Below are positions 1-64,000 of a DNA stretch of 64,000 bases, one piece after another. A model generated the notes under the pieces. That model saw nothing but the letters and a program-made list of their open reading frames with translations. It made no database searches and had not been told where the DNA came from. Source of the stretch: an uncultured Gemmatimonadales bacterium (GTDB lineage: Bacteria > Gemmatimonadota > Gemmatimonadetes > Gemmatimonadales > GWC2-71-9); assembly GCA_963695555.1 (NCBI GenBank), contig CAVOGR010000007.1:352001-416000 (forward strand). Direction: 5' to 3'. A program made the position numbers and the translations under genes. The stretch's first letter is position 1; every line of letters begins with the position of its first letter.

Positions 1-2
1 TC

Positions 3-1487
3 CGCCGTGGCGAGGGCATGGCTACCAATCGCGGAGCGTTCACCGCCATCACCGCCCCGCACACCGGCCGGTCACCCAAGGACAAGTTCCTCGTGCAGGA
101 GCCGACGTCAGCGGCCGATATCTGGTGGGAAAGCAACGCGTCCATGTCTCCGGACGCGTTCGACCTGCTCCACGACGACATCAGGGCTCACCTGAACGAC
201 CAAGAGCTGTTCGTCCAGGATCTCCATGGAGGGGCCGCTCCCGCCTACCAATTGGGCGTGCGCTTCGTCACCCCCAGCGCGTGGCACGCCTTATTCGTCC
301 GGAACATGTTTATCCGGCCGACGCCCGAGCAACTCGAATCGTTCACGTCCGAGTTCCTCGTCCTTCATGCCCCGCTGTTCCAAGCCGACCCCGCGCGACA
401 TGGCACCCGGACGGGCACGGTCATCGCCCTGAATTTCGCCAAGCGCATGGTCCTGGTGGCGGGGACCAAGTACGCGGGAGAGCTCAAGAAATCGATCTTC
501 ACGGTGCTCAACTATCTGCTGCCGGCCCGCGGCGTGCTCCCGATGCACTGCTCCGCAAACGTCGGCGAAGCCGGCGATACCGCCATCTTCTTTGGCCTCT
601 CCGGCACCGGCAAGACGACCCTGTCCGCCGACCCCACCCGCCACCTCATCGGGGACGACGAACACGGCTGGAGCCCGGACGGCGTGTTCAATTTCGAGGG
701 CGGGTGCTATGCCAAGGTGATCGATCTCGACCCCGACGGCGAGCCCGAGATCTATGCGGCGACTCAGCGGTTCGGGACGGTGCTCGAGAACGTGACGGTC
801 GATCCGCTCAACCGCGCCGTCGATTTCAGCAGCGAGGACATCACCGAGAATACCCGGGCTAGTTACCCGATCGAGTTCATTCCCAATCACATGCCGGGTG
901 GCGTCGGTGGGCACCCGCGCAACGTCGTGTTCCTGACAGCTGACGCGTTTAGCGTGATGCCGCCGATTGCCCGGCTCTCCGCAGCCCAAGCCAAGTATCA
1001 CTTCCTGTCGGGATATACGGCCAAGGTGGCCGGCACCGAGCGAGGTGTCACGGAACCAACCGCGACATTCTCCGCCTGTTTCGGTGCGCCGTTCCTGCCA
1101 CGGCATCCCAACGTCTATGCCAAAATGCTGGGCCAGAAGATCGAGGAACACGGAGCCCGCGTCTGGCTGGTCAACACCGGCTGGACGGGCGGGCCCTACG
1201 GGACGGGCACCCGGATGCGGCTCGCGCATACGCGGGCCATGGTCCGCGCGGCGCTGGCAGGGCGGTTGGACCGGGTCGCCTATCAGACCGATCCGGTGTT
1301 CGGCGTGGAGGTTCCGACCGAGGTCCCGCATGTGCCGGCGGACATTCTCATGCCGCGGGCCACCTGGCAGGATGTCGCCACGTACGACGCCCAGGCCCGC
1401 AAACTGACCCAGATGTTCGCGGACAACTTCCGCCGTTACGCCGATCAGGTCTCGGAGCCCGTTCGCAACGCGGGGCCGACCGGCTAG
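3..1487 (+). CDS. pckA: Phosphoenolpyruvate carboxykinase (ATP), 5' end truncated by the window edge
   Basis: [19 protein letters not shown]-loop, LIGDDEHGW and [10 protein letters not shown] motifs; the frame is open to the window edge. Confidence 0.97.
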
Positions 1488-1530
1488 CCTGGGCGGACAG
1501 CCGCGCCTCACCCACCCAGCCGAGACATCC

Positions 1531-2823
1531 GTGTCACCGCCACCGACAGGTTTCGAGGTCATTCGCGACCCGCTGTGGGACAACATCCGGCTCGATGAGG
1601 TCGCGATGGCCGTGCTCGACACGGCCTCGGTCCAGCGCCTTCGCTATGTCCGGCAATTGGGCCACGCCTTCTTGGTCTACCCCGGCGCGACGCATTCCCG
1701 CTTCGAACATGCGCTCGGCACCTACCACCTGGCCAAGCGAGCCCTGTCGCTGTTGGACGAACGCGGCGAGCTCGGGCGGGTGCCGGAGGAGGAGCGCTTC
1801 GCGACGCGCCTGGCCGCCTTGCTGCACGACGTCGGGCACTATCCATTCTCACACGCACTCGAGGAAGCGGGTTTTGCGCACCACGAACTCCTTGGTGTAG
1901 CACGTCTCGAGGAGGGCGATTTGGCTCACGTCCTTGCGGCTCACGGAGGTCCGGAGCTCGCCCGGCAGATTGCAGCGCTCATTCAAGGAACCAGTTCGAG
2001 TCCGGTTGCTGGTCTCATCTCGGGCTCGCTCGATCTCGACAAGATCGAGTATCTGAATCGCGACGCCCACATGTGCGGTGTCCCCTATGGCACGATCGAC
2101 GTGGATCGGCTCCTGACCTCGCTCGCCCTCTGCGAGGCCGGACCAGGACGGTGGGAAGTCGGGGTGCACGAGAAGGGTATGAGCGCGCTCGAGTCGCTGC
2201 TCTTCGCCAAGTACCAGATGTACCGGAACGTGTACTGGCACCACGCCGTGCGCGCGGCGACGTGCATGTTCAAGCGCGCCGTCCGCACGGTCGTCGCGGG
2301 CGGCACGCTCACGCCGGAGGACATTGCCCGCGCAACCGACGGGAGTCTCATGGAGCGCTTGCTTGCCGCCGACCCGTCGGGACTCGCCGAGGCCGTCCAC
2401 GGGCGGCGCCTCTTCAAGCGCGCGCTCGACCTGCCTGCGAGCGACGTGCCTCACGACGCCCAGTCGTGGCTGTCCGATGATCCCGACTTGACGGGCCAGG
2501 TGGAGGATGTGCTGGCGGACGCGGTGGGACTCTCGCCCGGGCACTTGCTGCTCGACTTCCCCGCCCGGTCGACGATGCTGGATGTCGACCTGCCGCTCCG
2601 GACCCGCTCGGGAACGGTGGAGCGCCTGACGGCGGCGGGACGTCGAGGCCACTTGGGCTTGACCCGAATCGCGGAGCCACTCTACCAGAGCGCGAGGCGG
2701 CTTAGAGTGTTCGTCGCGGAGGCGCCGGCCAGGCCCCTGCCGGACCTGATGCCCCTGGTGACACTACCGGGTGCGGAAGTGCGGCGGCGATTGGAAGCTG
2801 AGGAGGGGTTGGTCCGGGGTTAA
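1531..2823 (+). CDS. HD-domain phosphohydrolase (SAMHD1/dNTP triphosphohydrolase-like)
   Basis: IRDPLW, QRLRYVRQLG, HSRFEH, LHDVGH and YRNVYWH motifs. Confidence 0.9.
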   Translation: MSPPPTGFEVIRDPLWDNIRLDEVAMAVLDTASVQRLRYVRQLGHAFLVYPGATHSRFEHALGTYHLAKRALSLLDERGELGRVPEEERFATRLAALLHDVGHYPFSHALEEAGFAHHELLGVARLEEGDLAHVLAAHGGPELARQIAALIQGTSSSPVAGLISGSLDLDKIEYLNRDAHMCGVPYGTIDVDRLLTSLALCEAGPGRWEVGVHEKGMSALESLLFAKYQMYRNVYWHHAVRAATCMFKRAVRTVVAGGTLTPEDIARATDGSLMERLLAADPSGLAEAVHGRRLFKRALDLPASDVPHDAQSWLSDDPDLTGQVEDVLADAVGLSPGHLLLDFPARSTMLDVDLPLRTRSGTVERLTAAGRRGHLGLTRIAEPLYQSARRLRVFVAEAPARPLPDLMPLVTLPGAEVRRRLEAEEGLVRG

Positions 2824-3602
2824 GCGCCCTGCGATGCCCCTTCGGGCACCGGATACTCGCCCGAGGTACTCTCCGTCGAATCGATCTGCACGATGATTGC
2901 GGTAATGTTGTCGAGCCCGCCCCGGCGGTTGGCCTCGCTAATCATCTCATCGACCCACGACTGCGGTGTGCCCTCACTCTCGAGAATCCGCAAAAGGTCG
3001 GGGTCTTCCAACATCCCGGTGAGGCCGTCGGACCCGAGCAGCAGGAGATCGCCGGTATGGAGATCCCCGAAGTACACGTCGGGGACGACATCGCTGCCGG
3101 CGCCGACGCAGCGGGTGATGACGTTCGAATATGGGTGGACCCGTGCTTGATCCGGCGTCAGCAACCCCGCATCCACCTGTTCCTGCACATACGAGTGATC
3201 CTTGGTAAGCTGCAGCATCCGGCCGTCGCGCAGGAGATAGGCCCGACTGTCTCCGACGTGGCCGATGACATAGCGGCCGCTCATGAGCGCGAGCAGGGTG
3301 GCCGTCGTGCCCATGCCGCGCTTGTCCTGCTCGGTAAGGGTCCGTTCGAAAATGGCGGCGTTGGCCGCGATCATGGCACGGTGCACGCGGCGGGAGATCT
3401 CTTCGTCCGTCGTGCCGCGGAGGTTACCCACTTCCCGCGAGATGATCCCGACGGCCATCTCGCTCGCGACCTCGCCGGCGGCGTGCCCGCCCATGCCGTC
3501 CGCCACGATGAAGATCCCGCGGTCGGCGAGCATGAGGAAATTGTCTTCGTTGTCCGAGCGGACAACGCCGACATCCGAATGGGCAGCACATGAAAAACGC
3601 AT
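2820..3602 (-). CDS. PP2C-family Ser/Thr protein phosphatase
   Basis: NED, VADGMGGH, GMGTT, HVGDSRAY, SDGL and GGLDN motifs. Confidence 0.95.
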   Translation of the reverse strand: MRFSCAAHSDVGVVRSDNEDNFLMLADRGIFIVADGMGGHAAGEVASEMAVGIISREVGNLRGTTDEEISRRVHRAMIAANAAIFERTLTEQDKRGMGTTATLLALMSGRYVIGHVGDSRAYLLRDGRMLQLTKDHSYVQEQVDAGLLTPDQARVHPYSNVITRCVGAGSDVVPDVYFGDLHTGDLLLLGSDGLTGMLEDPDLLRILESEGTPQSWVDEMISEANRRGGLDNITAIIVQIDSTESTSGEYPVPEGASQGA

Positions 3603-3609
3603 GCTCGAC

Positions 3610-5181
3610 CTATCGAAGGAGCTCGAGGAGTTTGTCCAGCAAGCCCAAAAAATAGGCCGCCACCGCCAGTACAACCACCACGGCCACCGTCATCAGCCCG
3701 CCCCACGATCGGCTTGGCTTAGCGGAGGCCGTCACAAACACCGGCATCGGGCGGGCCGACGGCTGCGAAGCCTTGGCCGCGGGCGCCTCATCACCGGGGG
3801 CCGGCACGAATTCCTCGACCGGCGGCTCGGGAGGCGCCGCAGCATCCGGCGCGGGTTCCGCTGCGCGGGCTGGTGGGGGGTCGCCAAACTCTTCATCGAT
3901 GAGCGTGTGCGACACCTCGAAGCGCTCCGGGGCGTGCGACGTGGCCTGCCATCCGGCCACCGCCTCGGGCTCGACACTCTCCGCCTCCTCGGACTCCTCG
4001 ACTTCCGCCGCCCGCACGACCCGAGTGTCTCCGGACTCCAGGTGCGGCACTTCGACATCGGATGGGTCGAACAGCAGTGCCATTTCCCCGAGCCGGATGG
4101 TGGCTCCCGGTGCCACGGCCATCTCCGTCACGACCTCTTCCCCTTCCACCAGGGTGCCGTTGGTCGAGCCCATGTCGCTCAGGAACCAGATGCCCTCGCG
4201 ACACTGCAGCTTGGCATGCGACGCGCTGACGCTCGAGTCGTCGAGCACCACGTCGTTGTGGTCGCCGCGGCCCAGGTGGATCACCGACGCCCGGATGGGC
4301 AGCCGCTCACCGCGCCGAGGGCCTTCGCGTACAAGCAGCGACCCGAATCCTGGTTCCGGACCGGCGGGCGCTGAGTCGTCCCGATCGTCCGGTTCCGAGT
4401 CGATCTCTTCTTGAATGGAGGAAAACGGGATGCCGTGAAGCGTGTCGAACAGCTTTTGGCTGGCTCCGAGCGGAGCGTCAGGCTGGGGTTGGTCTGCCAT
4501 GACTTCCTCGGGTGCTGCAGGGTGCGCAGCCGGGCTCATGGTGGCGTAGAAGCGGAACTCTTCGGTCCCAATTCGGATCACATCGGAGCGAGCCAGGATC
4601 CGGTCGGCGCCAATCCGGAGCCCATTGACGAATGTGCCATTGGTACTGTGATCGGCCAGCACGTACTGATCGTCACGGTAGACGATTTCCGCGTGTTTCC
4701 GCGAGACGTCCTGGCCGGTGACGACCACCTCGGCGCTCGCCTCCCGACCCAGCACGACCGAATCCCCGATGGGATACTCACGGCCGTCCGTCAGGCACAC
4801 TAGCCGCCCCCCTTCGGCGGTCCATTCCGGTGCCGGCGCGCGGGGTGCGGCCGGGTCTCGGAGACTTGCGGCGCTCATGAATTCGGTGTGCCCCGCCCGG
4901 ACGGAATCCACCACGCGCAACTCGACGTCTCCCAGGCGGATCTTGTCGCCGTGAAGCAGCGGGCTCGGGTTCTCTCCCAAGAGCACACCGTTCACCATCA
5001 CCTCGGCGTCGGACGTGGCTTGGCGAATGGCGATCGACCCGTCGGGCATGCCCTGTACCACGGCATGCCGCCAGAGTACGCCTTCCCCGCTCAGCCGAAG
5101 AGCGCTTTCGGAATCGGACCCGATAAGCATCTCGCCGGGCGGGATGGGGTGATGCCGACCGTTGTACTCGAGTTCCATCAT
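3610..5181 (-). CDS. Membrane-anchored protein with three FHA domains
   Basis: Two canonical FHA domains (GR..S..HA..STNGT), one degenerate N-terminal FHA, acidic Pro-rich linker, C-terminal TM helix. Confidence 0.85.
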   Translation of the reverse strand: MMELEYNGRHHPIPPGEMLIGSDSESALRLSGEGVLWRHAVVQGMPDGSIAIRQATSDAEVMVNGVLLGENPSPLLHGDKIRLGDVELRVVDSVRAGHTEFMSAASLRDPAAPRAPAPEWTAEGGRLVCLTDGREYPIGDSVVLGREASAEVVVTGQDVSRKHAEIVYRDDQYVLADHSTNGTFVNGLRIGADRILARSDVIRIGTEEFRFYATMSPAAHPAAPEEVMADQPQPDAPLGASQKLFDTLHGIPFSSIQEEIDSEPDDRDDSAPAGPEPGFGSLLVREGPRRGERLPIRASVIHLGRGDHNDVVLDDSSVSASHAKLQCREGIWFLSDMGSTNGTLVEGEEVVTEMAVAPGATIRLGEMALLFDPSDVEVPHLESGDTRVVRAAEVEESEEAESVEPEAVAGWQATSHAPERFEVSHTLIDEEFGDPPPARAAEPAPDAAAPPEPPVEEFVPAPGDEAPAAKASQPSARPMPVFVTASAKPSRSWGGLMTVAVVVVLAVAAYFLGLLDKLLELLR

Positions 5182-5257
5182 GCGGTAGAGGCCGTCCAGG
5201 GGTTTCTCTAATCGTTTAACGTACCCGCCGCCCCGTAACCAGGCAAGCGAGCGGAGC

Positions 5258-7066
5258 TTACGCGCTCTCCGCCAGGCCCTGCCCGCTCAACTGGAGGAGG
5301 TAGAGCCGCTCGTAGGCGCCATGCCGCGCCAGGAGGCGGGCATGCGTCCCGCGCTCGATGATCTCCCCGTGGTGGAGCATGAGAATCTCGTCCGCGTGGA
5401 GGATGGTGCTCAAGCGGTGGGCCACGACGAGGCTGGTTCGTCCGGCCATGAGTTCCGCCAGCGCCTGCTGGATTTGGGACTCCGTCTCCGTATCGACCGA
5501 ACTGGTCGCCTCATCGAGCACCAGAATACGTGGGTCGAGGGCCAAGGCACGGGCGAAGCTGAGCAGCTGGCGCTCCCCAACGCTGAGGCTCCGCCCACGC
5601 TCACCGAGTTGGTGGGAGTATCCCGATGGGAGGCGCCCGATGAAGCGATCGGCGCCCACTCTCGACGCCGCTGCACGCGCGGCCTCGGGCGCAATCGGGG
5701 CGTCCAGGGTGAGGTTGTGCAGGATGTCCCCAGCAAACAGGAACAGGTCCTGCTGCACCAGGCCGATCTGTTCGCGCACTATCGAGGTCGGCAGCTCACG
5801 AATGTCGATCCCGTCCAGCGTGATCCGGCCGCGTTGGGGGTCGTAGAACCGGAGCAACAGATTGATGATGGTCGACTTGCCGGCCCCCGTATGCCCGACC
5901 AGGGCGACGGTCTGACCGGGCGAGGCGCGGAAGCTCACGTCTCGGAGCACCCACGGCCCGGGTTCGGCATAGCGGAACCACACCTGGTCGAACTGGATGT
6001 CGCCGCGGATCGGGGTCGGCAATGCGCGAGGGGCGTCCGGTTCCGCGATGGTGACGGGTTCGTCCAACAGGTGGAAGACCCGTTCGGATGATGCCATGGC
6101 GCTCTGAATGATGTTGTATTTCTCGGACAGGTCCTGCAGCGGGTCGAAGAAGCGCCGGGTGAGTTGGATGAACGCGGCGAGGGTCCCGACCGTGAGTGTG
6201 GCATCGAGCGCCCGCACTCCACCATAGAAGAGGAGGAGCGCCAGCGCGACCGACGTGAGGATCTCGATAATCGGGAAGAAGACCGCGTACAGCCGTATCG
6301 CGCGGATGTGCGCCTCGAGGTGCTCTCGGTTGACGTCGTCGAAGCGGCTCGCTTCCCGAGCCTCACGCCTGAACAGCTGGACCACGCGCATGCCGGACAA
6401 GTGCTCTTGCAGGAAGGCGTTGATTCGCGCGAGCCGCTGGCGGATTTCCAGAAACACCTGCCGCACACGGCGGCGAAACACCGTGGCCGTGATCCACACC
6501 AGCGGAATGACCGCAAATGCGACGAGGGCAAGCCGCCAGTCCATGGCGAGCATCATGATCATGATGGCCGCCAGGGTAAACACGTCACCAAACACTGCCA
6601 CCACGCCCGAGGTGAACAGCTCGTTCAAGGATTCCACGTCCGAGGTCACCCGCGTCATGAGACGTCCAACCGGGCGTCGATCGAAATAGGGAATGCTGAG
6701 ATGCTGCAGCTTGGTGAATAACTCCTGCCGGAGATCGCGCATGACCCGCTGGCCAATGGCGGTCGTGACCAGCACCTCGGCGTAGCCATTGGCGAAGCTG
6801 AGCAGCAACGCGAGCAGGTAGACGGCGGCGAGCGTACCCAGAAGGGCCACGTTCGCCTCCGGAATGGCGACGTCGATGACCTGCTTAGTCAGATACGGTC
6901 CGACGAGCGGAAACACGCCTCCGATCAGGATTTGTGCGGATGCGAGGGCCAAGAGCCTGCGATACGGCCGCAAGTACTTCAACAGCCTGGCGAACAGGGC
7001 CGGGTCGTAGACTTTGCCGAGGGCGTCGTCGGCTTGAGCGTCGATCTCGGCCGTGGCGGCGGTCAT
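5258..7066 (-). CDS. ABC exporter, fused permease/ATPase (MsbA/MdlB-like)
   Basis: N-terminal TM domain, GHTGAGKS, LSVGERQ, ILVLDEATS; start overlaps the upstream stop. Confidence 0.93.
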   Translation of the reverse strand: MTAATAEIDAQADDALGKVYDPALFARLLKYLRPYRRLLALASAQILIGGVFPLVGPYLTKQVIDVAIPEANVALLGTLAAVYLLALLLSFANGYAEVLVTTAIGQRVMRDLRQELFTKLQHLSIPYFDRRPVGRLMTRVTSDVESLNELFTSGVVAVFGDVFTLAAIMIMMLAMDWRLALVAFAVIPLVWITATVFRRRVRQVFLEIRQRLARINAFLQEHLSGMRVVQLFRREAREASRFDDVNREHLEAHIRAIRLYAVFFPIIEILTSVALALLLFYGGVRALDATLTVGTLAAFIQLTRRFFDPLQDLSEKYNIIQSAMASSERVFHLLDEPVTIAEPDAPRALPTPIRGDIQFDQVWFRYAEPGPWVLRDVSFRASPGQTVALVGHTGAGKSTIINLLLRFYDPQRGRITLDGIDIRELPTSIVREQIGLVQQDLFLFAGDILHNLTLDAPIAPEAARAAASRVGADRFIGRLPSGYSHQLGERGRSLSVGERQLLSFARALALDPRILVLDEATSSVDTETESQIQQALAELMAGRTSLVVAHRLSTILHADEILMLHHGEIIERGTHARLLARHGAYERLYLLQLSGQGLAESA

Positions 7067-8151
7067 GCGGGCCCCGGATCCGGTTCCAGCGTGTCCGGGG
7101 CTTCGCCAATGCCACGGAGTCCACGCTGGACCCAGTGCCACAGAACGAAGAACCCGAACGCGATCGTGAAGTAACTCAGAATGAGCCGCCAGATCATGGT
7201 GTAGAGCGGCGTCATGGCAACCGGCACATAGACCGACATGACCACGGCCGAGGTGAGTTCCGCCACACCCGATGCGCCGGGGGTAGGCACGAAGTACAGG
7301 AGAAACGTGATCAGCGTTTGCACCAGCAGCACATCAACAAATTGTGCCTCGATACCGACGGCGCGGAGCGCGACGTATCCGGCCAACAACTTGTTGGCAT
7401 GGGAGGGACCGGAAATAATCGTCGCCCACAGAAGCGCGAGCCACCCGCGCGGGGTATTGAATTTCTCGACGCTCTCGTGCGCGGTATCGATGCCGGCCTG
7501 GAGCTGGGCCAGCTTGTTGGCGACCCGCGTGCTGCGCCGACCGGCGAAGATGGCGAGGCGATGGATCAGATCCCGGACGATCCGCGGGAAGATGATGATG
7601 ATGACCAGCAGCACGCCGAGCCCGGCGAAGATCCCGAGGCTGCCGAGGAAGAGATCGTACAACGACAAGCCCAGCACATTGCCCTTCTCGCCGAGGGACT
7701 TCCCCGCCCCAGAGAGAATGGCGAGCGGGCCGGCAATCGCGAAGAATGCAACCGTGGCGATGAAGGTCATGAGCGTCGCGGCCATCGCGACGGGCACCGG
7801 CACGCCGTAGCGCCGCATGGTGTAGATCATGAGCGGTGCCGCGCCCGATTGCATCGGCGTGACGTAGGCGGCCCACGCACTCATCCCGCCGGCGAGCACC
7901 ATCCCCTTGAACGGCGGATCGGGATGCAGGACCCGTGTTACGACCCACAGCCGAAGCCCGCCTCCCAGCCAATCCATTGACGCGAGACCCAAGCCCACCA
8001 CGATCCACTCCCAGTGGATTCGGGTGAGGCTCTCCAGAAAGGCGGGGATGTTGTTGCCGTAGATGAGGACTGCGATGTACCCGATCAGCGAGATCAGAAC
8101 GAAGATCTGGAATCCCCGGACCAGGAGCTTGGGCGAGAGAACACGTGCCAT
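7063..8151 (-). CDS. Lysylphosphatidylglycerol synthase TM-region / flippase-like membrane protein
   Basis: Multiple TM helices; TPMQSGA, PTPGASGVAE and IWRLILSY motifs. Confidence 0.8.
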   Translation of the reverse strand: MARVLSPKLLVRGFQIFVLISLIGYIAVLIYGNNIPAFLESLTRIHWEWIVVGLGLASMDWLGGGLRLWVVTRVLHPDPPFKGMVLAGGMSAWAAYVTPMQSGAAPLMIYTMRRYGVPVPVAMAATLMTFIATVAFFAIAGPLAILSGAGKSLGEKGNVLGLSLYDLFLGSLGIFAGLGVLLVIIIIFPRIVRDLIHRLAIFAGRRSTRVANKLAQLQAGIDTAHESVEKFNTPRGWLALLWATIISGPSHANKLLAGYVALRAVGIEAQFVDVLLVQTLITFLLYFVPTPGASGVAELTSAVVMSVYVPVAMTPLYTMIWRLILSYFTIAFGFFVLWHWVQRGLRGIGEAPDTLEPDPGPA

Positions 8152-8231
8152 GGGAGGTGGAAACGTATCGGTCCAGGGAGGCTTGCGGTAGGGTAGCTGC
8201 CCGCACCAACCCGCCGTGCTATTGTTCTTCC

Positions 8232-11063
8232 ATGGACGGCTCCGTCATTCGCATCGTGAATGCCACCCAGCACAACCTGAAAGGCATCACCGTCGACCTG
8301 CCGCATCGGCAGCTGATCGTCATTACCGGGCCGTCCGGCTCCGGCAAGAGCAGCCTCGCATTCGACACGCTCTATGCCGAAGGGCAGCGACGATACATCG
8401 AGTCGCTCTCGACCTACGCCAAACAATTCCTGGATCGCATGCCGAAGCCGGCGGTGGACCGGCTGGAGGGGCTGGCGCCCGCCGTCGCGATCGAGCAGCA
8501 CAACCCGACGGTGTCGAGCCGCTCGACCGTCGGGACAGCCACGGAAGTTTACGATTTCCTCCGGCTGCTCTGGGCCCGGATCGGGACGACCTACTGTCGC
8601 CAGTGCGACACCGCGGTGACCCAGGATACGCCCGAGTCGGCCGCCGCGGTCATCCAGGCTCGGGCCACGGGCAAGGTCCAGGTCACCTTTCCACTCCCCC
8701 CGAGCGCCCGGCCCAGTCACCAAGCTATCGTCGAGAACCTGGTGGCCCTGGGCTTCGTGCGTGCGGTCGCGGACGGTACCCCCATCGAGCTCGAGCGGTG
8801 CCCATCGGATCTCGACTTGACGGCAGTCACGGATCTCTTGGTTGTCGTGGACCGCCTCACCGTCGGGACTGCCGCGCGGGCCCGGCTCACCGAATCGATC
8901 GCGACCGCGTTCGCCGAGGGAGAAGGCGTCGCCGTCGTGCTCCACGACGATGCCAGGCTCCGCTTCACCGAGGCCCCGACGTGCAGCCGGTGCGACCTCG
9001 CCGCGAGCCCTATCACCCCGGCGCTCTTTTCCTTCAATAGCCCCCGCGGCGCCTGCGGCACCTGCAATGGATTCGGCGCGGTCCTCGAATACGACGAGAC
9101 CCTGATCGTGCCTGACCGGTCCCGCTCACTAGCCGATGGGGCGATCGACCCGTGGACCAAGCCGCGCTACGGCAGCCGGCGCCGCTTGCTGCTCACGACA
9201 GCCAAACAGCTTGGTGCCGATCCCGACCGTCCGTGGGCTTCGCTCAAGGCCGCCGCCCGCCGCCAGCTGCTCCACGGACGACAGGGACGCTACGTCGGAA
9301 TCTTTCCGTTCCTCAAAGACCTGGAGGTCAAGCGCTACAAGCAGTACATCCGCGTGTTTCTCCGACAGTATCAACTCGCGCGTGAATGTCCCAGCTGCCG
9401 GGGTGCGCGCCTCAACGAGGACGCGCTCGCCGTCAGGATCGGCCGGGACACCATCGCCGACGTGGCTGCCCGGTCCATTGACGGCATCGCCGAATGGCTC
9501 GTGGGCCTGGACCTGACGGACACGGAGCGCCAGGTGGCCCACCTGATCCTGCAGCAACTCGATGAACGGGTGAGCTTCCTGCGCGATGTGGGCCTCGGGT
9601 ATCTGACCCTGTCACGGCAGACGCGCACGCTGTCCGGCGGCGAAGCGCAACGCATCGGCCTCGCCAACGCCCTCGGCGCGCGTTTGGTCGATGCGCTGTA
9701 CGTGCTGGACGAGCCCTCGATCGGCCTCCATGCGCGCGACATCGACCGCCTGCTGGGCCTGTTGCGGCGGCTCAGGGATCACGGCAACACCGTGATCGTG
9801 GTGGAGCACGACCACACTGCCATTCAGCAGGCGGACTTCATGCTCGAGCTCGGTCCCGCCTCGGGCCAGCACGGCGGCGAAGTCGTCTACGCCGGCCCGC
9901 CCAGCGGTGCGACCGAGTCGCTCACCGGGCAATACCTGAGCGGGCGGAAGCGGATCGGAGTGCCGAGTGCCCGGCGGGTCGTCGGACCACAACGGTTGGA
10001 GGCGCGCGGGGCTCGGCTCCACAATCTCGACGGAATCGACGTCGACATTCCACTCGGCACGCTGACCGCAGTCACCGGGGTGTCGGGATCCGGCAAGAGT
10101 ACACTGGTCCACGACGTGTTGTATCGGAATCTCCAGGCCAAGATCCGGGGCGCACACTCGGCAAAGTCGCATCTGGGCGAGCCGGTGGGCGAGGTCGCAT
10201 CGCTCACGGGCTGGCAGCATCTCGACGATGTGCTTCTCATCGACCAATCTCCCATCGGACGCTCGCCCCGGTCCAACCCGATCACCTACATCCGAGCGTT
10301 CCAGGAGATCCGCGAGTTGTTCGCCGAGCAGCCGTTGGCGCGCGAGCGCGGATATTCGGCGTCGACATTCTCCTTCAATCTCCCGGAGGGGCGCTGCCCG
10401 GAGTGTGAAGGCGCGGGACACATCCGGGTGGAGATGGTGTTCCTGGCCGACGTGTTCGTGCCGTGCGACATGTGCGGCGGGGACCGCTTCAAGAAGGAAA
10501 TCCTCGACGTCACTATCCGAGGCTACTCCATTCGGGACGTGCTGCAGTGGACCGTGGACGAGGCCATCCCACGGTTCCATCACCAGCCGAAGCTCGGCGC
10601 GGCGCTCTGGCAGCTCCAACAAGTCGGCTTGGGGTACCTGACCCTGGGGCAGCCGGCGACGACGCTGTCCGGCGGCGAAGCCCAACGCCTCAAGATCGCG
10701 CGTGAGTTATTGCGGGCGAAGAAACAGGGCCGAACGCTCTACATCCTGGACGAACCGACGACGGGGCTCCATCTCGAGGACGTGCGCGTGTTGATCAAGG
10801 TGCTCGACCGACTGGTCGACGCCGGCCACACCGTGGTCGTAATCGAACATCATCTCGACGTCATCAAGCGGGCGGACTGGGTCATCGACCTGGGTCCCGA
10901 GGCCGGGCCGGGGGGCGGCAAGGTCGTGATTCAAGGTACGCCGGAGGATGTGGCCGTGGCGCCGGGCTCGCACACGGGTCGCTACTTGCACGCGGTGCTC
11001 CGCGAGCCCGAGGCTGGCCCGACTTCCGATGCTCCCCAGCGGACCATGTCCTCCGCTCGGTAG
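8232..11063 (+). CDS. uvrA: Excinuclease ABC subunit A (UvrA family)
   Basis: Two ABC ATPase domains (GPSGSGKS, GVSGSGKS, LSGGEAQR twice), zinc-finger CxxC pairs, LYAEGQRRYIESLS. Confidence 0.95.
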   Translation: MDGSVIRIVNATQHNLKGITVDLPHRQLIVITGPSGSGKSSLAFDTLYAEGQRRYIESLSTYAKQFLDRMPKPAVDRLEGLAPAVAIEQHNPTVSSRSTVGTATEVYDFLRLLWARIGTTYCRQCDTAVTQDTPESAAAVIQARATGKVQVTFPLPPSARPSHQAIVENLVALGFVRAVADGTPIELERCPSDLDLTAVTDLLVVVDRLTVGTAARARLTESIATAFAEGEGVAVVLHDDARLRFTEAPTCSRCDLAASPITPALFSFNSPRGACGTCNGFGAVLEYDETLIVPDRSRSLADGAIDPWTKPRYGSRRRLLLTTAKQLGADPDRPWASLKAAARRQLLHGRQGRYVGIFPFLKDLEVKRYKQYIRVFLRQYQLARECPSCRGARLNEDALAVRIGRDTIADVAARSIDGIAEWLVGLDLTDTERQVAHLILQQLDERVSFLRDVGLGYLTLSRQTRTLSGGEAQRIGLANALGARLVDALYVLDEPSIGLHARDIDRLLGLLRRLRDHGNTVIVVEHDHTAIQQADFMLELGPASGQHGGEVVYAGPPSGATESLTGQYLSGRKRIGVPSARRVVGPQRLEARGARLHNLDGIDVDIPLGTLTAVTGVSGSGKSTLVHDVLYRNLQAKIRGAHSAKSHLGEPVGEVASLTGWQHLDDVLLIDQSPIGRSPRSNPITYIRAFQEIRELFAEQPLARERGYSASTFSFNLPEGRCPECEGAGHIRVEMVFLADVFVPCDMCGGDRFKKEILDVTIRGYSIRDVLQWTVDEAIPRFHHQPKLGAALWQLQQVGLGYLTLGQPATTLSGGEAQRLKIARELLRAKKQGRTLYILDEPTTGLHLEDVRVLIKVLDRLVDAGHTVVVIEHHLDVIKRADWVIDLGPEAGPGGGKVVIQGTPEDVAVAPGSHTGRYLHAVLREPEAGPTSDAPQRTMSSAR

Positions 11064-11090
11064 CGGAGACACGGGGTATCGCAGCGTAAC

Positions 11091-11122
11091 AAACGAGGCG
11101 GCCTGACCTGGCCGCCTCGTTT
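11091..11122. terminator. Bidirectional rho-independent terminator between convergent uvrA and nirS
   Basis: AAACGAGGCGGCC-tgacct-GGCCGCCTCGTTT perfect inverted repeat. Confidence 0.8.
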
Positions 11123-11156
11123 GACTTCTCCGCCCTCCAGGCAGCAGCGAGACCTG

Positions 11157-13127
11157 CTAGTAGATGTCCTCCGCCGTGTTGTGGACGTTGAACTTCCCGG
11201 TGGGCGTTACCAACCAGTCGCCCTTGATCCGTCGCTTTTCCTTCAGGGTCTTATCGTCATACACCACGATCTCGCCGGCCCGGTCCCAGACGGACACCCA
11301 CACCTCGGTCCCTGCCCGGTTGAATTCGAAGTGGGTCGCGGTGCCGTGATCGGCCACGGACCAGCAACGATCGACCACGCCCTTTTGCTTGGAGTAGACG
11401 CACACCTTGCGGGCGGCTTCGGGATCGTTGTTGAGCGGCATGTCGAACCACACCCACGGTGAGTTCGCGTGGGTCTTGAGGAACAGGCTGCCGGTGCCGT
11501 CAAGCGGAACCTGCCGCACCACCTTCCAGGCGTGCTCCGGGTGATTCGCGGGATCGGCGCCGTACACCGCCAGGAGGCCCTGGCCGATGTGCGTCGTGCC
11601 GTTGACCCAGCCGTACTCCGGATCCTGCCAGTTGGCGCCCCGGCCCGGGTGGGGTTTGATGCCGGTCTCGAAGGTGGTCACCAGCTTCTGCTCCTGGACG
11701 TCGATGACCGCCATCTTGTTTTCCATGTTGGCCGCGACCAGGAAATACCGACCGGTGTGGTCCCAGCCGCCGTCATGGAGGAACCGCTCGGCGGGAATGC
11801 GCGACACCACCGGAAAACCCTGCTTCGAGTAATCGACGATGGCCACGTGCCCCGATTCCTTGAGCGCCACGACCCACACCGGATCGGTATGGGACGCGAT
11901 GATGGCCGCCACCCGGACCTCCGCGAGCGGTTCATCGGTGCGGATCGCGTTCCCTTCGACACCGGTGACGGACAGCGGCTCGAGGGTCAGTCCATCGTAG
12001 ACAACGAATTGAGTCGGCCAATAGCAGCCTTCGATCAAGTACCGGTCCTCGTACCCCTTGTACTTGCTGCCTTCGACGCTCCGCGCATCGATGCACCCCT
12101 GCGCCTGGGCGACCAGCGAGGGCTCCTTGCTCCAGAGATCGATCAGCGTCACACGGCCATCGCGCCCGACCGCATAGAAATACCGGCCGGTGGACGAGGA
12201 GCGCAGGATGTGCACCGCGAAGCCGGTGTTGATCACCGACACCAGTTCGTAGGTGTCGCCGTCGAGGATGGCGACCTTTCCGGCGTCACGCAGGATCACG
12301 CCGAAGAAGTTCTCCCAGTTGCGCTTGGTCTGGGGTGAGGTTGGCCGGTCCTTGACCGGAATGCGCAGCTCCCAACTGTTCCGGATTTCCGACAGCGGCT
12401 TGGCCGGCGGCGCCGGCGGCTCGAGCTGCACGTACTTGGCCATCAGTTCGATTTCTTCGGCCGAGAGCACACCCGACAATCCCCAGGCAGGCATCCCGCC
12501 TGGCGTGCCGCTCGTGAGGATGGCCTTGAGCGCCGAGGTGCCAATCTGAGTGGTGCGCGCAGGCTGGATGTTCGGGCCGGTGGCCCCGGCGCGCAGCGTG
12601 CCGTGGCAGCCGGCGCAGCGGTCGAAGAAGATGCGTTGGCCCTGCTTGAACTCGGCCTCCGACAGCTCGACCGGGCCGGTATCCTCAACCTCACGGCCCT
12701 CAACTTCTCCCATGCTCACGAGCTGGATGTACTCCAGCACCTGACCGATCTCGTCGCGCGACAAATTTGGCGGAGACATCGGGACCTTCCATTCCGCCAA
12801 GAGGGCTTTGCCGATGGAATCGTCTTTCGCCATGCCGAGCGGGTCCTCCATCCAGCGGACCAGCCACTCGCCGGTTCGCCGCTCATGCACGTTCTTCAGG
12901 TCCGGTCCCACCCGAGGTCCTTCACCGATCGAGTGACAGGCGAAGCACGAACGGTCGAAGATGGCCTGGCCCGGGTGGGTCGAGGCGATCTTGCCCTCGG
13001 GGAGGACCAACGCCTGGTCCTGGGCTGCGCGATCCGACTTGCACCCTGACATGGAGACGAGCGCCGCGAGTGCGACGCACACCGAGACCGGCAGGAGCCT
13101 TGGGAAGTACCGTGTTCCAGCGTGCAT
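11157..13127 (-). CDS. nirS: Cytochrome cd1 nitrite reductase; lipoprotein with an extra N-terminal cytochrome c domain
   Basis: CAGCH..GATG c-domain; d1-domain His motifs VHILR, LHDGGWD and PHPGRG; C-terminal TPTGKFNVHNT..DIY; extra CFACH domain; lipobox MSGC; GGAGG SD. Confidence 0.93.
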   Translation of the reverse strand: MHAGTRYFPRLLPVSVCVALAALVSMSGCKSDRAAQDQALVLPEGKIASTHPGQAIFDRSCFACHSIGEGPRVGPDLKNVHERRTGEWLVRWMEDPLGMAKDDSIGKALLAEWKVPMSPPNLSRDEIGQVLEYIQLVSMGEVEGREVEDTGPVELSEAEFKQGQRIFFDRCAGCHGTLRAGATGPNIQPARTTQIGTSALKAILTSGTPGGMPAWGLSGVLSAEEIELMAKYVQLEPPAPPAKPLSEIRNSWELRIPVKDRPTSPQTKRNWENFFGVILRDAGKVAILDGDTYELVSVINTGFAVHILRSSSTGRYFYAVGRDGRVTLIDLWSKEPSLVAQAQGCIDARSVEGSKYKGYEDRYLIEGCYWPTQFVVYDGLTLEPLSVTGVEGNAIRTDEPLAEVRVAAIIASHTDPVWVVALKESGHVAIVDYSKQGFPVVSRIPAERFLHDGGWDHTGRYFLVAANMENKMAVIDVQEQKLVTTFETGIKPHPGRGANWQDPEYGWVNGTTHIGQGLLAVYGADPANHPEHAWKVVRQVPLDGTGSLFLKTHANSPWVWFDMPLNNDPEAARKVCVYSKQKGVVDRCWSVADHGTATHFEFNRAGTEVWVSVWDRAGEIVVYDDKTLKEKRRIKGDWLVTPTGKFNVHNTAEDIY

Positions 13128-13180
13128 ATGTCGAACCTCCGAGGTGGTTGACCTCCCGCAGGAGGCCTGCGATGCAGTTC

Positions 13181-15337
13181 CTAGAAACCGAACGACCAGG
13201 CAAACGTGATGCTCCGCTTCGGCTCCGGCCGGAAGAACCCAACGTTGGGCGCTTCGGCGTAGAGCGTGTTGGTCAGATTGGTCACCGAGACGGCGAGTTG
13301 CTGACGGCCCAGCGACAACCCTCCATGCAGGCCGTGCACGGTAAATGACGGGATGACATCACCGACCGGGCTGGCTGCTAACTCGACGTCGTCGCGCCGT
13401 CCGTTGTGCCGAACGGCATACTCGACCCAGTATCGCCCATCCGGGCGGGCATAGCGCACCGTCGCGGTGAGTTTGCTCGAGTAGCCGTCGCCCAACGGCA
13501 CGTTCGGGTCGCCGACCGTCCGGGGGGACAAGTGGGAGTAGCCTGTCCCGAGCGTCACACGATCGCCCAATCGCACGGTCGCCGCCAACTCGATGCCGGT
13601 GATGCGCAGCTGGTCGATATTGATGTTCTGGAACTCGGTGACCCCGTTTACTTGATTGCCCGTCGGTGTGATCCGGATGGCGTCGTGCACCGTATTCCGG
13701 AAGACGAATCCCTCCACATACACCGGTCCGGATCGGAACCGCAGTCCGACTTCGGTGTTGAGGCTGGTTTCGGCATCGAGATCGAGGTTTCGTATCCAGA
13801 ACCCTCGGCCTTCCGGTGATGGACCGTTGAAGAAGCGCTCGACCAGATTGGGCGACCGGAAGGCGCGACCCACGGTAGCCACCACGCTCAGCTCAGCCGT
13901 CGCCCGGTAGAGCACGCTCGCCGAGCCCACCACGTTTCGATCGGTGTCGACGAACAGCGGATCGGTCAGACCCGGTGTCGTCCGTGTCGAGGCCCGCACG
14001 TCCTGGTACCGGCCGCCGACGATCAGGTCGGCCCGAGGGCTCAGGCTCACGGCCAGCTGAACGAAACCGCCGAGGCTCCGGAAGGTCGCGTCCGGGAGCC
14101 GCGGCGTGCCGCGGATGGTCGGACTCGGTGGCCCGGTCCCGAGGACCGTGGTGATGGTGGTGTCGGTGTTGCGCGAATTGTCTCGATAGAGATCGACCCC
14201 GTAGGTCACCAGATGGCGGCCGCCGACCAGCTTCTTGAACTCGGCGCGGAATCCGTAGGTCGCGATGTCCGTGAAGTTCCGGCTTTGGATGCTGACGCCG
14301 GCCCCGGCCGGGGCCGGCTGGGGGAAGGGCGAGAACACATTGGTATGGAACTCACGCTCGTTGTCTTGCAGGTATGCCGAGACCTCGAGACCGTCGAACG
14401 GCCCGACCCCAAGGTCGGCGCCTCGGTACCCGGCCGTGTAGCGCTCGAATCGTTGCGACGGGAAGAGCAGCTGAACCGTGGAGAGACCTGCCCCCAAGAC
14501 GCTGGGATCAACCAAGCCGAACCCCGCCTTCTCAGCCCGATAGCGATCGTACTTGGCAAAGACATCGTGTCGGGACGAGAGCCGATAGGCGACGGAGCCG
14601 CTCACGGAATAGTCTTCGACCCCGGTATCCTGGACCCGGGTGTTACCCGCCAGGGCCACGAGGCCGAACCGGCCGCCTGGCGCCTCGTACGGATCCGCCG
14701 TTCGATAGCTGCCGGTAAGGCGGAACGACACCGGGCCCGACCCGCCAAACAGGGTCGCGGCGGGCCGGCTCTGATTGTCGACCGTGCTGTACCGGTAGGA
14801 GACCTTCCCGTGAACCACCGTGCCGCGCGCCGCCAGGGGCGGGCCGCGGGTGATGAGGTTGATCACTCCCCCGATGGCGTCGGACCCATAGAGCACGGAG
14901 GACGCCCCCCGAACGATCTCGATCCGGTCCAGGGTGGATACGTCCACCAGCGCGGGGATCTCACCGGAGTCCTGGCGGCGACGCGAGTTGTTCAGCCTGA
15001 GCCCATCCTCCAACACGAGAATGCGCTGACCTTGGAGCCCGCGAATAATCGGTTGCCGCTGGGTGGTGCCAACACCGTCCAGGTCGAGGCCGGGCACCTC
15101 GAGGAAGAGATCCGCGGCACTATTGGGCTGCCGCTCGCGGAGGAGCGCCGAGTCCAACACCGTGACCGACATCGGCGTGTCGAACCCAAGGCGCGGGTCC
15201 CGGGTCGCCGTCACATTGAGATCGCGAACGCGGTAGGCCTCGTTGATGGTCTGCGCCGGGGCGAAGCCGGGAATTGCCAGAGTCAGCATGGCCAATACCA
15301 GCAACCAGCGTCCCAACGCCACCCGGCTCGGCCGCAT
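13181..15337 (-). CDS. TonB-dependent outer-membrane receptor, heme-receptor-like
   Basis: Signal peptide, plug motif (RIEIVRGASSVLYGSDAIGGVINLIT), FRSP and NLDL..ETS loop motifs, C-terminal Phe. Confidence 0.9.
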   Translation of the reverse strand: MRPSRVALGRWLLVLAMLTLAIPGFAPAQTINEAYRVRDLNVTATRDPRLGFDTPMSVTVLDSALLRERQPNSAADLFLEVPGLDLDGVGTTQRQPIIRGLQGQRILVLEDGLRLNNSRRRQDSGEIPALVDVSTLDRIEIVRGASSVLYGSDAIGGVINLITRGPPLAARGTVVHGKVSYRYSTVDNQSRPAATLFGGSGPVSFRLTGSYRTADPYEAPGGRFGLVALAGNTRVQDTGVEDYSVSGSVAYRLSSRHDVFAKYDRYRAEKAGFGLVDPSVLGAGLSTVQLLFPSQRFERYTAGYRGADLGVGPFDGLEVSAYLQDNEREFHTNVFSPFPQPAPAGAGVSIQSRNFTDIATYGFRAEFKKLVGGRHLVTYGVDLYRDNSRNTDTTITTVLGTGPPSPTIRGTPRLPDATFRSLGGFVQLAVSLSPRADLIVGGRYQDVRASTRTTPGLTDPLFVDTDRNVVGSASVLYRATAELSVVATVGRAFRSPNLVERFFNGPSPEGRGFWIRNLDLDAETSLNTEVGLRFRSGPVYVEGFVFRNTVHDAIRITPTGNQVNGVTEFQNINIDQLRITGIELAATVRLGDRVTLGTGYSHLSPRTVGDPNVPLGDGYSSKLTATVRYARPDGRYWVEYAVRHNGRRDDVELAASPVGDVIPSFTVHGLHGGLSLGRQQLAVSVTNLTNTLYAEAPNVGFFRPEPKRSITFAWSFGF

Positions 15338-15388
15338 CGGAGTCGAGCGAGCCGAACTCGGCCCCGGCAGAGGGAATCCCGTCAACAC

Positions 15389-16582
15389 TCAGAAGGCCGC
15401 GTTCAGCATGATGTAGACCCACGTCATATTCTCGCCCAGCCGGCCGATCTCGCTGAAGGCGTCGGCGGCAAACACGTACGACAGCCCGCCGGTGAACGAC
15501 AGGTTGGGGCTGTAGCGGTAGCTGCTCGTGAGGTCGAGCTCTTCGCCCAGGTGTTTGGTGCTGAAGAGGCCCTGCTTGGCGAGGTGGAAGGAATGCAGGT
15601 CGGCCGCGAGGGTCAGGTCATCGCGTAGCGCGTACGATCCCTTGAGCGCGATGTCCTGCAGGCCGAGGCCGGCCGTGTGGGCCGGAATGTCGAGAAACAG
15701 GTCGGCGAAGCCGTAGAACTTGTGGTTGGTGGCGAACAGGGTGCTGAAGACCTTGGTCTTCCCATCGCCCGGATCGTCGTCGCCCGACAGATAGTCGTAC
15801 CAGGCGGTGACCTGCCCCTTCCCGTCGGCGAAGCGAGTGCCCGCGCGCGCACCCAGCATGAAGGCGGATACATCAACGCCGGCTCGATCGCCGGTTTGAA
15901 CGTAGAGCTCGCCGCGGTAGATGACGCCTGACCTTTCCCCGGCCAGTCGCGCCCCGAGGGTGCCTTGGTTGGTGTTGGCCAGCGTGGCCTCGACGTGGTC
16001 ATAGAGAGCGTAGAGCTCGAGCGTCCCGCCCGCGACGTTCTTGACCTCGCCGATGGCACCGATGAATGCCCCGTCATTCGGCACCGCCGGCGAGGTTGCA
16101 TCGGACAGCTGGTACCCGAATACCGTCACCCCGCCCCACCCGCTGCCGCCATAGAGGCGGACGCCGTCGAACGCGCGGCCCTGCTGGGTCCAATCGACCG
16201 CCCCGATGAGGCGCTGGCCGCCCGCGTTCATCTCTTGCCGCCCGACTCGCACCATGCGGTGCTTGTCTTTGCTGGCGAGCTCGATGAAGCCTTGATGGAG
16301 ATCGAAGTTGTCCGCCTCGAAATCGGCGAGCGTGCTCGACTCTTCGCCCCAGATTCGTACATCTTGCAACTCGACGAACACCCGGACATCGCGCTTCAGC
16401 GTGGCGTCGACGTGCGCGCGAACCCGCATGGACGTAAAGGCGTCGTCGTCACCACCCACTGGCTCTCGATACTCGGTGCGCGGACGTACTTGCGCGCCGA
16501 AGGTGGCCTCTTGAGCGACGGCGACGCTCGTGAGGCACATGGTGCAGGTCAGCGACAGGGCGAGGACGGGCTGGACTCTCAT
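15389..16582 (-). CDS. Outer-membrane beta-barrel, alginate-export (AlgE-like) family
   Basis: Signal peptide, RVGRQEM..G.QRLIG...W.Q.GRAFDG, ATNHKFYG, C-terminal Phe; GAGGA SD. Confidence 0.8.
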   Translation of the reverse strand: MRVQPVLALSLTCTMCLTSVAVAQEATFGAQVRPRTEYREPVGGDDDAFTSMRVRAHVDATLKRDVRVFVELQDVRIWGEESSTLADFEADNFDLHQGFIELASKDKHRMVRVGRQEMNAGGQRLIGAVDWTQQGRAFDGVRLYGGSGWGGVTVFGYQLSDATSPAVPNDGAFIGAIGEVKNVAGGTLELYALYDHVEATLANTNQGTLGARLAGERSGVIYRGELYVQTGDRAGVDVSAFMLGARAGTRFADGKGQVTAWYDYLSGDDDPGDGKTKVFSTLFATNHKFYGFADLFLDIPAHTAGLGLQDIALKGSYALRDDLTLAADLHSFHLAKQGLFSTKHLGEELDLTSSYRYSPNLSFTGGLSYVFAADAFSEIGRLGENMTWVYIMLNAAF

Positions 16583-16635
16583 GGCAATCCTCGAAATGGA
16601 GGCGTCGGCTCCACGGGAAAGTACCGCCAAATTCT

Positions 16636-16659
16636 AAATCGGACAAGTTTGTCATATTT
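16636..16659. promoter_or_regulatory. Candidate operator palindrome upstream of the porin-TBDR-nirS operon
   Basis: AAAT-cg-GACAA-gt-TTGTC-at-ATTT dyad in an AT-rich patch. Confidence 0.55.
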
Positions 16660-16761
16660 TGACCGGCCGTGAGTAAATCTTTCGTTAAATGACTAGGAAA
16701 GATCCTTCACGATTGACTCGAATGCCGAGTTGGCTTGTGCTGGACCCTGCGAACCACCGGG

Positions 16762-18801
16762 CTACGTGAGCAGCTGCTTCGCCTCTTCGATGGCGTGCTC
16801 CGCCCCGCTCAAGGCGAGCAGGTCACCCTCGAGGAGCGTCTCGGTGGCCTTGGGGAACACGATCCGGTCCTCGCCCCGGCAGAGCGCCACCACGGTGGCG
16901 CCCGTCATCCCACGGACATTCAACTGGGCCAGTGACTTCCCGGCCGCGGGACTCCCGGCACGGATGGTGAGTGGCGTCAAGCTGCCGAGTTCCGGCGCCA
17001 GCCGGCGTACCTCATCGAGGGCGGACGGACGCTCGCCGCTGACCTGGCGGGCCAGGGCGTGGACCACCATGCCGGCGGTGGCGCGCACGTGACCCTCGAG
17101 GTTCCGGGCCGACTGCCAGAACGCCGCCCCGAACAGCACGAGCGCGACGACCAGGACGGCGAGGCCGCCATAGGTCGGCAAGAAGGGCTGGGTAACCGCG
17201 ACCAGCGGGGCACCGACCAGGAGGATGATGAAGATCTCGAGCGTCACCAAGAGCGCCCGCCGCGGGGCGAGCCCCAGGTCCACCTTCCCTCGCTCCACCA
17301 TGGGGAAGGCGCTCGTGGCCAGAGTATGCGCCAGCGACCGGGACGACCGTACCAATCCGATGAGAAAGGGAAAGGCGAGTGCCAGGGCGGCGGCAACAAC
17401 GACGAGACGACCGATCACGACACCCATGGCAAGTGACCGGGCGAGGATCGGTAGAACGTGCGGCAGCGCCACGGACGTGCCGGCGATAATGCCGGCAATG
17501 ATGGTGGCGTCGATCAAGATGTACCCGGTCAGACGCCGGATGCGGCCCCGAGGCGTGGTGCTCCGGGGGGCATTCCGCAGGGCCTCGACCCACGAGCCGT
17601 ACAGGGTAGCGTAGGTCTGGAGTGGCTTGGGCAGCCGGCGGTCGACATAGGCGCCCGCCCTATCGGAGAAGGCAATCATCCACGGCGAGCCGAACGCGGT
17701 GAGCACCGAGACGGCCACTGCCACCGGATAGAGGAATTCGCTCGTGGCGCCACTCACGGCGCCCACCCCGGCGATGATGAATGAGAACTCGCCGATCTGA
17801 GTCAGTGTCATGCTGGTGCGGACGGAGGTCCTGGTGTCGAACCCGGCGAGGAATGCGCCGACGCTCACGCCGAGGATCTTTCCGGTCATTACTACACCGG
17901 TGAGCAGCACGACCGCGCCCCAGTTCTCGAAGATCAACCGCTGATCGATGAGCATGCCGACGGCAACGAAGAAGATGGCGGCAAACATGTCCCGCACCGG
18001 CCGGATCAATTCTGCCACCGGCCGGGACGAGCCGGACTCGGCGACGAGCGAGCCCGCGAGGAAGGCGCCGAGTGCCACGGAAAATCCAGCCGCACTCGCG
18101 AGGAGCGCGACGGCGAAGCAGAGCCCGACGCTTGCCACCAGCGTGGTTTCCGGTTTTCGAAGTCGCACGATGGCGCGCATCGCGCGTGGCACGACAAGAA
18201 TGCCCACCACCAGGAGTCCCACCAAGAACGCAACCAGGCTGCCGAGGGTGGTGGCAAGCGTGCCGGTCGAGAGCCCCGCCCCGGTCGCGACCGCGGTGAG
18301 AATCGCGATGAGGAGAATCGCCGCCAGATCCTCGACGATCAGAATGCCGAACACCAGGTCCGAATGGGAGCGCGGAACCTCGCGCTCGGCGAATACCTTG
18401 GCGATGATCATGGTACTCGAAATGGCCACGATGGCGCCGGCGAAGATGCTATCGACCGTACCCCAGCCTAGCAGCTGGCCTGCCAAATACCCCAGGGAGA
18501 GCATGAGCCCGACTTCGATCACGCCGACCAAGCCGGCCGTCGGGGCGAGCCGTGCCAACTTGTGGAGGTTGAAGTCGAGCCCGAGCGAGAACATGAGGAG
18601 GATGACCCCGAGCTCCGCCAGGGTCCGGATGCTCTGGGGATCGCCGACCAGCGTGGTGGGCGAATGCGGCCCGATGACTAGACCGGCCAGCAGGTAGCCC
18701 AGGACCACCGGCAGCTTGAGCCGGTGGAACACCACCGTAATGATGGCGGCCACGCCGAGGACTGCGGTGAGATCGCCGAGAAAAGCCGGCAGGTGTTCCA
18801 T
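16762..18801 (-). CDS. CPA2 cation:proton antiporter with C-terminal TrkA-C/RCK domain
   Basis: LAELGVILLMFSLGLDF, ILIVEDL, LGAFLAG, RDMFAAIFF and QIGEFSFI motifs. Confidence 0.92.
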   Translation of the reverse strand: MEHLPAFLGDLTAVLGVAAIITVVFHRLKLPVVLGYLLAGLVIGPHSPTTLVGDPQSIRTLAELGVILLMFSLGLDFNLHKLARLAPTAGLVGVIEVGLMLSLGYLAGQLLGWGTVDSIFAGAIVAISSTMIIAKVFAEREVPRSHSDLVFGILIVEDLAAILLIAILTAVATGAGLSTGTLATTLGSLVAFLVGLLVVGILVVPRAMRAIVRLRKPETTLVASVGLCFAVALLASAAGFSVALGAFLAGSLVAESGSSRPVAELIRPVRDMFAAIFFVAVGMLIDQRLIFENWGAVVLLTGVVMTGKILGVSVGAFLAGFDTRTSVRTSMTLTQIGEFSFIIAGVGAVSGATSEFLYPVAVAVSVLTAFGSPWMIAFSDRAGAYVDRRLPKPLQTYATLYGSWVEALRNAPRSTTPRGRIRRLTGYILIDATIIAGIIAGTSVALPHVLPILARSLAMGVVIGRLVVVAAALALAFPFLIGLVRSSRSLAHTLATSAFPMVERGKVDLGLAPRRALLVTLEIFIILLVGAPLVAVTQPFLPTYGGLAVLVVALVLFGAAFWQSARNLEGHVRATAGMVVHALARQVSGERPSALDEVRRLAPELGSLTPLTIRAGSPAAGKSLAQLNVRGMTGATVVALCRGEDRIVFPKATETLLEGDLLALSGAEHAIEEAKQLLT

Positions 18802-18898
18802 ATGATCCGTGAGCGAGAGAAAGGGGGCGCGTGGCCGACTCACCTGGGATCAAGATACCGGCATGGTTGCCGCGGCCGAAACCCGGTGAGGGCCCACC

Positions 18899-18999
18899 GT
18901 TCGGCGGTTGAGCGGGTCGGCGGTTCGGCGAAGGGTAGCGTGGTCCTTCTCGCAGCGGAATCACCTTCGTCATCGATCCGCCGAACCGCCCAGCCGCCG
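18899..18999. repeat. Inverted octamer-repeat element (GGCGGTTC-type arms) enclosing no gene
   Basis: Left arm GTTCGGCG/GTTGAGCG/GGTCGGCG/GTTCGGCG; right-arm 20-mer GCCGAACCGCCCAGCCGCCG is identical to 46583-46602. Confidence 0.7.
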
Positions 19000-19929
19000 T
19001 CAGTTCCCCCCGCCGCGAAGGGCCCGGTACGTAATCTCCGACAGCGTCGCAATCAGCTTCGACGACACGGCGTGGTCCTCGATCCCGCGCACCAGGACGA
19101 CCAGCACGTAGGGCGGCCCGCCGTCGGGGTACACGATCGCGGCGTCGTGGTCGATCGCGGTGATCCACCCGGTCTTGTGGGCTACCCGGGTACCTGCGGG
19201 CAGCCCGGCCGGAATCCCCTCGTTGAACTCCTGCTGCTCGAGAATCGCCAGCATGTCGGCGGTGGCTGACTCATCGGCAGCCCGCCCCTCAGCCAGCGCC
19301 GTGAGGATGGCGCCAAGGTCCCGAGCGGTGGTGGTGTTGCTCAGTCCCGCCCGGTAGGCCTTCAGGTCCTCGACCCCGCGCAAGACTTCGATCGAATCGG
19401 CCCCCAATTCGCGCATGGTCGCGGTTACGCGTCGGGCATCGGCAAGCTCGATCAGGATGTTGGTAGCGAGGTTGCTGGACCGCGTGATCATCAGGTCGAT
19501 CAGTTCGCGGGCCGGCACCGCCGATCCGACCTTCAGATACAGGGTCGAGTCGCTGTCGGATGCCGGGTCGATGTCATACAACGATCCGTCGGCGATCGAG
19601 CGGAAGGTCATCCCGATCGGCACGGGTTGGTCGATGTCGAAGCGCCCGGCCTCCGCGTCGCGGAACAGTTGGATCATGACGGGCACCTTCATGGTGCTCG
19701 CGGCATGCATGCGGAGGTCGGCGTTGATGAGGACGGTGGCACCGGTGGCGAGGTGTCGGAAATACACGCCAACCTCCGCGTCGCTCGCGGCGATGGGCTC
19801 CGACAGGGCTTCGGTGAGCGCTGCGGCATCGAAAGACTTGGTGACGGTACACCCCATGACGAGAGAACACAGCACCAGTGACAGTCGCGGACCGATGAGC
19901 CCGCGACATCCGGGCCGCGTCCCGTTCAA
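19000..19929 (-). CDS. Class A beta-lactamase-like serine hydrolase, probable lipoprotein
   Basis: STMK (SxxK), SSN (SxN) and HKTG motifs; lipobox-like VMGC; inferred TTG start overlaps the upstream stop. Confidence 0.85.
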   Translation of the reverse strand: MNGTRPGCRGLIGPRLSLVLCSLVMGCTVTKSFDAAALTEALSEPIAASDAEVGVYFRHLATGATVLINADLRMHAASTMKVPVMIQLFRDAEAGRFDIDQPVPIGMTFRSIADGSLYDIDPASDSDSTLYLKVGSAVPARELIDLMITRSSNLATNILIELADARRVTATMRELGADSIEVLRGVEDLKAYRAGLSNTTTARDLGAILTALAEGRAADESATADMLAILEQQEFNEGIPAGLPAGTRVAHKTGWITAIDHDAAIVYPDGGPPYVLVVLVRGIEDHAVSSKLIATLSEITYRALRGGGN

Positions 19930-21023
19930 TGCCAGATGCCGGGAATGCGCGCGCTGCAACTGGGGCAGAGGCCCTCCGCGGTCACGCGATTGCGGCGCAC
20001 CAAGTAACCGGAGCGCTCGATCAACCGATCGCCGCAGTCGGGGCAGTCGGTGTGCTCCCACGACCCGACGCGCCCGGCGAGGTTCCCGGCGTAGACGTAG
20101 CGCAGGCCGGCCTCCTTGCCGATCTCGCAGGCCTGGAGCAGCGCACCGACCCGGGTCCGACGACAGTCCGCCATCCGGTACTCGCCGTGGAACGCGGTCA
20201 CGTGCCACGGGATATCGGGCGATACCGAGGCGATGAACCGTGCCGCGTCACCAAGTTCCACGGGATCGTCGTTGAACCCCGGAACCACGAGGGTGACGAT
20301 CTCCAGCCAAAACCCCAGTTCGTGCACCATCCGGATGCCGTCCAGCACGGACGAGAGGACGCCCCCCAGCTTCCGGTAGGCGGAATCCGACATCGACTTG
20401 AGATCGATCTTGTAGCAATCGGTAACGGGACGGATGTACTCCAGGGCCTCGCGGGAACAGTTCCCGTTCGAGACGAATGCCGTCTTCAATCCCTGGGCCT
20501 TGGCGCGGCGGAACACCTCGACCGCCCACTCCGCCGTGATCGACGGCTCGTTGTAGGAGGACGTCACCATCGGGGCGCCCGACTGCCGGGCCAGCAGAAC
20601 CAGCTCACGGGCACTCACGATGGTCGGGCTCGTTCCCGCCGACTCGTCCCGGATCGCCTGCGACGTGAGCCAATTCTGACAATAGCCGCAGTGGAAGTCG
20701 CAGCCGAGCATGCCGAACGTGAGGGTGTCGCAACCTGGCAGGACGTGGTAGAACGGCTTCTTTTCGATAGGGTCGGTGTGCAGGCCGGCGATGTAGTTGG
20801 CCGGCGCATACAGCCTGCCGGCGCGGTTGAATCGCACCTGGCAGATGCCGCGTCGGCCAGGGCGGACGAGGCAGCGGTGGGCACACGCGAGGCATCGGAC
20901 TGCCCCGTCCGCCTCCCGGCGAACCAGCTCGGCGGGCCGGACGAAGGAATCGAGCAGCTCGGCGAGCCGAACCGACCGCGGCCGGGTGCGGAAGACGTCT
21001 TCGGAAGGAGCACCACGAGCCAT
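19926..21023 (-). CDS. amrS: AmmeMemoRadiSam-system radical SAM enzyme
   Basis: CLACAHRC, DPIEKKPFYH, CDFHCGYCQNW, C-terminal CPDC and CPSC; AAGGAGG SD. Confidence 0.88.
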   Translation of the reverse strand: MARGAPSEDVFRTRPRSVRLAELLDSFVRPAELVRREADGAVRCLACAHRCLVRPGRRGICQVRFNRAGRLYAPANYIAGLHTDPIEKKPFYHVLPGCDTLTFGMLGCDFHCGYCQNWLTSQAIRDESAGTSPTIVSARELVLLARQSGAPMVTSSYNEPSITAEWAVEVFRRAKAQGLKTAFVSNGNCSREALEYIRPVTDCYKIDLKSMSDSAYRKLGGVLSSVLDGIRMVHELGFWLEIVTLVVPGFNDDPVELGDAARFIASVSPDIPWHVTAFHGEYRMADCRRTRVGALLQACEIGKEAGLRYVYAGNLAGRVGSWEHTDCPDCGDRLIERSGYLVRRNRVTAEGLCPSCSARIPGIWH

Positions 21024-21094
21024 GGGCACCTCCTTGGCGGTAAGCCTAGACCAATAATAGCGCGATCCTTGCCCCGAGAGATACCTTCCAAATC

Positions 21095-24000
21095 ATGTCG
21101 CTCTCAGGCTTCCACCCCGCCGTCGCCCGCTGGTTCACCGACGCCATCGGCGAGCCAACCCACGCCCAAGAACGGGGGTGGGAGGCCATCCGCAAGGGGC
21201 AGAACACGCTCATCGCGGCCCCGACCGGCTCCGGGAAGACCTTTGCCGCGTTCCTGAACGCCCTGGATCAGCTGTGCCGGGAAGGCCTGGAGCAGGGCCT
21301 CCCGGACGAGGTCCGGGTGGTCTACGTCTCACCGCTCAAGGCGTTGAGCGCCGATATCCACAAGAACCTGGTCGAGCCGCGCGAGGGCATCGCCGAAACG
21401 GCGCTTCGCATGGGGCTCGAGCCGGTGAAGACTACCGCTGCAGTTCGAACGGGCGACACGACCAGTGCGGCGCGCGCCGCCATGCTCAAGCGCCCGCCGC
21501 ACATTCTGGTGACGACGCCCGAGTCGCTCTACCTGCTGCTCACCGCCAAGCGCAGCCGCGAAATGCTCCGCACAGTGCGGACGGTCATCGTGGACGAGAT
21601 CCACGCCGTGGTCCAGTCGCGCCGCGGCTCGCACTTGGCGCTCAGTCTCGAACGGCTCGAGCACGTTACGGGTGGGTCGCTCCAGCGTATCGGCCTCTCG
21701 GCGACGCAGCATCCGATCGACCAGGTCGCGCGATTCCTGGTCGGCATCCGGCCGGATGGTACAGCACGGGAATGCACCGTGGTCGATGAAGGACACCGCC
21801 GGGCACTCGATCTGGCCCTCGAGTTGCCAGGCTCGCCGCTCGAATCGGTCATGTCGCACGAAGTGTGGGAAGAGGTATTCGACCGGCTCGCCCAGCTCAT
21901 CGAGGAACACCGCGTCACCCTCGTCTTCGTCAACACCCGCCGCCTGGCGGAACGGGTCGCACGCGATCTCGAGAAACGGTTGGGAGGGGACGCGGTCACC
22001 GCGCACCATGGGAGCCTGGCCAAGGAAGCCCGGCTCGATGCGGAACAGCGGCTCAAGGAAGGCCGGCTCAAGGCCCTCGTTGCGACGGCGTCACTCGAAT
22101 TGGGCATCGACATCGGCTATGTCGACCTGGTGTGCCAGCTGGGCTCCCCGCATTGGATCTCGACCCTGCTCCAGCGAGTGGGCCGCTCGGGGCATACCAT
22201 CCGCGGTACACCGAAGGGCCGCCTGTTCCCACTCACCCGCGACGACTTGATCGAATGTACGGCGCTCGTTCGCGCGGTGGGCGAGGGCGAGCTGGACCGG
22301 ATCGTCATTCTCGAGCGGCCCCGCGACGTCTTGGCTCAACAAATCGTGGCCGAAGCAGCCAGCGAGGACTGGAACGAAGCAGCGCTGTTCGACCTGGTGC
22401 GCCGGGCCTATCCCTATCGCGCGCTCGAGCGAAGGGAATTCGACAACATCGTACGCATGGCAGCCGAGGGGTTTACCACCCGCCGGGGCCGCCGGGGGGC
22501 GTTGCTGCACTACGATGGAGTGAACGGAACGATTCGGGGCCGGCGCGGAGCCCGGATGCTGGCGATCACGTCAGGCGGGGCCATCCCCGACAACGCCGAC
22601 TATCGGGTGATCCTCGAGCCGGAAGACACCTTCATCGGCACCCTCAACGAAGACTTCGCCGTCGAGAGCATGGCGGGTGACATCTTTCAGCTGGGGAACA
22701 CGTCCTGGCGCATCCTCCAGATAGGCCCCGGCATCGTCCGAGTAGCGGACGCCAGGGGAGAGCCGCCGAACATTCCATTCTGGTTCGGGGAAGCGCCGGC
22801 GCGGAGCGCTGAATTATCTCAGGCGGTTGCTCGGCTGCGTGCCGACATCGAGCCGCAGCTCCACGATGCGGACGCCGCCGTCGTGTGGCTCGTGGACCGT
22901 GTCGGCATCTCGCAGGCCGCGGCCCATCAAATCGTGCACTACCTGGCGGATGCCAAGCGATTGCTCGGCCTTCTCCCGACCCAGGAAACCCTCATTCTCG
23001 AGCGATTCTTCGATGAATCGGGCGGCATGCAGCTGGTACTGCACGCACCATTCGGCAGCCGAGTGAATCGGGCGTGGGGACTGGCACTGCGGAAGAAGTT
23101 TTGCCGCTCCTTTAACTTCGAATTGCAAGCCGCGGCCACCGAGGAAGGCGTGCTCTTGTCGCTGGGGCCGCAGCATTCCTTCCCGTTGGATGACGTGTTC
23201 CGCTATCTCCATCCGCGCACACTGCGCGACACGCTGATCCAGGCCCTCCTCGACTCGCCGATGTTCCCAACTCGGTGGCGGTGGAACGCCACCATCTCGC
23301 TCGCGGTGCTCCGTCAGCGCGCCGGCCGGCGGACTCCGGCGCCACTCCAGCGAATGGAAGCGGACGACCTCATGGCCGCGGCCTTTCCCGACGCGGCCGC
23401 CTGTCTCGAGAACATCGCCGGGGACCGGGAAATCCCCGACCACCCGCTGGTGCAGCAGACCATCGAGGACTGCCTGACCGAGGCGATGAACCTTCCCGAG
23501 TTGGTCCCGATCATCGAGCGCATTTTTGCGGGCGACATCGCGTGCGTCTCGCGCGACACCCCTGAGCCCTCGGTTCTCTGTCATGAAATCCTGAACGCGC
23601 GTCCGTACGCCTTCCTGGACGACGCCCCGCTGGAGGAACGCCGCACCCAGGCCGTCTATACCCGCCGCGCCACCGAGCCGTCGAGCGCAAGGGACCTGGG
23701 CGCCCTGGATACGGAGGCCATCGGCCGCGTCAAGGACGAAGCGTGGCCGGATCCTCGCGACGCCGATGAGCTGCATGATGCCCTCATGCAATGCGGCTTC
23801 GTCACCGCGCAGGAAGGGAAGGACAGTAGGGACTCGTGGGGGCCGCTGTTCCAAGAGCTGGCAGCAGCGGGTCGCGCGACCGAGGTCACGATTGCCGATG
23901 GAGGCCACCGATCCGCAATTAGGTGGTGGGTCGCAACCGAGCGGGTGCCGGAAGTCCGGGCGATCCATGTCGTACAGCTCGAACCAGCGGTGTCGGTTCC

Positions 24001-25441
24001 GGAGCGCTTCAGGAGGGAGTGGGATCGATCGGAGGTGGCGAAGGAATTCGTTCGGAGCCGGCTCGATGTCGTTGGGCCGACGACCCAAGCCGCGTTGGCA
24101 TCGTCGCTCGCCCTTCCGGAGTCAGATGTCGAGCCGGCGCTCGCCGCGCTCGAAGCGGATGGCGCCGTGCTCCGCGGCAGCTTCACCCCCGGCGCCACAG
24201 GACGGGAGTGGTGCGAGCGACGTCTCCTCGCCCGGATGCATCGCTACACGCTGAACCGGCTCCGGGCGGAGATCGAGCCGGTCGCGCCGGCGGATTTCAT
24301 GCGGTTCCTGTTCGCATGGCAGAAGCTCGACCCCGAATATCGCGTGCGTGGAGCCGACGGCCTGGCCGCAATCGTGGCCCAACTCGACGGCTACGAGTGC
24401 GCCGCCGGTGTCTGGGAGCGCGACGTGCTGCCCTCGCGCATGGACGACTACGATCCCGACATGCTCGATACCCTGTCGTTCACGGGACGGGTGATGTGGA
24501 GCAGGCTGTCGACCCCGGCCCGCTCCCGGGACGAGAGCGGACCGGCCGGTCCCATTCGCAGCACGCCCATCGCTCTCTACTTACGCGAGCATGCCGGGTC
24601 ATGGCTCGCGCTCGTTCGTCCGACCCCTACCCCATCTCTCGGCGCGCATGCCGCCCAAGTGCACGACGCGCTCGAACGGAAGGGGGCGGTCTTCTTCCAG
24701 GAGCTGGTGGACGAGGCAGGGCTCTTGGCAACCCAGGTGGAGCTGGCGCTGGCGGAGTTGGTGGGGTTGGGCCTGGTCACGTCCGATAGCTTCGCCGGGC
24801 TTCGGGCGCTGCTCACCCCGTCCGACCGTCGCAAACCACTCCGCGCGGCGAGTCACACCCGTCGAAGGACGACGGCACCGGTGGGAATCGAATCGGCGGG
24901 GCGCTGGTCGCGGATATGCATGGAGGGGAGCTCAGCGCCCGAGCACGCGAGCGCGGCGGTTGAGGCCCAGGCGTGGGCATTGCTGCGCCGCTACGGCGTG
25001 GCGTTCCGGCGGTTACTGGCCCGCGAGTCGAACCTGGCCCCGTGGCGCGACCTGACGGCGGTGTACCGCCGGCTCGAAGCGCGCGGGGAGATCCGAGGTG
25101 GCCGGTTCGTGTCCGGCATGAGCGGCGAGCAGTTCGCGCTGCCGGAGGCGGTGGGGCAACTACGCAAGATCCGACGTGAGGCCGTCGCCGGACAACTCGT
25201 CGGGATCAGCGCATCTGATCCGCTCAATCTGAGCGGGGTGATAACACCGGGACGCCGGATTCCGGCCGTGGCGACCAATCGTGTGGTGTATCTCGACGGC
25301 GTGCCTATCGCGGCCCAAGAGGCCGGCTCGTTCGTCGCTCTTACAGAGTTCGATGCCTCGCTTCGGCGTGACGTCGATCGGGCACTGGTCAGGGTCCGGA
25401 TGCCGCCCAAGCTACGGGTGTACCTGGGGCGCGCCGGCTAG
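21095..25441 (+). CDS. lhr: Lhr-family superfamily 2 helicase
   Basis: APTGSGKT, TTPESL, DEIH, LSAT, HHGSL, SLELGID and QRVGRSGH motifs; long C-terminal region. Confidence 0.9.
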   Translation: MSLSGFHPAVARWFTDAIGEPTHAQERGWEAIRKGQNTLIAAPTGSGKTFAAFLNALDQLCREGLEQGLPDEVRVVYVSPLKALSADIHKNLVEPREGIAETALRMGLEPVKTTAAVRTGDTTSAARAAMLKRPPHILVTTPESLYLLLTAKRSREMLRTVRTVIVDEIHAVVQSRRGSHLALSLERLEHVTGGSLQRIGLSATQHPIDQVARFLVGIRPDGTARECTVVDEGHRRALDLALELPGSPLESVMSHEVWEEVFDRLAQLIEEHRVTLVFVNTRRLAERVARDLEKRLGGDAVTAHHGSLAKEARLDAEQRLKEGRLKALVATASLELGIDIGYVDLVCQLGSPHWISTLLQRVGRSGHTIRGTPKGRLFPLTRDDLIECTALVRAVGEGELDRIVILERPRDVLAQQIVAEAASEDWNEAALFDLVRRAYPYRALERREFDNIVRMAAEGFTTRRGRRGALLHYDGVNGTIRGRRGARMLAITSGGAIPDNADYRVILEPEDTFIGTLNEDFAVESMAGDIFQLGNTSWRILQIGPGIVRVADARGEPPNIPFWFGEAPARSAELSQAVARLRADIEPQLHDADAAVVWLVDRVGISQAAAHQIVHYLADAKRLLGLLPTQETLILERFFDESGGMQLVLHAPFGSRVNRAWGLALRKKFCRSFNFELQAAATEEGVLLSLGPQHSFPLDDVFRYLHPRTLRDTLIQALLDSPMFPTRWRWNATISLAVLRQRAGRRTPAPLQRMEADDLMAAAFPDAAACLENIAGDREIPDHPLVQQTIEDCLTEAMNLPELVPIIERIFAGDIACVSRDTPEPSVLCHEILNARPYAFLDDAPLEERRTQAVYTRRATEPSSARDLGALDTEAIGRVKDEAWPDPRDADELHDALMQCGFVTAQEGKDSRDSWGPLFQELAAAGRATEVTIADGGHRSAIRWWVATERVPEVRAIHVVQLEPAVSVPERFRREWDRSEVAKEFVRSRLDVVGPTTQAALASSLALPESDVEPALAALEADGAVLRGSFTPGATGREWCERRLLARMHRYTLNRLRAEIEPVAPADFMRFLFAWQKLDPEYRVRGADGLAAIVAQLDGYECAAGVWERDVLPSRMDDYDPDMLDTLSFTGRVMWSRLSTPARSRDESGPAGPIRSTPIALYLREHAGSWLALVRPTPTPSLGAHAAQVHDALERKGAVFFQELVDEAGLLATQVELALAELVGLGLVTSDSFAGLRALLTPSDRRKPLRAASHTRRRTTAPVGIESAGRWSRICMEGSSAPEHASAAVEAQAWALLRRYGVAFRRLLARESNLAPWRDLTAVYRRLEARGEIRGGRFVSGMSGEQFALPEAVGQLRKIRREAVAGQLVGISASDPLNLSGVITPGRRIPAVATNRVVYLDGVPIAAQEAGSFVALTEFDASLRRDVDRALVRVRMPPKLRVYLGRAG

Positions 25442-25457
25442 TCACCCTCGCAGGCTG

Positions 25458-25982
25458 TTACCAACCTTCCCGTTCGCGCAACGACGTGATGTGCGTGATG
25501 TGATGATCCCCATGCCAGGCGTACAGCGCGAGCATGGCGTCCAGGCTGAGAATGCCGATCTCGGGATGGTCGAGCGTGCGTGCCAGGTGCTCGGGCGAGA
25601 GCGACTGGAGCAGTGCGACCCATCTCAGGTGAAGCGCCTCGAGCAGATCGAGGGATGCTTCGATCGGGCCAGTCTTCTCGTCCGGTAGCTCCGCCCAGCG
25701 GTCTTCATGGTAGGTGCAGACGACCGGCTGGTCTTCGGTGAGGGCGCGTTTGAACCGGATGTAGCTGTTCATGTGGCTATCGGGCAGGTGATGCACCACT
25801 TGCCGGACGGTCCAGCCCCCCGGGCGATACTGGGTGTCGAGTTGCCGCGGGCCCAACCCATCGACCGCGCCCCGTAACCGCCGTGGCACGCTGGCAATCC
25901 GGTCGATCGCCGCGCTTCGGCTCGCGGTGTTGTAGGTGTCCGGCTTGACGAAGGGACCGATGGGATAACGAAGGTCGGCCAT
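25458..25982 (-). CDS. YfiT/DinB-family thiol S-transferase
   Basis: MADLRYPIG, YRPGGWTVRQVVHHLPDSH and YAWHGDHH motifs. Confidence 0.88.
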   Translation of the reverse strand: MADLRYPIGPFVKPDTYNTASRSAAIDRIASVPRRLRGAVDGLGPRQLDTQYRPGGWTVRQVVHHLPDSHMNSYIRFKRALTEDQPVVCTYHEDRWAELPDEKTGPIEASLDLLEALHLRWVALLQSLSPEHLARTLDHPEIGILSLDAMLALYAWHGDHHITHITSLREREGW

Positions 25983-26001
25983 GATGGAGTCGACTCCGGC
26001 G

Positions 26002-26538
26002 TCAGAGCGAGGGAAGGTACTTCGTTTCCAGGACTTTCCGGTGATGGATTTCGTGACCCCCAATGATATACGGGAGCGACCGAACGGTGAACGCGACATC
26101 ACTGGCAATGCCGCGGCGGGGCCACGCCTCCGGGTCGAAGCCATTAAACATGGCGAGAGTGGCCTGCCGCACGGACGCGAACTCGTCGAGCAGCGAGGCG
26201 AGAGTGCGTCGGTCGAAATGTCCCGCCTCGACCCAATCATCCTGCTCCATGCTCGGGAGCGGAGCTCGGTCTCGGCGAGCAAAGTGGAGTGCGCGCTCGG
26301 CGAACACCCGCTCCACGTCGATCACGTGACCCACGACCTCCTTGACGGACCATTTTCCTGGGGCGTAGCGGAATGCCGCCTGGGCCTCATCGAGCGGTGT
26401 CAGCAGGGCAACGGTGCGGCCGACCTCCTGGGCCAGGAGCTCCAGCACGCTCCCCTCCGGAACCTGGCGGACGTAGAGACCATAGTAGGGCGCGTGCTCG
26501 TCGGCGCCGGGACGCTTCACGCCGGGGTCCTCTGACAT
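26002..26538 (-). CDS. DinB-family protein
   Basis: YAPGKWSVKEVVGHVIDVERVF and GHEIHH motifs. Confidence 0.88.
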   Translation of the reverse strand: MSEDPGVKRPGADEHAPYYGLYVRQVPEGSVLELLAQEVGRTVALLTPLDEAQAAFRYAPGKWSVKEVVGHVIDVERVFAERALHFARRDRAPLPSMEQDDWVEAGHFDRRTLASLLDEFASVRQATLAMFNGFDPEAWPRRGIASDVAFTVRSLPYIIGGHEIHHRKVLETKYLPSL

Positions 26539-26544
26539 TTTGGC

Positions 26545-27012
26545 CTACGGAACCCGGACGTAATACCCCGACACGCGCCAGGTTCCATCCGTGTCGCGCA
26601 GCGGCGTGAGGGTCTCGACCAGCTTGGTGTTATCCGCGGCCATCACCTGATATTGGATCACCACGTACTGGCCCTTGGGCGCCCCGGGCAGTTCGGTCAT
26701 GTACTTGGCGCCCAGGAATTGGCGCGCGCCCATGGGTTCAAAGGGACCCCGTGCCTGGAGAACGGCGGCCTCCCATTGCTCCTCGGTGACGGCCGCTTTG
26801 AACATGCTGGCGGCCGCTGCCCAGCTCTTCCCATACTCGGCCGCGTCCACCAATTCGAGCCAGCTCTGGGCTGCCTTCTTGGCGGCCTCGACCGCGGCGG
26901 TCTCCGCACTATCGGGCATCGCCTTCTCCTGGGCGCCGGCCATTGTCGTGCCGACGAGCCCTGCCAGCACGGCCACAACGAAGCTGAGGGCAGTTCGTGA
27001 GTGTCGTTGCAT
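26545..27012 (-). CDS. Secreted protein, DUF4019-like
   Basis: Signal peptide; WLELVDA.EY.KSW, LPGAP.G.YVVIQY and WRVSGY motifs. Confidence 0.75.
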   Translation of the reverse strand: MQRHSRTALSFVVAVLAGLVGTTMAGAQEKAMPDSAETAAVEAAKKAAQSWLELVDAAEYGKSWAAAASMFKAAVTEEQWEAAVLQARGPFEPMGARQFLGAKYMTELPGAPKGQYVVIQYQVMAADNTKLVETLTPLRDTDGTWRVSGYYVRVP

Positions 27013-27166
27013 GTCGCATTCCTCGGTGTTGGGTTCTGCGGTGAGCCGTGCCGTCCAACCGGCGCTTCTTCAATTGAAAGGTAAACATTAGTGGAGTCCC
27101 TGAGCCACCTGATTGGCCCGCGCCAGTTCTCTGGGTTATCCTCCAGGCCTCCCGAACCACGCTCAT

Positions 27167-28777
27167 ATGCAATTCGGCCCACTTCCGCTCGACCAGGCAC
27201 TCGACTCCATCATGGCGCACACTGTGCGCCTGCCCGGTCGTGGGGCGATCAAGAAGGGCCACGTGCTGACAGCCACCGATCTCGCGGCACTGCGCTCGGC
27301 CGGCGTGGCCGAGGTGGTGGTGGCACGGCTCGAAACCGGAGACGTCGGGGAAGACGACGCCGCGGCCCTCACGGCCCGAGCCCTGGCCGGCAGCCAGATC
27401 GAGGTCGGTGATGCCTCCACAGGCCGCGCGAACCTACGATCCGCCACGCACGGATTGATGGTGGTCGATGCGGCGAGAGTCGAGCGGCTCAATCGTATCG
27501 ATGAGTCGCTGACCGTGGCGACGCAGACTCCCAACACCGCCGTCCTTGCCGGGGACCTGGTTGCCACGGTCAAGGTCATACCCTTCGGAGCCCCCGCCTG
27601 GGCCGTCGAGCAATGGGTCGCGCTCTGCCGGGAGGGCGAGGCGGTGCTCGAGGTCGCGCCGTTCGTGACGCATCGCGTGGGACTGATCGCAACCAGCCTG
27701 AGTGATACTTCGAAGTCGGCGCTCGACCGCGCCATCGAGGCGGTCAGCGCCCGCATCGCGCGGCTCGGGAGCCATGTGGACCGAGTGTCCCGGTGCGATC
27801 ACGATCCGGCCCCGGTGGCTGAGGCGATTCTCGATCTGGTTGCCGAGCATGTCGATCTCATCCTCGTGATCGGCGCGTCGGCCACGGTGGACCGGCGCGA
27901 CGTGGTACCGGCCGCAATCGAACGGGCCGGTGGCCGGGTCGATCACTTCGGCATCCCGGTCGATCCCGGCAACCTGCTCCTGCTCGGCCAATGTCGGGAA
28001 ACCAGCGTGATCGGTGTGCCTGGCTGCGCCCGCTCGCTCAAGCCGAGTGGATTCGACCGGATACTGGAGCGACAGCTGGCGAACCTGCCGGTGACCGCGG
28101 AGTCCCTGGCCGGAATGGGGGTAGGGGGACTCATGAAAGAGATTCCGTCGCGTCCCCTGCCCCGTGCCGGCCAACGAAAAGAGCCGGCGCACATGCCAGG
28201 TCCGCGCATTGCCGCAGTGCTCCTTGCCGCAGGCATGTCGCGACGCATGGGCGCCCGCAACAAACTCCTGGCCGAAGTTCGAGGCGTGCCAATGATTGCG
28301 CGCGTTGTGGAGACATTGCGTCGCTCTCGCGTGCAGCCGATCGTGGTCGTGACCGGTCATGACGCTGCGGCGGTAGAGGCTGCCCTGGCCGGATTGCCGG
28401 TCCGGGTCGTTTGCAACCCCGACTATGCCCGAGGGCTGAGCGCTTCGCTTCGCGTGGGGCTCCAGGCACTCGAGCCGGATCGTGACGGCGTGCTCGTCAT
28501 GCTTGGCGATATGCCCTGGGTCGCGAGCGCAACTATCGAAGCGCTGCTCGATGCATTCGAGGCTAACGGCGTGGGGTCGATCTGCGTTCCGACCTACGAT
28601 CGCAAGCGGGGGAATCCAGTCCTCTGGCCCGCGCGCTACGTCGACGAAATGAAAGCACTCACCGGGGACGTGGGTGCGCGGCACCTCCTGGCACAACACG
28701 ATGACGAGGTGTGTGAAGTCGAGGTGGACGATGCCGGGGTGCTGCGCGATGTGGATGTTAGCGACGACCTGCCATAG
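27167..28777 (+). CDS. MoeA-like molybdopterin-binding domain fused to MocA-like nucleotidyltransferase
   Basis: PVDPGNLL and GVPGCARS in the N-half; LLAAGMSRRMG..K, LGDMP and GNPVLW in the C-half. Confidence 0.85.
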   Translation: MQFGPLPLDQALDSIMAHTVRLPGRGAIKKGHVLTATDLAALRSAGVAEVVVARLETGDVGEDDAAALTARALAGSQIEVGDASTGRANLRSATHGLMVVDAARVERLNRIDESLTVATQTPNTAVLAGDLVATVKVIPFGAPAWAVEQWVALCREGEAVLEVAPFVTHRVGLIATSLSDTSKSALDRAIEAVSARIARLGSHVDRVSRCDHDPAPVAEAILDLVAEHVDLILVIGASATVDRRDVVPAAIERAGGRVDHFGIPVDPGNLLLLGQCRETSVIGVPGCARSLKPSGFDRILERQLANLPVTAESLAGMGVGGLMKEIPSRPLPRAGQRKEPAHMPGPRIAAVLLAAGMSRRMGARNKLLAEVRGVPMIARVVETLRRSRVQPIVVVTGHDAAAVEAALAGLPVRVVCNPDYARGLSASLRVGLQALEPDRDGVLVMLGDMPWVASATIEALLDAFEANGVGSICVPTYDRKRGNPVLWPARYVDEMKALTGDVGARHLLAQHDDEVCEVEVDDAGVLRDVDVSDDLP

Positions 28778-28804
28778 CGCCCAAGAACACGCGGCCGCGC
28801 TGCC

Positions 28805-29164
28805 CTAGATCCAATCCAACTGCTCGACGGTACGCTCGTTTCTAAGCGTGCCCGTATTGAGCGTCGATGCCGGCTCGAACAGGAGCACGTGCACTTCCTC
28901 ATCCGCCACCGGCTTGTGCTCGATGCCTCGCGGTATGATGACGAATTCGCCAGGGTCGAGCACGATGTCTCGATCCCGGAGCTGGATGACCAGGCGTCCC
29001 TCGATCACCAGGAACAACTCGTCCTCGTTCTCGTGGGCATGCCACACGAACTCCCCCTGGAGCTTCGCCAGCTTGACCTGTTGGCCGTTCAGTTGGCCCA
29101 CGATCCTGGGTCGCCAGTGGTCGGTGAAGCGCGAGAGCTTATCCGACAGATTGATCTTTTCCAT
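28805..29164 (-). CDS. Cupin-domain protein
   Basis: GEFVWHAHENEDELF and IPRGIEHKP motifs. Confidence 0.9.
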   Translation of the reverse strand: MEKINLSDKLSRFTDHWRPRIVGQLNGQQVKLAKLQGEFVWHAHENEDELFLVIEGRLVIQLRDRDIVLDPGEFVIIPRGIEHKPVADEEVHVLLFEPASTLNTGTLRNERTVEQLDWI

Positions 29165-29393
29165 CGCGGAGTTTCCCCCTGCAGGACGTGGGAGGCTACT
29201 GCGGAACGATGGCGGTGGGCCGCGGAAAACGCCAGACGATCATCATGCCCGCCCGCGCCCTGCGACGCGCGCCGTCAGGCTATCGACCCCGGGACGATAT
29301 CCGTATACTATTCCGCCGGCCGTCGTCTTGGCGGCCACACACCACCACCCACTCGCGCGAGCTGCATTCCGCGCACTCAGGGAGACACATCTC

Positions 29394-29822
29394 ATGGATC
29401 GTAAGGCGGAAGCCCGCTGGAGCGGTGATCTGAAGAGTGGCACAGGCACAGTGCACCTCGGGAGCCGTGCGTTCGAGGGCCCCTATTCCTTCATGAGCCG
29501 GTTCGAGAGCGGTTCCGGCACCAACCCCGAGGAGTTGCTCGGCGCGGCCCATGCCGGGTGCTATTCCATGGCGCTGGCGCACGCCCTGGCGATGGGCGGC
29601 CACCCGGCTACCAGCGTCAAGACAACGGCCACCGTACACCTCACCAAGGAGGGGGCCGGCTTTGCCATCACGGGCATCGACCTGGTCACCCACGGCGTTG
29701 TCCCGGGCGTGTCGGCCAAGGACTTCCAGCGGCTCGCGGAGGAGACCAAGACCAACTGCATCGTCTCGAAGGCGCTCTCCGCAGTCCCGATGACACTCAA
29801 GGCCACGTTGGCCACGGCGTAG
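29394..29822 (+). CDS. osmC: OsmC-family peroxiredoxin
   Basis: SRFE.G.GTNPEELLGAAHAGC and CIVSKAL motifs. Confidence 0.92.
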   Translation: MDRKAEARWSGDLKSGTGTVHLGSRAFEGPYSFMSRFESGSGTNPEELLGAAHAGCYSMALAHALAMGGHPATSVKTTATVHLTKEGAGFAITGIDLVTHGVVPGVSAKDFQRLAEETKTNCIVSKALSAVPMTLKATLATA

Positions 29823-29904
29823 CCGCGGCGGCACGCGGCAAGTCGAAGACTTCGGGGTTTGGGCGCGCGTACGCCGTCTAGCAATGAGGCTCGATTCCAT
29901 TCGC

Positions 29905-31404
29905 ATGAGTAGCCGTGGTCTGCGCTTGTGCCTGATCGCCGTGGCAGGCGCCGCCGCCCTGTCCGGGTGCGGCGAGAACCCGCTCGATGTGGGCGAAGTG
30001 CGGGACCTCGTGGTGGCGGAACACCGCTGGGCCGAGCGCGGGTTCGGCGACTACGCCTTCATCACCCGCCAGTCGTGCTTCTGCTCGCCGGAGATGCTGC
30101 TGCGAGTCGAGGTCGAGGTGCGTAGTGGGCAGATCGCGAGCATCAAGGACGTTGCTGCCGACACGCTGCTCGCCGCCAACTTGCATTCAGCGTGGTACAC
30201 GATCGAGGACCTCTTTCAGATCATCCGGCAGGCAGCCGGCAACGATCTCGTCACCGATGTGGCCGTTACCTTCGATCCCACGCTAGGCTATCCGGTCTCC
30301 GCCGCCGTCAGCTACGATCCGAACATCCAGGATGCCGGCAGCACGTATGAGGTAACCGCCGTCAGGCCGCTCGGGGCCGCGCCGACGGGCCTCCAGGAGC
30401 TGATGACAGGATTCTCCTTTCCGGCCTGGCATGCCCAGCAGACGGGCTTCACGCCGGACTCCACCTACTTCGGCGCGTACAGCATGGAAGCCATCGGAGG
30501 GACGCTCTATCTTGGCTTCGGTACCAACCGCCCAACGGCAGTGGACGGAGCGCTCCTCGCAGCGGTTGACCACGCTGGCCTTCGCGTCATCGCGTCGTTG
30601 CCGGAACAAGGCTTCTTAGACATGGCCGCCGCAGGTGAGACGCTGCTGATCCCAGGGGTCGACCCGTGCTGCCCCGACGGCTGGGAGGCGGGGAATTTCT
30701 ATACCTACACGACGCACGCCGGGCTGATCAAGCACCGTACGCTACCCAACGTGATCCACAGTTGGCGGTTGTGGTACGACGTGCCGGAAGATGCCACATA
30801 TGTGACCACCGGCTCCCATCGCGGCGATTTCGCGACCTGGACCGGCGAGATCTGGCGCAGCGCCGATTTTGGCGCGAGCTGGTCCAAGATCGCCGACTCG
30901 GACGACGGCGTCGGCGACTACCGCACCGCCGATGTCGTTCGGTACCAAGGGCGACTCCACGCCGTCAGCGAGGCGTTGGGCCGCATCTGCGAGCTGGTCG
31001 TTCAAGAGAGTGGCGGGGCCCCGTGGTCTTTGGTTCTCCCTGGTGGCCGTCTGGCGTGCCGCCATGAGCTGGTGCTGTTTGGCAACGATCTCCTGGCGCT
31101 GGATGCGTCGCGGAGCCGGCTTCACGCCCTATCTGCACAGGCTACTCGTGAGGTCGACCTGCCGTTCACCGTCGCGGCCGAGGCGTATAACTGGGCCACC
31201 GTGGTGGACGACCACATCTTCGCGATCGCCGACGGTCGGGTGCTTCGGAGTCGGGATGCCATCACGTGGGACACGGTGGCCGAATCGAACCTCGCGTTGA
31301 TCGTGATCCGGCACTGGCCCGACCGCGGCTGGCTGGTGCTCGCGAGCCGCGGTGCCGCCGGATCGGTGTGGCGGCTCCGGCTCTGCGGCACTGACCCGTG
31401 CTGA
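29905..31404 (+). CDS. Lipoprotein with N-terminal DUF6174-like domain and C-terminal beta-propeller-like region
   Basis: Lipobox LSGC; SCFC, TIEDLF and FDPTLGYP; Asp-box-like RSADFGASW and RSRDAITW. Confidence 0.65.
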   Translation: MSSRGLRLCLIAVAGAAALSGCGENPLDVGEVRDLVVAEHRWAERGFGDYAFITRQSCFCSPEMLLRVEVEVRSGQIASIKDVAADTLLAANLHSAWYTIEDLFQIIRQAAGNDLVTDVAVTFDPTLGYPVSAAVSYDPNIQDAGSTYEVTAVRPLGAAPTGLQELMTGFSFPAWHAQQTGFTPDSTYFGAYSMEAIGGTLYLGFGTNRPTAVDGALLAAVDHAGLRVIASLPEQGFLDMAAAGETLLIPGVDPCCPDGWEAGNFYTYTTHAGLIKHRTLPNVIHSWRLWYDVPEDATYVTTGSHRGDFATWTGEIWRSADFGASWSKIADSDDGVGDYRTADVVRYQGRLHAVSEALGRICELVVQESGGAPWSLVLPGGRLACRHELVLFGNDLLALDASRSRLHALSAQATREVDLPFTVAAEAYNWATVVDDHIFAIADGRVLRSRDAITWDTVAESNLALIVIRHWPDRGWLVLASRGAAGSVWRLRLCGTDPC

Positions 31405-31463
31405 ATTGGAGACAGCCGGTCCGAATCGCACGCAGAGAAGGGTTGTGCCCGGAGGAGCCTCCC

Positions 31464-31724
31464 ATGAAACAGCCCAAGCGGTCGCGTCCTTCCAGGCCTC
31501 GTCATCCAATGCCTGCCGCTGTGCGCCAGGCCCTGACCCAGTCCGGCCTGATGACCGCGTACCGCGCCCGTCCACCGTATCAGCAAAATGACTATATCGG
31601 GTGGATCGCACGCGCCAAGAAGCCGGAGACGCGCGCGAGGCGCGTGAGCCAGATGCTCGACGAGCTGGCCCAGGGTGACCGGTACATGAAGATGCCCTAC
31701 CGGAGCAACAGGCAGAAACCCTGA
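31464..31724 (+). CDS. YdeI/OmpD-associated family small protein
   Basis: RPPYQQNDYIGWI..AK..ETR..R..QMLDEL; GGAGGA SD. Confidence 0.8.
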   Translation: MKQPKRSRPSRPRHPMPAAVRQALTQSGLMTAYRARPPYQQNDYIGWIARAKKPETRARRVSQMLDELAQGDRYMKMPYRSNRQKP

Positions 31725-31919
31725 GTTGTCGAGGCGAGTCGGGAAGTTGGAAAGTCGGGAAGTGAGTGGGGACGTCGGATGGAGGACGCCGGGGAGCATA
31801 TACTTGCGCATTTCCCGGGCTGGTTGAATAGTGGCCGTGCAGGCTGCGTGGCCGGCAGTGCTGCCAATGTACTTTCCGCGTGTGACTCCCTCATCCTCAC
31901 CACTCAGGAGAGACCCGTC

Positions 31920-32222
31920 ATGGGGAACCTGTTACCGTTGATCATTCAGCTCGTGAGCGGTGCCGTCGGTGGCAACGTCGCGGGTTCGTTGATGAAAAGC
32001 TCATCGTTGGGCACGGTCGGCAATTCCATTGCCGGCATCTTGGGTGGGGGCATCGGAGGGCAGCTCCTGGGGGTGTTGGGGGTCGCGGCGGCAAGCGGCG
32101 GCGGTGGCGGCGGCATGGAATGGAGTGCGATCATCGGCAGCATTGCCGGCGGCGGGGTTGGTGGCGGCGTCCTGATGGCCGTCATCGGCATGATCAAGAA
32201 GGCGATGGGCAAATCCGCGTAG
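31920..32222 (+). CDS. Small glycine-rich membrane protein
   Basis: Gly-zipper-like hydrophobic helices; AGGAG SD. Confidence 0.8.
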   Translation: MGNLLPLIIQLVSGAVGGNVAGSLMKSSSLGTVGNSIAGILGGGIGGQLLGVLGVAAASGGGGGGMEWSAIIGSIAGGGVGGGVLMAVIGMIKKAMGKSA

Positions 32223-32242
32223 CTCTCTCGAACCAGCATGGC

Positions 32243-32277
32243 GCCGGGGTGGCTCGGGAGAGCTGCCCCGGCATTTT
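32243..32277 (+). terminator. Rho-independent terminator
   Basis: GCCGGGGTGGCTC-ggga-GAGCTGCCCCGGC followed by ATTTT. Confidence 0.7.
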
Positions 32278-32407
32278 GACGTCCCGAAGGTGACGTACCC
32301 GGACGGGTTCCCGTGGTTCGAGGAGCTCACCGGTGAGACGAACAACCACAGAATTCGCTGAGGCGTTGGAACTGAAACGAAGTTGCGGAGCGTGGAGGGC
32401 CTGGTCT

Positions 32408-32480
32408 GCCCAACATTTGAGTTCAGCCGCGGGCGACGGCGTCAGGCCGTTGCACGTCGGCTGGGAGCGAAGCGTTAGGC
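32408..32480 (-). mobile_element. Integron attC site
   Basis: Minus strand reads GCCTAAC (R'', contains the cassette stop codon) ... CAGCCGAC / GCGGCTGAA inner pairing ... GTTGGGC (R'). Confidence 0.8.
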
Positions 32481-32795
32481 GGCACGATCAACCTCTCGCT
32501 TTCGGCGAGCCCTCCGGCGCGCAAGAAGGCGGATCAACGTAGCGAGTAGTACCAGGCCATATGCGGGAACCAGCAGTAGAAGGTCGAGCCGGATGTCGTA
32601 GCGGGAAGGCATTGCCGTCTCATAGACGAACGCCACTGCGAGGGTAGGGATCGGAAGCAACGTTGCTAACCGGCCGGTCCTTTCGGCGCCAAGAGTTCCC
32701 CATGGAACGATAGCCACAATCGCCATGAGCACGACGGCGATAAGAGAACAATTGAGGATGAGATTCCGCAGGGGATCTTGGACGTCGATGAGCAT
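32475..32795 (-). CDS. Integron-cassette-borne small membrane protein
   Basis: About three TM helices; TAA stop lies inside the attC R''; GTTAGAC core site about 20 nt upstream of the ATG. Confidence 0.7.
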   Translation of the reverse strand: MLIDVQDPLRNLILNCSLIAVVLMAIVAIVPWGTLGAERTGRLATLLPIPTLAVAFVYETAMPSRYDIRLDLLLLVPAYGLVLLATLIRLLARRRARRKREVDRAA

Positions 32796-32815
32796 CTGGA
32801 TCGAGACTCCGGGCC

Positions 32816-32925
32816 GTCTAACGAATGCCGCGTCAGTGGCGGGCCATCTGGCCCACCCGTTCACAAATGAACGACTCCCTTTGAAACCGGCAAGGCCCGG
32901 CCACCTGCCGCCTCAAGTGTTATTG
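32816..32925 (-). mobile_element. Second, partly degenerate attC site
   Basis: Minus strand reads caaTAAC ... GTGGCCGGGCC / GGCCCGCCAC pairing ... GTTAGAC core. Confidence 0.55.
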
Positions 32926-32945
32926 AGCTCCCGAGGAGGGACTCG
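32926..32945 (-). repeat. Short copy of the tRNA-Asn 3' end (old att scar)
   Basis: AGCTCCCGAGGAGGGACTCG is identical to 34621-34640. Confidence 0.75.
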
Positions 32946-32975
32946 GAACGGATGAAGTAAGGCCTAGGAATTATG

Positions 32976-33114
32976 GGACTCGATCATAAGCCGGCGCAAA
33001 GCGCCGACGTTGACGAAGGCCCTCCTTGGGAGCACAAGAGAAGCCGGGCCAAAGCCCGGCTTCTTTCAGCTCCCGAGGAGGGACTCGAACCCCCGACCCC
33101 GTGATTAACAGTCA
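32976..33114. repeat. 139-bp direct repeat, copy 1 (hairpin element, terminator and tRNA-Asn 3' half); attR-like
   Basis: Matches 34529-34667 with 4 mismatches. Confidence 0.92.
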
Positions 33115-33506
33115 GCAAAGGCGAGTTTGGGCCCGTTGGGGCCTGTTGTGTTATGTGTTGTAGTATAAAGACTTAGAGTACAATTGCGTGATGCCACGGT
33201 AGGGCCGATTTGCTCCTGTTTGGGGGAGTTGGCACACAAACGGCACACAAGATCGGCGGTGGGACTCAAGCAATCCTGCTCACACGTTTGGCTTGTCGAT
33301 GCCTAAGCCATCAGGCAGGGCTGAAACGCGCAAGATGCGCGTGTTGCACGACTTCTGCGCGCATGGTGCGCGTCCCACACCCCCAAAATGTGCGCCATGC
33401 GCAGATGAAAGTTGCACAGAAAGTGGCACACGCCTCAGGCGGGGTGCCGGGGCCGGCCGCTGGTAGCAGCTGAGGACGGTCTTTACAGGCGGCATGGACC
33501 TTGGCC

Positions 33507-33707
33507 CTAGCCGCCACAAGCGCATCCAGGTCCAACCAGGCAGGGAGTTCCATAAGGTGCGCACTGGCCATTACAAGCCTTCTCCCCTCCCCTACAGATC
33601 ACACAACAAGAACTGGGACTGGTCAGATCTGCGCACCCAGGGATGCCGCCGAGAAAAAGGGGCAGGGCCACGATGGTCAAAGCACCGAGCCTTCGAAGAC
33701 GTGACAT
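33507..33707 (-). CDS. Small cysteine-rich lipoprotein (66 aa)
   Basis: AGGAGA SD, signal peptide with IPGC lipobox, 8 Cys in the mature domain. Confidence 0.7.
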   Translation of the reverse strand: MSRLRRLGALTIVALPLFLGGIPGCADLTSPSSCCVICRGGEKACNGQCAPYGTPCLVGPGCACGG

Positions 33708-33759
33708 GAGCATCTCTCCTAAATCGCCAGAACCTGCGATCACTGCATTACTGGCTCTA

Positions 33760-34128
33760 CTACGGAGTACTCCAAGAATCTCCGAGGTAATCCGCGTTCG
33801 CAGCGACAACAGCGAGACCAATGGCCGCAGCGAACCCGACAACCAACATCACGGTTTTATCCACTTGTACCTTCAAAGCCTCGACTCGCCTGACTTCTCC
33901 CAACGGCGCGCCTTTCATTTGCCCGCTCGCACGACCGAGGATGGAGTCATTCCGGACGATAGGGTTCTTCAAGACGAGCTTGTGTGTATCGGCGGTAGTG
34001 ACGCGAATCTGGGAAGGCTGTTCTTCCGCCACGAACTGCGCCGGAGCGACTGGTTGAACCTGCCAGCCGGTGCATGCACCTAGATAGAGAACCATTAAGG
34101 TCATGGCCAACGGTCGATTCGTGCGCAT
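33760..34128 (-). CDS. Hypothetical lipoprotein with C-terminal TM helix
   Basis: AGGAGG SD, lipobox LGAC, hydrophobic C-terminus. Confidence 0.75.
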   Translation of the reverse strand: MRTNRPLAMTLMVLYLGACTGWQVQPVAPAQFVAEEQPSQIRVTTADTHKLVLKNPIVRNDSILGRASGQMKGAPLGEVRRVEALKVQVDKTVMLVVGFAAAIGLAVVAANADYLGDSWSTP

Positions 34129-34347
34129 TTTCTCCTCCTGGAGAAGTGGAGGCCCAATGGGGTATCCCGATTCCTCTTCAGGTTAGGAATCCAGCGTCAA
34201 GCGCGGATCAAGCGGACGCACGAGGCTGCCCCTGAAACGCTGTGGCGGCTCAGGCGGGTACACAGATGGAGGGCGTCAGGAAGGCGGCGGTTGCGACATC
34301 TGTTGCGTCCGCCATGTGTCTTGTTCTAGGACGGACAGAATGGTCGG

Positions 34348-34573
34348 GGACTCGATCATAAGCCGGCGCAGAGCGCCGGCGTTGACGAAGGCCCCATTAC
34401 GACAGGGAGTCGTGAGGTAGGAGGTAGGGCGGTAGGGGGTGGAAAGTACGAACGCTGAGGACTCGATCGTGCTAAGGCGCGGTCAACGACCGTGCCTGCA
34501 CGACGAAGGCGCCATTGGCGGTGCTCGAGGACTCGATCATAAGCCGGCGCAGAGCGCCGGCGTTGACGAAGGC
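34348..34573. repeat. Array of three GGACTCGATC...GACGAAGGC hairpin elements (34348-34392, 34459-34510, 34529-34573)
   Basis: Conserved ends around an internal GC stem-loop; a fourth copy lies at 32976-33020. Confidence 0.85.
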
Positions 34574-34588
34574 CCTCCTTGGGAGCAC

Positions 34589-34620
34589 AAAAGAAGCCGG
34601 GCCAAAGCCCGGCTTCTTTC
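34589..34620 (-). terminator. Terminator hairpin downstream of tRNA-Asn
   Basis: AAAGAAGCCGGGC-caaa-GCCCGGCTTCTTT. Confidence 0.85.
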
Positions 34621-34622
34621 AG

Positions 34623-34695
34623 CTCCCGAGGAGGGACTCGAACCCCCGACCCGGTGATTAACAGTCACCTGCTCTACCAACTGAGCTACTCGGGA
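34623..34695 (-). tRNA. tRNA-Asn (GTT)
   Basis: TCCCGAG-TAGCTCAGTTGGTAGAGC-A-GGTGA-CTGTTAA-TCACC...GGTTCGAGTCC...CTCGGGA-G cloverleaf; CCA not encoded. Confidence 0.97.
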
Positions 34696-34777
34696 TCGCG
34701 TTCGGGAGGATAATCCCCGCCCATGCGGCGGTCAAGCATAATCGCGGCCACTCTCAGCACATTCACCGGACCGCCCG

Positions 34778-35080
34778 TTCTCCACACCATCCACGCTGTC
34801 TTCCACGCTCAATCCACCTTATCCTCGCCGTCCACATGGCGCTCGCCCTCCCGACCCGGATGCTGCTCATCGGGCGAACCTGGCACTGTGCAATAACGCC
34901 ACTATCGCAACATCATCGACCCATCGAGTCTTTGTCGAATGGCAACAGCCCAGAGAGGACCACAAGTGGAAACAAAGTGAATATTCACTTATATTAGCCT
35001 GCCCGCAATCGGCCACACCCGTGACAACTCTTGCACGGAGTCGCCAACGTAACATGTTGTGGAAAAAGATGTTACAAAAT
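34778..35080. promoter_or_regulatory. DnaA-box cluster with AT-rich stretch and IHF-like site (candidate oriC)
   Basis: Six tandem TCCAC-type 9-mers at 34778-34836; consensus-matching TTTTCCACA (minus strand) at 35058-35066. Confidence 0.5.
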
Positions 35081-35121
35081 CAACCCTACCATTATCGTGG
35101 CCCGATTTTAGCTTCGTAGCC

Positions 35122-36210
35122 ATGACATTACACCACCTGGTCGGCCACCACGAGGCCCGACGGAGGCTGGCCCGGGCACACGCCCAGGGCCGCCTGCCCC
35201 AAGTGCTCCTGGTGAGCGGACCCAAGGGGGTCGGCAAGCAGCGCCTGGCGCTCTGGCTCGCGCAGCTGATGTTCTGCGAACAGCCGGATGAGGAGCCGTG
35301 CGGCGTCTGTCGGCAGTGCCAGCTGGTGACCCGGCTTGGGCACGTCGACCTCCACTGGATGGTCCCGATCCTCCGCCCCAAGGCGGCGGACCACGACCGG
35401 CAGGTGGAAGAAGCGGCGCAGTTGGTGGCCCAGGCAGTGGACGAGCGGCGGAAGACACCGCTCTACGGGCCGCCGGACGGCATGGCCAGCCACGGGGTGG
35501 CGGTTGCCCGGCTCATCGCCCGGCGCGCGTCCCTGACCCCGGTGGAGGGTCGCCGGAAGGTGTTCATCGTGGGCGACGCCGAGCGTTTGGTGCCACAGGA
35601 GGCGAGTCCGGAGGCCGCCAACGCCCTGCTCAAGCTGCTGGAGGAGCCGCCGGCGGATACGGTCTTCATTCTGACGGCCGCGGACCCGAAGGCGCTCCTC
35701 CCGACGGTGCGATCCCGCGCGGTGCCGCTCAGACTGAGGCCGCTGGCCGATGACGAAGTCCGAGGATTTCTCGAAAGCCAGCTGGACCCGCCCCTCGAGG
35801 GCGCGGTGCTGGATGAACGGGTGGCGTTGGCGGAGGGCTCGATCGGCCGAGCGCTGTGGGAGGTGGACGAGGCGGCGAAGGCCCGCGCCGAGGCGCTCGA
35901 GTTCCTGGGTGCGGCACTCGGCGACCGGGCTCAGCTGTTGGAACGGGCGCTGAAGCAGGCGCCCTGGTCGGCGCGGGGCGATTTCACCGGCATGCTGCAG
36001 GCCCTCGGCGAGGCCCTGTCGGACGCCGCCAGAACCGCCCTGGCCCAGGAACCGCGGCGGCCCGTGCCGGGTTTCCTGCACGGACGCGAACCAGCGGCCC
36101 TGGCGCGGGCGCTGACCCTGGTGGCGGACGCGGAGGAGGCGGCTCAGGGAAATGTGAATCCTCAGCTTCTGCTCGCCGTACTAGGGGAGAAGCTGGGAGC
36201 GACCCTATGA
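35122..36210 (+). CDS. holB: DNA polymerase III subunit delta'
   Basis: GPKGVGK, C...PCGVCRQC, ANALLKLLEEPP and LLPTVRSR motifs. Confidence 0.9.
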   Translation: MTLHHLVGHHEARRRLARAHAQGRLPQVLLVSGPKGVGKQRLALWLAQLMFCEQPDEEPCGVCRQCQLVTRLGHVDLHWMVPILRPKAADHDRQVEEAAQLVAQAVDERRKTPLYGPPDGMASHGVAVARLIARRASLTPVEGRRKVFIVGDAERLVPQEASPEAANALLKLLEEPPADTVFILTAADPKALLPTVRSRAVPLRLRPLADDEVRGFLESQLDPPLEGAVLDERVALAEGSIGRALWEVDEAAKARAEALEFLGAALGDRAQLLERALKQAPWSARGDFTGMLQALGEALSDAARTALAQEPRRPVPGFLHGREPAALARALTLVADAEEAAQGNVNPQLLLAVLGEKLGATL

Positions 36211-36680
36211 AGCTGTCCCACGTGGACGAGGCCGGGCGGGCCAAGATGGTGGACGTCGGTACCAAGCCGGAGACGGCCCGCGCCGCCGTTGCGGAGGGCG
36301 TCGTCCGGATGTCCCGCGAGGCGTTCGAGTTGGTGGAACGTCATGCGGTCGCAAAGGGAGATGTCTTGGCCACCGCCGAACTGGGCGGGACCATGGGGGC
36401 GAAGCGCACGGGAGAGTTGATTCCCCTGTGCCACCCCATCGTGCTCGACCACGTGGCGGTGAGCGCGGCCTTGGCACCGGAACTCCCGGGTGTCCGGATC
36501 ACCGCGAGCGCCAAAGCGGTCGGACGGACGGGTGTGGAGATGGAAGCGCTGACGGCTGCGGCTGTCGCGTGCCTGACCGTCTATGACATGGTCAAGGCGG
36601 TAGATCGCTCGATGACCATCGAGCACGTACGGCTCGTCGAGAAGACGGGCGGAACACGAGGAGACTGGCGTCGCGACTGA
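36207..36680 (+). CDS. moaC: Cyclic pyranopterin monophosphate synthase
   Basis: AKMVDV, LIPLCHP, TGVEMEAL and YDMVKA motifs. Confidence 0.97.
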   Translation: MKLSHVDEAGRAKMVDVGTKPETARAAVAEGVVRMSREAFELVERHAVAKGDVLATAELGGTMGAKRTGELIPLCHPIVLDHVAVSAALAPELPGVRITASAKAVGRTGVEMEALTAAAVACLTVYDMVKAVDRSMTIEHVRLVEKTGGTRGDWRRD

Positions 36681-36715
36681 CGCGGCTGCCATGACCAATA
36701 CACGGAGGTCAGTGA

Positions 36716-37387
36716 ATGACGACTGCGGACCGGAACAGTAAGCGCAAGCGCCTCGGCACTCCGCCGCTCCTGGCGCGTGGCGTCCTACTCGTCGGCGCAA
36801 CGGTCGCCATAGCGGCCCTGGCAGGCTGGGGCCACCGGGTGCGGGCAAGCGACGGCAACGTGCTGCCCTCGTATGAGGTCCTGTCCCGCGGCGTGCGGAG
36901 TCTCTGGTCGGACCTCGAGACTGCCCGGGGCGAGCTGGCGACCACGCAGCTGGAATTGGCTCGCGCTAAGTCGATTCTGCATTATTCGGAGCAATACCAG
37001 ATTCCGGCCGATCTGACCGCCGCGATCTACGATATCGCGCTGAGCGAGGGAATCAGTCCGGATGTCGGATTTCGTCTGGTGCAGGTGGAGAGCGGCTTCA
37101 AGCAGCGCGCCACCAGCCATGCCGATGCCGTTGGCTACACGCAGCTGCGTCTGGCTACCGCTCGGTTCTACGACCCGTCGCTCGAGCAGGAGCGGTTGTA
37201 TGACCGGGACATCAACCTGCGGCTCGGCTTCCGCTTCCTGCGCGACTTGATGCAGGTGTTCGACAACGACTTCCGCTACGCCTTGCTGGCGTACAACCGT
37301 GGGCCGGCCCGGGTGCGCGAAATCCTCGCCGCCGGCGGCAATCCCGCAAACGGCTACGCCACGGCCATCCTGGGCCGATCCAGGTAG
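36716..37387 (+). CDS. Lytic transglycosylase (SLT domain)
   Basis: VESGF, AVGYTQL and LLAYNRG motifs; N-terminal TM helix. Confidence 0.88.
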   Translation: MTTADRNSKRKRLGTPPLLARGVLLVGATVAIAALAGWGHRVRASDGNVLPSYEVLSRGVRSLWSDLETARGELATTQLELARAKSILHYSEQYQIPADLTAAIYDIALSEGISPDVGFRLVQVESGFKQRATSHADAVGYTQLRLATARFYDPSLEQERLYDRDINLRLGFRFLRDLMQVFDNDFRYALLAYNRGPARVREILAAGGNPANGYATAILGRSR

Positions 37388-37412
37388 CGCTGCAACAGGG
37401 CACCGATGCAAG

Positions 37413-37445
37413 AGGGTGGGCGCCGAACCGGCGCCCACCCTTTTG
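37413..37445 (+). terminator. Rho-independent terminator
   Basis: AGGGTGGGCGCCG-aac-CGGCGCCCACCCT-TTT. Confidence 0.85.
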
Positions 37446-37479
37446 CGTTTCGTAACGCGTCCCTCAGGACGCCATTAGC

Positions 37480-38958
37480 TCAGCCCTGAGGTGCCACCCG
37501 AAGGCGCTGCCCGACCCTTATGGTGCTGCTGGTCAGGCCGTTCCACTCACGGAGCTGTTGGCGCGTGATCCCATACCGGTTGGCGATCAGCCAGATCGAT
37601 TCTCCGGATCGGACCCGATGGTACCGTGCACCGCTTGCAGCAGCCCGTTTGGGCGCGGAGCGCACGCCCTTGGGTATGGTCCCACTCGTTGGGACGATGA
37701 GACGCGTGCCGATCCTGAGCGCGCGTGGTTTCACCTTGGGATTGGCGTCGCGGAGGAGAGTCAGCGACACGCCGTACCGCTTGGCGATGTGCCCGAGGGT
37801 TTCACCGGACCGGACCACGTGTTCGAGGAAGGTCACCCGGTCCTTGACGGGAAGCTCTGCGTACTTGGCGGCGGTCATTTCGCCGGTGCCCAGCGGCAGC
37901 CGGACCAAGGTTGCCCGACCCGGCGCGGTTGCCATGCGGCGTACTTGCGGATTCAAAGCCTGGATCGCCCGCACCGACGTGTCGGCCAGGCGCGCGACAA
38001 CATCGAGGCCGGTGGCGTCGGGCACGATAATGGAATCGTAGACCAAGGGTTCCGGAGGCAACAGCGGCGGGAAGCCATACTTTTCCGGCTCCTTGGCGAT
38101 GAGGGCCGCGGCAATCAGCTTCGGCACGTAGTCCTTGGTTTCCCGCCGCAGATAGCGCGTGTCGGAAAGACGAAAGAACGTGTCTTCGACGTCCGCGTCG
38201 ACCGCTTCATCAGCATCGTCGGCCGGTAGCCGGCGGAGACCTCGCGAGACCTTTCCGGCGCCGGCGTTGTAGGCTGCCGCGGCCAAGTAGAGCGAGCCGA
38301 ACCGGTCACGTAGATCGGCGAGATGGTGCGCGGCGGCTTTCGTAGCCTTGTAAGGGTCGCGGCGTTCGTCGATCCACGAATCGACCCTGAGCCCGTACAT
38401 GGTGGCGGTACCCTTCATGAATTGCCACATGCCCGTAGCCCGCGAGCGGCTCACCGCGGAATTCGAGAGGCCGCTCTCAATCAGTGCGAGGTATACCAGG
38501 TCGCCCGGGAGGTCCCGTTGGCGGAGCTCCTCGCGGATCATGTCCTCGTAGTGCGGGAGGCGTTGCAGCCAAATGCCAAACCGGTCCCGGGCCTTGCCTT
38601 GGAAGAAGTCGAGATAGAACTGGACGCGCTCGTGGTTCAGGTAGGGTTCGACGGCAATGTCCCACGTGACGGGCGAGGCTTCTAGGGCGTTGGGCCCGCC
38701 TGCCGCATCCATCCCGCGAACCGCGGCGATGGCATTGCCCTCAGGCCTCGATTCATCGAGCCACTCGAGCACCGCCGCGTCGGCCGCGGAGTCCTCCGTT
38801 GCCATGAGGAACTCGGTGGTTGCCACGCCGGCGAGGTCCGGGGCGGGGGGCACCTCGACGATGGGCGCGGGCGGTGGGCTCGCGGCCTCGGGAACGGGAC
38901 TCGCTCCGGCACAGGCACCGAGCACACAGACCCCAGCCAGGACTGATAGCCGTTTCAT
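37480..38958 (-). CDS. mltD: MltD-like lytic transglycosylase lipoprotein with LysM domains
   Basis: Lipobox LGAC, IESG, ATGMWQF, AAYNAG, ETKDYVPK, two C-terminal LysM domains. Confidence 0.88.
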   Translation of the reverse strand: MKRLSVLAGVCVLGACAGASPVPEAASPPPAPIVEVPPAPDLAGVATTEFLMATEDSAADAAVLEWLDESRPEGNAIAAVRGMDAAGGPNALEASPVTWDIAVEPYLNHERVQFYLDFFQGKARDRFGIWLQRLPHYEDMIREELRQRDLPGDLVYLALIESGLSNSAVSRSRATGMWQFMKGTATMYGLRVDSWIDERRDPYKATKAAAHHLADLRDRFGSLYLAAAAYNAGAGKVSRGLRRLPADDADEAVDADVEDTFFRLSDTRYLRRETKDYVPKLIAAALIAKEPEKYGFPPLLPPEPLVYDSIIVPDATGLDVVARLADTSVRAIQALNPQVRRMATAPGRATLVRLPLGTGEMTAAKYAELPVKDRVTFLEHVVRSGETLGHIAKRYGVSLTLLRDANPKVKPRALRIGTRLIVPTSGTIPKGVRSAPKRAAASGARYHRVRSGESIWLIANRYGITRQQLREWNGLTSSTIRVGQRLRVAPQG

Positions 38959-39008
38959 TGCTGGCACAACCCTCCGGTTCTACGAATCAGCCTGGTGTGG
39001 TGCCGCGA

Positions 39009-39479
39009 CTAGCGCATAAAGAAACGATTCCCCAGGACGCGATTGGTCGCATTCAGGACGGCGAGCGCGGCCGCTCTCGCCAAATCGTCCTCGGTCAGAA
39101 CCGAGCCAACGAGGTGCTTCTGCTCATCTCCCTGCTTTGCCTCGAGCGATACGATAACCACGTGGGCATCGAATGCCCGGACCGCCTTCGCGCCCAGCAG
39201 GTCGAATTCACTGCCGCTGTCCACCGCCTGGCTCAGCGCGGTTACACAGGCCTGAGCCGCGCAGCGCAGCTCGCCGGCGCTCGACATCAGGCCCTCAGCG
39301 TCCCCTGTGAACTGCTCTCCGGTGGACCACGTCAGCACCACGTGGGCCTGGCAGCGCCCGTTGGGGAGCCGCTCCATGGAGAAATCCGCGAAGCGAATGC
39401 GCTCGCGGCGCATGTCGGGTTGACTGGGCATGGTGCCGTTTGAGTCCGTCGAGACGGTGTTCCCCTTCGGGGGGGTCAT
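39009..39479 (-). CDS. Hypothetical protein (start uncertain)
   Basis: Coding-like ORF ending ARAAALAVLNATNRVL. Confidence 0.7.
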   Translation of the reverse strand: MTPPKGNTVSTDSNGTMPSQPDMRRERIRFADFSMERLPNGRCQAHVVLTWSTGEQFTGDAEGLMSSAGELRCAAQACVTALSQAVDSGSEFDLLGAKAVRAFDAHVVIVSLEAKQGDEQKHLVGSVLTEDDLARAAALAVLNATNRVLGNRFFMR

Positions 39480-39643
39480 TGCCGGCTTCCGGCCGGCCTT
39501 CTCCACCATCCAACGCGCAAACCGTGCCAGCCTGCGGGCGCCCTTACGGGGCCCGCATCCCCTTGCCCGTCAACGGCTTCTATCGCTCCACCCGGGGGGC
39601 CGGCCCCCGAGTATTCCCGAGATTCAGGGCTATCTGCGAGACC

Positions 39644-39904
39644 TCAGGCCGTCTGGCCGCTCGGCTCGAACCGGACCTCCAGTTGGCGGCCTCGTTCCAG
39701 CGGCTGCCGCACCACATCGACCTCCAGCCGGGGCTGCCCAGACTCGTCCAGGTTGACGCTGATGACCGTGATCAGCCCGTCCGCGAGCTCGATGCGAAGC
39801 TGCCGGAAATCGGACCGCATGATGGAGTGGAGGATGGGCTGGCCTCGCAACTGGGCGAGGGCTTCCGCGACGCGCCGGAAGTCTTGCAGCGGGACTTGGC
39901 TCAT
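39644..39904 (-). CDS. Hypothetical protein
   Basis: 86-aa ORF with GAGG SD, co-oriented with its neighbours. Confidence 0.7.
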   Translation of the reverse strand: MSQVPLQDFRRVAEALAQLRGQPILHSIMRSDFRQLRIELADGLITVISVNLDESGQPRLEVDVVRQPLERGRQLEVRFEPSGQTA

Positions 39905-39918
39905 CGGACCCTCGATCC

Positions 39919-40158
39919 TTACTCGACGTGCTCGGCGAGCAATTCGGCCAACCGGTCATCGGAAATCCGTTCGGCCTGGGCAAAGAGGGACGATTTCGAG
40001 GATGACTGCAGCGGGTAGGGCTTCCAGAACGAGGTCGACGGCTGACCGGCCGAGCGAAATGCGAGAACAAGCTGCCACAGCGTCATGTTGGCAGATCGCT
40101 CCGCGGCCACGCTCACTTTCCAAACCTGGTCTTGATGCTCCAGTACTCGCCACGCCAT
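39919..40158 (-). CDS. Hypothetical protein
   Basis: 79-aa ORF starting MAWRVLEH. Confidence 0.65.
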   Translation of the reverse strand: MAWRVLEHQDQVWKVSVAAERSANMTLWQLVLAFRSAGQPSTSFWKPYPLQSSSKSSLFAQAERISDDRLAELLAEHVE

Positions 40159-40367
40159 GGGACTACCCCGAGTCGTTCGTGTCGGAAAGGGGCGGCCAAT
40201 ATGCCCCGTAATAAGATCCTTGGCAAGAGGCACGCCAAGCCGCCAGCACAGGCTGATTTCCGCTCGGCGCGGCTGGCCCGGTGGGCCCCGCCGGGGTTTC
40301 CGCTCGATCATTGCGTGATGTAGGTTAGTCGGGCCAACGCGACATTTGCGGGGACCGAGCAGCACAG

Positions 40368-40440
40368 AGGGGGCGGTGGGACTCGAACCCACGACCTACA
40401 GATTAAAAGTCTGTTGCTCTACCGGTTGAGCTACGCCCCC
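40368..40440 (-). tRNA. tRNA-Lys (TTT)
   Basis: GGGGGCG-TAGCTCAACCGGTAGAGC-A-ACAGA-CTTTTAA-TCTGT...GGTTCGAGTCCCAC-CGCCCCC cloverleaf. Confidence 0.95.
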
Positions 40441-40544
40441 GACGCCCCAAACGTCGCACGGCCGTAAGCGAAACTCAAGACCGACCCACCCGGTCGCAAC
40501 GGGCCGGAGCCCCTCATTTCCCGATATCGAGCCACCGATCAGCC

Positions 40545-41999
40545 ATGTCAGAGGACCTGAAGCCCCGAACCGACTCGGACCCAGACGAGCCACCCAAAGC
40601 CGACGACGAGTCCGAGGCCGGGCGACTGCGGCGGTGGGACGATACCCACCTCTGGCACCCCTTCACCGCGCACGATCGGCAGGCCGACGCGCTCATGATC
40701 GTGGAGGGCGACGGGCACTACCTCATCGACATCGATGGGAACCGATACCTCGACGGCATCGCCTCGCTCTCCTCCAACTCGTTCGGCCACCGTCGCCCCG
40801 AGATCGACGCCGCGATCACCGGGCAACTCGGGCGTATCGCCCACACAACCCTCTTCGGCAACGCCACGGACCAGGCGGTGACCCTGGCTCACCGCCTGGT
40901 CGAGATCGCGCCACAGGCACTGACCCGGGTCTTCTTCTCGGACAGCCCGGCCGGGGCCGTCGAGGCGGCGCTCAAAATGGCCTACCAGTATTGGCAACAG
41001 GCGGACGGCGGGCGACACGCCGCCCGGCAGGTGTTCCTGAGCCTCGGCAACGCCTACCATGGCGATTCGATCGGGGCACTGTCACTCGGCGGCATCGAGC
41101 GGTTCCAACAACCGTATCGGAAACTTCTCTTCACAACCTTGCACGCGCACTCGCCCTACTGCTATCGCTGCCCCAACGGCTTGACCCGCGACAAGTGCGT
41201 GAGCGATTGCATGAAGGAATTGGAGCAGGTGGCGTTCGACAACGCCGGCCGGATCGCCGGGATCGTGATCGAGCCGGGGCTCCAGATCCCCGGCGGCATG
41301 ATCACCCAGCCGGAGGGATATCTCGCCAAGATCCATGACATCGCGCACAAGGTCGGGGCTCTGCTCATCCACGACGAGTCGATGCTGGGATTGGGCCGCT
41401 CCGGAACCATGTTCGCCTCGGAGCGGCTCGGCGTCACTCCGGATTTTCTGTGCATCGCGAACGGTCTCACCGGCGGCTACCTGCCGATGGCGGTGACGCT
41501 CACCTCAGAGAAGATCTTCCAGGCATTCGACGGCGGCGGCACCGCCGCCAGGGCCTTCTATCATGGCGACCCCTACGCGGGCAACTCCCTGGCCGCGGCC
41601 GCGGCACTCGCGACGCTCGACATCTTCGAGCAGGATGGAATTCTCGACGCCTTGCCCGACAAGATCACCCGACTGGAGCGGGAGCTGACCCGCCTCGGGC
41701 AGTTTCCGTGTGTTGGTGAGGTGCGGCAGTTCGGCCTCGCGGCGGGCATCGAGCTGGTGGCGGATGCGGCCTCGAAGAAACCCTATCCTCGGGAGGAGCG
41801 CCGCGGCACCAGGTCAGCGCTGGCTGCGCGGTCTCACGGCGCGTTCGTCGGCGCGATCGGGGATGTGGTGATTCTGATGCCGCCGCTCACCATCGAGGAA
41901 GAGGAGATCAAGCTGCTGGTGGATGCGGTGGTGGCGGGCATCGGTGAGGTGTGCGGCTCGGAGATAACTGAAACCGAAGAGGAAGCGGAAGAGTCTTGA
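40545..41999 (+). CDS. BioA-like class III aminotransferase homolog lacking the catalytic Lys
   Basis: LWHPFT, YLDG, EAALKMA and YHGD motifs present; PDFLCIANGLTGGYLP has Asn at the Schiff-base Lys position. Confidence 0.85.
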   Translation: MSEDLKPRTDSDPDEPPKADDESEAGRLRRWDDTHLWHPFTAHDRQADALMIVEGDGHYLIDIDGNRYLDGIASLSSNSFGHRRPEIDAAITGQLGRIAHTTLFGNATDQAVTLAHRLVEIAPQALTRVFFSDSPAGAVEAALKMAYQYWQQADGGRHAARQVFLSLGNAYHGDSIGALSLGGIERFQQPYRKLLFTTLHAHSPYCYRCPNGLTRDKCVSDCMKELEQVAFDNAGRIAGIVIEPGLQIPGGMITQPEGYLAKIHDIAHKVGALLIHDESMLGLGRSGTMFASERLGVTPDFLCIANGLTGGYLPMAVTLTSEKIFQAFDGGGTAARAFYHGDPYAGNSLAAAAALATLDIFEQDGILDALPDKITRLERELTRLGQFPCVGEVRQFGLAAGIELVADAASKKPYPREERRGTRSALAARSHGAFVGAIGDVVILMPPLTIEEEEIKLLVDAVVAGIGEVCGSEITETEEEAEES

Positions 42000-42008
42000 C
42001 CGACCCGG

Positions 42009-42686
42009 TTATATCACAGACAAATTCAGCGACAACTGACTCACCGGCTCGAAGCTGAACCGGTGATGCGCGGTCGCACCGCTCGCGGCGATCGCCTCGC
42101 GATGCTCCGCCGTCCCATACCCCATGTTGGAATCCCACCCATAGGCCGGATGCCGCCGCGCCAGCCGGCACATCAACTCGTCGCGCACCGTCTTGGCCAC
42201 CACACCGGCCGCGGCCACCGAGTAGCACAACGCGTCGCCGTCCACCAACGCCTCATGCGGCATGCCGAGCTCCGGCATGGGAAGCCCATCGAGCAGGATG
42301 GTGACGTCGGGGGGAAGCGGGTCGTCCGGCCCGTCGAGGATGCCGGCAATGCGGCAGGCGCGGAAGACGGCGCGGCGCATGGCCAGGGCCGTGGCACGCC
42401 GGATGTTGAGGCGATCGATTTCCTTGGTCGAGGCGGCTCCAACGCCGATCGCGCGGGCGCGATCGCGGATCCGCTCGGCCAGCTTCCGGCGTTTCGCCGC
42501 GGGCAGTTCCTTGCTGTCCCGCACCCCGCGCACCCGGCGCACCCGGGCCGGAAACAAGACGGCCGCGGCCACCACTGGTCCTGCCAGGGGGCCGCGGCCG
42601 ACTTCATCCACTCCGATCAACACCCGCTCCTCCGCCCAGAGCGCGGCTTCGCGCCGCAGCGACGGGGCCGGAGCGCGCATGGCCAT
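42009..42686 (-). CDS. rnhB: Ribonuclease HII
   Basis: GVDEVGRGPLAGPV, RDSK, AKTVRD and GYGT motifs. Confidence 0.95.
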   Translation of the reverse strand: MAMRAPAPSLRREAALWAEERVLIGVDEVGRGPLAGPVVAAAVLFPARVRRVRGVRDSKELPAAKRRKLAERIRDRARAIGVGAASTKEIDRLNIRRATALAMRRAVFRACRIAGILDGPDDPLPPDVTILLDGLPMPELGMPHEALVDGDALCYSVAAAGVVAKTVRDELMCRLARRHPAYGWDSNMGYGTAEHREAIAASGATAHHRFSFEPVSQLSLNLSVI

Positions 42687-42688
42687 CG

Positions 42689-43036
42689 TTACTTCTCGCG
42701 CTTCTCCTGAATACGTGCGGCCTTGCCGCTCAGCTCGCGCAGGTAGTAGAGCTTGGCCTGCCGAACCCGTCCGCGCCGGAGCACCTCGATCGAGGCGATC
42801 GAGGGGCTGTGAAGCGGGAAGATACGCTCCACCCCGACGCCGGCCGAGATCTTTCGCACCGTGAAGGTCTCGCTGATGCCGCCGCCGCGGCGGGCGATCA
42901 CGTTGCCCTCGAAGGCCTGGAGCCGTTCCTTCTCCCCTTCGCGCACGCGCACCATGACGCGCACCGTGTCGCCGGCGGCGAAGCGCGGGAGATCCTCACG
43001 AACCCCCGTTTGTTCTATCGTAGCCATCCGACCCAT
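42689..43036 (-). CDS. rplS: 50S ribosomal protein L19
   Basis: [24 protein letters not shown] and AKLYYLR motifs. Confidence 0.98.
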
Positions 43037-43089
43037 GATTTCATCCTCCGCGCCACCCGGCGCTGTCGCCAGTAAGATAGTCGTTCCCG

Positions 43090-43773
43090 TCAGCGTTCGG
43101 CATCGTCGGAGCGGGCGCCGGGCCGTCGCTCGGTTGAGAGCCGCTCTGCCTCGCGCGCGCGCCACGCCTCGATCTCCGCGTGGTTGCCGGAGAGCAGCAC
43201 CTCGGGCACTTGCAACCCACGGTACTCGGCCGGACGCGTGTAGCTCGGTGGGCTCAGGAGCCCATCGTAGTGCGAATCGGAGCTGGCCGATTCGTGATCG
43301 CCCAAGGCCCCCGGCAGAAGCCGCACCACCGCATCGATGACGCACATCGCGGCCGGCTCGCCACCCGACAGGACAAACTCCCCGATGGAGAACTCGTCCG
43401 TCGCCAACGCGTCGGCCACCCGCTGGTCCACGTCCTTATAGTGGCCGCAGAGGAGCGTCACCCGTTCCTCGAGCGACAACCGCACGGCGTCGCGATGGGT
43501 GAACGGCCGGCCTCTCGCGGACAGCAGCACGATCGGCCCGGTCGGCGCCAGGGCATCCACCGCCTCGAAGAACGGCTCCGGCTTGAGCACCATCCCGGCG
43601 CCGCCGCCGTAGGCATAGTCGTCTACCGTCTGATGCCGGTCGTGCGTGAACTCCCTGAGCTGCACCAGCCGGTACTCCACCAGCTCTTTCGCCCTCGCGC
43701 GTCCGAGGATGCTCGTGCTCAGATACGGCTCGAACACCTCGGGAAACAACGTGACGACATCGATCCGCAGCAT
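43090..43773 (-). CDS. trmD: tRNA (guanine37-N1)-methyltransferase
   Basis: [27 protein letters not shown] and LLSGNH motifs. Confidence 0.97.
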
Positions 43774-43802
43774 CGCCAAGGCGCCTCAGGCGGGGGCGGC
43801 AT

Positions 43803-44339
43803 TCACTCGACCAACCCCTCGGGTACTGTTACCGTCAATGCCCGCTGGTCGCGGTTTACCTCGTGCACGAATTCCTGTCGGTACGGCAACAGGAATTCCC
43901 GCTTGGGACCCTGCACTTCGAGCGTCAATCCCGACGGCAGCTCGTACAGCTCGGAGACCACACCGATCGCGGTCCCGTCGGCCGTCCGGACCGAGAACCC
44001 CACCAACTCGTGGGTGTAGATCTCGTCGTCGGCCGGAGGCGCCAGGTCCGCCGCGTCCGCGGCGACCAGGACCCCGCGAAACGCGGGCAACGCCTCCAAC
44101 GCCGTCCTGCTGTCGATGCCCTCGAACTTGAGCAACCACTCGCGGTGGTGGCCCCGTCCGCGTTCGATCGTGAGCGCCTCGCCCACGTCGTTCCCCGCAA
44201 GATCCACCATCCATAACCGCCGGCCCGGCTGGAACACCTCGTCCGGGCTATCCGTCAACGGAAACACCGCACACTCACCCTTGAGACCATGCGGTTTCCG
44301 CAGCCGTCCCACGACGAGGCGGCGTGCGGCCTCCGCCAT
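43803..44339 (-). CDS. rimM: Ribosome maturation factor RimM
   Basis: VGRLRKPHGLKGE motif; lies between rpsP and trmD. Confidence 0.95.
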   Translation of the reverse strand: MAEAARRLVVGRLRKPHGLKGECAVFPLTDSPDEVFQPGRRLWMVDLAGNDVGEALTIERGRGHHREWLLKFEGIDSRTALEALPAFRGVLVAADAADLAPPADDEIYTHELVGFSVRTADGTAIGVVSELYELPSGLTLEVQGPKREFLLPYRQEFVHEVNRDQRALTVTVPEGLVE

Positions 44340-44596
44340 TAGGACGGTGTGGTCTGGTAGACTCCGGCCTGCTTGAACAACGACTCGACCGTCTCGGACG
44401 TCGTTGCCCCTTTCGCGAGCCACTCCCGGGCGCGGTCGGTATCGACCGTGAACTGCTGGGTCTTGGCCGCCGGGGTATAGGTCCCGAGAATCTCGATGAA
44501 GCGGCCGTCGCGCGGGGCGCGCTTGTCGGCGACGACGATACGGTACATCGGCAGCTTCTTTCGGCCGACGCGACGGAGACGGATGCGTGTTGCCAT
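44339..44596 (-). CDS. rpsP: 30S ribosomal protein S16
   Basis: IRLRRVGRKK.P.YRIVVAD and RDGRFIE motifs. Confidence 0.98.
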   Translation of the reverse strand: MATRIRLRRVGRKKLPMYRIVVADKRAPRDGRFIEILGTYTPAAKTQQFTVDTDRAREWLAKGATTSETVESLFKQAGVYQTTPS

Positions 44597-44619
44597 AATG
44601 TGACTACCTCGTGAGAGTC

Positions 44620-45951
<1,332 letters not shown>

Positions 45952-46015
45952 AAGCCCAGAAGGTTAAACGGGATACGCGGGGAGAGCAAGGAGAATGGGG
46001 CCTGGGTCGACGGGC

Positions 46016-46057
46016 GGCGGATCGGCGGATCGGCGGTTCGGCGGTTGGGCGGTTCGG
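46016..46057. repeat. Tandem octamer array (GGCGGWTC)x5, left arm
   Basis: GGCGGATC GGCGGATC GGCGGTTC GGCGGTTG GGCGGTTC. Confidence 0.85.
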
Positions 46058-46188
46058 TCGGGACCGGAGCGCCCCACTACCCCATGGGTGACGCATTCTC
46101 ATGACGACCTCCAGCGCGATTTGGAACCGTGTGTTTAGTGCACCAACACCTACTGTTTGGTCTCCCCTTTTGCATTGCGGATTCTGGG

Positions 46189-46557
46189 ATGTGGCCCTAT
46201 CAGAGATTCGATGCGTGGAAAGTGGCCCACGACCTGACTCTCGATCTATACCATGTCACAAAGAGATGGCCCGCGGAGGAGCGATTTGGCCTCACCGCAC
46301 AGGTCCGCAGAGCTGCCCATTCGATAGGGTCCAACATCGCCGAAGGGTCCGCGAAACGAGGGTCCAAGGAATTTCGCCGATACTTGGATATTTCGATCGG
46401 TTCGCTGGCCGAACTCTCCTATTCAGTTCTACTCGCGAAGGATCTCGGCTATCTGTCTGACGCCGAAGCCCATCGCCTGATAGGCAAACTCAATCGGACC
46501 AGCCGTGTCTTGTGGGGGCTCTACCGTTCGATTGCAGCAAGGAATTCCGGTCGATGA
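46189..46557 (+). CDS. Four-helix-bundle protein (23S rRNA IVP / Avd-like family)
   Basis: WP.EERFGLT.QVRRAA.SI.SNIAEG and F.RYL.IS.GSL.E motifs; lower GC. Confidence 0.9.
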   Translation: MWPYQRFDAWKVAHDLTLDLYHVTKRWPAEERFGLTAQVRRAAHSIGSNIAEGSAKRGSKEFRRYLDISIGSLAELSYSVLLAKDLGYLSDAEAHRLIGKLNRTSRVLWGLYRSIAARNSGR

Positions 46558-46582
46558 GCGGAGCCCCAACCCGCTCGTGGCT

Positions 46583-46611
46583 GCCGAACCGCCCAGCCGC
46601 CGATCCGCCGA
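46583..46611. repeat. Inverted octamer array, right arm
   Basis: Reverse complement of the left arm (2 mismatches over 26 nt). Confidence 0.8.
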
Positions 46612-46665
46612 GACGTGTGGCACCAGCCCTTCCCCGATACCTTGCTTCCCTCCATTCTTAGCCCC

Positions 46666-48228
46666 ATGGACCCCCAAACCCTGCTCACCGGGATCATCAC
46701 GGTTCTGGTCGGATCGCTGTCGGGCGGGCTCACCAACGCCGTGGCCATCTGGATGTTGTTCCATCCCTACGAGCGGCGGGGGTTCGGGCCGTTCACGATC
46801 CACGGCGCCATCCCCAAGAACAAGGAACGGTTGGCCACCAGCATCGGCAAGACGGTCGGGCAGAAGCTGCTCACCGCCGAGGACTTGGCTCGGCGCTTGA
46901 GCGCGCCGGAAATCGAACAGGCCTTTACGGCCGCGCTCGATGGCATCCTGAACGATCTCCTGGAAGCGGATCGCGGCCCGCTCAAGAGCCACTTGAGCCC
47001 CGACATGGCCGCCTCGCTCGATCTCGCCATCGGCGCCCTGGGCGAGAAGGTGTCATCGCGGTTGGTCGAGTACGCTCGGACGCCCGCGTTTGCCGGGCTC
47101 ATGAGCGGGTGGATTCAGAAGCTCCAGGATGAGGTCGGCCACAAGCCCATTGCGGAGATCCTCACCACCGACCGGCGTGATGCGCTGCGCACCAAGGTGG
47201 ACGACTGGGTGCAGCAGCTTGCCGACGGGCCGGAACTGGAGCGCACCCTTCGTCATTTCGTGGATACGCAGCTCGATCGCCTGGCAGGCGACACCGAGCC
47301 GCTCATCGAGCGTCTTCCCATGGGGCTGGTGGGTGCGGTGGAGCAAGGCATCACCGATTACCTGCCGGTCGCGCTGGAGCGTATCGGCGGCGTGCTGGCC
47401 GATCCCGAGGCCAAGAGTCGCGTGCGCGTGGCGCTCCGCCAGGCATTCGACGGTTCGATCCGGGACCTGTTGCTCCACGAGCGGCTCCTGGCCAAGATCA
47501 TGGTGACCGACAGCACGTTTGCGCGGTTGCTGGACGGCATCGAGCGCGACGGGTTCGAGCGCTTCGCCGGCACCATGACATCGCCGGAGATGCGCGAGCA
47601 GTTCAGCAGGGCAGTCAACGCCGCGATCGTGAACTTTCTCCGCATCCCGCTGAGCGAGCGGTTTGCCCGGCTCGGGCCGGAGCGGCGGGCCGCGTTGGCC
47701 CAGACCCTGGGCGACTGGTTGGTGAAGGTGACGCGCGACGCGTCGACCCGATCGGTCATCGCGCGCACGGTCGATCGCGCCCTCGCGGCGGCGGAGCAGC
47801 GTACCTGGGCGGACGTGCTGCACGTACTGCCGGCCGAGCGGGTCGCACAGCTCCTGGGAGACTCCCTCGCCACCGACAAGGCCAAAGGGTGGGTCCGCGA
47901 CGCCACGCAATCGGTCGCCAACCAACTCTTGTCCCGCCCGCTCGGCCGTCCCGCGGCCTGGCTCGGCGAGGACACGACGCAGGCCATGCGCCGCGGCATT
48001 ACCGATGCAGCGTGGGGATGGACGCGCCAACAAGTGCCGCGCATCGTGGAGCAGTTCAGCGTCCAAGAGATGGTCGAGAAGAAGGTCCTCGGATTCTCGA
48101 CCCAGCGCATGGAGGAGATCGTGCGCGGGGTGACCCAACGCGAGCTGACATGGATCGTGCGGATCGGCTACATGCTGGGCGCCATGATCGGCCTGCTCGC
48201 CTTCCTGATCAACCAGCTGCTCGCCTGA
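46666..48228 (+). CDS. DUF445-family membrane protein
   Basis: TNAVAIWMLFHPY, GAIPK, C-terminal EL.WI.RIGY.LGA.IG. Confidence 0.85.
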   Translation: MDPQTLLTGIITVLVGSLSGGLTNAVAIWMLFHPYERRGFGPFTIHGAIPKNKERLATSIGKTVGQKLLTAEDLARRLSAPEIEQAFTAALDGILNDLLEADRGPLKSHLSPDMAASLDLAIGALGEKVSSRLVEYARTPAFAGLMSGWIQKLQDEVGHKPIAEILTTDRRDALRTKVDDWVQQLADGPELERTLRHFVDTQLDRLAGDTEPLIERLPMGLVGAVEQGITDYLPVALERIGGVLADPEAKSRVRVALRQAFDGSIRDLLLHERLLAKIMVTDSTFARLLDGIERDGFERFAGTMTSPEMREQFSRAVNAAIVNFLRIPLSERFARLGPERRAALAQTLGDWLVKVTRDASTRSVIARTVDRALAAAEQRTWADVLHVLPAERVAQLLGDSLATDKAKGWVRDATQSVANQLLSRPLGRPAAWLGEDTTQAMRRGITDAAWGWTRQQVPRIVEQFSVQEMVEKKVLGFSTQRMEEIVRGVTQRELTWIVRIGYMLGAMIGLLAFLINQLLA

Positions 48229-48338
48229 GCGGATACGCCGGAGCCCCCACCTCCGCCTACCGATTCAGTTCCCGAGGATGCTCCCAATCGGCCGTTCTCC
48301 CAAGCGTGCGTGCAACCCTTTCCCCCCCTGACCCACTC

Positions 48339-48908
48339 ATGGATGTGACCGAGCAGCCTCGAGGTTCTGAGCCGCACGACCGCCTGCTGGCAGATCGGGT
48401 GTCGCACCAGGGGGATGAGTTCGCGTTCCGCGAGCTCTATCGCCGCCACACACCACGACTCTACGCCTTCGTCCTGCGCCTTCTGGCCGGGAATGAACTC
48501 GATGCGGAGGACGTGGTGCAGGACACCTGGATCAAGGCAGTCGAGAAGTTGAGCCAATTCCGCTGGGAGTCGGCCTTCGGGACATGGCTGCTGGGCATCG
48601 GCCTCAACCGGTGCCGGGAGTTGTTTCGGAAGAAGGATCGAAACTGGATCCTGCTCGAGGAGGAGGTGGCCGCGGTGCCATGCGAACCACTCCACGATCG
48701 CATCGATCTCGAAACCGCGCTGACGGAGTTACCGCCCGGCTATCGCACGGTGGTGGTGTTACACGATGTCGAAGGATTCACCCATGAAGAAATCGCGGAG
48801 CGGCTCGAGATCTCGAGCAACACGTCCAAGAGTCAGTTGTCCCGCGGGCGCCGGGCGCTTCGGTCCCGACTGTCTTCGGCCCCTGCGGGCCAGGTGAGGG
48901 TACCATGA
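48339..48908 (+). CDS. ECF RNA polymerase sigma factor
   Basis: DAEDVVQDTW, F.TWL and LPPGYR...HEEIA...TSKSQLSR motifs; TGCAAC -35-like motif at 48311. Confidence 0.92.
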   Translation: MDVTEQPRGSEPHDRLLADRVSHQGDEFAFRELYRRHTPRLYAFVLRLLAGNELDAEDVVQDTWIKAVEKLSQFRWESAFGTWLLGIGLNRCRELFRKKDRNWILLEEEVAAVPCEPLHDRIDLETALTELPPGYRTVVVLHDVEGFTHEEIAERLEISSNTSKSQLSRGRRALRSRLSSAPAGQVRVP

Positions 48909-49471
48909 CCAATGACACTGGTGGCATGCTGACGCCCGAAGAGCAGGCCGCGTTCGAGGCATTGCCGAAGACCCGGGAGCCCAGCCGGCTGGCCGAGGAA
49001 CGCACGGTCCAAGCCCTGGCGGAGCGGGGCCTGCTGATCGGTAGACGCCGCCACGGGCGATGGCGCGGCAGGATTCCGTTGATCGCGGCGGGTCTGGCTG
49101 CCGCCGCGGCCCTGTTCGTCGGTGGCATTGCCGTGGGCCAGTGGCTCGGGTCGCGCGCCATCGCGGACTCGATGGCCGCCGCACAACATGAGACCGCGCT
49201 GGAGATGGCCGCAGCGGTGCAGCGCACCGGATCGGCCTATGTCACCGCCCTCGCCGCCTTGTCTCAGCTCGCGGATTCATCGAGCAACGGCGCGGTGGCG
49301 CAGGGACGCGAGGCGGCGCTCACCGCACTGTATGCGGCGGCCTATGAGCTGGTGCAGCTCGCCCCGGACGATCCCATCGCCGTCACGATACGCGACCGCC
49401 TTGACAACCTGCGGCGTGAACAGCAAACCGAGGACGAACAGAGCGTCATTCGACACGTCGTCTGGTTTTGA
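48905..49471 (+). CDS. Putative anti-sigma factor (single TM helix)
   Basis: ATGA overlap with the ECF gene; one TM helix. Confidence 0.6.
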   Translation: MTNDTGGMLTPEEQAAFEALPKTREPSRLAEERTVQALAERGLLIGRRRHGRWRGRIPLIAAGLAAAAALFVGGIAVGQWLGSRAIADSMAAAQHETALEMAAAVQRTGSAYVTALAALSQLADSSSNGAVAQGREAALTALYAAAYELVQLAPDDPIAVTIRDRLDNLRREQQTEDEQSVIRHVVWF

Positions 49472-49496
49472 GGCGACCGCGACCTGAGGAGGAAAC

Positions 49497-50594
49497 ATGT
49501 TCGTGTTTCGATATTTGATGATGGCGCGCAGTGCGGGGGCTGCGGCACTCGCGCTGACAGTCGTCTGCACGGTCAGTGCCGCGGCGCAACAAGGGGTCGC
49601 CCAAGCCTGCCCGGCCGGTACTGCCCGTACTGGCACGCTGGGCTATGCCGAGCTCGAGTGCAGTAACTGCACCCTGTACCAGCCCGAGGACGACCCGCTC
49701 GGCCATCGCTGGGAGTTTAGCTCCGAGCCAACGATCGGGGGTATCAAGGCCGACGGCCCCGCAGCGGGGAAGCTCAAGAATGGTGACGTCATCGCCGCTA
49801 TCGACGGTCATCTCATCACGACGCGCGAGGGCGGCCGCCGGTTCGGCCTACTCGAGGCAGGCAAGCCGGTCATGCTGAAGGTTCGGCGCGGCGGCCGCGA
49901 GCTCGACGTCGCCGTCACACCGGCTGCTACCTGCGAGACGGTTCGCACGGCCGTTCGGGCTCCCCGAGTGGACGCCGCACCCCGGCCAGTGCGTGAGCCC
50001 CGGCCACCACGGCCCACCGCCGCGCCGCGCCCGCGGAGAACGGTGGAGGTGCCCGCCCCGCCTCCTCCTCCGGAGCCGCGCGCACGGCTGGGGTTCAGCA
50101 TCAGATGCTCCGATTGCACGATCGACCGGACCGAGGATGCCGTGGTGTGGCGCTTTCGAGAACCCCCGACAGTTCAGCGCGTCGAGCGCGACGGACCTGC
50201 CTATGCGGCCGGCATCCGAAGCGGTGACATCCTGACCCATATCAACGCCGTACCGCTCACAACAGAGGAAGGGGGCCGCCTGTTCGGCGCGGTCGAGGCG
50301 GGCGACACCGTGAGCCTTCGCCTCGTGCGAAACGGTATGGAACGCGACGTCGGTGTGGTGCCCGAATCGAAAGTGGTTCTGGCGAGACGTCTGCTGGAAG
50401 CCGCCCGAGTGCGCGGGGTCGCTCCCGAACCGACCCCGCTCGCCGACGTGGCTGAGCCGAGGTTTTCGGGAAACATCGGCGACGCCTTTGTTCAGGTCAC
50501 CGGCGGCCCGATCACCGTCACTCGTACCGAGGAGGAGATCGTGATTCGGAGCCAGGACATCACCGTCCGGATCACGACGGGTGGCGGATCGTAG
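49497..50594 (+). CDS. Secreted tandem PDZ-domain protein
   Basis: Signal peptide; two GPA...L/I..GD.I PDZ motifs separated by a Pro-rich linker; GAGGAGG SD. Confidence 0.8.
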   Translation: MFVFRYLMMARSAGAAALALTVVCTVSAAAQQGVAQACPAGTARTGTLGYAELECSNCTLYQPEDDPLGHRWEFSSEPTIGGIKADGPAAGKLKNGDVIAAIDGHLITTREGGRRFGLLEAGKPVMLKVRRGGRELDVAVTPAATCETVRTAVRAPRVDAAPRPVREPRPPRPTAAPRPRRTVEVPAPPPPPEPRARLGFSIRCSDCTIDRTEDAVVWRFREPPTVQRVERDGPAYAAGIRSGDILTHINAVPLTTEEGGRLFGAVEAGDTVSLRLVRNGMERDVGVVPESKVVLARRLLEAARVRGVAPEPTPLADVAEPRFSGNIGDAFVQVTGGPITVTRTEEEIVIRSQDITVRITTGGGS

Positions 50595-50616
50595 CAGGCG
50601 AGACGGCCAGGTCGAT

Positions 50617-50655
50617 CAAGACCGCGGGGGCATCGGCTCCCGCGGTCTTGCTTTC
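50617..50655 (+). terminator. Probable terminator hairpin
   Basis: CAAGACCGCGGGGGC-atcg-GCTCCCGCGGTCTTG followed by CTTT. Confidence 0.6.
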
Positions 50656-50739
50656 GGTCCGCTCGTCGTCGGAAGGATTATGTCGCGTCCTTCCAGAAGG
50701 CGACACTGCAGGGAACCAACCACCCCAGGAGCGGCAGCG

Positions 50740-51033
50740 ATGCGACCCGACCCAACCGACGGCACACTCGATTTCGAGAGCCAAGCGCAGGCGGGGGCGC
50801 GTGTCGCCAGCCGCCTGGCCGATGCAATTCCCAACGGACCCGAGGCTACCATGGAGGTGAGCCGGTCACTCACCAATACCGAGATCGTCTGCGGGCTTTC
50901 GTTTCTTGCGACCGTGCTCGAGATCGCCTCGGTGTCCACCAAGACTCTCTCGGAGGTCCAGAAGGAGCGGGGTGGTCTCCTCTCGACCCCCAAGCCCAAG
51001 CAGCCAACGCGAGGATGGCTCAAGTGGAATTGA
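50740..51033 (+). CDS. Hypothetical protein
   Basis: AGGAG SD; 97-aa ORF. Confidence 0.55.
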   Translation: MRPDPTDGTLDFESQAQAGARVASRLADAIPNGPEATMEVSRSLTNTEIVCGLSFLATVLEIASVSTKTLSEVQKERGGLLSTPKPKQPTRGWLKWN

Positions 51034-51044
51034 CGTGGTGCTCG

Positions 51045-52235
51045 CTAGCGCGGTGGCAGGATGCGGGCGGCGGGCAGGTCAGGCCAGGCGGTCCACCCCT
51101 CCGGCGCGATCACAACCCGGATGGCGTCCCGGCCATCGATACGGATATCGTCGAGCCTGGTTCGATAGCCGGGCCGATCGGAGTTCCCCACGGCTTGTCC
51201 GAGCCTATCGCGGAATCGGCTCGCGGACCGCGCGTCATCCCACACGCTGTACCACACGAGGGCGGAACCACTCGGCGTTCGATACACCCGGTACCGGTCG
51301 CCCCCCCACCCCAAGGCGAGGGCTGAGTTGAGCGTATTCCGGCCCGTACGTGTGGCCAGCAGAATACGAATCTCGAATTCTCCGAGATTGTCCTGGTACA
51401 TCACGTCAGGAGTCGAGTCAGTGAACGCCATCGGCACGGGAATGTCTCCGGCCAGGTAACGGGCGGGATGCAGTATCTGTTCGGTCGATACCGGCATGCG
51501 CCCCCCAAATGGGACGGTGTCCGCCAAGGCCGAGGTTTCCCACCACTGCATGAACTCTCCGCCACCCAGGTACGGAAAGAGCAACCACTCTTTGAGCAGA
51601 AGCGGCAGGCCCGGCGGAAGGGTGCCGGTCGCGGACTCGCTCGCGCGGCGGACCTCCTCCCAGAAGGATGGGCTGGACACGGTGGCCGCGCCGGCGAACA
51701 GCACCAGTGACGCGTAGTTCGCCTGCCCCTCGAGGGTCGATTGGATGGCCGTGCTCAGATCGTTATCGCCCTTCGACGCGAGCATCGATGCGAGCGGCAG
51801 GTATTGGCCCTGGAGGGCGTGGACCAATTCATGGGCGACCACCAATCGGACCTGGACGGGGTCGCTGCCTTCCACCACAAACAGCATGGCGGAATCAGGG
51901 TCGAAGAACCCGACCACTTGCTGGGAGAGGAGGTCGGTGATGACCGGCCCGAGCTCGAGCGTATCGGGCAGCAGGCCGAACAAGCGATAGGCCTCCTGCA
52001 CGCCGGCGAGTTTCTGCGGCGGCAGTTCCTGGTTGAGTTTCGCGATGATATAGCGACGCACGTCGTCGCGGCTTCGCAATCCCGAGACCGGCGGCTCCTT
52101 GTACGGCAGACCAACCGCGTCTTCGATGAGTGGCGCAAGGCTGTCGACCATACGCTGGATGTCGCTCGCCACGGGAGGACGGGGAGGCTCGCCCCGGCAG
52201 GCTCCGGCTGCCGCCAGCATCAGCATGCCCCACAT
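51045..52235 (-). CDS. Putative zinc metallopeptidase-like lipoprotein
   Basis: Lipobox AGAC; AHELVHALQ (HExxH), EGQA, STEQILHP and GWGGD motifs. Confidence 0.75.
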   Translation of the reverse strand: MWGMLMLAAAGACRGEPPRPPVASDIQRMVDSLAPLIEDAVGLPYKEPPVSGLRSRDDVRRYIIAKLNQELPPQKLAGVQEAYRLFGLLPDTLELGPVITDLLSQQVVGFFDPDSAMLFVVEGSDPVQVRLVVAHELVHALQGQYLPLASMLASKGDNDLSTAIQSTLEGQANYASLVLFAGAATVSSPSFWEEVRRASESATGTLPPGLPLLLKEWLLFPYLGGGEFMQWWETSALADTVPFGGRMPVSTEQILHPARYLAGDIPVPMAFTDSTPDVMYQDNLGEFEIRILLATRTGRNTLNSALALGWGGDRYRVYRTPSGSALVWYSVWDDARSASRFRDRLGQAVGNSDRPGYRTRLDDIRIDGRDAIRVVIAPEGWTAWPDLPAARILPPR

Positions 52236-52246
52236 CCGCACCGCCG

Positions 52247-53032
52247 CTACGCCATCAAGTATCGTCGATACCATTCGATGATTTCCGGTCCCACGAGAAA
52301 GGTGGCGGCGGCGCCAATGGCGAGGAAGATCCCGAACGGCACCAGCTTCTTCTGCCCGAGGAGGGTGAGCGGCACGAAGATCAAGGTGCCGAGCAACGCG
52401 CCGAGGAAGATTGTGAGCAGCACCCCCTGCCAGCCGAGGAAGGCGCCGACCATGGCCATCATCTTGATGTCGCCGCCACCCATCGCGTCTTCTTTCAGCA
52501 CCAGCGTGCCGACGTAGCCAACCAGCCAGAGGAGGCCGAAGCCGATGGCCGCGCCGAGGACCGCGTGCCACAACCCGAGCCAGCCGCCGGCGACCGCGAA
52601 CAGGAGCCCGATCACCAGACCACCCAGGGTAAACTCGTCCGGAATGATGTATTCCCGCGCGTCGGTCATGGCGATGCCGAAGAGGATCGTGCCCAGGATG
52701 GCGCCGCGAAAGGCCTCGAGGGAGACGCCCTCCCGGTATGCCATGTAGGCCCAGAGGCCGGCGGCCGCGAGCTCGACCAGCGGATACTGGATCGACACGG
52801 GCGACTTGCAGTTCCGGCATCGGCCGCGGAGAAGCAGCCAGGATAGAACGGGAATATTGTCGTACCAGGCGATCGGCTGTCCGCATCCCGGGCACCGGGA
52901 CCGCGGTGAGATGACGGATTGATCGGCCGGCCACCGCAAGATGCAGACATTCAGGAAACTTCCGATGATGGCGCCAAGCATGGCCGCGAACGCCACCACC
53001 AAAGCCCGGGCCTCCAAGAGCTCACGCTCCAC
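52247..53032 (-). CDS. pilD: Prepilin peptidase
   Basis: GSFLNVCI.R, CPGC, NIPVLSW, CRNC and MGGGDIK motifs. Confidence 0.95.
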   Translation of the reverse strand: MERELLEARALVVAFAAMLGAIIGSFLNVCILRWPADQSVISPRSRCPGCGQPIAWYDNIPVLSWLLLRGRCRNCKSPVSIQYPLVELAAAGLWAYMAYREGVSLEAFRGAILGTILFGIAMTDAREYIIPDEFTLGGLVIGLLFAVAGGWLGLWHAVLGAAIGFGLLWLVGYVGTLVLKEDAMGGGDIKMMAMVGAFLGWQGVLLTIFLGALLGTLIFVPLTLLGQKKLVPFGIFLAIGAAATFLVGPEIIEWYRRYLMA

Positions 53033-53792
53033 TAATCACCTCGTACAGGAGGATTCCCGCCGTCACGGCCGCATTGAGCGACTCGGCGGGGCCGACGAGC
53101 GGAATAGCGACCCGTCGATGGGCCAGGACGCCCAAGGCCGGATCGATCCCTGCTCCCTCATTCCCGATCACGATGGTGATCGCGCCAGCAGCCTTTATGC
53201 CACCGACCGGTTCCCCCGCCGCATCCGCCAGCCACAGCGCCCCACCCGACACCCGGTGCCACTCCACGAACGCCTGAACGTCTGCCGACGCCGCGGGTAG
53301 CCGGAACGATGCCCCCATGCTGCCGCGCAACACCTTGGGAGCACTGAGTTCGGCCGTGCCTTTGAGGGCAATCACTCCAGCCGCTCCGAGACCGAAGGCG
53401 GTCCGCACCATGGTGCCGACGTTGCCCGGATCCTGCACCCGATCCAGCACGAGCACGGGGCGCCCGGGTTCGGCCCGCACGTCGTCCAGCGTCCATCGCT
53501 TCGGCTCGATGACCGCGACGACCCCCTGCGGGTGTTCGGTGTCGGCAAGATTGGCGAGCTCCTTGTCGGAGACGCCGACCAGCAACACGGCCCTCGATTC
53601 GAGCGCGGACTTGAGGGCGGCGCCACGCGGCGTACCTTCCAGATTCGGTGCCACGGCCGCACCGCGGAAGATCATCCCGGCGGCGAGCGCCTCTTCGATC
53701 AGCCGGACTCCCTCGATCAGAGTCAGGTTGCGGCGCTCGCGGCCCCGGCGGCGATGAAGATCGCGAATCAACGACTGGATGGACCCAGACAT
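53022..53792 (-). CDS. TrmH/SpoU-family RNA methyltransferase
   Basis: [17 protein letters not shown] and ESLNAAV motifs. Confidence 0.93.
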
Positions 53793-53813
53793 GGCTCCCG
53801 ACGGAATGCTCCT

Positions 53814-54623
53814 ATGAAGATTGCCCTCACCGTTGCCGGCTCGGACTCAGGTGGAGGTGCCGGCATCCAGGCGGACCTCAAGACGTTTCACCAGTTCGGA
53901 GTATACGGAACCTCGGTCATCGTGGCGGTGACTGCGCAAAATACTCGCGGGGTCCGTTCGGTCCATCCCATTCCATCCAACGTCGTGGCCGATCAGCTCG
54001 AGACACTCGCCGAGGACCTCCCGCCGGCGGCCCTCAAGACCGGCATGCTGGCGACCGCCGAACTGGCACTCCAGGTTGCGCAGGCCATCGAGCACCATGC
54101 CTGGACGGAGTATGTACTCGATCCTGTTATGGTGGCGACCTCCGGCGACCGTCTGCTCTCTCAGGATGCGGAGGCGGTCATCCGTGACCAGCTCGTCCCG
54201 CTCGCCGCGGTGGTCACACCCAACCTGCATGAGGCGGAGATCCTGACCGGCGTGTCGATCGGCTCGGTCGACGACATGGTACGAGCTGGTTCGCGGCTGC
54301 TGGAGCTCGGGGCGCGCGCCGCCCTGATCAAGGCCGGCCATCAGCCCGGTGACGAGTTGGTCGACGTATTGGTGTTGCCGGCCGGGATTCGACGCTTTCC
54401 CCACCCACGGATCGTCACGGCCTCGACCCACGGATCGGGATGCACCTTATCCGCCGCGATTACGGCGTGCCTGGCGCTCGAGGAAGACATTCAGACCGCC
54501 GTGGCGCGGGCCATCGACTTCGTTACCCGCGCGATTGCGGCAGCGCCAGGGCTCGGCAGCGGCAGCGGCCCGCTCAACCATCTCGTCCCCGCCCACCCGG
54601 GCGGATCGCCAGACGAGCGCTGA
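53814..54623 (+). CDS. thiD: Hydroxymethylpyrimidine/phosphomethylpyrimidine kinase
   Basis: [27 protein letters not shown] and THGSGC motifs. Confidence 0.95.
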
Positions 54624-54625
54624 GC

Positions 54626-55450
54626 TCAAAGCGCGCCGACCAAACCCTCCACCAGATTCCCCAGCTCCCGGCCGACCTCTGCCGCGGTTTCCATGACCTC
54701 GGCGTGACTGAGCGCGACCGGCGAGATGCCCGCCGCGAGGTTGGTGATGGTCGAGATTCCAAGGCAGCGGATTCCGTTCGCGCGGGCGGCGATGACCTCG
54801 AGCACCGTCGACATCCCCACCGCGTCGGCCCCGAGCCGCTCGAGCATCCGGACCTCGGCGGGCGTCTCGTAGCTCGGGCCGAGGAGGCCGGCGTAGACCC
54901 CCTCCTCGAGGCTCACGCCCAGATCCCGCGCCACCGAACGGGCCAGGTCGCGCAGCACGGGATCGTAGGTGGCCGACATGTCTGGAAAGCGTTCTTCTCC
55001 GGCTCGCACCGGGCCAAACAAAGGATTGCGAAAGCTCAGGTTGAGCTGATCGGCGATGAGCATGAGGGTGCCGGGCCGGAAGGTCCGGCGAATTCCTCCG
55101 GCCGCGTTCGTCACGATCAACGTCTCGACACCAAGTTCCGCAAACGCCCGGACGGGAAGCGCGGTGGTGTTGGCGTTGTGGCCTTCGTAGAGATGGAAGC
55201 GTCCGCTTTGGGCCAGGACGTCTTTCCCGGCGAGGCGCCCCGCCACCAGCTCCCCCTTGTGTCCCTCAACCGACGGAGTCTCGAAGCCCGGGATGTCGCC
55301 ATACGAAACCCGCACTGCGTCCTCGAGCCGATCCGCCAGGCTTCCGAGGCCGGAACCGAGGACGATCGCCAGGCGTGGCGTCCGCTGGCCGAGCCGCGCG
55401 CGAATAGCCTCGGCGGCAGCGACGGGATCGGGATGGGTCGTGGCCGTCAT
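54626..55450 (-). CDS. punA: Purine nucleoside phosphorylase (trimeric type)
   Basis: LGSGLG, GRFHLYEG, TNAAGG, GPSYETPAE and VGMSTV.E motifs. Confidence 0.95.
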   Translation of the reverse strand: MTATTHPDPVAAAEAIRARLGQRTPRLAIVLGSGLGSLADRLEDAVRVSYGDIPGFETPSVEGHKGELVAGRLAGKDVLAQSGRFHLYEGHNANTTALPVRAFAELGVETLIVTNAAGGIRRTFRPGTLMLIADQLNLSFRNPLFGPVRAGEERFPDMSATYDPVLRDLARSVARDLGVSLEEGVYAGLLGPSYETPAEVRMLERLGADAVGMSTVLEVIAARANGIRCLGISTITNLAAGISPVALSHAEVMETAAEVGRELGNLVEGLVGAL

Positions 55451-56817
55451 CAGACTAGCATCCCGGCCAAGGAGGCCGACATGAACGCCGCCAGATTCCC
55501 CCCGATCATGGCCCTGAGGCCGAGGCCGGCGATCTCGCTCCGGCGTTCCGGCGCGAGCCCGCCGATGCCACCGATCTGGATGGCGATGGAGGCGAAGTTC
55601 GCGAAGCCGAGCAGCGCGTAGGTCGTGATGATGATGCTCCGCGGTTGCAGGGTGCTGGTCCCCAGGTCGCCGGCAAATTGGATGTAGGCGAAGAATTCGT
55701 TGAGGCCGATCTTGATTCCCACCAACCCGCCGACCGTGGAGGCGTCCTGCCACGGGACTCCCATCAGCCAGACCAGGGGCTGCATGACCAAGCCCAACAA
55801 GTATTGCACACTCCACTCGGCGTGGCCCACGAAGCCGCCCGCCCACCCGAGCATGAAATCGAGCAGGGCCACGAGCGCGATGAACGCGAGCAACATTCCC
55901 GCGACGTTGAGGGCGAGCTGCACACCGGTCGCAGCGCCCGATGCCGCAGCCTCGATGACCCCGGAGTCGGTCTTTTCCACCGAGAGATTCAGGGTGCCTC
56001 GCGTCTCGGGGACCTCGGTTTCCGGCACGATCATCTTCGAGAGGAGGAGACCCGCCGGCATGTTCATGACGCTTGCGGCCAGCAGGTGGGACGCAATGTC
56101 CGGGAAGTATCCCTGCAGCATGCCGACGTAGGCCGCGAGCACGCCGCCGGCGACCGTCGCAAACCCGCCCACCATGACGGTGTTGATCTCGGAGCGGGTC
56201 ATGGTCTTGATGAACGGCTTGATGAGCAGCGGGGCCTCGGTCTGCCCCATGAAGATGTTTCCAGAGGCGGATAGTGTCTCGGCGCCCGAGGTGCCGAGGG
56301 TTTTCTGGACCGCCCAGGCGATGCCCTTCACGATCCATTGCATCACGTTCAGGTAGTACAACACCGACATCAGCGACGAGAAGAAGATGATGACCGGCAG
56401 CACATAGAACGCGAATGCGGCGCCCACGTCCGCCACCACGCCCGCGCTCGCGTCAACGGCCCCATTGGCGACCGGACCGACCGGGACCAGGTTATTGATC
56501 AGATTCCCGAAGATGAACTTGCCGCCTTGGGCGGAAAAGTTGAGCAGCCCCGTCACCAGGGTCCCGATCCATCGGAAGAGGGCCTGGCCCGCCTGGGTCT
56601 TCAGGACGATGAATCCGAAGGCGGCCTGAAGGGCTAGCCCCATCCCCACCAAGCGCCAGTCGATGCGCTTCTTGTTGTTCGACATGAGAAACGCGATCGC
56701 GAGCATCGTGGCGATGCCGACCAACCCCATCAACCGCGCGAGGAGCGGCGTGTCCAGCCCGGCTTGCACCTCGGCAAGGCGCTCGGCTGCCGTCTGGAGC
56801 ATCCAGAGCCCGCTCAC
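55450..56817 (-). CDS. Concentrative nucleoside transporter (NupC/CNT family)
   Basis: LPVIIFFSSL, NIFMGQTEAPL, GFATVAG, NEF and GFANFAS motifs. Confidence 0.93.
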   Translation of the reverse strand: MSGLWMLQTAAERLAEVQAGLDTPLLARLMGLVGIATMLAIAFLMSNNKKRIDWRLVGMGLALQAAFGFIVLKTQAGQALFRWIGTLVTGLLNFSAQGGKFIFGNLINNLVPVGPVANGAVDASAGVVADVGAAFAFYVLPVIIFFSSLMSVLYYLNVMQWIVKGIAWAVQKTLGTSGAETLSASGNIFMGQTEAPLLIKPFIKTMTRSEINTVMVGGFATVAGGVLAAYVGMLQGYFPDIASHLLAASVMNMPAGLLLSKMIVPETEVPETRGTLNLSVEKTDSGVIEAAASGAATGVQLALNVAGMLLAFIALVALLDFMLGWAGGFVGHAEWSVQYLLGLVMQPLVWLMGVPWQDASTVGGLVGIKIGLNEFFAYIQFAGDLGTSTLQPRSIIITTYALLGFANFASIAIQIGGIGGLAPERRSEIAGLGLRAMIGGNLAAFMSASLAGMLV

Positions 56818-57839
56818 CGGATTGCCTCGAGTTCCGCTCGTATGTCGGCAAGCAGCGCCTGCCGTTCAGGCCACGGCAGGAATGCGTGGGCAAACGCGCT
56901 CTGGATCATCTGATCGATCTCCCTTCTGGAGAAACCAAGTTCCTGGTGCGCAAGCCAGTACTCATCCGAGAGCGACACCCCGCACATCAGCCAATTATCG
57001 GTGCACAGTGTGACCGCGAGGCCCGCGTCGAAGTACCCGCGCACCGGATGCGCCGATGCGCGGGAAACGACGCGAGTCTGGAGGTTGCTTGTGATGTTCG
57101 TCTCGATGCAGGTGCGCCGGTCCCGCAGGTAGTTCTGGAGGCGGGGATCTTCCCGCAGTCGCGTCCCATGGCCAATCCGATCGGCGTGACAGCGATGCAC
57201 TGCCTCCGCGATGGACTCGGGCCCGGCCGCCTCACCGGCATGGACCGTAATCCCGAGACACCCGCGGGCTGCGATGTCAAACGCCTTCCCGTGCACGCCG
57301 GGAGGGTGCCCCGCCTCGGCGCCGGCCAAATCGAACCCGACCACACCCCGGTCGCGGAACTCGACCGAGCATTGAGCGATGTCCACCGAGATCTGAGGAT
57401 CGTGCGAGCGGAGTGCGCAATTGATGATCCGGCTCTTGACCCCGAAGTCACGCTCGCCGCGCTGGAGGCCGCGGAACTGGGCCTCGAGGACCTGCGCGAG
57501 TGTCAGACCCGCACGGGTACTGAGCGCCGGGCAGTAGCGGATCTCGAAATACCGGACGCTATCGGCTGCGGCATCCTCCACGATCTCGTAGGCAACCCGC
57601 TCGATCGCCTCCGGGGTCTGAAGTACGGCGATGGTGAATCCGAAGAGCTCGAGATACTCCTCGAGATTGTGAACGTCCGACGCCAACATGTGCCGCTTGA
57701 GCTCCGTCGGATCCTTGGTGGGAAGCGACACGCCCGCTCGGTCTGCCAGCTCGATCATGGTCGACGGCCGGAGCGAGCCGTCGAAATGCAGGTGCAATTC
57801 AGCCTTCGGCAGCCGACCGATCAGTTCACGAGTGAGCAT
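56814..57839 (-). CDS. add: Adenosine deaminase
   Basis: PKAELHLHFDGS, TVHAGE, RIGHG and SN motifs. Confidence 0.92.
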   Translation of the reverse strand: MLTRELIGRLPKAELHLHFDGSLRPSTMIELADRAGVSLPTKDPTELKRHMLASDVHNLEEYLELFGFTIAVLQTPEAIERVAYEIVEDAAADSVRYFEIRYCPALSTRAGLTLAQVLEAQFRGLQRGERDFGVKSRIINCALRSHDPQISVDIAQCSVEFRDRGVVGFDLAGAEAGHPPGVHGKAFDIAARGCLGITVHAGEAAGPESIAEAVHRCHADRIGHGTRLREDPRLQNYLRDRRTCIETNITSNLQTRVVSRASAHPVRGYFDAGLAVTLCTDNWLMCGVSLSDEYWLAHQELGFSRREIDQMIQSAFAHAFLPWPERQALLADIRAELEAIR

Positions 57840-58071
57840 CGACGTCCTCGATCTGCTTCCGCGCAGTGACGACCACCCTGAGAATCGATCCCGCCGTCAC
57901 CGTGGTCTCAGGGGCCAGCCGCACCCCCCGGCCGTCGGTCAGGTACGCGCGTCCGTCCTCGAGCCGACGACCGAGTTCCCCATCGTAGGAACGCACCGCG
58001 TCCCGAGCGGTGGCGCCTTCGGGCACCAGGTGAGAGGACTCGTTCACAAATACCCGGATATCAGCCGTCAT
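57826..58071 (-). CDS. Small protein, possible beta-grasp (ThiS/MoaD-like) fold
   Basis: 81 aa, overlaps both neighbours; IRVFVNE...VP.GAT..DAV...G.ILRVV pattern. Confidence 0.65.
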   Translation of the reverse strand: MTADIRVFVNESSHLVPEGATARDAVRSYDGELGRRLEDGRAYLTDGRGVRLAPETTVTAGSILRVVVTARKQIEDVDAHS

Positions 58072-61000
58072 CGTCTCGTCGAGACGAAGCGTGGATCGGG
58101 GGTATAGCTGATCGGTGAGCTCAACCGACGGAGATAGGTCACCACGGCATCGAGATCGATCAGCCCACTCTCGGCCTCCGGCGGGACGCGCGGAAGACTC
58201 CAATGGGCGTCGCCCGCCACGTTTTCCGGCACTGCCAGGCGGTAGGTGTGTTTCTTATCGATCTTCTTCCCGTTCGCCAGCCGCACTTCCCGCACCCGCC
58301 GTCCCACCGGCCGGGATGGATCGAACTTCACGGTCGCGCCGGAAAGATGGGCAGCCGGCACGCCGTCCTGAACCACACGCTCCAACACGCGGGTCATGTC
58401 CGCGCCGGTGAGCGCGATGACGACGAGCGTGCCCTGGCGCGGAAGCACGGCGAACAGATCCCCCATCCGCACGGCCCCGGCCGGCAGGTCGGCTTGGATA
58501 CTCGCGTTGTCCATCAGGGCGAAGTCGGTCCGGAGTACGTTTTGGAACGCGTCGGCGATGAGGTTGCCCAGGCCATGTTCCTGGTCCCGACGGCTGAGAG
58601 GAAGCTTGACCTGCGCAACCGTGACTCGGGCCGCCGAGTCGGTGATTCGTCGATACTCCTCGATGAGCCGCGTGACGCCCGAATCAGGTGCTATGCGATC
58701 GGCCGCCACCGGCACGAAACCGCGCCGCAACTCCCGTCCGCCGACCACGGTCTTCACCACGTCGACAACCGCAACGGCACGGCCGCGGTCAACCGCCTCC
58801 ACGATCGGGATCCCCGCGACCACCGTGTCTCGCGGCATGTCGGAGCCGCCGGACAGAATGAGATCCACAGAGCCCGGACCGAGCGCCTGGGCTATCCGCA
58901 CCGCAGCCGAGGTGCAGTCCTCCGACGCGCACACGTGGTCGGTGCGGAGCAGGACCACGGTGACCTCGGCGCCGAGTCGTTTGACCTCGGCGATCTGGCG
59001 GCGGAGCGCCTCGGGGCCGGTCACTCGGATTCCGGCGAGCGCCTCCGATGGCGCCAGCTGTTTCATGTCCGACGCCACATAGCCCACGACGCCCACGCGC
59101 ACCGTTCCCAAGTCGAGCAGCCGAAATGGGGCAATCCAGGCGGGCGGCTGCCCGGTGACCGAGTCCACCAGGTTCGCCGCGACCCACGCATACTTGGCTT
59201 CGGCCATGCGTTGCCGCAAGGTATCGAGCGACCACCCGAAATCATGTTCGTCGGGAACCGAGGCCGCAACGCCCAGCTGGTTGAAGGTCTCGATGGTCGA
59301 GCGCCCACGGACCAGGCTCGACCATGCGGCGCCGCGCAAGTGATCGCCGGCGTCGAGCCGTACGGTCGGACAGTCGCACGCCGCCACCAGACTGTCCATG
59401 AGCGTCTTGAGCGGCGCCGCTCCACCCATGCGCCGACCGCCGTCACCGGGCTCGAGAGTCGGGAACAAGGCCCCGGCAAAGTCATTGGTGGCCACGACCC
59501 TGAGAATCGTGGTGTCTCGGGGCGCGGGCGGCTCATTGGGTACGGGGGCGAAGAGCGCGAGTGCCTTTCGTGCCATGTCGGCGGGGACGACTTGCCACTC
59601 GCGAGCGCTGTAGCGCCGAGGGTCGATCGTTCCCTCCGCCCGGACCGCCTCGATCAATAGCTCTCGGATACTTTCCCCCTGGTCGTAGACCACGGGGGCG
59701 CCGGCCAACATGTCGAACCCGCCACCGCCGGCCTGCCGATAGCTGTTCACCGCCATGGTGAAGGAGTCCGTTGGCCGCACGGGTCGGCCCTGCACGCGGA
59801 GCCCCCGAATCCGTTCACCCGCCGGCAGCCGGAGATCGATGGCGTACTCGGCCCCGCCCACGATGTCGAAGTTGTAGCCGGGGATGTCGGGATCGGTGCC
59901 CACGTTGCCCCGCCGGTCCACCGTGTAGTACCGGGCGCTGTGTTCCAGGTAGGCCTTGAGTTGCTCGCCGGTGATGCGGATGGCCCTGAGGGTGTTCTCG
60001 TATGGGTAGAGCCCGGCCACATGCGAGAGGAGCACATCCCCCCGGGGAATACCGCCATGTGTATTGAACGCCGCGGTGGCGGAGAGTGCCGCACCGGTGC
60101 GGCGGCGCTGCACCGCGTTGATGAAATTGACGATCGGGGTCGCCTCGGCGCGTGCCGTGAGCGCCGGCATGGGGTCCTCGGCAAAGGCGAGCGGTTCACT
60201 CAGCCACTGGGTCACGTTCTGGTGGTCGCGCTCCAACCGCCGGACCACTCGCGGATCCTCCGCCCGATCAGCCAGATCGACAATCTCTCCCTTGACCGAC
60301 ACGACTCGCCATGCCTGTCCACGCCGCACCAGGACGACGTGCGCCACCGCGAGTCCGCGTGCGTGGGGAGGCGGCTGCATGTAGTACACCCCGTTGATGT
60401 CTTGGGGCGGAAACTGGCGGTGGGTATGCCCCACCACCACGAGATGCGGCGGGTGCTCGTCGCTGGCCAGTGTCACGGCCACGTTCTCGGGTCCGACGCC
60501 GGTAGAGTCGTAAGACGACGGGCCGTCGAGGCCGCTGTGCATGAGGACGATGGAGAGGTCCACCCGTCCTGCCAGGTCCGTCAACACCCCAGGCGCCGTG
60601 TGGGAAATCCGGTCGACCCGCACGCGGCCCTCGACGAGCGCCCGATCCCACACCATGACCCCCGGAGTCGTGAAACCCGTGATGCCCACCCGGATGCCGC
60701 CACGATTGATTACCGCAACCGACGGGAACTCCAACGTGTTGGACGGCAGCGTGAAGATGTTTCCGCTTACATAATGAAAGACAGCGCCCGCCACGGCCCG
60801 GTGGAAGACGTCGACGCCGAAATCGAACTCGTGGTTGCCCGGGGTCGCCGCATCGTACGCCATCAGGTTCATGGCGTCGATCACGGGGTGCGGATCACGC
60901 GGACGGACGCGGGCAAAGTAGGTGGCGAACGGGTCTCCCTGGATCAGATCACCCGCGTCGACCAGGACGACCTGACCTGGATATAGGGCGCGCAGGGAGT

Positions 61001-61166
61001 CCACCGCGGATGCGGCCCGGGCGAGCCCTCCGGGAAAGGGCCGTTCCGCAAGGTAATCCCACCCTGTGGCGTGACCGTGGACGTCGGTCGTCGCGACGAC
61101 GACCACATGCGCACTGTCCTGGGGGAGGGAGAAGAGCCCTGCAGCGAGTGCCAGCGCGGCAAGCAT
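58068..61166 (-). CDS. Secreted 2',3'-cyclic phosphodiesterase/5'-nucleotidase with a tandem duplicated module
   Basis: Module 1 has TTDVHG, DAGD, GNHEFD, HSG and GHTH; module 2 is degenerate. Confidence 0.9.
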   Translation of the reverse strand: MLAALALAAGLFSLPQDSAHVVVVATTDVHGHATGWDYLAERPFPGGLARAASAVDSLRALYPGQVVLVDAGDLIQGDPFATYFARVRPRDPHPVIDAMNLMAYDAATPGNHEFDFGVDVFHRAVAGAVFHYVSGNIFTLPSNTLEFPSVAVINRGGIRVGITGFTTPGVMVWDRALVEGRVRVDRISHTAPGVLTDLAGRVDLSIVLMHSGLDGPSSYDSTGVGPENVAVTLASDEHPPHLVVVGHTHRQFPPQDINGVYYMQPPPHARGLAVAHVVLVRRGQAWRVVSVKGEIVDLADRAEDPRVVRRLERDHQNVTQWLSEPLAFAEDPMPALTARAEATPIVNFINAVQRRRTGAALSATAAFNTHGGIPRGDVLLSHVAGLYPYENTLRAIRITGEQLKAYLEHSARYYTVDRRGNVGTDPDIPGYNFDIVGGAEYAIDLRLPAGERIRGLRVQGRPVRPTDSFTMAVNSYRQAGGGGFDMLAGAPVVYDQGESIRELLIEAVRAEGTIDPRRYSAREWQVVPADMARKALALFAPVPNEPPAPRDTTILRVVATNDFAGALFPTLEPGDGGRRMGGAAPLKTLMDSLVAACDCPTVRLDAGDHLRGAAWSSLVRGRSTIETFNQLGVAASVPDEHDFGWSLDTLRQRMAEAKYAWVAANLVDSVTGQPPAWIAPFRLLDLGTVRVGVVGYVASDMKQLAPSEALAGIRVTGPEALRRQIAEVKRLGAEVTVVLLRTDHVCASEDCTSAAVRIAQALGPGSVDLILSGGSDMPRDTVVAGIPIVEAVDRGRAVAVVDVVKTVVGGRELRRGFVPVAADRIAPDSGVTRLIEEYRRITDSAARVTVAQVKLPLSRRDQEHGLGNLIADAFQNVLRTDFALMDNASIQADLPAGAVRMGDLFAVLPRQGTLVVIALTGADMTRVLERVVQDGVPAAHLSGATVKFDPSRPVGRRVREVRLANGKKIDKKHTYRLAVPENVAGDAHWSLPRVPPEAESGLIDLDAVVTYLRRLSSPISYTPDPRFVSTRR

Positions 61167-61294
61167 GGCGGAATATCCTCGGGCCGTGCGGCTTACGCAA
61201 TCGGGCGGCCTGAGCAGGGCCCGATTCGCATCGGTGCATTGTCGCGCTCCACCCTTGCGGAGTCGGGAACGGGAAGGTATTCGTTTTCCCGCAT

Positions 61295-61669
61295 ATGCCC
61301 CCCTATCAATCGCCCCTGGATTTTGTGACCACGCTGGCCGAGCCGACCCGGCTCCGGATCCTCAACTGTCTCGCCGCGGCACCGCTGTTCGTGTCCGACC
61401 TCCAGGCGGTGCTCGATCTGCCGCAGCCAACCGTGTCCCGGCATCTCCGGGTGCTCCGCACCATCGGTGTGGTGCGAGACACGCCCATTGCTCAGTTCGT
61501 GCTCTACCGGCTTCGGAAGGAGGAGAACGCCCGGGGCAGGCTGGTGCGGGTGATCCTGGAGACGATGCACACCGATGAGCGGCTCAAGACCGAGCGCCTG
61601 CGGGCGGTCGAGCGGAGCCGGGGGCATTCGGTCGAACGGACGCGGGGCCCGGCGCCCGCGATGTCATGA
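61295..61669 (+). CDS. ArsR/SmtB-family transcriptional regulator
   Basis: LAEPTRLRIL and PQPTVSRHL..LR motifs. Confidence 0.88.
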   Translation: MPPYQSPLDFVTTLAEPTRLRILNCLAAAPLFVSDLQAVLDLPQPTVSRHLRVLRTIGVVRDTPIAQFVLYRLRKEENARGRLVRVILETMHTDERLKTERLRAVERSRGHSVERTRGPAPAMS

Positions 61670-62382
61670 TACCAGCATCCGAAGCACCGGCAATCAAACC
61701 GCGAGTGCTGGTGGTCGATGATGAGCCCGACATCACGGCGCTCGTGGTGTACCACCTCGCGAAGAACGGGTACCGGGTGTCCACGGCGGCCACCGGCCAG
61801 GAAGCCCTGGACGCGGCGCAGGAGGAACGGCCGGACGTCGTAGTCCTCGATCTCATGTTGCCGGGCATTTCCGGGTACGACGTGCTCCAGGAGCTCCGGC
61901 GGCGCGAGGAAACCCGCGATGTCGGCGTCATCCTCCTCACATCGCGCCGGGAGGAGGCGGATCGCATTCGCGGCCTGTCGGAGGGCGCGGACGATTACCT
62001 CACCAAGCCCTTCTCTCCCCAGGAACTGTCGCTCCGCGTGGCGGCGTTGCTGCGTCGGCTGAGCGCGCCGCCAGTCTCCGTGGGTGCAACGACGCAAATC
62101 GGCCCGATCCGCATCGACCGGGTTGCCCACCGTGCCTATCTGAAGAACGAAGAGCTGCAACTCACCGCAACCGAGTTCAAACTGCTGTGCATCCTGACCG
62201 ATCGCCGGGGCCGGGTGCAGAGCCGGCCGCAACTGTTGCAAGCGGTGTGGGACGCGCACCCCGACATTCACACTCGGACCGTCGACATGCACGTCCAGCG
62301 GCTCCGGTCCAAACTTGGCGCCGCGGGCGACATGATCGAAACCGTGCGGGGCGTCGGCTACCGGCTCACGATTCCGGCGTAA
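61666..62382 (+). CDS. phoB: OmpR/PhoB-family response regulator
   Basis: VVDDE, LDLMLP, GADDYLTKPF, RTVDMHV.RLR and ETVRGVGY motifs. Confidence 0.85.
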   Translation: MIPASEAPAIKPRVLVVDDEPDITALVVYHLAKNGYRVSTAATGQEALDAAQEERPDVVVLDLMLPGISGYDVLQELRRREETRDVGVILLTSRREEADRIRGLSEGADDYLTKPFSPQELSLRVAALLRRLSAPPVSVGATTQIGPIRIDRVAHRAYLKNEELQLTATEFKLLCILTDRRGRVQSRPQLLQAVWDAHPDIHTRTVDMHVQRLRSKLGAAGDMIETVRGVGYRLTIPA

Positions 62383-62391
62383 TCGAATACG

Positions 62392-64000
62392 ATGAACTTC
62401 ACGGGCCGCGTTGTCCTTGGCACCTCATTGGTGGTGCTGCTTGCGCTGACCGTGTTGTTCTGGTCTGCCGAACGGTCATTCCGTCACGACCTCGAAACGG
62501 AAATCGGCCGATCGGTTGAGCGTCAAGCGGGGTTGGTGCTAGAGGCGATTCCGAAGGACTCCCTCGCCTGGGGGGCGGCGGTGCGCCGGCTGGGGCAGCA
62601 ACACAAGCTCCGCATCACCCTCATCGATCGCACCGGGCGCGTGCGGGCCGAAAGCGATGTCGCCGATCTCGCAACGGCGAACATCGAAGACCATGCCGAC
62701 CGGCCGGAGGTGCAGGCGGCGCTCGAAGGCCGGACTGGCACGGCCACCCGGCGAAGTGAGACGATGGGCATCGAGTATTACTACGTCGCCGTGCCGGGTG
62801 GACCCGCAGTCGTGCGGGTGGCGACCCCGCTCGACCGGGTGGAGCAGACGGTGCGACAGGCCCGGCGCTCCATGTTTTGGGCTATGCTGCTCGCGCTCGC
62901 GGTCGGCACCGGCCTCGCCTACTTGGCCGCGCGGTCGGTCGCCCGGCCCTTGCTCGGACTGACCGCGGCCTCCCGGGCGATCGCCGCCGGCAACCTGCCG
63001 CGCTTTCCCCACTCCGGCATCCCCGACATCGACGGCCTGGTGCAGTCCCTCCGCCAGATGAGCCAGCAGCTGACCGAGCGGTTTGAGACGCTCAGGGCGG
63101 AACGGGCCGAATCGCGTGCCTTGGTGGAATCGATGGTCGAGGCCGTGATCGCGACCGACGAGCGTGGGCGTATCGTGACCGCCAATCCGGCGGCACGACT
63201 GTTACTCGGCTACGCCGAGACGCAACCCCTTCCAGGAGTGCTCGAGTTGTTTCGCGCGCGCGGGCCGCGAGAGGCGGTTCAGGACGTGTTGAATGGCGAT
63301 CAGATCGAGCGCGAAGTACGGTTCGACGGCAGGAGCATTCTGATGAATGGGCGTCCGCTCCCCGGCGGCGGAATGGTGCTGGTGATGCACGATCTCTCAG
63401 AGGTGCGGCGGCTCGAAATGGTCCGCCAAGATTTCGTTGCCAATGCATCGCACGAACTGAAGACGCCGCTCACGTCCATCACCGGATATACCGAGACCTT
63501 GCTCCAGGACGAGCCCGATCCCGCCACCCGGCGCCGATTTCTCCAGGTCATCCACGCGAACGCGCAGCGGCTCCAGCGTCTGGTCGACGACCTGCTCGAT
63601 CTCTCCCGGATCGAGTCGGGCCGCTGGCAGGCCCGGCCGGACAATGTCGATGTCATCGCGATCGCGCGCGACACCTGGCAGGGATTCGCCGAGCGTGCAG
63701 AGAGCCGGCGGGTGAGCTTCGAAATCGATGCAGGCGCCGACGCGTTCGATGCCCACGTCGATCCGGACGCACTCCAGCAGATCTTCACGAATCTGTACGA
63801 CAACGCGCTGCGACATAGCAAGGACGGTGGCCGCATCGTGTGTCGGATCCGAGAGCAGCCCGACGGCTGGACCATGGCAGTAGAGGACACCGGAAGCGGT
63901 ATCGGGCAAGAACACCTCCCGCGGATCTTCGAGCGTTTTTACCGGGTCGACGCGGCCCGATCGCGGGCGCAAGGCGGCACCGGGCTCGGCCTGTCGATCG
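62392..64000 (+). CDS. phoR: PhoR-like sensor histidine kinase, 3' end truncated by the window edge
   Basis: Read from the sequence: two TM helices, H..RPEV, HAMP/PAS-like region, FVANASHELKTPLT, NL.DNA, DTG.GI, RIFERFYRVD.ARSR..GGTGLGL. Confidence 0.88.
   Translation, partial: MNFTGRVVLGTSLVVLLALTVLFWSAERSFRHDLETEIGRSVERQAGLVLEAIPKDSLAWGAAVRRLGQQHKLRITLIDRTGRVRAESDVADLATANIEDHADRPEVQAALEGRTGTATRRSETMGIEYYYVAVPGGPAVVRVATPLDRVEQTVRQARRSMFWAMLLALAVGTGLAYLAARSVARPLLGLTAASRAIAAGNLPRFPHSGIPDIDGLVQSLRQMSQQLTERFETLRAERAESRALVESMVEAVIATDERGRIVTANPAARLLLGYAETQPLPGVLELFRARGPREAVQDVLNGDQIEREVRFDGRSILMNGRPLPGGGMVLVMHDLSEVRRLEMVRQDFVANASHELKTPLTSITGYTETLLQDEPDPATRRRFLQVIHANAQRLQRLVDDLLDLSRIESGRWQARPDNVDVIAIARDTWQGFAERAESRRVSFEIDAGADAFDAHVDPDALQQIFTNLYDNALRHSKDGGRIVCRIREQPDGWTMAVEDTGSGIGQEHLPRIFERFYRVDAARSRAQGGTGLGLSI

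Follow-up and report, generated by a model that had tools for sequence, protein, structure and literature searches.

In classical haem receptors, axial ligands (His, or His/Tyr) are conserved at the apex of the plug and in the stretch from the FRAP to the NPNL box, and BtuB is a TonB-dependent transporter for cobalamin. A further TonB-dependent transporter, PqqU, is described in PMC12124388 as an importer of PQQ that serves non-producers. Cytochrome cd1 nitrite reductase (NirS) is encoded in the canonical nirSMCFDLGHJEN cluster of P. aeruginosa (PMC3694632) and of a P. mandelii plasmid (L061); an architecture with two cytochrome c domains, C1-C2-NirS, was termed unique to Chloroflexi in PMC8756737. 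A literature search, from which supplements were excluded, revealed no report of haem d1 uptake or d1 auxotrophy. The papers retrieved that join haem d1, TonB-dependent receptors, and nirS all dealt with regulation in Pseudomonas.

Organization of the nirS locus

The locus analyzed here lies in a window of 64,000 nucleotides (the whole stretch of DNA under study) from the genome G000, the MAG of a Gemmatimonadales bacterium from sediment. It consists of three minus-strand open reading frames in the same orientation, encoding a porin, a TonB-dependent receptor, and NirS. The first-pass annotation had described three co-oriented, closely spaced genes, and Pfam confirmed them with the Alginate_exp, Plug and TonB_dep_Rec_b-barrel, and cytochrome c and Cytochrom_D1 families, respectively. 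The features of the locus are as follows:

16583–16762, minus strand: non-coding region upstream of the porin, candidate promoter/operator (sequence)
15389–16582, minus strand: Alginate_exp (AlgE-like) outer-membrane porin (Pfam PF13372)
13181–15388, minus strand: TonB-dependent receptor, PhuR-like haem-type family, nirS-linked clade (Pfam, profiles, fold, trees)
11157–13127, minus strand: cytochrome cd1 nitrite reductase NirS (Pfam and motifs)
11090–11123, minus strand: hairpin 3′ of nirS, likely an intrinsic terminator closing the three-gene unit (fold and sequence)

The gaps separating porin, receptor, and nirS were 0–48 bp and 53 bp. The terminator postulated after nirS corresponds to a hairpin with a 14-bp stem (dG −34.9 kcal/mol, z −5.85, 0/200 shuffles as good), which was not called by a simple terminator scan because its T run is weak. 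The AT-rich dyad region that had been noted before the operon was also recovered: the 180 nt preceding the porin gene had a GC content of 0.51 versus ~0.65 across the window and contained a GTCA-N5-TGAC dyad at 16651–16663. The dyad block was kept only in the very close relatives G023 (L047) and L149 and was not found upstream in more distant loci. A sigma-70 promoter scan upstream of the porin gave nothing, by-eye inspection revealed no clear FNR- or NsrR-type box there, and the Rfam matches in the window were two tRNAs only, with no cobalamin or other riboswitch. Contigs of a ~92%-identical relative from the RNA library X7 spanned all three genes and both junctions; they were not counted as expression, given that DNA is possible in such libraries and a two-gene contig does not equal a single transcript. 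Parts of the stretch were contained in 20 sequencing runs, each with less than half of its sampled words.

The porin reached 120.3 bits with Alginate_exp (cut-off 25.2). Its open reading frame as listed extends to TTG 16630, while the likely start is ATG 16582, followed by a signal peptide. Neighboring genes of the porin (receptor, nirS, and a CPA2 antiporter) do not constitute an alginate biosynthesis or export operon. The porin accompanied nirS in 5/10 nirS-bearing Gemmatimonadota genomes; homologs adjoined nirS in G023, G387, G206, and G279, in the last of which the porin was located between nirS and a molybdopterin oxidoreductase. No literature connecting alginate-export porins with nitrite or denitrification was found.

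Two cytochrome c domains in front of a full Cytochrom_D1 domain, the eight-bladed propeller (PF02239, positions 2–368 of 368, 363.8 bits), were identified in NirS, which scored 524 bits against NirS of P. aeruginosa (1nir/5guw) and shared with it aligned AVH, FLHDGGWD, and PHPGRGAN motifs. All nine full-length Gemmatimonadota orthologs shared, without variation, the two CxxCH motifs, the proximal His, and the two distal His motifs, and D1-domain identities were 73–96%; the roles of the d1-pocket residues were taken from PMC8756737. One of the cytochrome c domains is an N-terminal addition, and the protein has a lipobox (LVSMSGC); a lipobox-like signal was present in 8/9 orthologs. In G023, nirS and the receptor gene were each broken by frameshifts. 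Judged by its residues, NirS of this locus is predicted to be a normal, conserved cd1 enzyme that requires haem d1, bound non-covalently, in the periplasm. As for other denitrification genes, NosZ and NosD of P. mandelii and NorB and NorC of Thermus, used as tblastn queries at 1e-5, had no match in G000.

Biosynthesis of haem d1 and other tetrapyrroles

According to the first-pass annotation, no haem d1 biosynthesis gene was recognizable in the 64 kb, and this holds both for the window and for the rest of the assembled genome. Profile and tblastn searches of the whole MAG for nirFDLGHJEN found none of these genes, with positive controls. With PF02239, only NirS gave a strong match, and neither NirF nor NirN was found; the NirJ model (TIGR04051) reached no more than 50 bits, its cut-off being 515; PF17805 and SUMT (TIGR01469) were each represented by zero matches; and P. 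mandelii NirD, L, G, H, and E gave no match as tblastn queries. On the P. mandelii plasmid, used as a control, PF17805 was recovered 4/4 and SUMT 1/1, and the SUMT model was detected in 13/14 named control genomes.

The search was extended to 401 Gemmatimonadota genomes, all of them MAGs and, as relatives, not independent of each other. This NirS was encoded in ten of them (completeness 87–98%), none of which contained a second strong D1-domain protein (NirF/NirN), NirJ above its cut-off, PF17805, or SUMT. In all of 15 loci, a search of the 5–10 kb around nirS found no further nir gene. A gene for a radical SAM protein close to nirS in G206 (L041:12723-13937) was rejected as NirJ, its best score being 51.6 bits to HpnH.

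Seeds for hemA, B, C, D, and E from the same phylum had no match in G000 (the neighboring ribF and truB seeds, serving as a control, matched at 52% and 45% identity), and therefore any route through uroporphyrinogen III was ruled out. Ferrochelatase and ALAD were not found in the genome either. By its gene complement, which lacks hemA-E, ferrochelatase, and SUMT, the organism is predicted to be a general tetrapyrrole auxotroph, a point absent from the first-pass annotation. ALAD was missing from 136 of the 401 sampled Gemmatimonadota genomes, and this finding stands independently of the haem d1 reading. Since the whole tetrapyrrole pathway is missing, haem b must also be imported, which creates a serious rival reading of the receptor.

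Haem d1 might instead be made by the cell itself, from genes in unassembled parts of the MAG or by an unknown pathway. G000 is 87.1% complete, and G109 encodes a NirJ2/AhbD-like radical SAM enzyme (297 bits, under the cut-off of 500), both of which speak for this explanation; however, five independent markers were each missing in 10/10 genomes with working positive controls, and were missing even in G023, which is 98% complete and assembled in 10 contigs. Together with the lack of the precursor genes and the absence of nir genes around nirS in the 15 loci, this leaves hardly any probability for an endogenous source.

The same absence of d1 genes in all ten genomes would be expected if NirS functioned without haem d1, its propeller being filled with haem b or some other scavenged tetrapyrrole, or if it had a function other than nitrite reduction, the receptor supplying the molecule in question. 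The apo-enzyme has been reconstituted in vitro with other haem groups, to judge by a title cited in PMC3694632. The residues holding and flanking haem d1 in the P. aeruginosa enzyme are nevertheless all invariant, which is hard to reconcile with another cofactor, and we regard this explanation as improbable.

The nirS-linked receptor branch

The receptor has a signal peptide (possible start M17) and a TonB-box-like stretch, DLNVTAT. The best of 32 TonB-receptor models were the haem/haemoglobin receptor profiles TIGR01786 (228.3 bits) and TIGR01785 (217.1 bits), both scores being below the respective cut-offs of 323.75 and 316.85. Its AF2 model (pLDDT 88.1) has 22 barrel strands, and a Foldseek search with it placed PhuR (8the) first (E 1.3e-50, TM 0.80), followed by OprC (9.2e-42), ChuA and ShuA (~4e-40 to 4e-38), with siderophore receptors close behind. 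Neither an inner-membrane transporter gene nor a haem-degrading gene was adjacent to the receptor in the nirS loci.

The receptor adjoined nirS in 8/10 nirS-bearing Gemmatimonadota genomes, representing at least five genera and with varying orientation; because of this recurrence, the linkage exceeds chance. In metagenomes, the receptor was adjacent to nirS in 7/80 loci. A scan of genome contigs yielded four loci, all from Gemmatimonadota, so the comparison is one within the phylum. The PhuR-like family as a whole, searched by scoring the two best candidates per genome, was present in 73/401 Gemmatimonadota genomes, including genomes without nirS, and occurred in 56/136 ALAD-less genomes versus 17/265 ALAD-bearing ones.

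In midpoint-rooted trees (quick or FastTree), the eight nirS-linked receptors formed one side of a single branch with an SH-aLRT value of 100, or 99 with all 81 rows. When metagenome rows were included, 15 of the 16 members of the linked branch were adjacent to nirS, the contig of the sixteenth, 3.4 kb long, being too short for a decision; beyond the branch, none of 106 rows from genomes and metagenomes was nirS-adjacent. The linked clade was confined to nirS-bearing genomes (8/10 versus 0/391 without nirS). The receptor clade co-occurs with nirS across genomes in none of which d1 synthesis genes were found (0/10).

A copy of the general clade was found elsewhere in G000 (C1:364239-366287). 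Linked and general copies, both full-length, were encoded in six ALAD-less genomes (G000, G023, G109, G149, G176, and G206), and the ALAD-less G387 had a linked copy and a fragment of the general one. In G109, G149, and G176 the general paralog was within the same locus as nirS. A protein of ~235 aa following the general paralogs belonged to no Pfam family except for a weak HisKA_7TM match in 1/5, and the protein atlas gave unnamed clusters only. In G333, a haem prototroph with both ALAD and ferrochelatase, only the linked copy was present. G232 and G279 carried nirS with the general paralog alone, d1 genes being absent there too; therefore, the linked clade is not indispensable.

The sequences FRSP and NLDLDAETS, with no His between them, had been compared in the first-pass annotation with the motifs of haem receptors. 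They are present, but they do not serve as evidence of haem binding, being common to both paralog clades and accompanied by no conserved His: a His conserved at ≥85% was found neither in the plug nor in L7 of either clade, and the only conserved His, H685, occurred in the nirS-linked clade. Twelve positions set this clade apart from the other family members; five of them, including R426, R430, R528, and W531, are in the extracellular loops L5 and L7, as assigned by strand counting in the AF2 model and not from coordinates. In the modeled loops, the extra arginines of the linked clade would suit a ligand with more carboxylates.

The scores under the haem-receptor cut-offs, the lack of His ligands, and the closeness of OprC and siderophore receptors in the fold search would agree with uptake of a non-tetrapyrrole, for example an iron chelate or a metal, the adjacency to nirS then reflecting shared low-oxygen or iron-demand regulation. 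We attach a low probability to this possibility: haem receptors rank first in both the profile and the structure comparison, the family follows the loss of ALAD, and the clade is strictly tied to nirS.

A stronger competitor, unlikely as we still consider it, is that the linked receptor imports haem b or any haem, an extra copy being co-expressed with nirS to meet the added haem demand of its two c-haems when an auxotroph turns to nitrite respiration, and that d1 comes from elsewhere, e.g., through a promiscuous general receptor. A nitrite-regulated second copy would explain the linkage equally simply, since haem b import is needed in a genome without hemA-E, ALAD, and ferrochelatase; the family is of the haem type and overrepresented where ALAD is missing, the general paralog alone suffices for G232 and G279, and three genomes hold that paralog in the nirS locus itself. 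This reading, however, does not explain how a strongly conserved cd1 enzyme obtains d1, nor does it account for the restriction of the linked clade to nirS-bearing genomes, for its retention by the prototroph G333 in place of any general copy, or for its differing extracellular-loop residues.

Proposed scavenging of haem d1 and comparison with known systems

The reading that we favor, with even confidence, follows the suggestion of the first-pass annotation: the nirS-linked receptor branch would bring haem d1 from outside the cell into the periplasm, where NirS would receive it. This proposal withstood the genomic tests applied. The conserved adjacency, the nirS-specific branch, and the absence of d1 genes in 10/10 genomes argue for it; the competing need for haem b, the two nirS-bearing genomes with no linked receptor, the lack of conserved His ligands, the scores below the profile cut-offs, and the frameshifts in G023 argue against it. 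Under the haem d1 proposal, the three genes would form a nitrite-respiration unit of a bacterium unable to synthesize any tetrapyrrole, and the receptor would be a specialized paralog split from the general haem-type receptors of the lineage. It most likely would move haem d1 (or dihydro-haem d1) across the outer membrane, other denitrifiers being the putative source. Once inside, the cofactor may bind directly to semi-apo, lipid-anchored NirS, so that neither an inner-membrane transporter nor NirF or NirN would be required, and the general paralog (G000:C1:364239-366287) would supply haem b. We infer the ligand and its handover to NirS from gene content and linkage, and the porin, in the role we infer for it, would be an anion channel for nitrite.

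More tentatively, with slightly less than even confidence, haem d1 could be seen as an exchanged public good, which tetrapyrrole-auxotrophic Gemmatimonadota would pirate via a dedicated receptor duplicated from a haem b receptor, their lipid-anchored NirS being loaded in the periplasm without NirF and NirN. If this holds, it would represent the first instance of haem d1 uptake and of a denitrification step dependent on a cofactor from other community members, and NirS maturation would be possible without NirF and NirN. Counts of nirS in soils and sediments would have to be re-read, as a nirS gene would not equal an autonomous denitrifier. It would also suggest adding haem and haem d1 to media for uncultured Gemmatimonadota and would provide a clean natural paralog pair for studying the change of tetrapyrrole specificity in TonB-dependent transporters.

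Compared with the canonical nir cluster, NirS of this locus has 46% identity and the same catalytic and d1-binding motifs, but the genes for d1 synthesis and insertion are all missing, receptor and porin replace the accessory genes, and the enzyme has an additional cytochrome c domain and a lipobox. In having two cytochrome c domains fused before the D1 propeller, it resembles the C1-C2-NirS of Chloroflexi, as described in PMC8756737; the likeness is one of architecture, and the occurrence of two-c-domain NirS in 9/9 full-length Gemmatimonadota proteins differs from the restriction to Chloroflexi given there.

The receptor shares with PhuR, ShuA, ChuA, and HasR the Plug domain and 22-strand barrel, the best profiles, the best fold match, and a family distribution tracking the loss of haem synthesis. 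It differs from them in its ~20% identity, scores below the curated cut-offs, and the lack of a conserved His in the plug apex or L7. No hmu/phu ABC transporter or haem oxygenase is encoded near it, unlike in PhuR-type systems, and the enzyme to which the nirS-linked branch is tied is periplasmic and has haem d1 rather than haem b as its cofactor.

In its proposed working, the system would resemble PqqU and BtuB, in which an outer-membrane transporter gives cells that do not produce a complex cofactor access to what other organisms make. The ligand is different from that of PqqU and the sequence is distant (rank 30 in the fold search; 44.9 bits with the NCBIfam model); the enzymes using PQQ are likewise periplasmic, so that passage across the outer membrane suffices.

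Gene organization around nirS in the window

Three genes, all on the minus strand, were identified by ORF calls and Pfam at positions 11157–16630 of the window:

15389–16582, minus strand: Alginate_exp porin, 413 aa as listed (to 16630); the ATG at 16582 is the probable start and leaves the protein with a normal signal peptide
13181–15388, minus strand: TonB-dependent receptor, 735 aa, with Plug and barrel domains
11157–13127, minus strand: NirS, 656 aa; two cytochrome c domains, D1 propeller complete

The intergenic gaps were 0–48 bp and then 53 bp. A hairpin with a 14-bp stem (11090–11123; dG −34.9 kcal/mol, z −5.85) was located 3' of nirS, and the 180 nt 5' of the porin had a GC of 0.51 with a GTCA-N5-TGAC dyad at 16651–16663, confirming the three co-oriented genes, the likely closing terminator and the upstream dyad of the first-pass annotation. 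The dyad-bearing block was conserved in near-identical relatives only. Contigs of an approximately 92%-identical relative from an estuary RNA library spanned all three genes with both junctions bridged, which is not proof of transcription. The porin accompanied nirS in five of ten nirS-bearing genomes; its role in the unit is putative. Elsewhere in the window, Pfam identified a triple-FHA protein adjoining a PP2C phosphatase (2820–5181), a UvrA-like ABC ATPase (8145–11063, 972 aa), a class A beta-lactamase-family protein (19000–20208, 402 aa), and a large Lhr-type helicase (21095–25441, 1448 aa).

Biosynthesis of haem d1 and haem

The source genome (G000), in which the window is C7:352001-416000, was 3.57 Mb in length, consisted of 14 contigs, and was estimated to be 87.1% complete and 0.08% contaminated. 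The survey sample comprised 401 Gemmatimonadota genomes, all of them MAGs, with relatives that are not independent in the counts; four were unpublished (G057, G097, G157, G182), and no specific claim depends on these. Ten genomes carried nirS: G000, G023 (split by a frameshift), G109, G149, G176, G206, G232, G279, G333, and G387.

The sole strong PF02239 match in G000 was NirS. The highest NirJ (TIGR04051) score was 50 bits (cut-off 515), the siroheme decarboxylase domain (PF17805) was absent from G000, and tblastn searches of this genome with Pseudomonas mandelii NirD, L, G, H, and E gave no match, while NirF and NirN matched nirS itself and nothing else. The lack of haem d1 synthesis genes, first noticed in the window, thus held genome-wide. 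Across the 401 genomes the next-best D1-domain match had an E-value of 9e-12, which means that no nirS carrier encoded NirF or NirN; NirJ above cut-off, PF17805, and SUMT (TIGR01469) were likewise found in none of the ten. Homologs of nirD, L, G, H, J, and E were also missing from 15 nirS loci (nine genomic, six metagenomic). A very unlikely alternative explanation is that haem d1 genes are present and hidden; in the positive controls, PF17805 (4/4) and SUMT (1/1) were detected on the P. mandelii nir plasmid, and SUMT in 13 of 14 named genomes.

Neither ALAD, a marker of haem synthesis, nor ferrochelatase was found in seven of the ten nirS carriers, including G000 and G023 (98% complete); both were present in G279 and G333, and G387 had ferrochelatase without ALAD. 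Seeds were taken from the haem cluster of G279 (hemA, hemC, hemB, hemE, hemN, hemY) and from G333 (hemA, hemD, hemB, hemE, hemN). With these, hemA, B, C, D, and E had no match in G000, while control seeds from the same G279 locus did (ribF, 52% identity; truB, 45%). Within the limits of a MAG, the bacterium is therefore predicted to be unable to synthesise uroporphyrinogen III and, hence, haem b, sirohaem, or haem d1 via any known route. ALAD was found in 265 of the 401 genomes and not in 136, most of the latter being >90% complete; tetrapyrrole auxotrophy looks common in Gemmatimonadota.

G000 lacked hemA–E, ferrochelatase, and SUMT, yet encoded NirS and three haem-copper oxidases. Two divergent subunit I genes (L232, G000:C2:87425-91786, and L231, G000:C12:68713-73065) scored 63.7 and 144 bits, respectively, against CtaD (cut-off 671), and each lay next to a small CuA-type subunit II; their products may be unusual oxidases or NO reductases. 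NosZ (TIGR04246) was not found in G000 (best match 34 bits). A radical SAM/SPASM protein of G109 (L048:1336-2763, contig C3) was nearest to NirJ2 (297 bits) and haem b synthase AhbD (287 bits; cut-offs 500), and its neighbour has a stretch resembling the BchB C terminus. G109 has neither ALAD nor ferrochelatase, and the radical SAM/SPASM protein might act on a tetrapyrrole obtained by scavenging. G149, G387, and G206 had weaker relatives of it; G000 and G023 had none.

NirS of Gemmatimonadota

NirS of G000 matched Pseudomonas aeruginosa NirS structures with 524 bits. The alignment kept AVH, the proximal His, as well as FLHDGGWD and PHPGRGAN, the distal His pair (residue roles from PMC8756737). 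All nine full-length Gemmatimonadota NirS kept these motifs, the two CxxCH sites, and GRDGR unchanged, and their D1 domains shared 73–96% identity. Judged by these residues, the protein is a genuine cd1 enzyme; the alternative here, that NirS holds a different cofactor, is unlikely. An extra N-terminal cytochrome c domain was present in G000 NirS, and the architecture of two cytochrome c domains plus D1 was common to all nine (window 11157–13127; orthologs L039–L046). A lipobox in eight of the nine, including G000 and excepting G387, indicates that the enzyme is probably membrane-anchored. In the sister species G023 (L047, G023:C3:8000-27999; 10-contig assembly), nirS was broken into two ORFs near residue 439 and the receptor was frameshifted near residue 688; either sequencing errors or genuine decay could account for these frameshifts.

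The receptor and its possible ligand

In 20-kb neighbourhoods around the nine other nirS genes, a receptor homolog (47–89% identity) directly adjoined nirS in G023, G109, G149, G176, G206, G333, and G387, i.e., with G000, in eight of ten genomes; none was found within 10 kb of nirS in G232 and G279. The relative orientation varied, being convergent in G109, G149, G176, and G206, which speaks for selection keeping the two genes close and not simply for descent of a single operon. Other neighbours included a HD_5-domain response regulator between the two receptors of G109 (L039:10724-11803) and G149 (L042:5904-6983); a Rrf2-family regulator divergent from nirS in G149 (L042:12090-12503); a molybdopterin oxidoreductase with a fused 4Fe-4S/DmsC-like subunit, 3' of the porin near nirS in G279 (L045:12659-16119); and a 1151-aa molybdopterin oxidoreductase/class-V aminotransferase fusion divergent from nirS in G333 (L046:12239-15694).

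Among the best two candidates per genome, receptor homologs (E ≤ 1e-80, 42–57% identity) were found in 73 of the 401 genomes, mostly without nirS; a 44%-identical homolog, L008, was also not beside nirS. ALAD was absent in 56 of the 73 receptor-bearing and 80 of the 328 receptor-less genomes, relatives not being independent; the family tracks the loss of haem synthesis. A non-tetrapyrrole ligand is a further, unlikely alternative. The best NCBIfam matches of the receptor were haem/haemoglobin subfamilies (228 and 217 bits, below cut-offs), well ahead of the siderophore (145) and B12 (107) models. An AlphaFold model built with 62 sequences (pLDDT 88.1, pTM 0.89) was closest in fold to PhuR (E 1.3e-50), then to the copper transporter OprC (9e-42) and ChuA/ShuA (about 4e-40 to 4e-38). 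The receptor alignment had no conserved His at the axial-ligand positions of classical haem receptors.

Receptor trees (quick or FastTree) were midpoint-rooted without an outgroup. In a quick IQ-TREE run of 53 rows, a single branch (SH-aLRT 100) separated the eight nirS-adjacent receptors from all other rows. With every remaining family match from the genome search added (81 rows, best two candidates per genome), support for this linked branch was 99, with none of the 73 other rows inside. An alignment of the eight receptors was used to search metagenomes, and the loci recovered extended the tree to 122 rows (L121 and L146 are identical to G206 and G176 and add nothing); the branch (support 99) held 15 nirS-adjacent rows and L142, whose contig, at 3.4 kb, does not reach its neighbours, and none of the 106 rows outside was nirS-adjacent. 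Co-occurrence with nirS, which the first-pass annotation proposed to test, was observed as adjacency and as a strictly nirS-tied clade. With the midpoint root, the branch lay within the family, the position that a paralog arising by duplication should take.

The remaining, general copies (G000:C1:364239-366287, L078–L117) usually lay in a module of a GAF/HisKA_3 histidine kinase (~592 aa), a LuxR-type response regulator (~220 aa), the receptor, and a ~235-aa membrane protein without known family, replaced in G000 and G023 by a 129–132-aa protein and a Pyr_redox_2 protein. In G109, G149, and G176 only ~3 kb separated the linked copy from the general one and its kinase and regulator. A general copy was also present in all seven genomes that have a linked receptor but no ALAD (G000, G023, G109, G149, G176, G206, G387), as a fragment at a contig end in G387, and G333, with ALAD and ferrochelatase, had the linked copy only; this is expected if the clades carry different ligands.

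The FRSP and NL/NP-D-L motifs, earlier taken as a hint for their resemblance to FRAP/NPNL, were common to both clades and thus carry no specific information. Twelve positions marked the linked clade (≥85% conserved within, ≤10% shared outside). Counting the strands of the model placed R426 and R430 in extracellular loop L5 and S524, R528, and W531 in L7, the loop that holds the axial ligand of classical haem receptors. Since haem d1 has more carboxylate groups than haem b, the three new outer-loop arginines would suit haem d1, which is suggestive only.

We give about even chances to import of haem d1 or dihydro-haem d1 by the linked receptor. Apo-NirS is exported by Sec and acquires its haem c in the periplasm, where incoming haem d1 could load it without a cytoplasmic step. 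Such loading is possible because NirS binds haem d1 non-covalently in the periplasm (PMC3694632) and in vitro reconstitution of the apo-enzyme with haem d1 has been described (Hill & Wharton 1978; Weeg-Aerssens et al. 1991, cited in PMC3694632). It fits a lone outer-membrane transporter by nirS, with no adjacent ABC importer or haem oxygenase and no NirF/NirN; both ligand and handover are what we infer. The main rival, in which the linked copy is an additional haem b receptor regulated together with nirS, appears rather unlikely: G232 and G279, with nirS, no d1 genes, and the general paralog only, are in its favour, but the evidently constrained NirS requires d1, the linked clade is strictly tied to nirS, and G333 also speaks against it.

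By descent, the G000 receptor is divergent kin of classical haem TonB receptors, falling short on two defining features, the cut-off score and the His ligands. The double-c and D1 layout of NirS is that of Chloroflexi, contrary to its description as unique to that phylum in PMC8756737. Reports of haem d1 uptake or d1 auxotrophy were not found in the literature searched on these topics; nearest by mechanism is PqqU, described in PMC12124388 as a TonB-dependent importer with which bacteria that make no PQQ can scavenge it.
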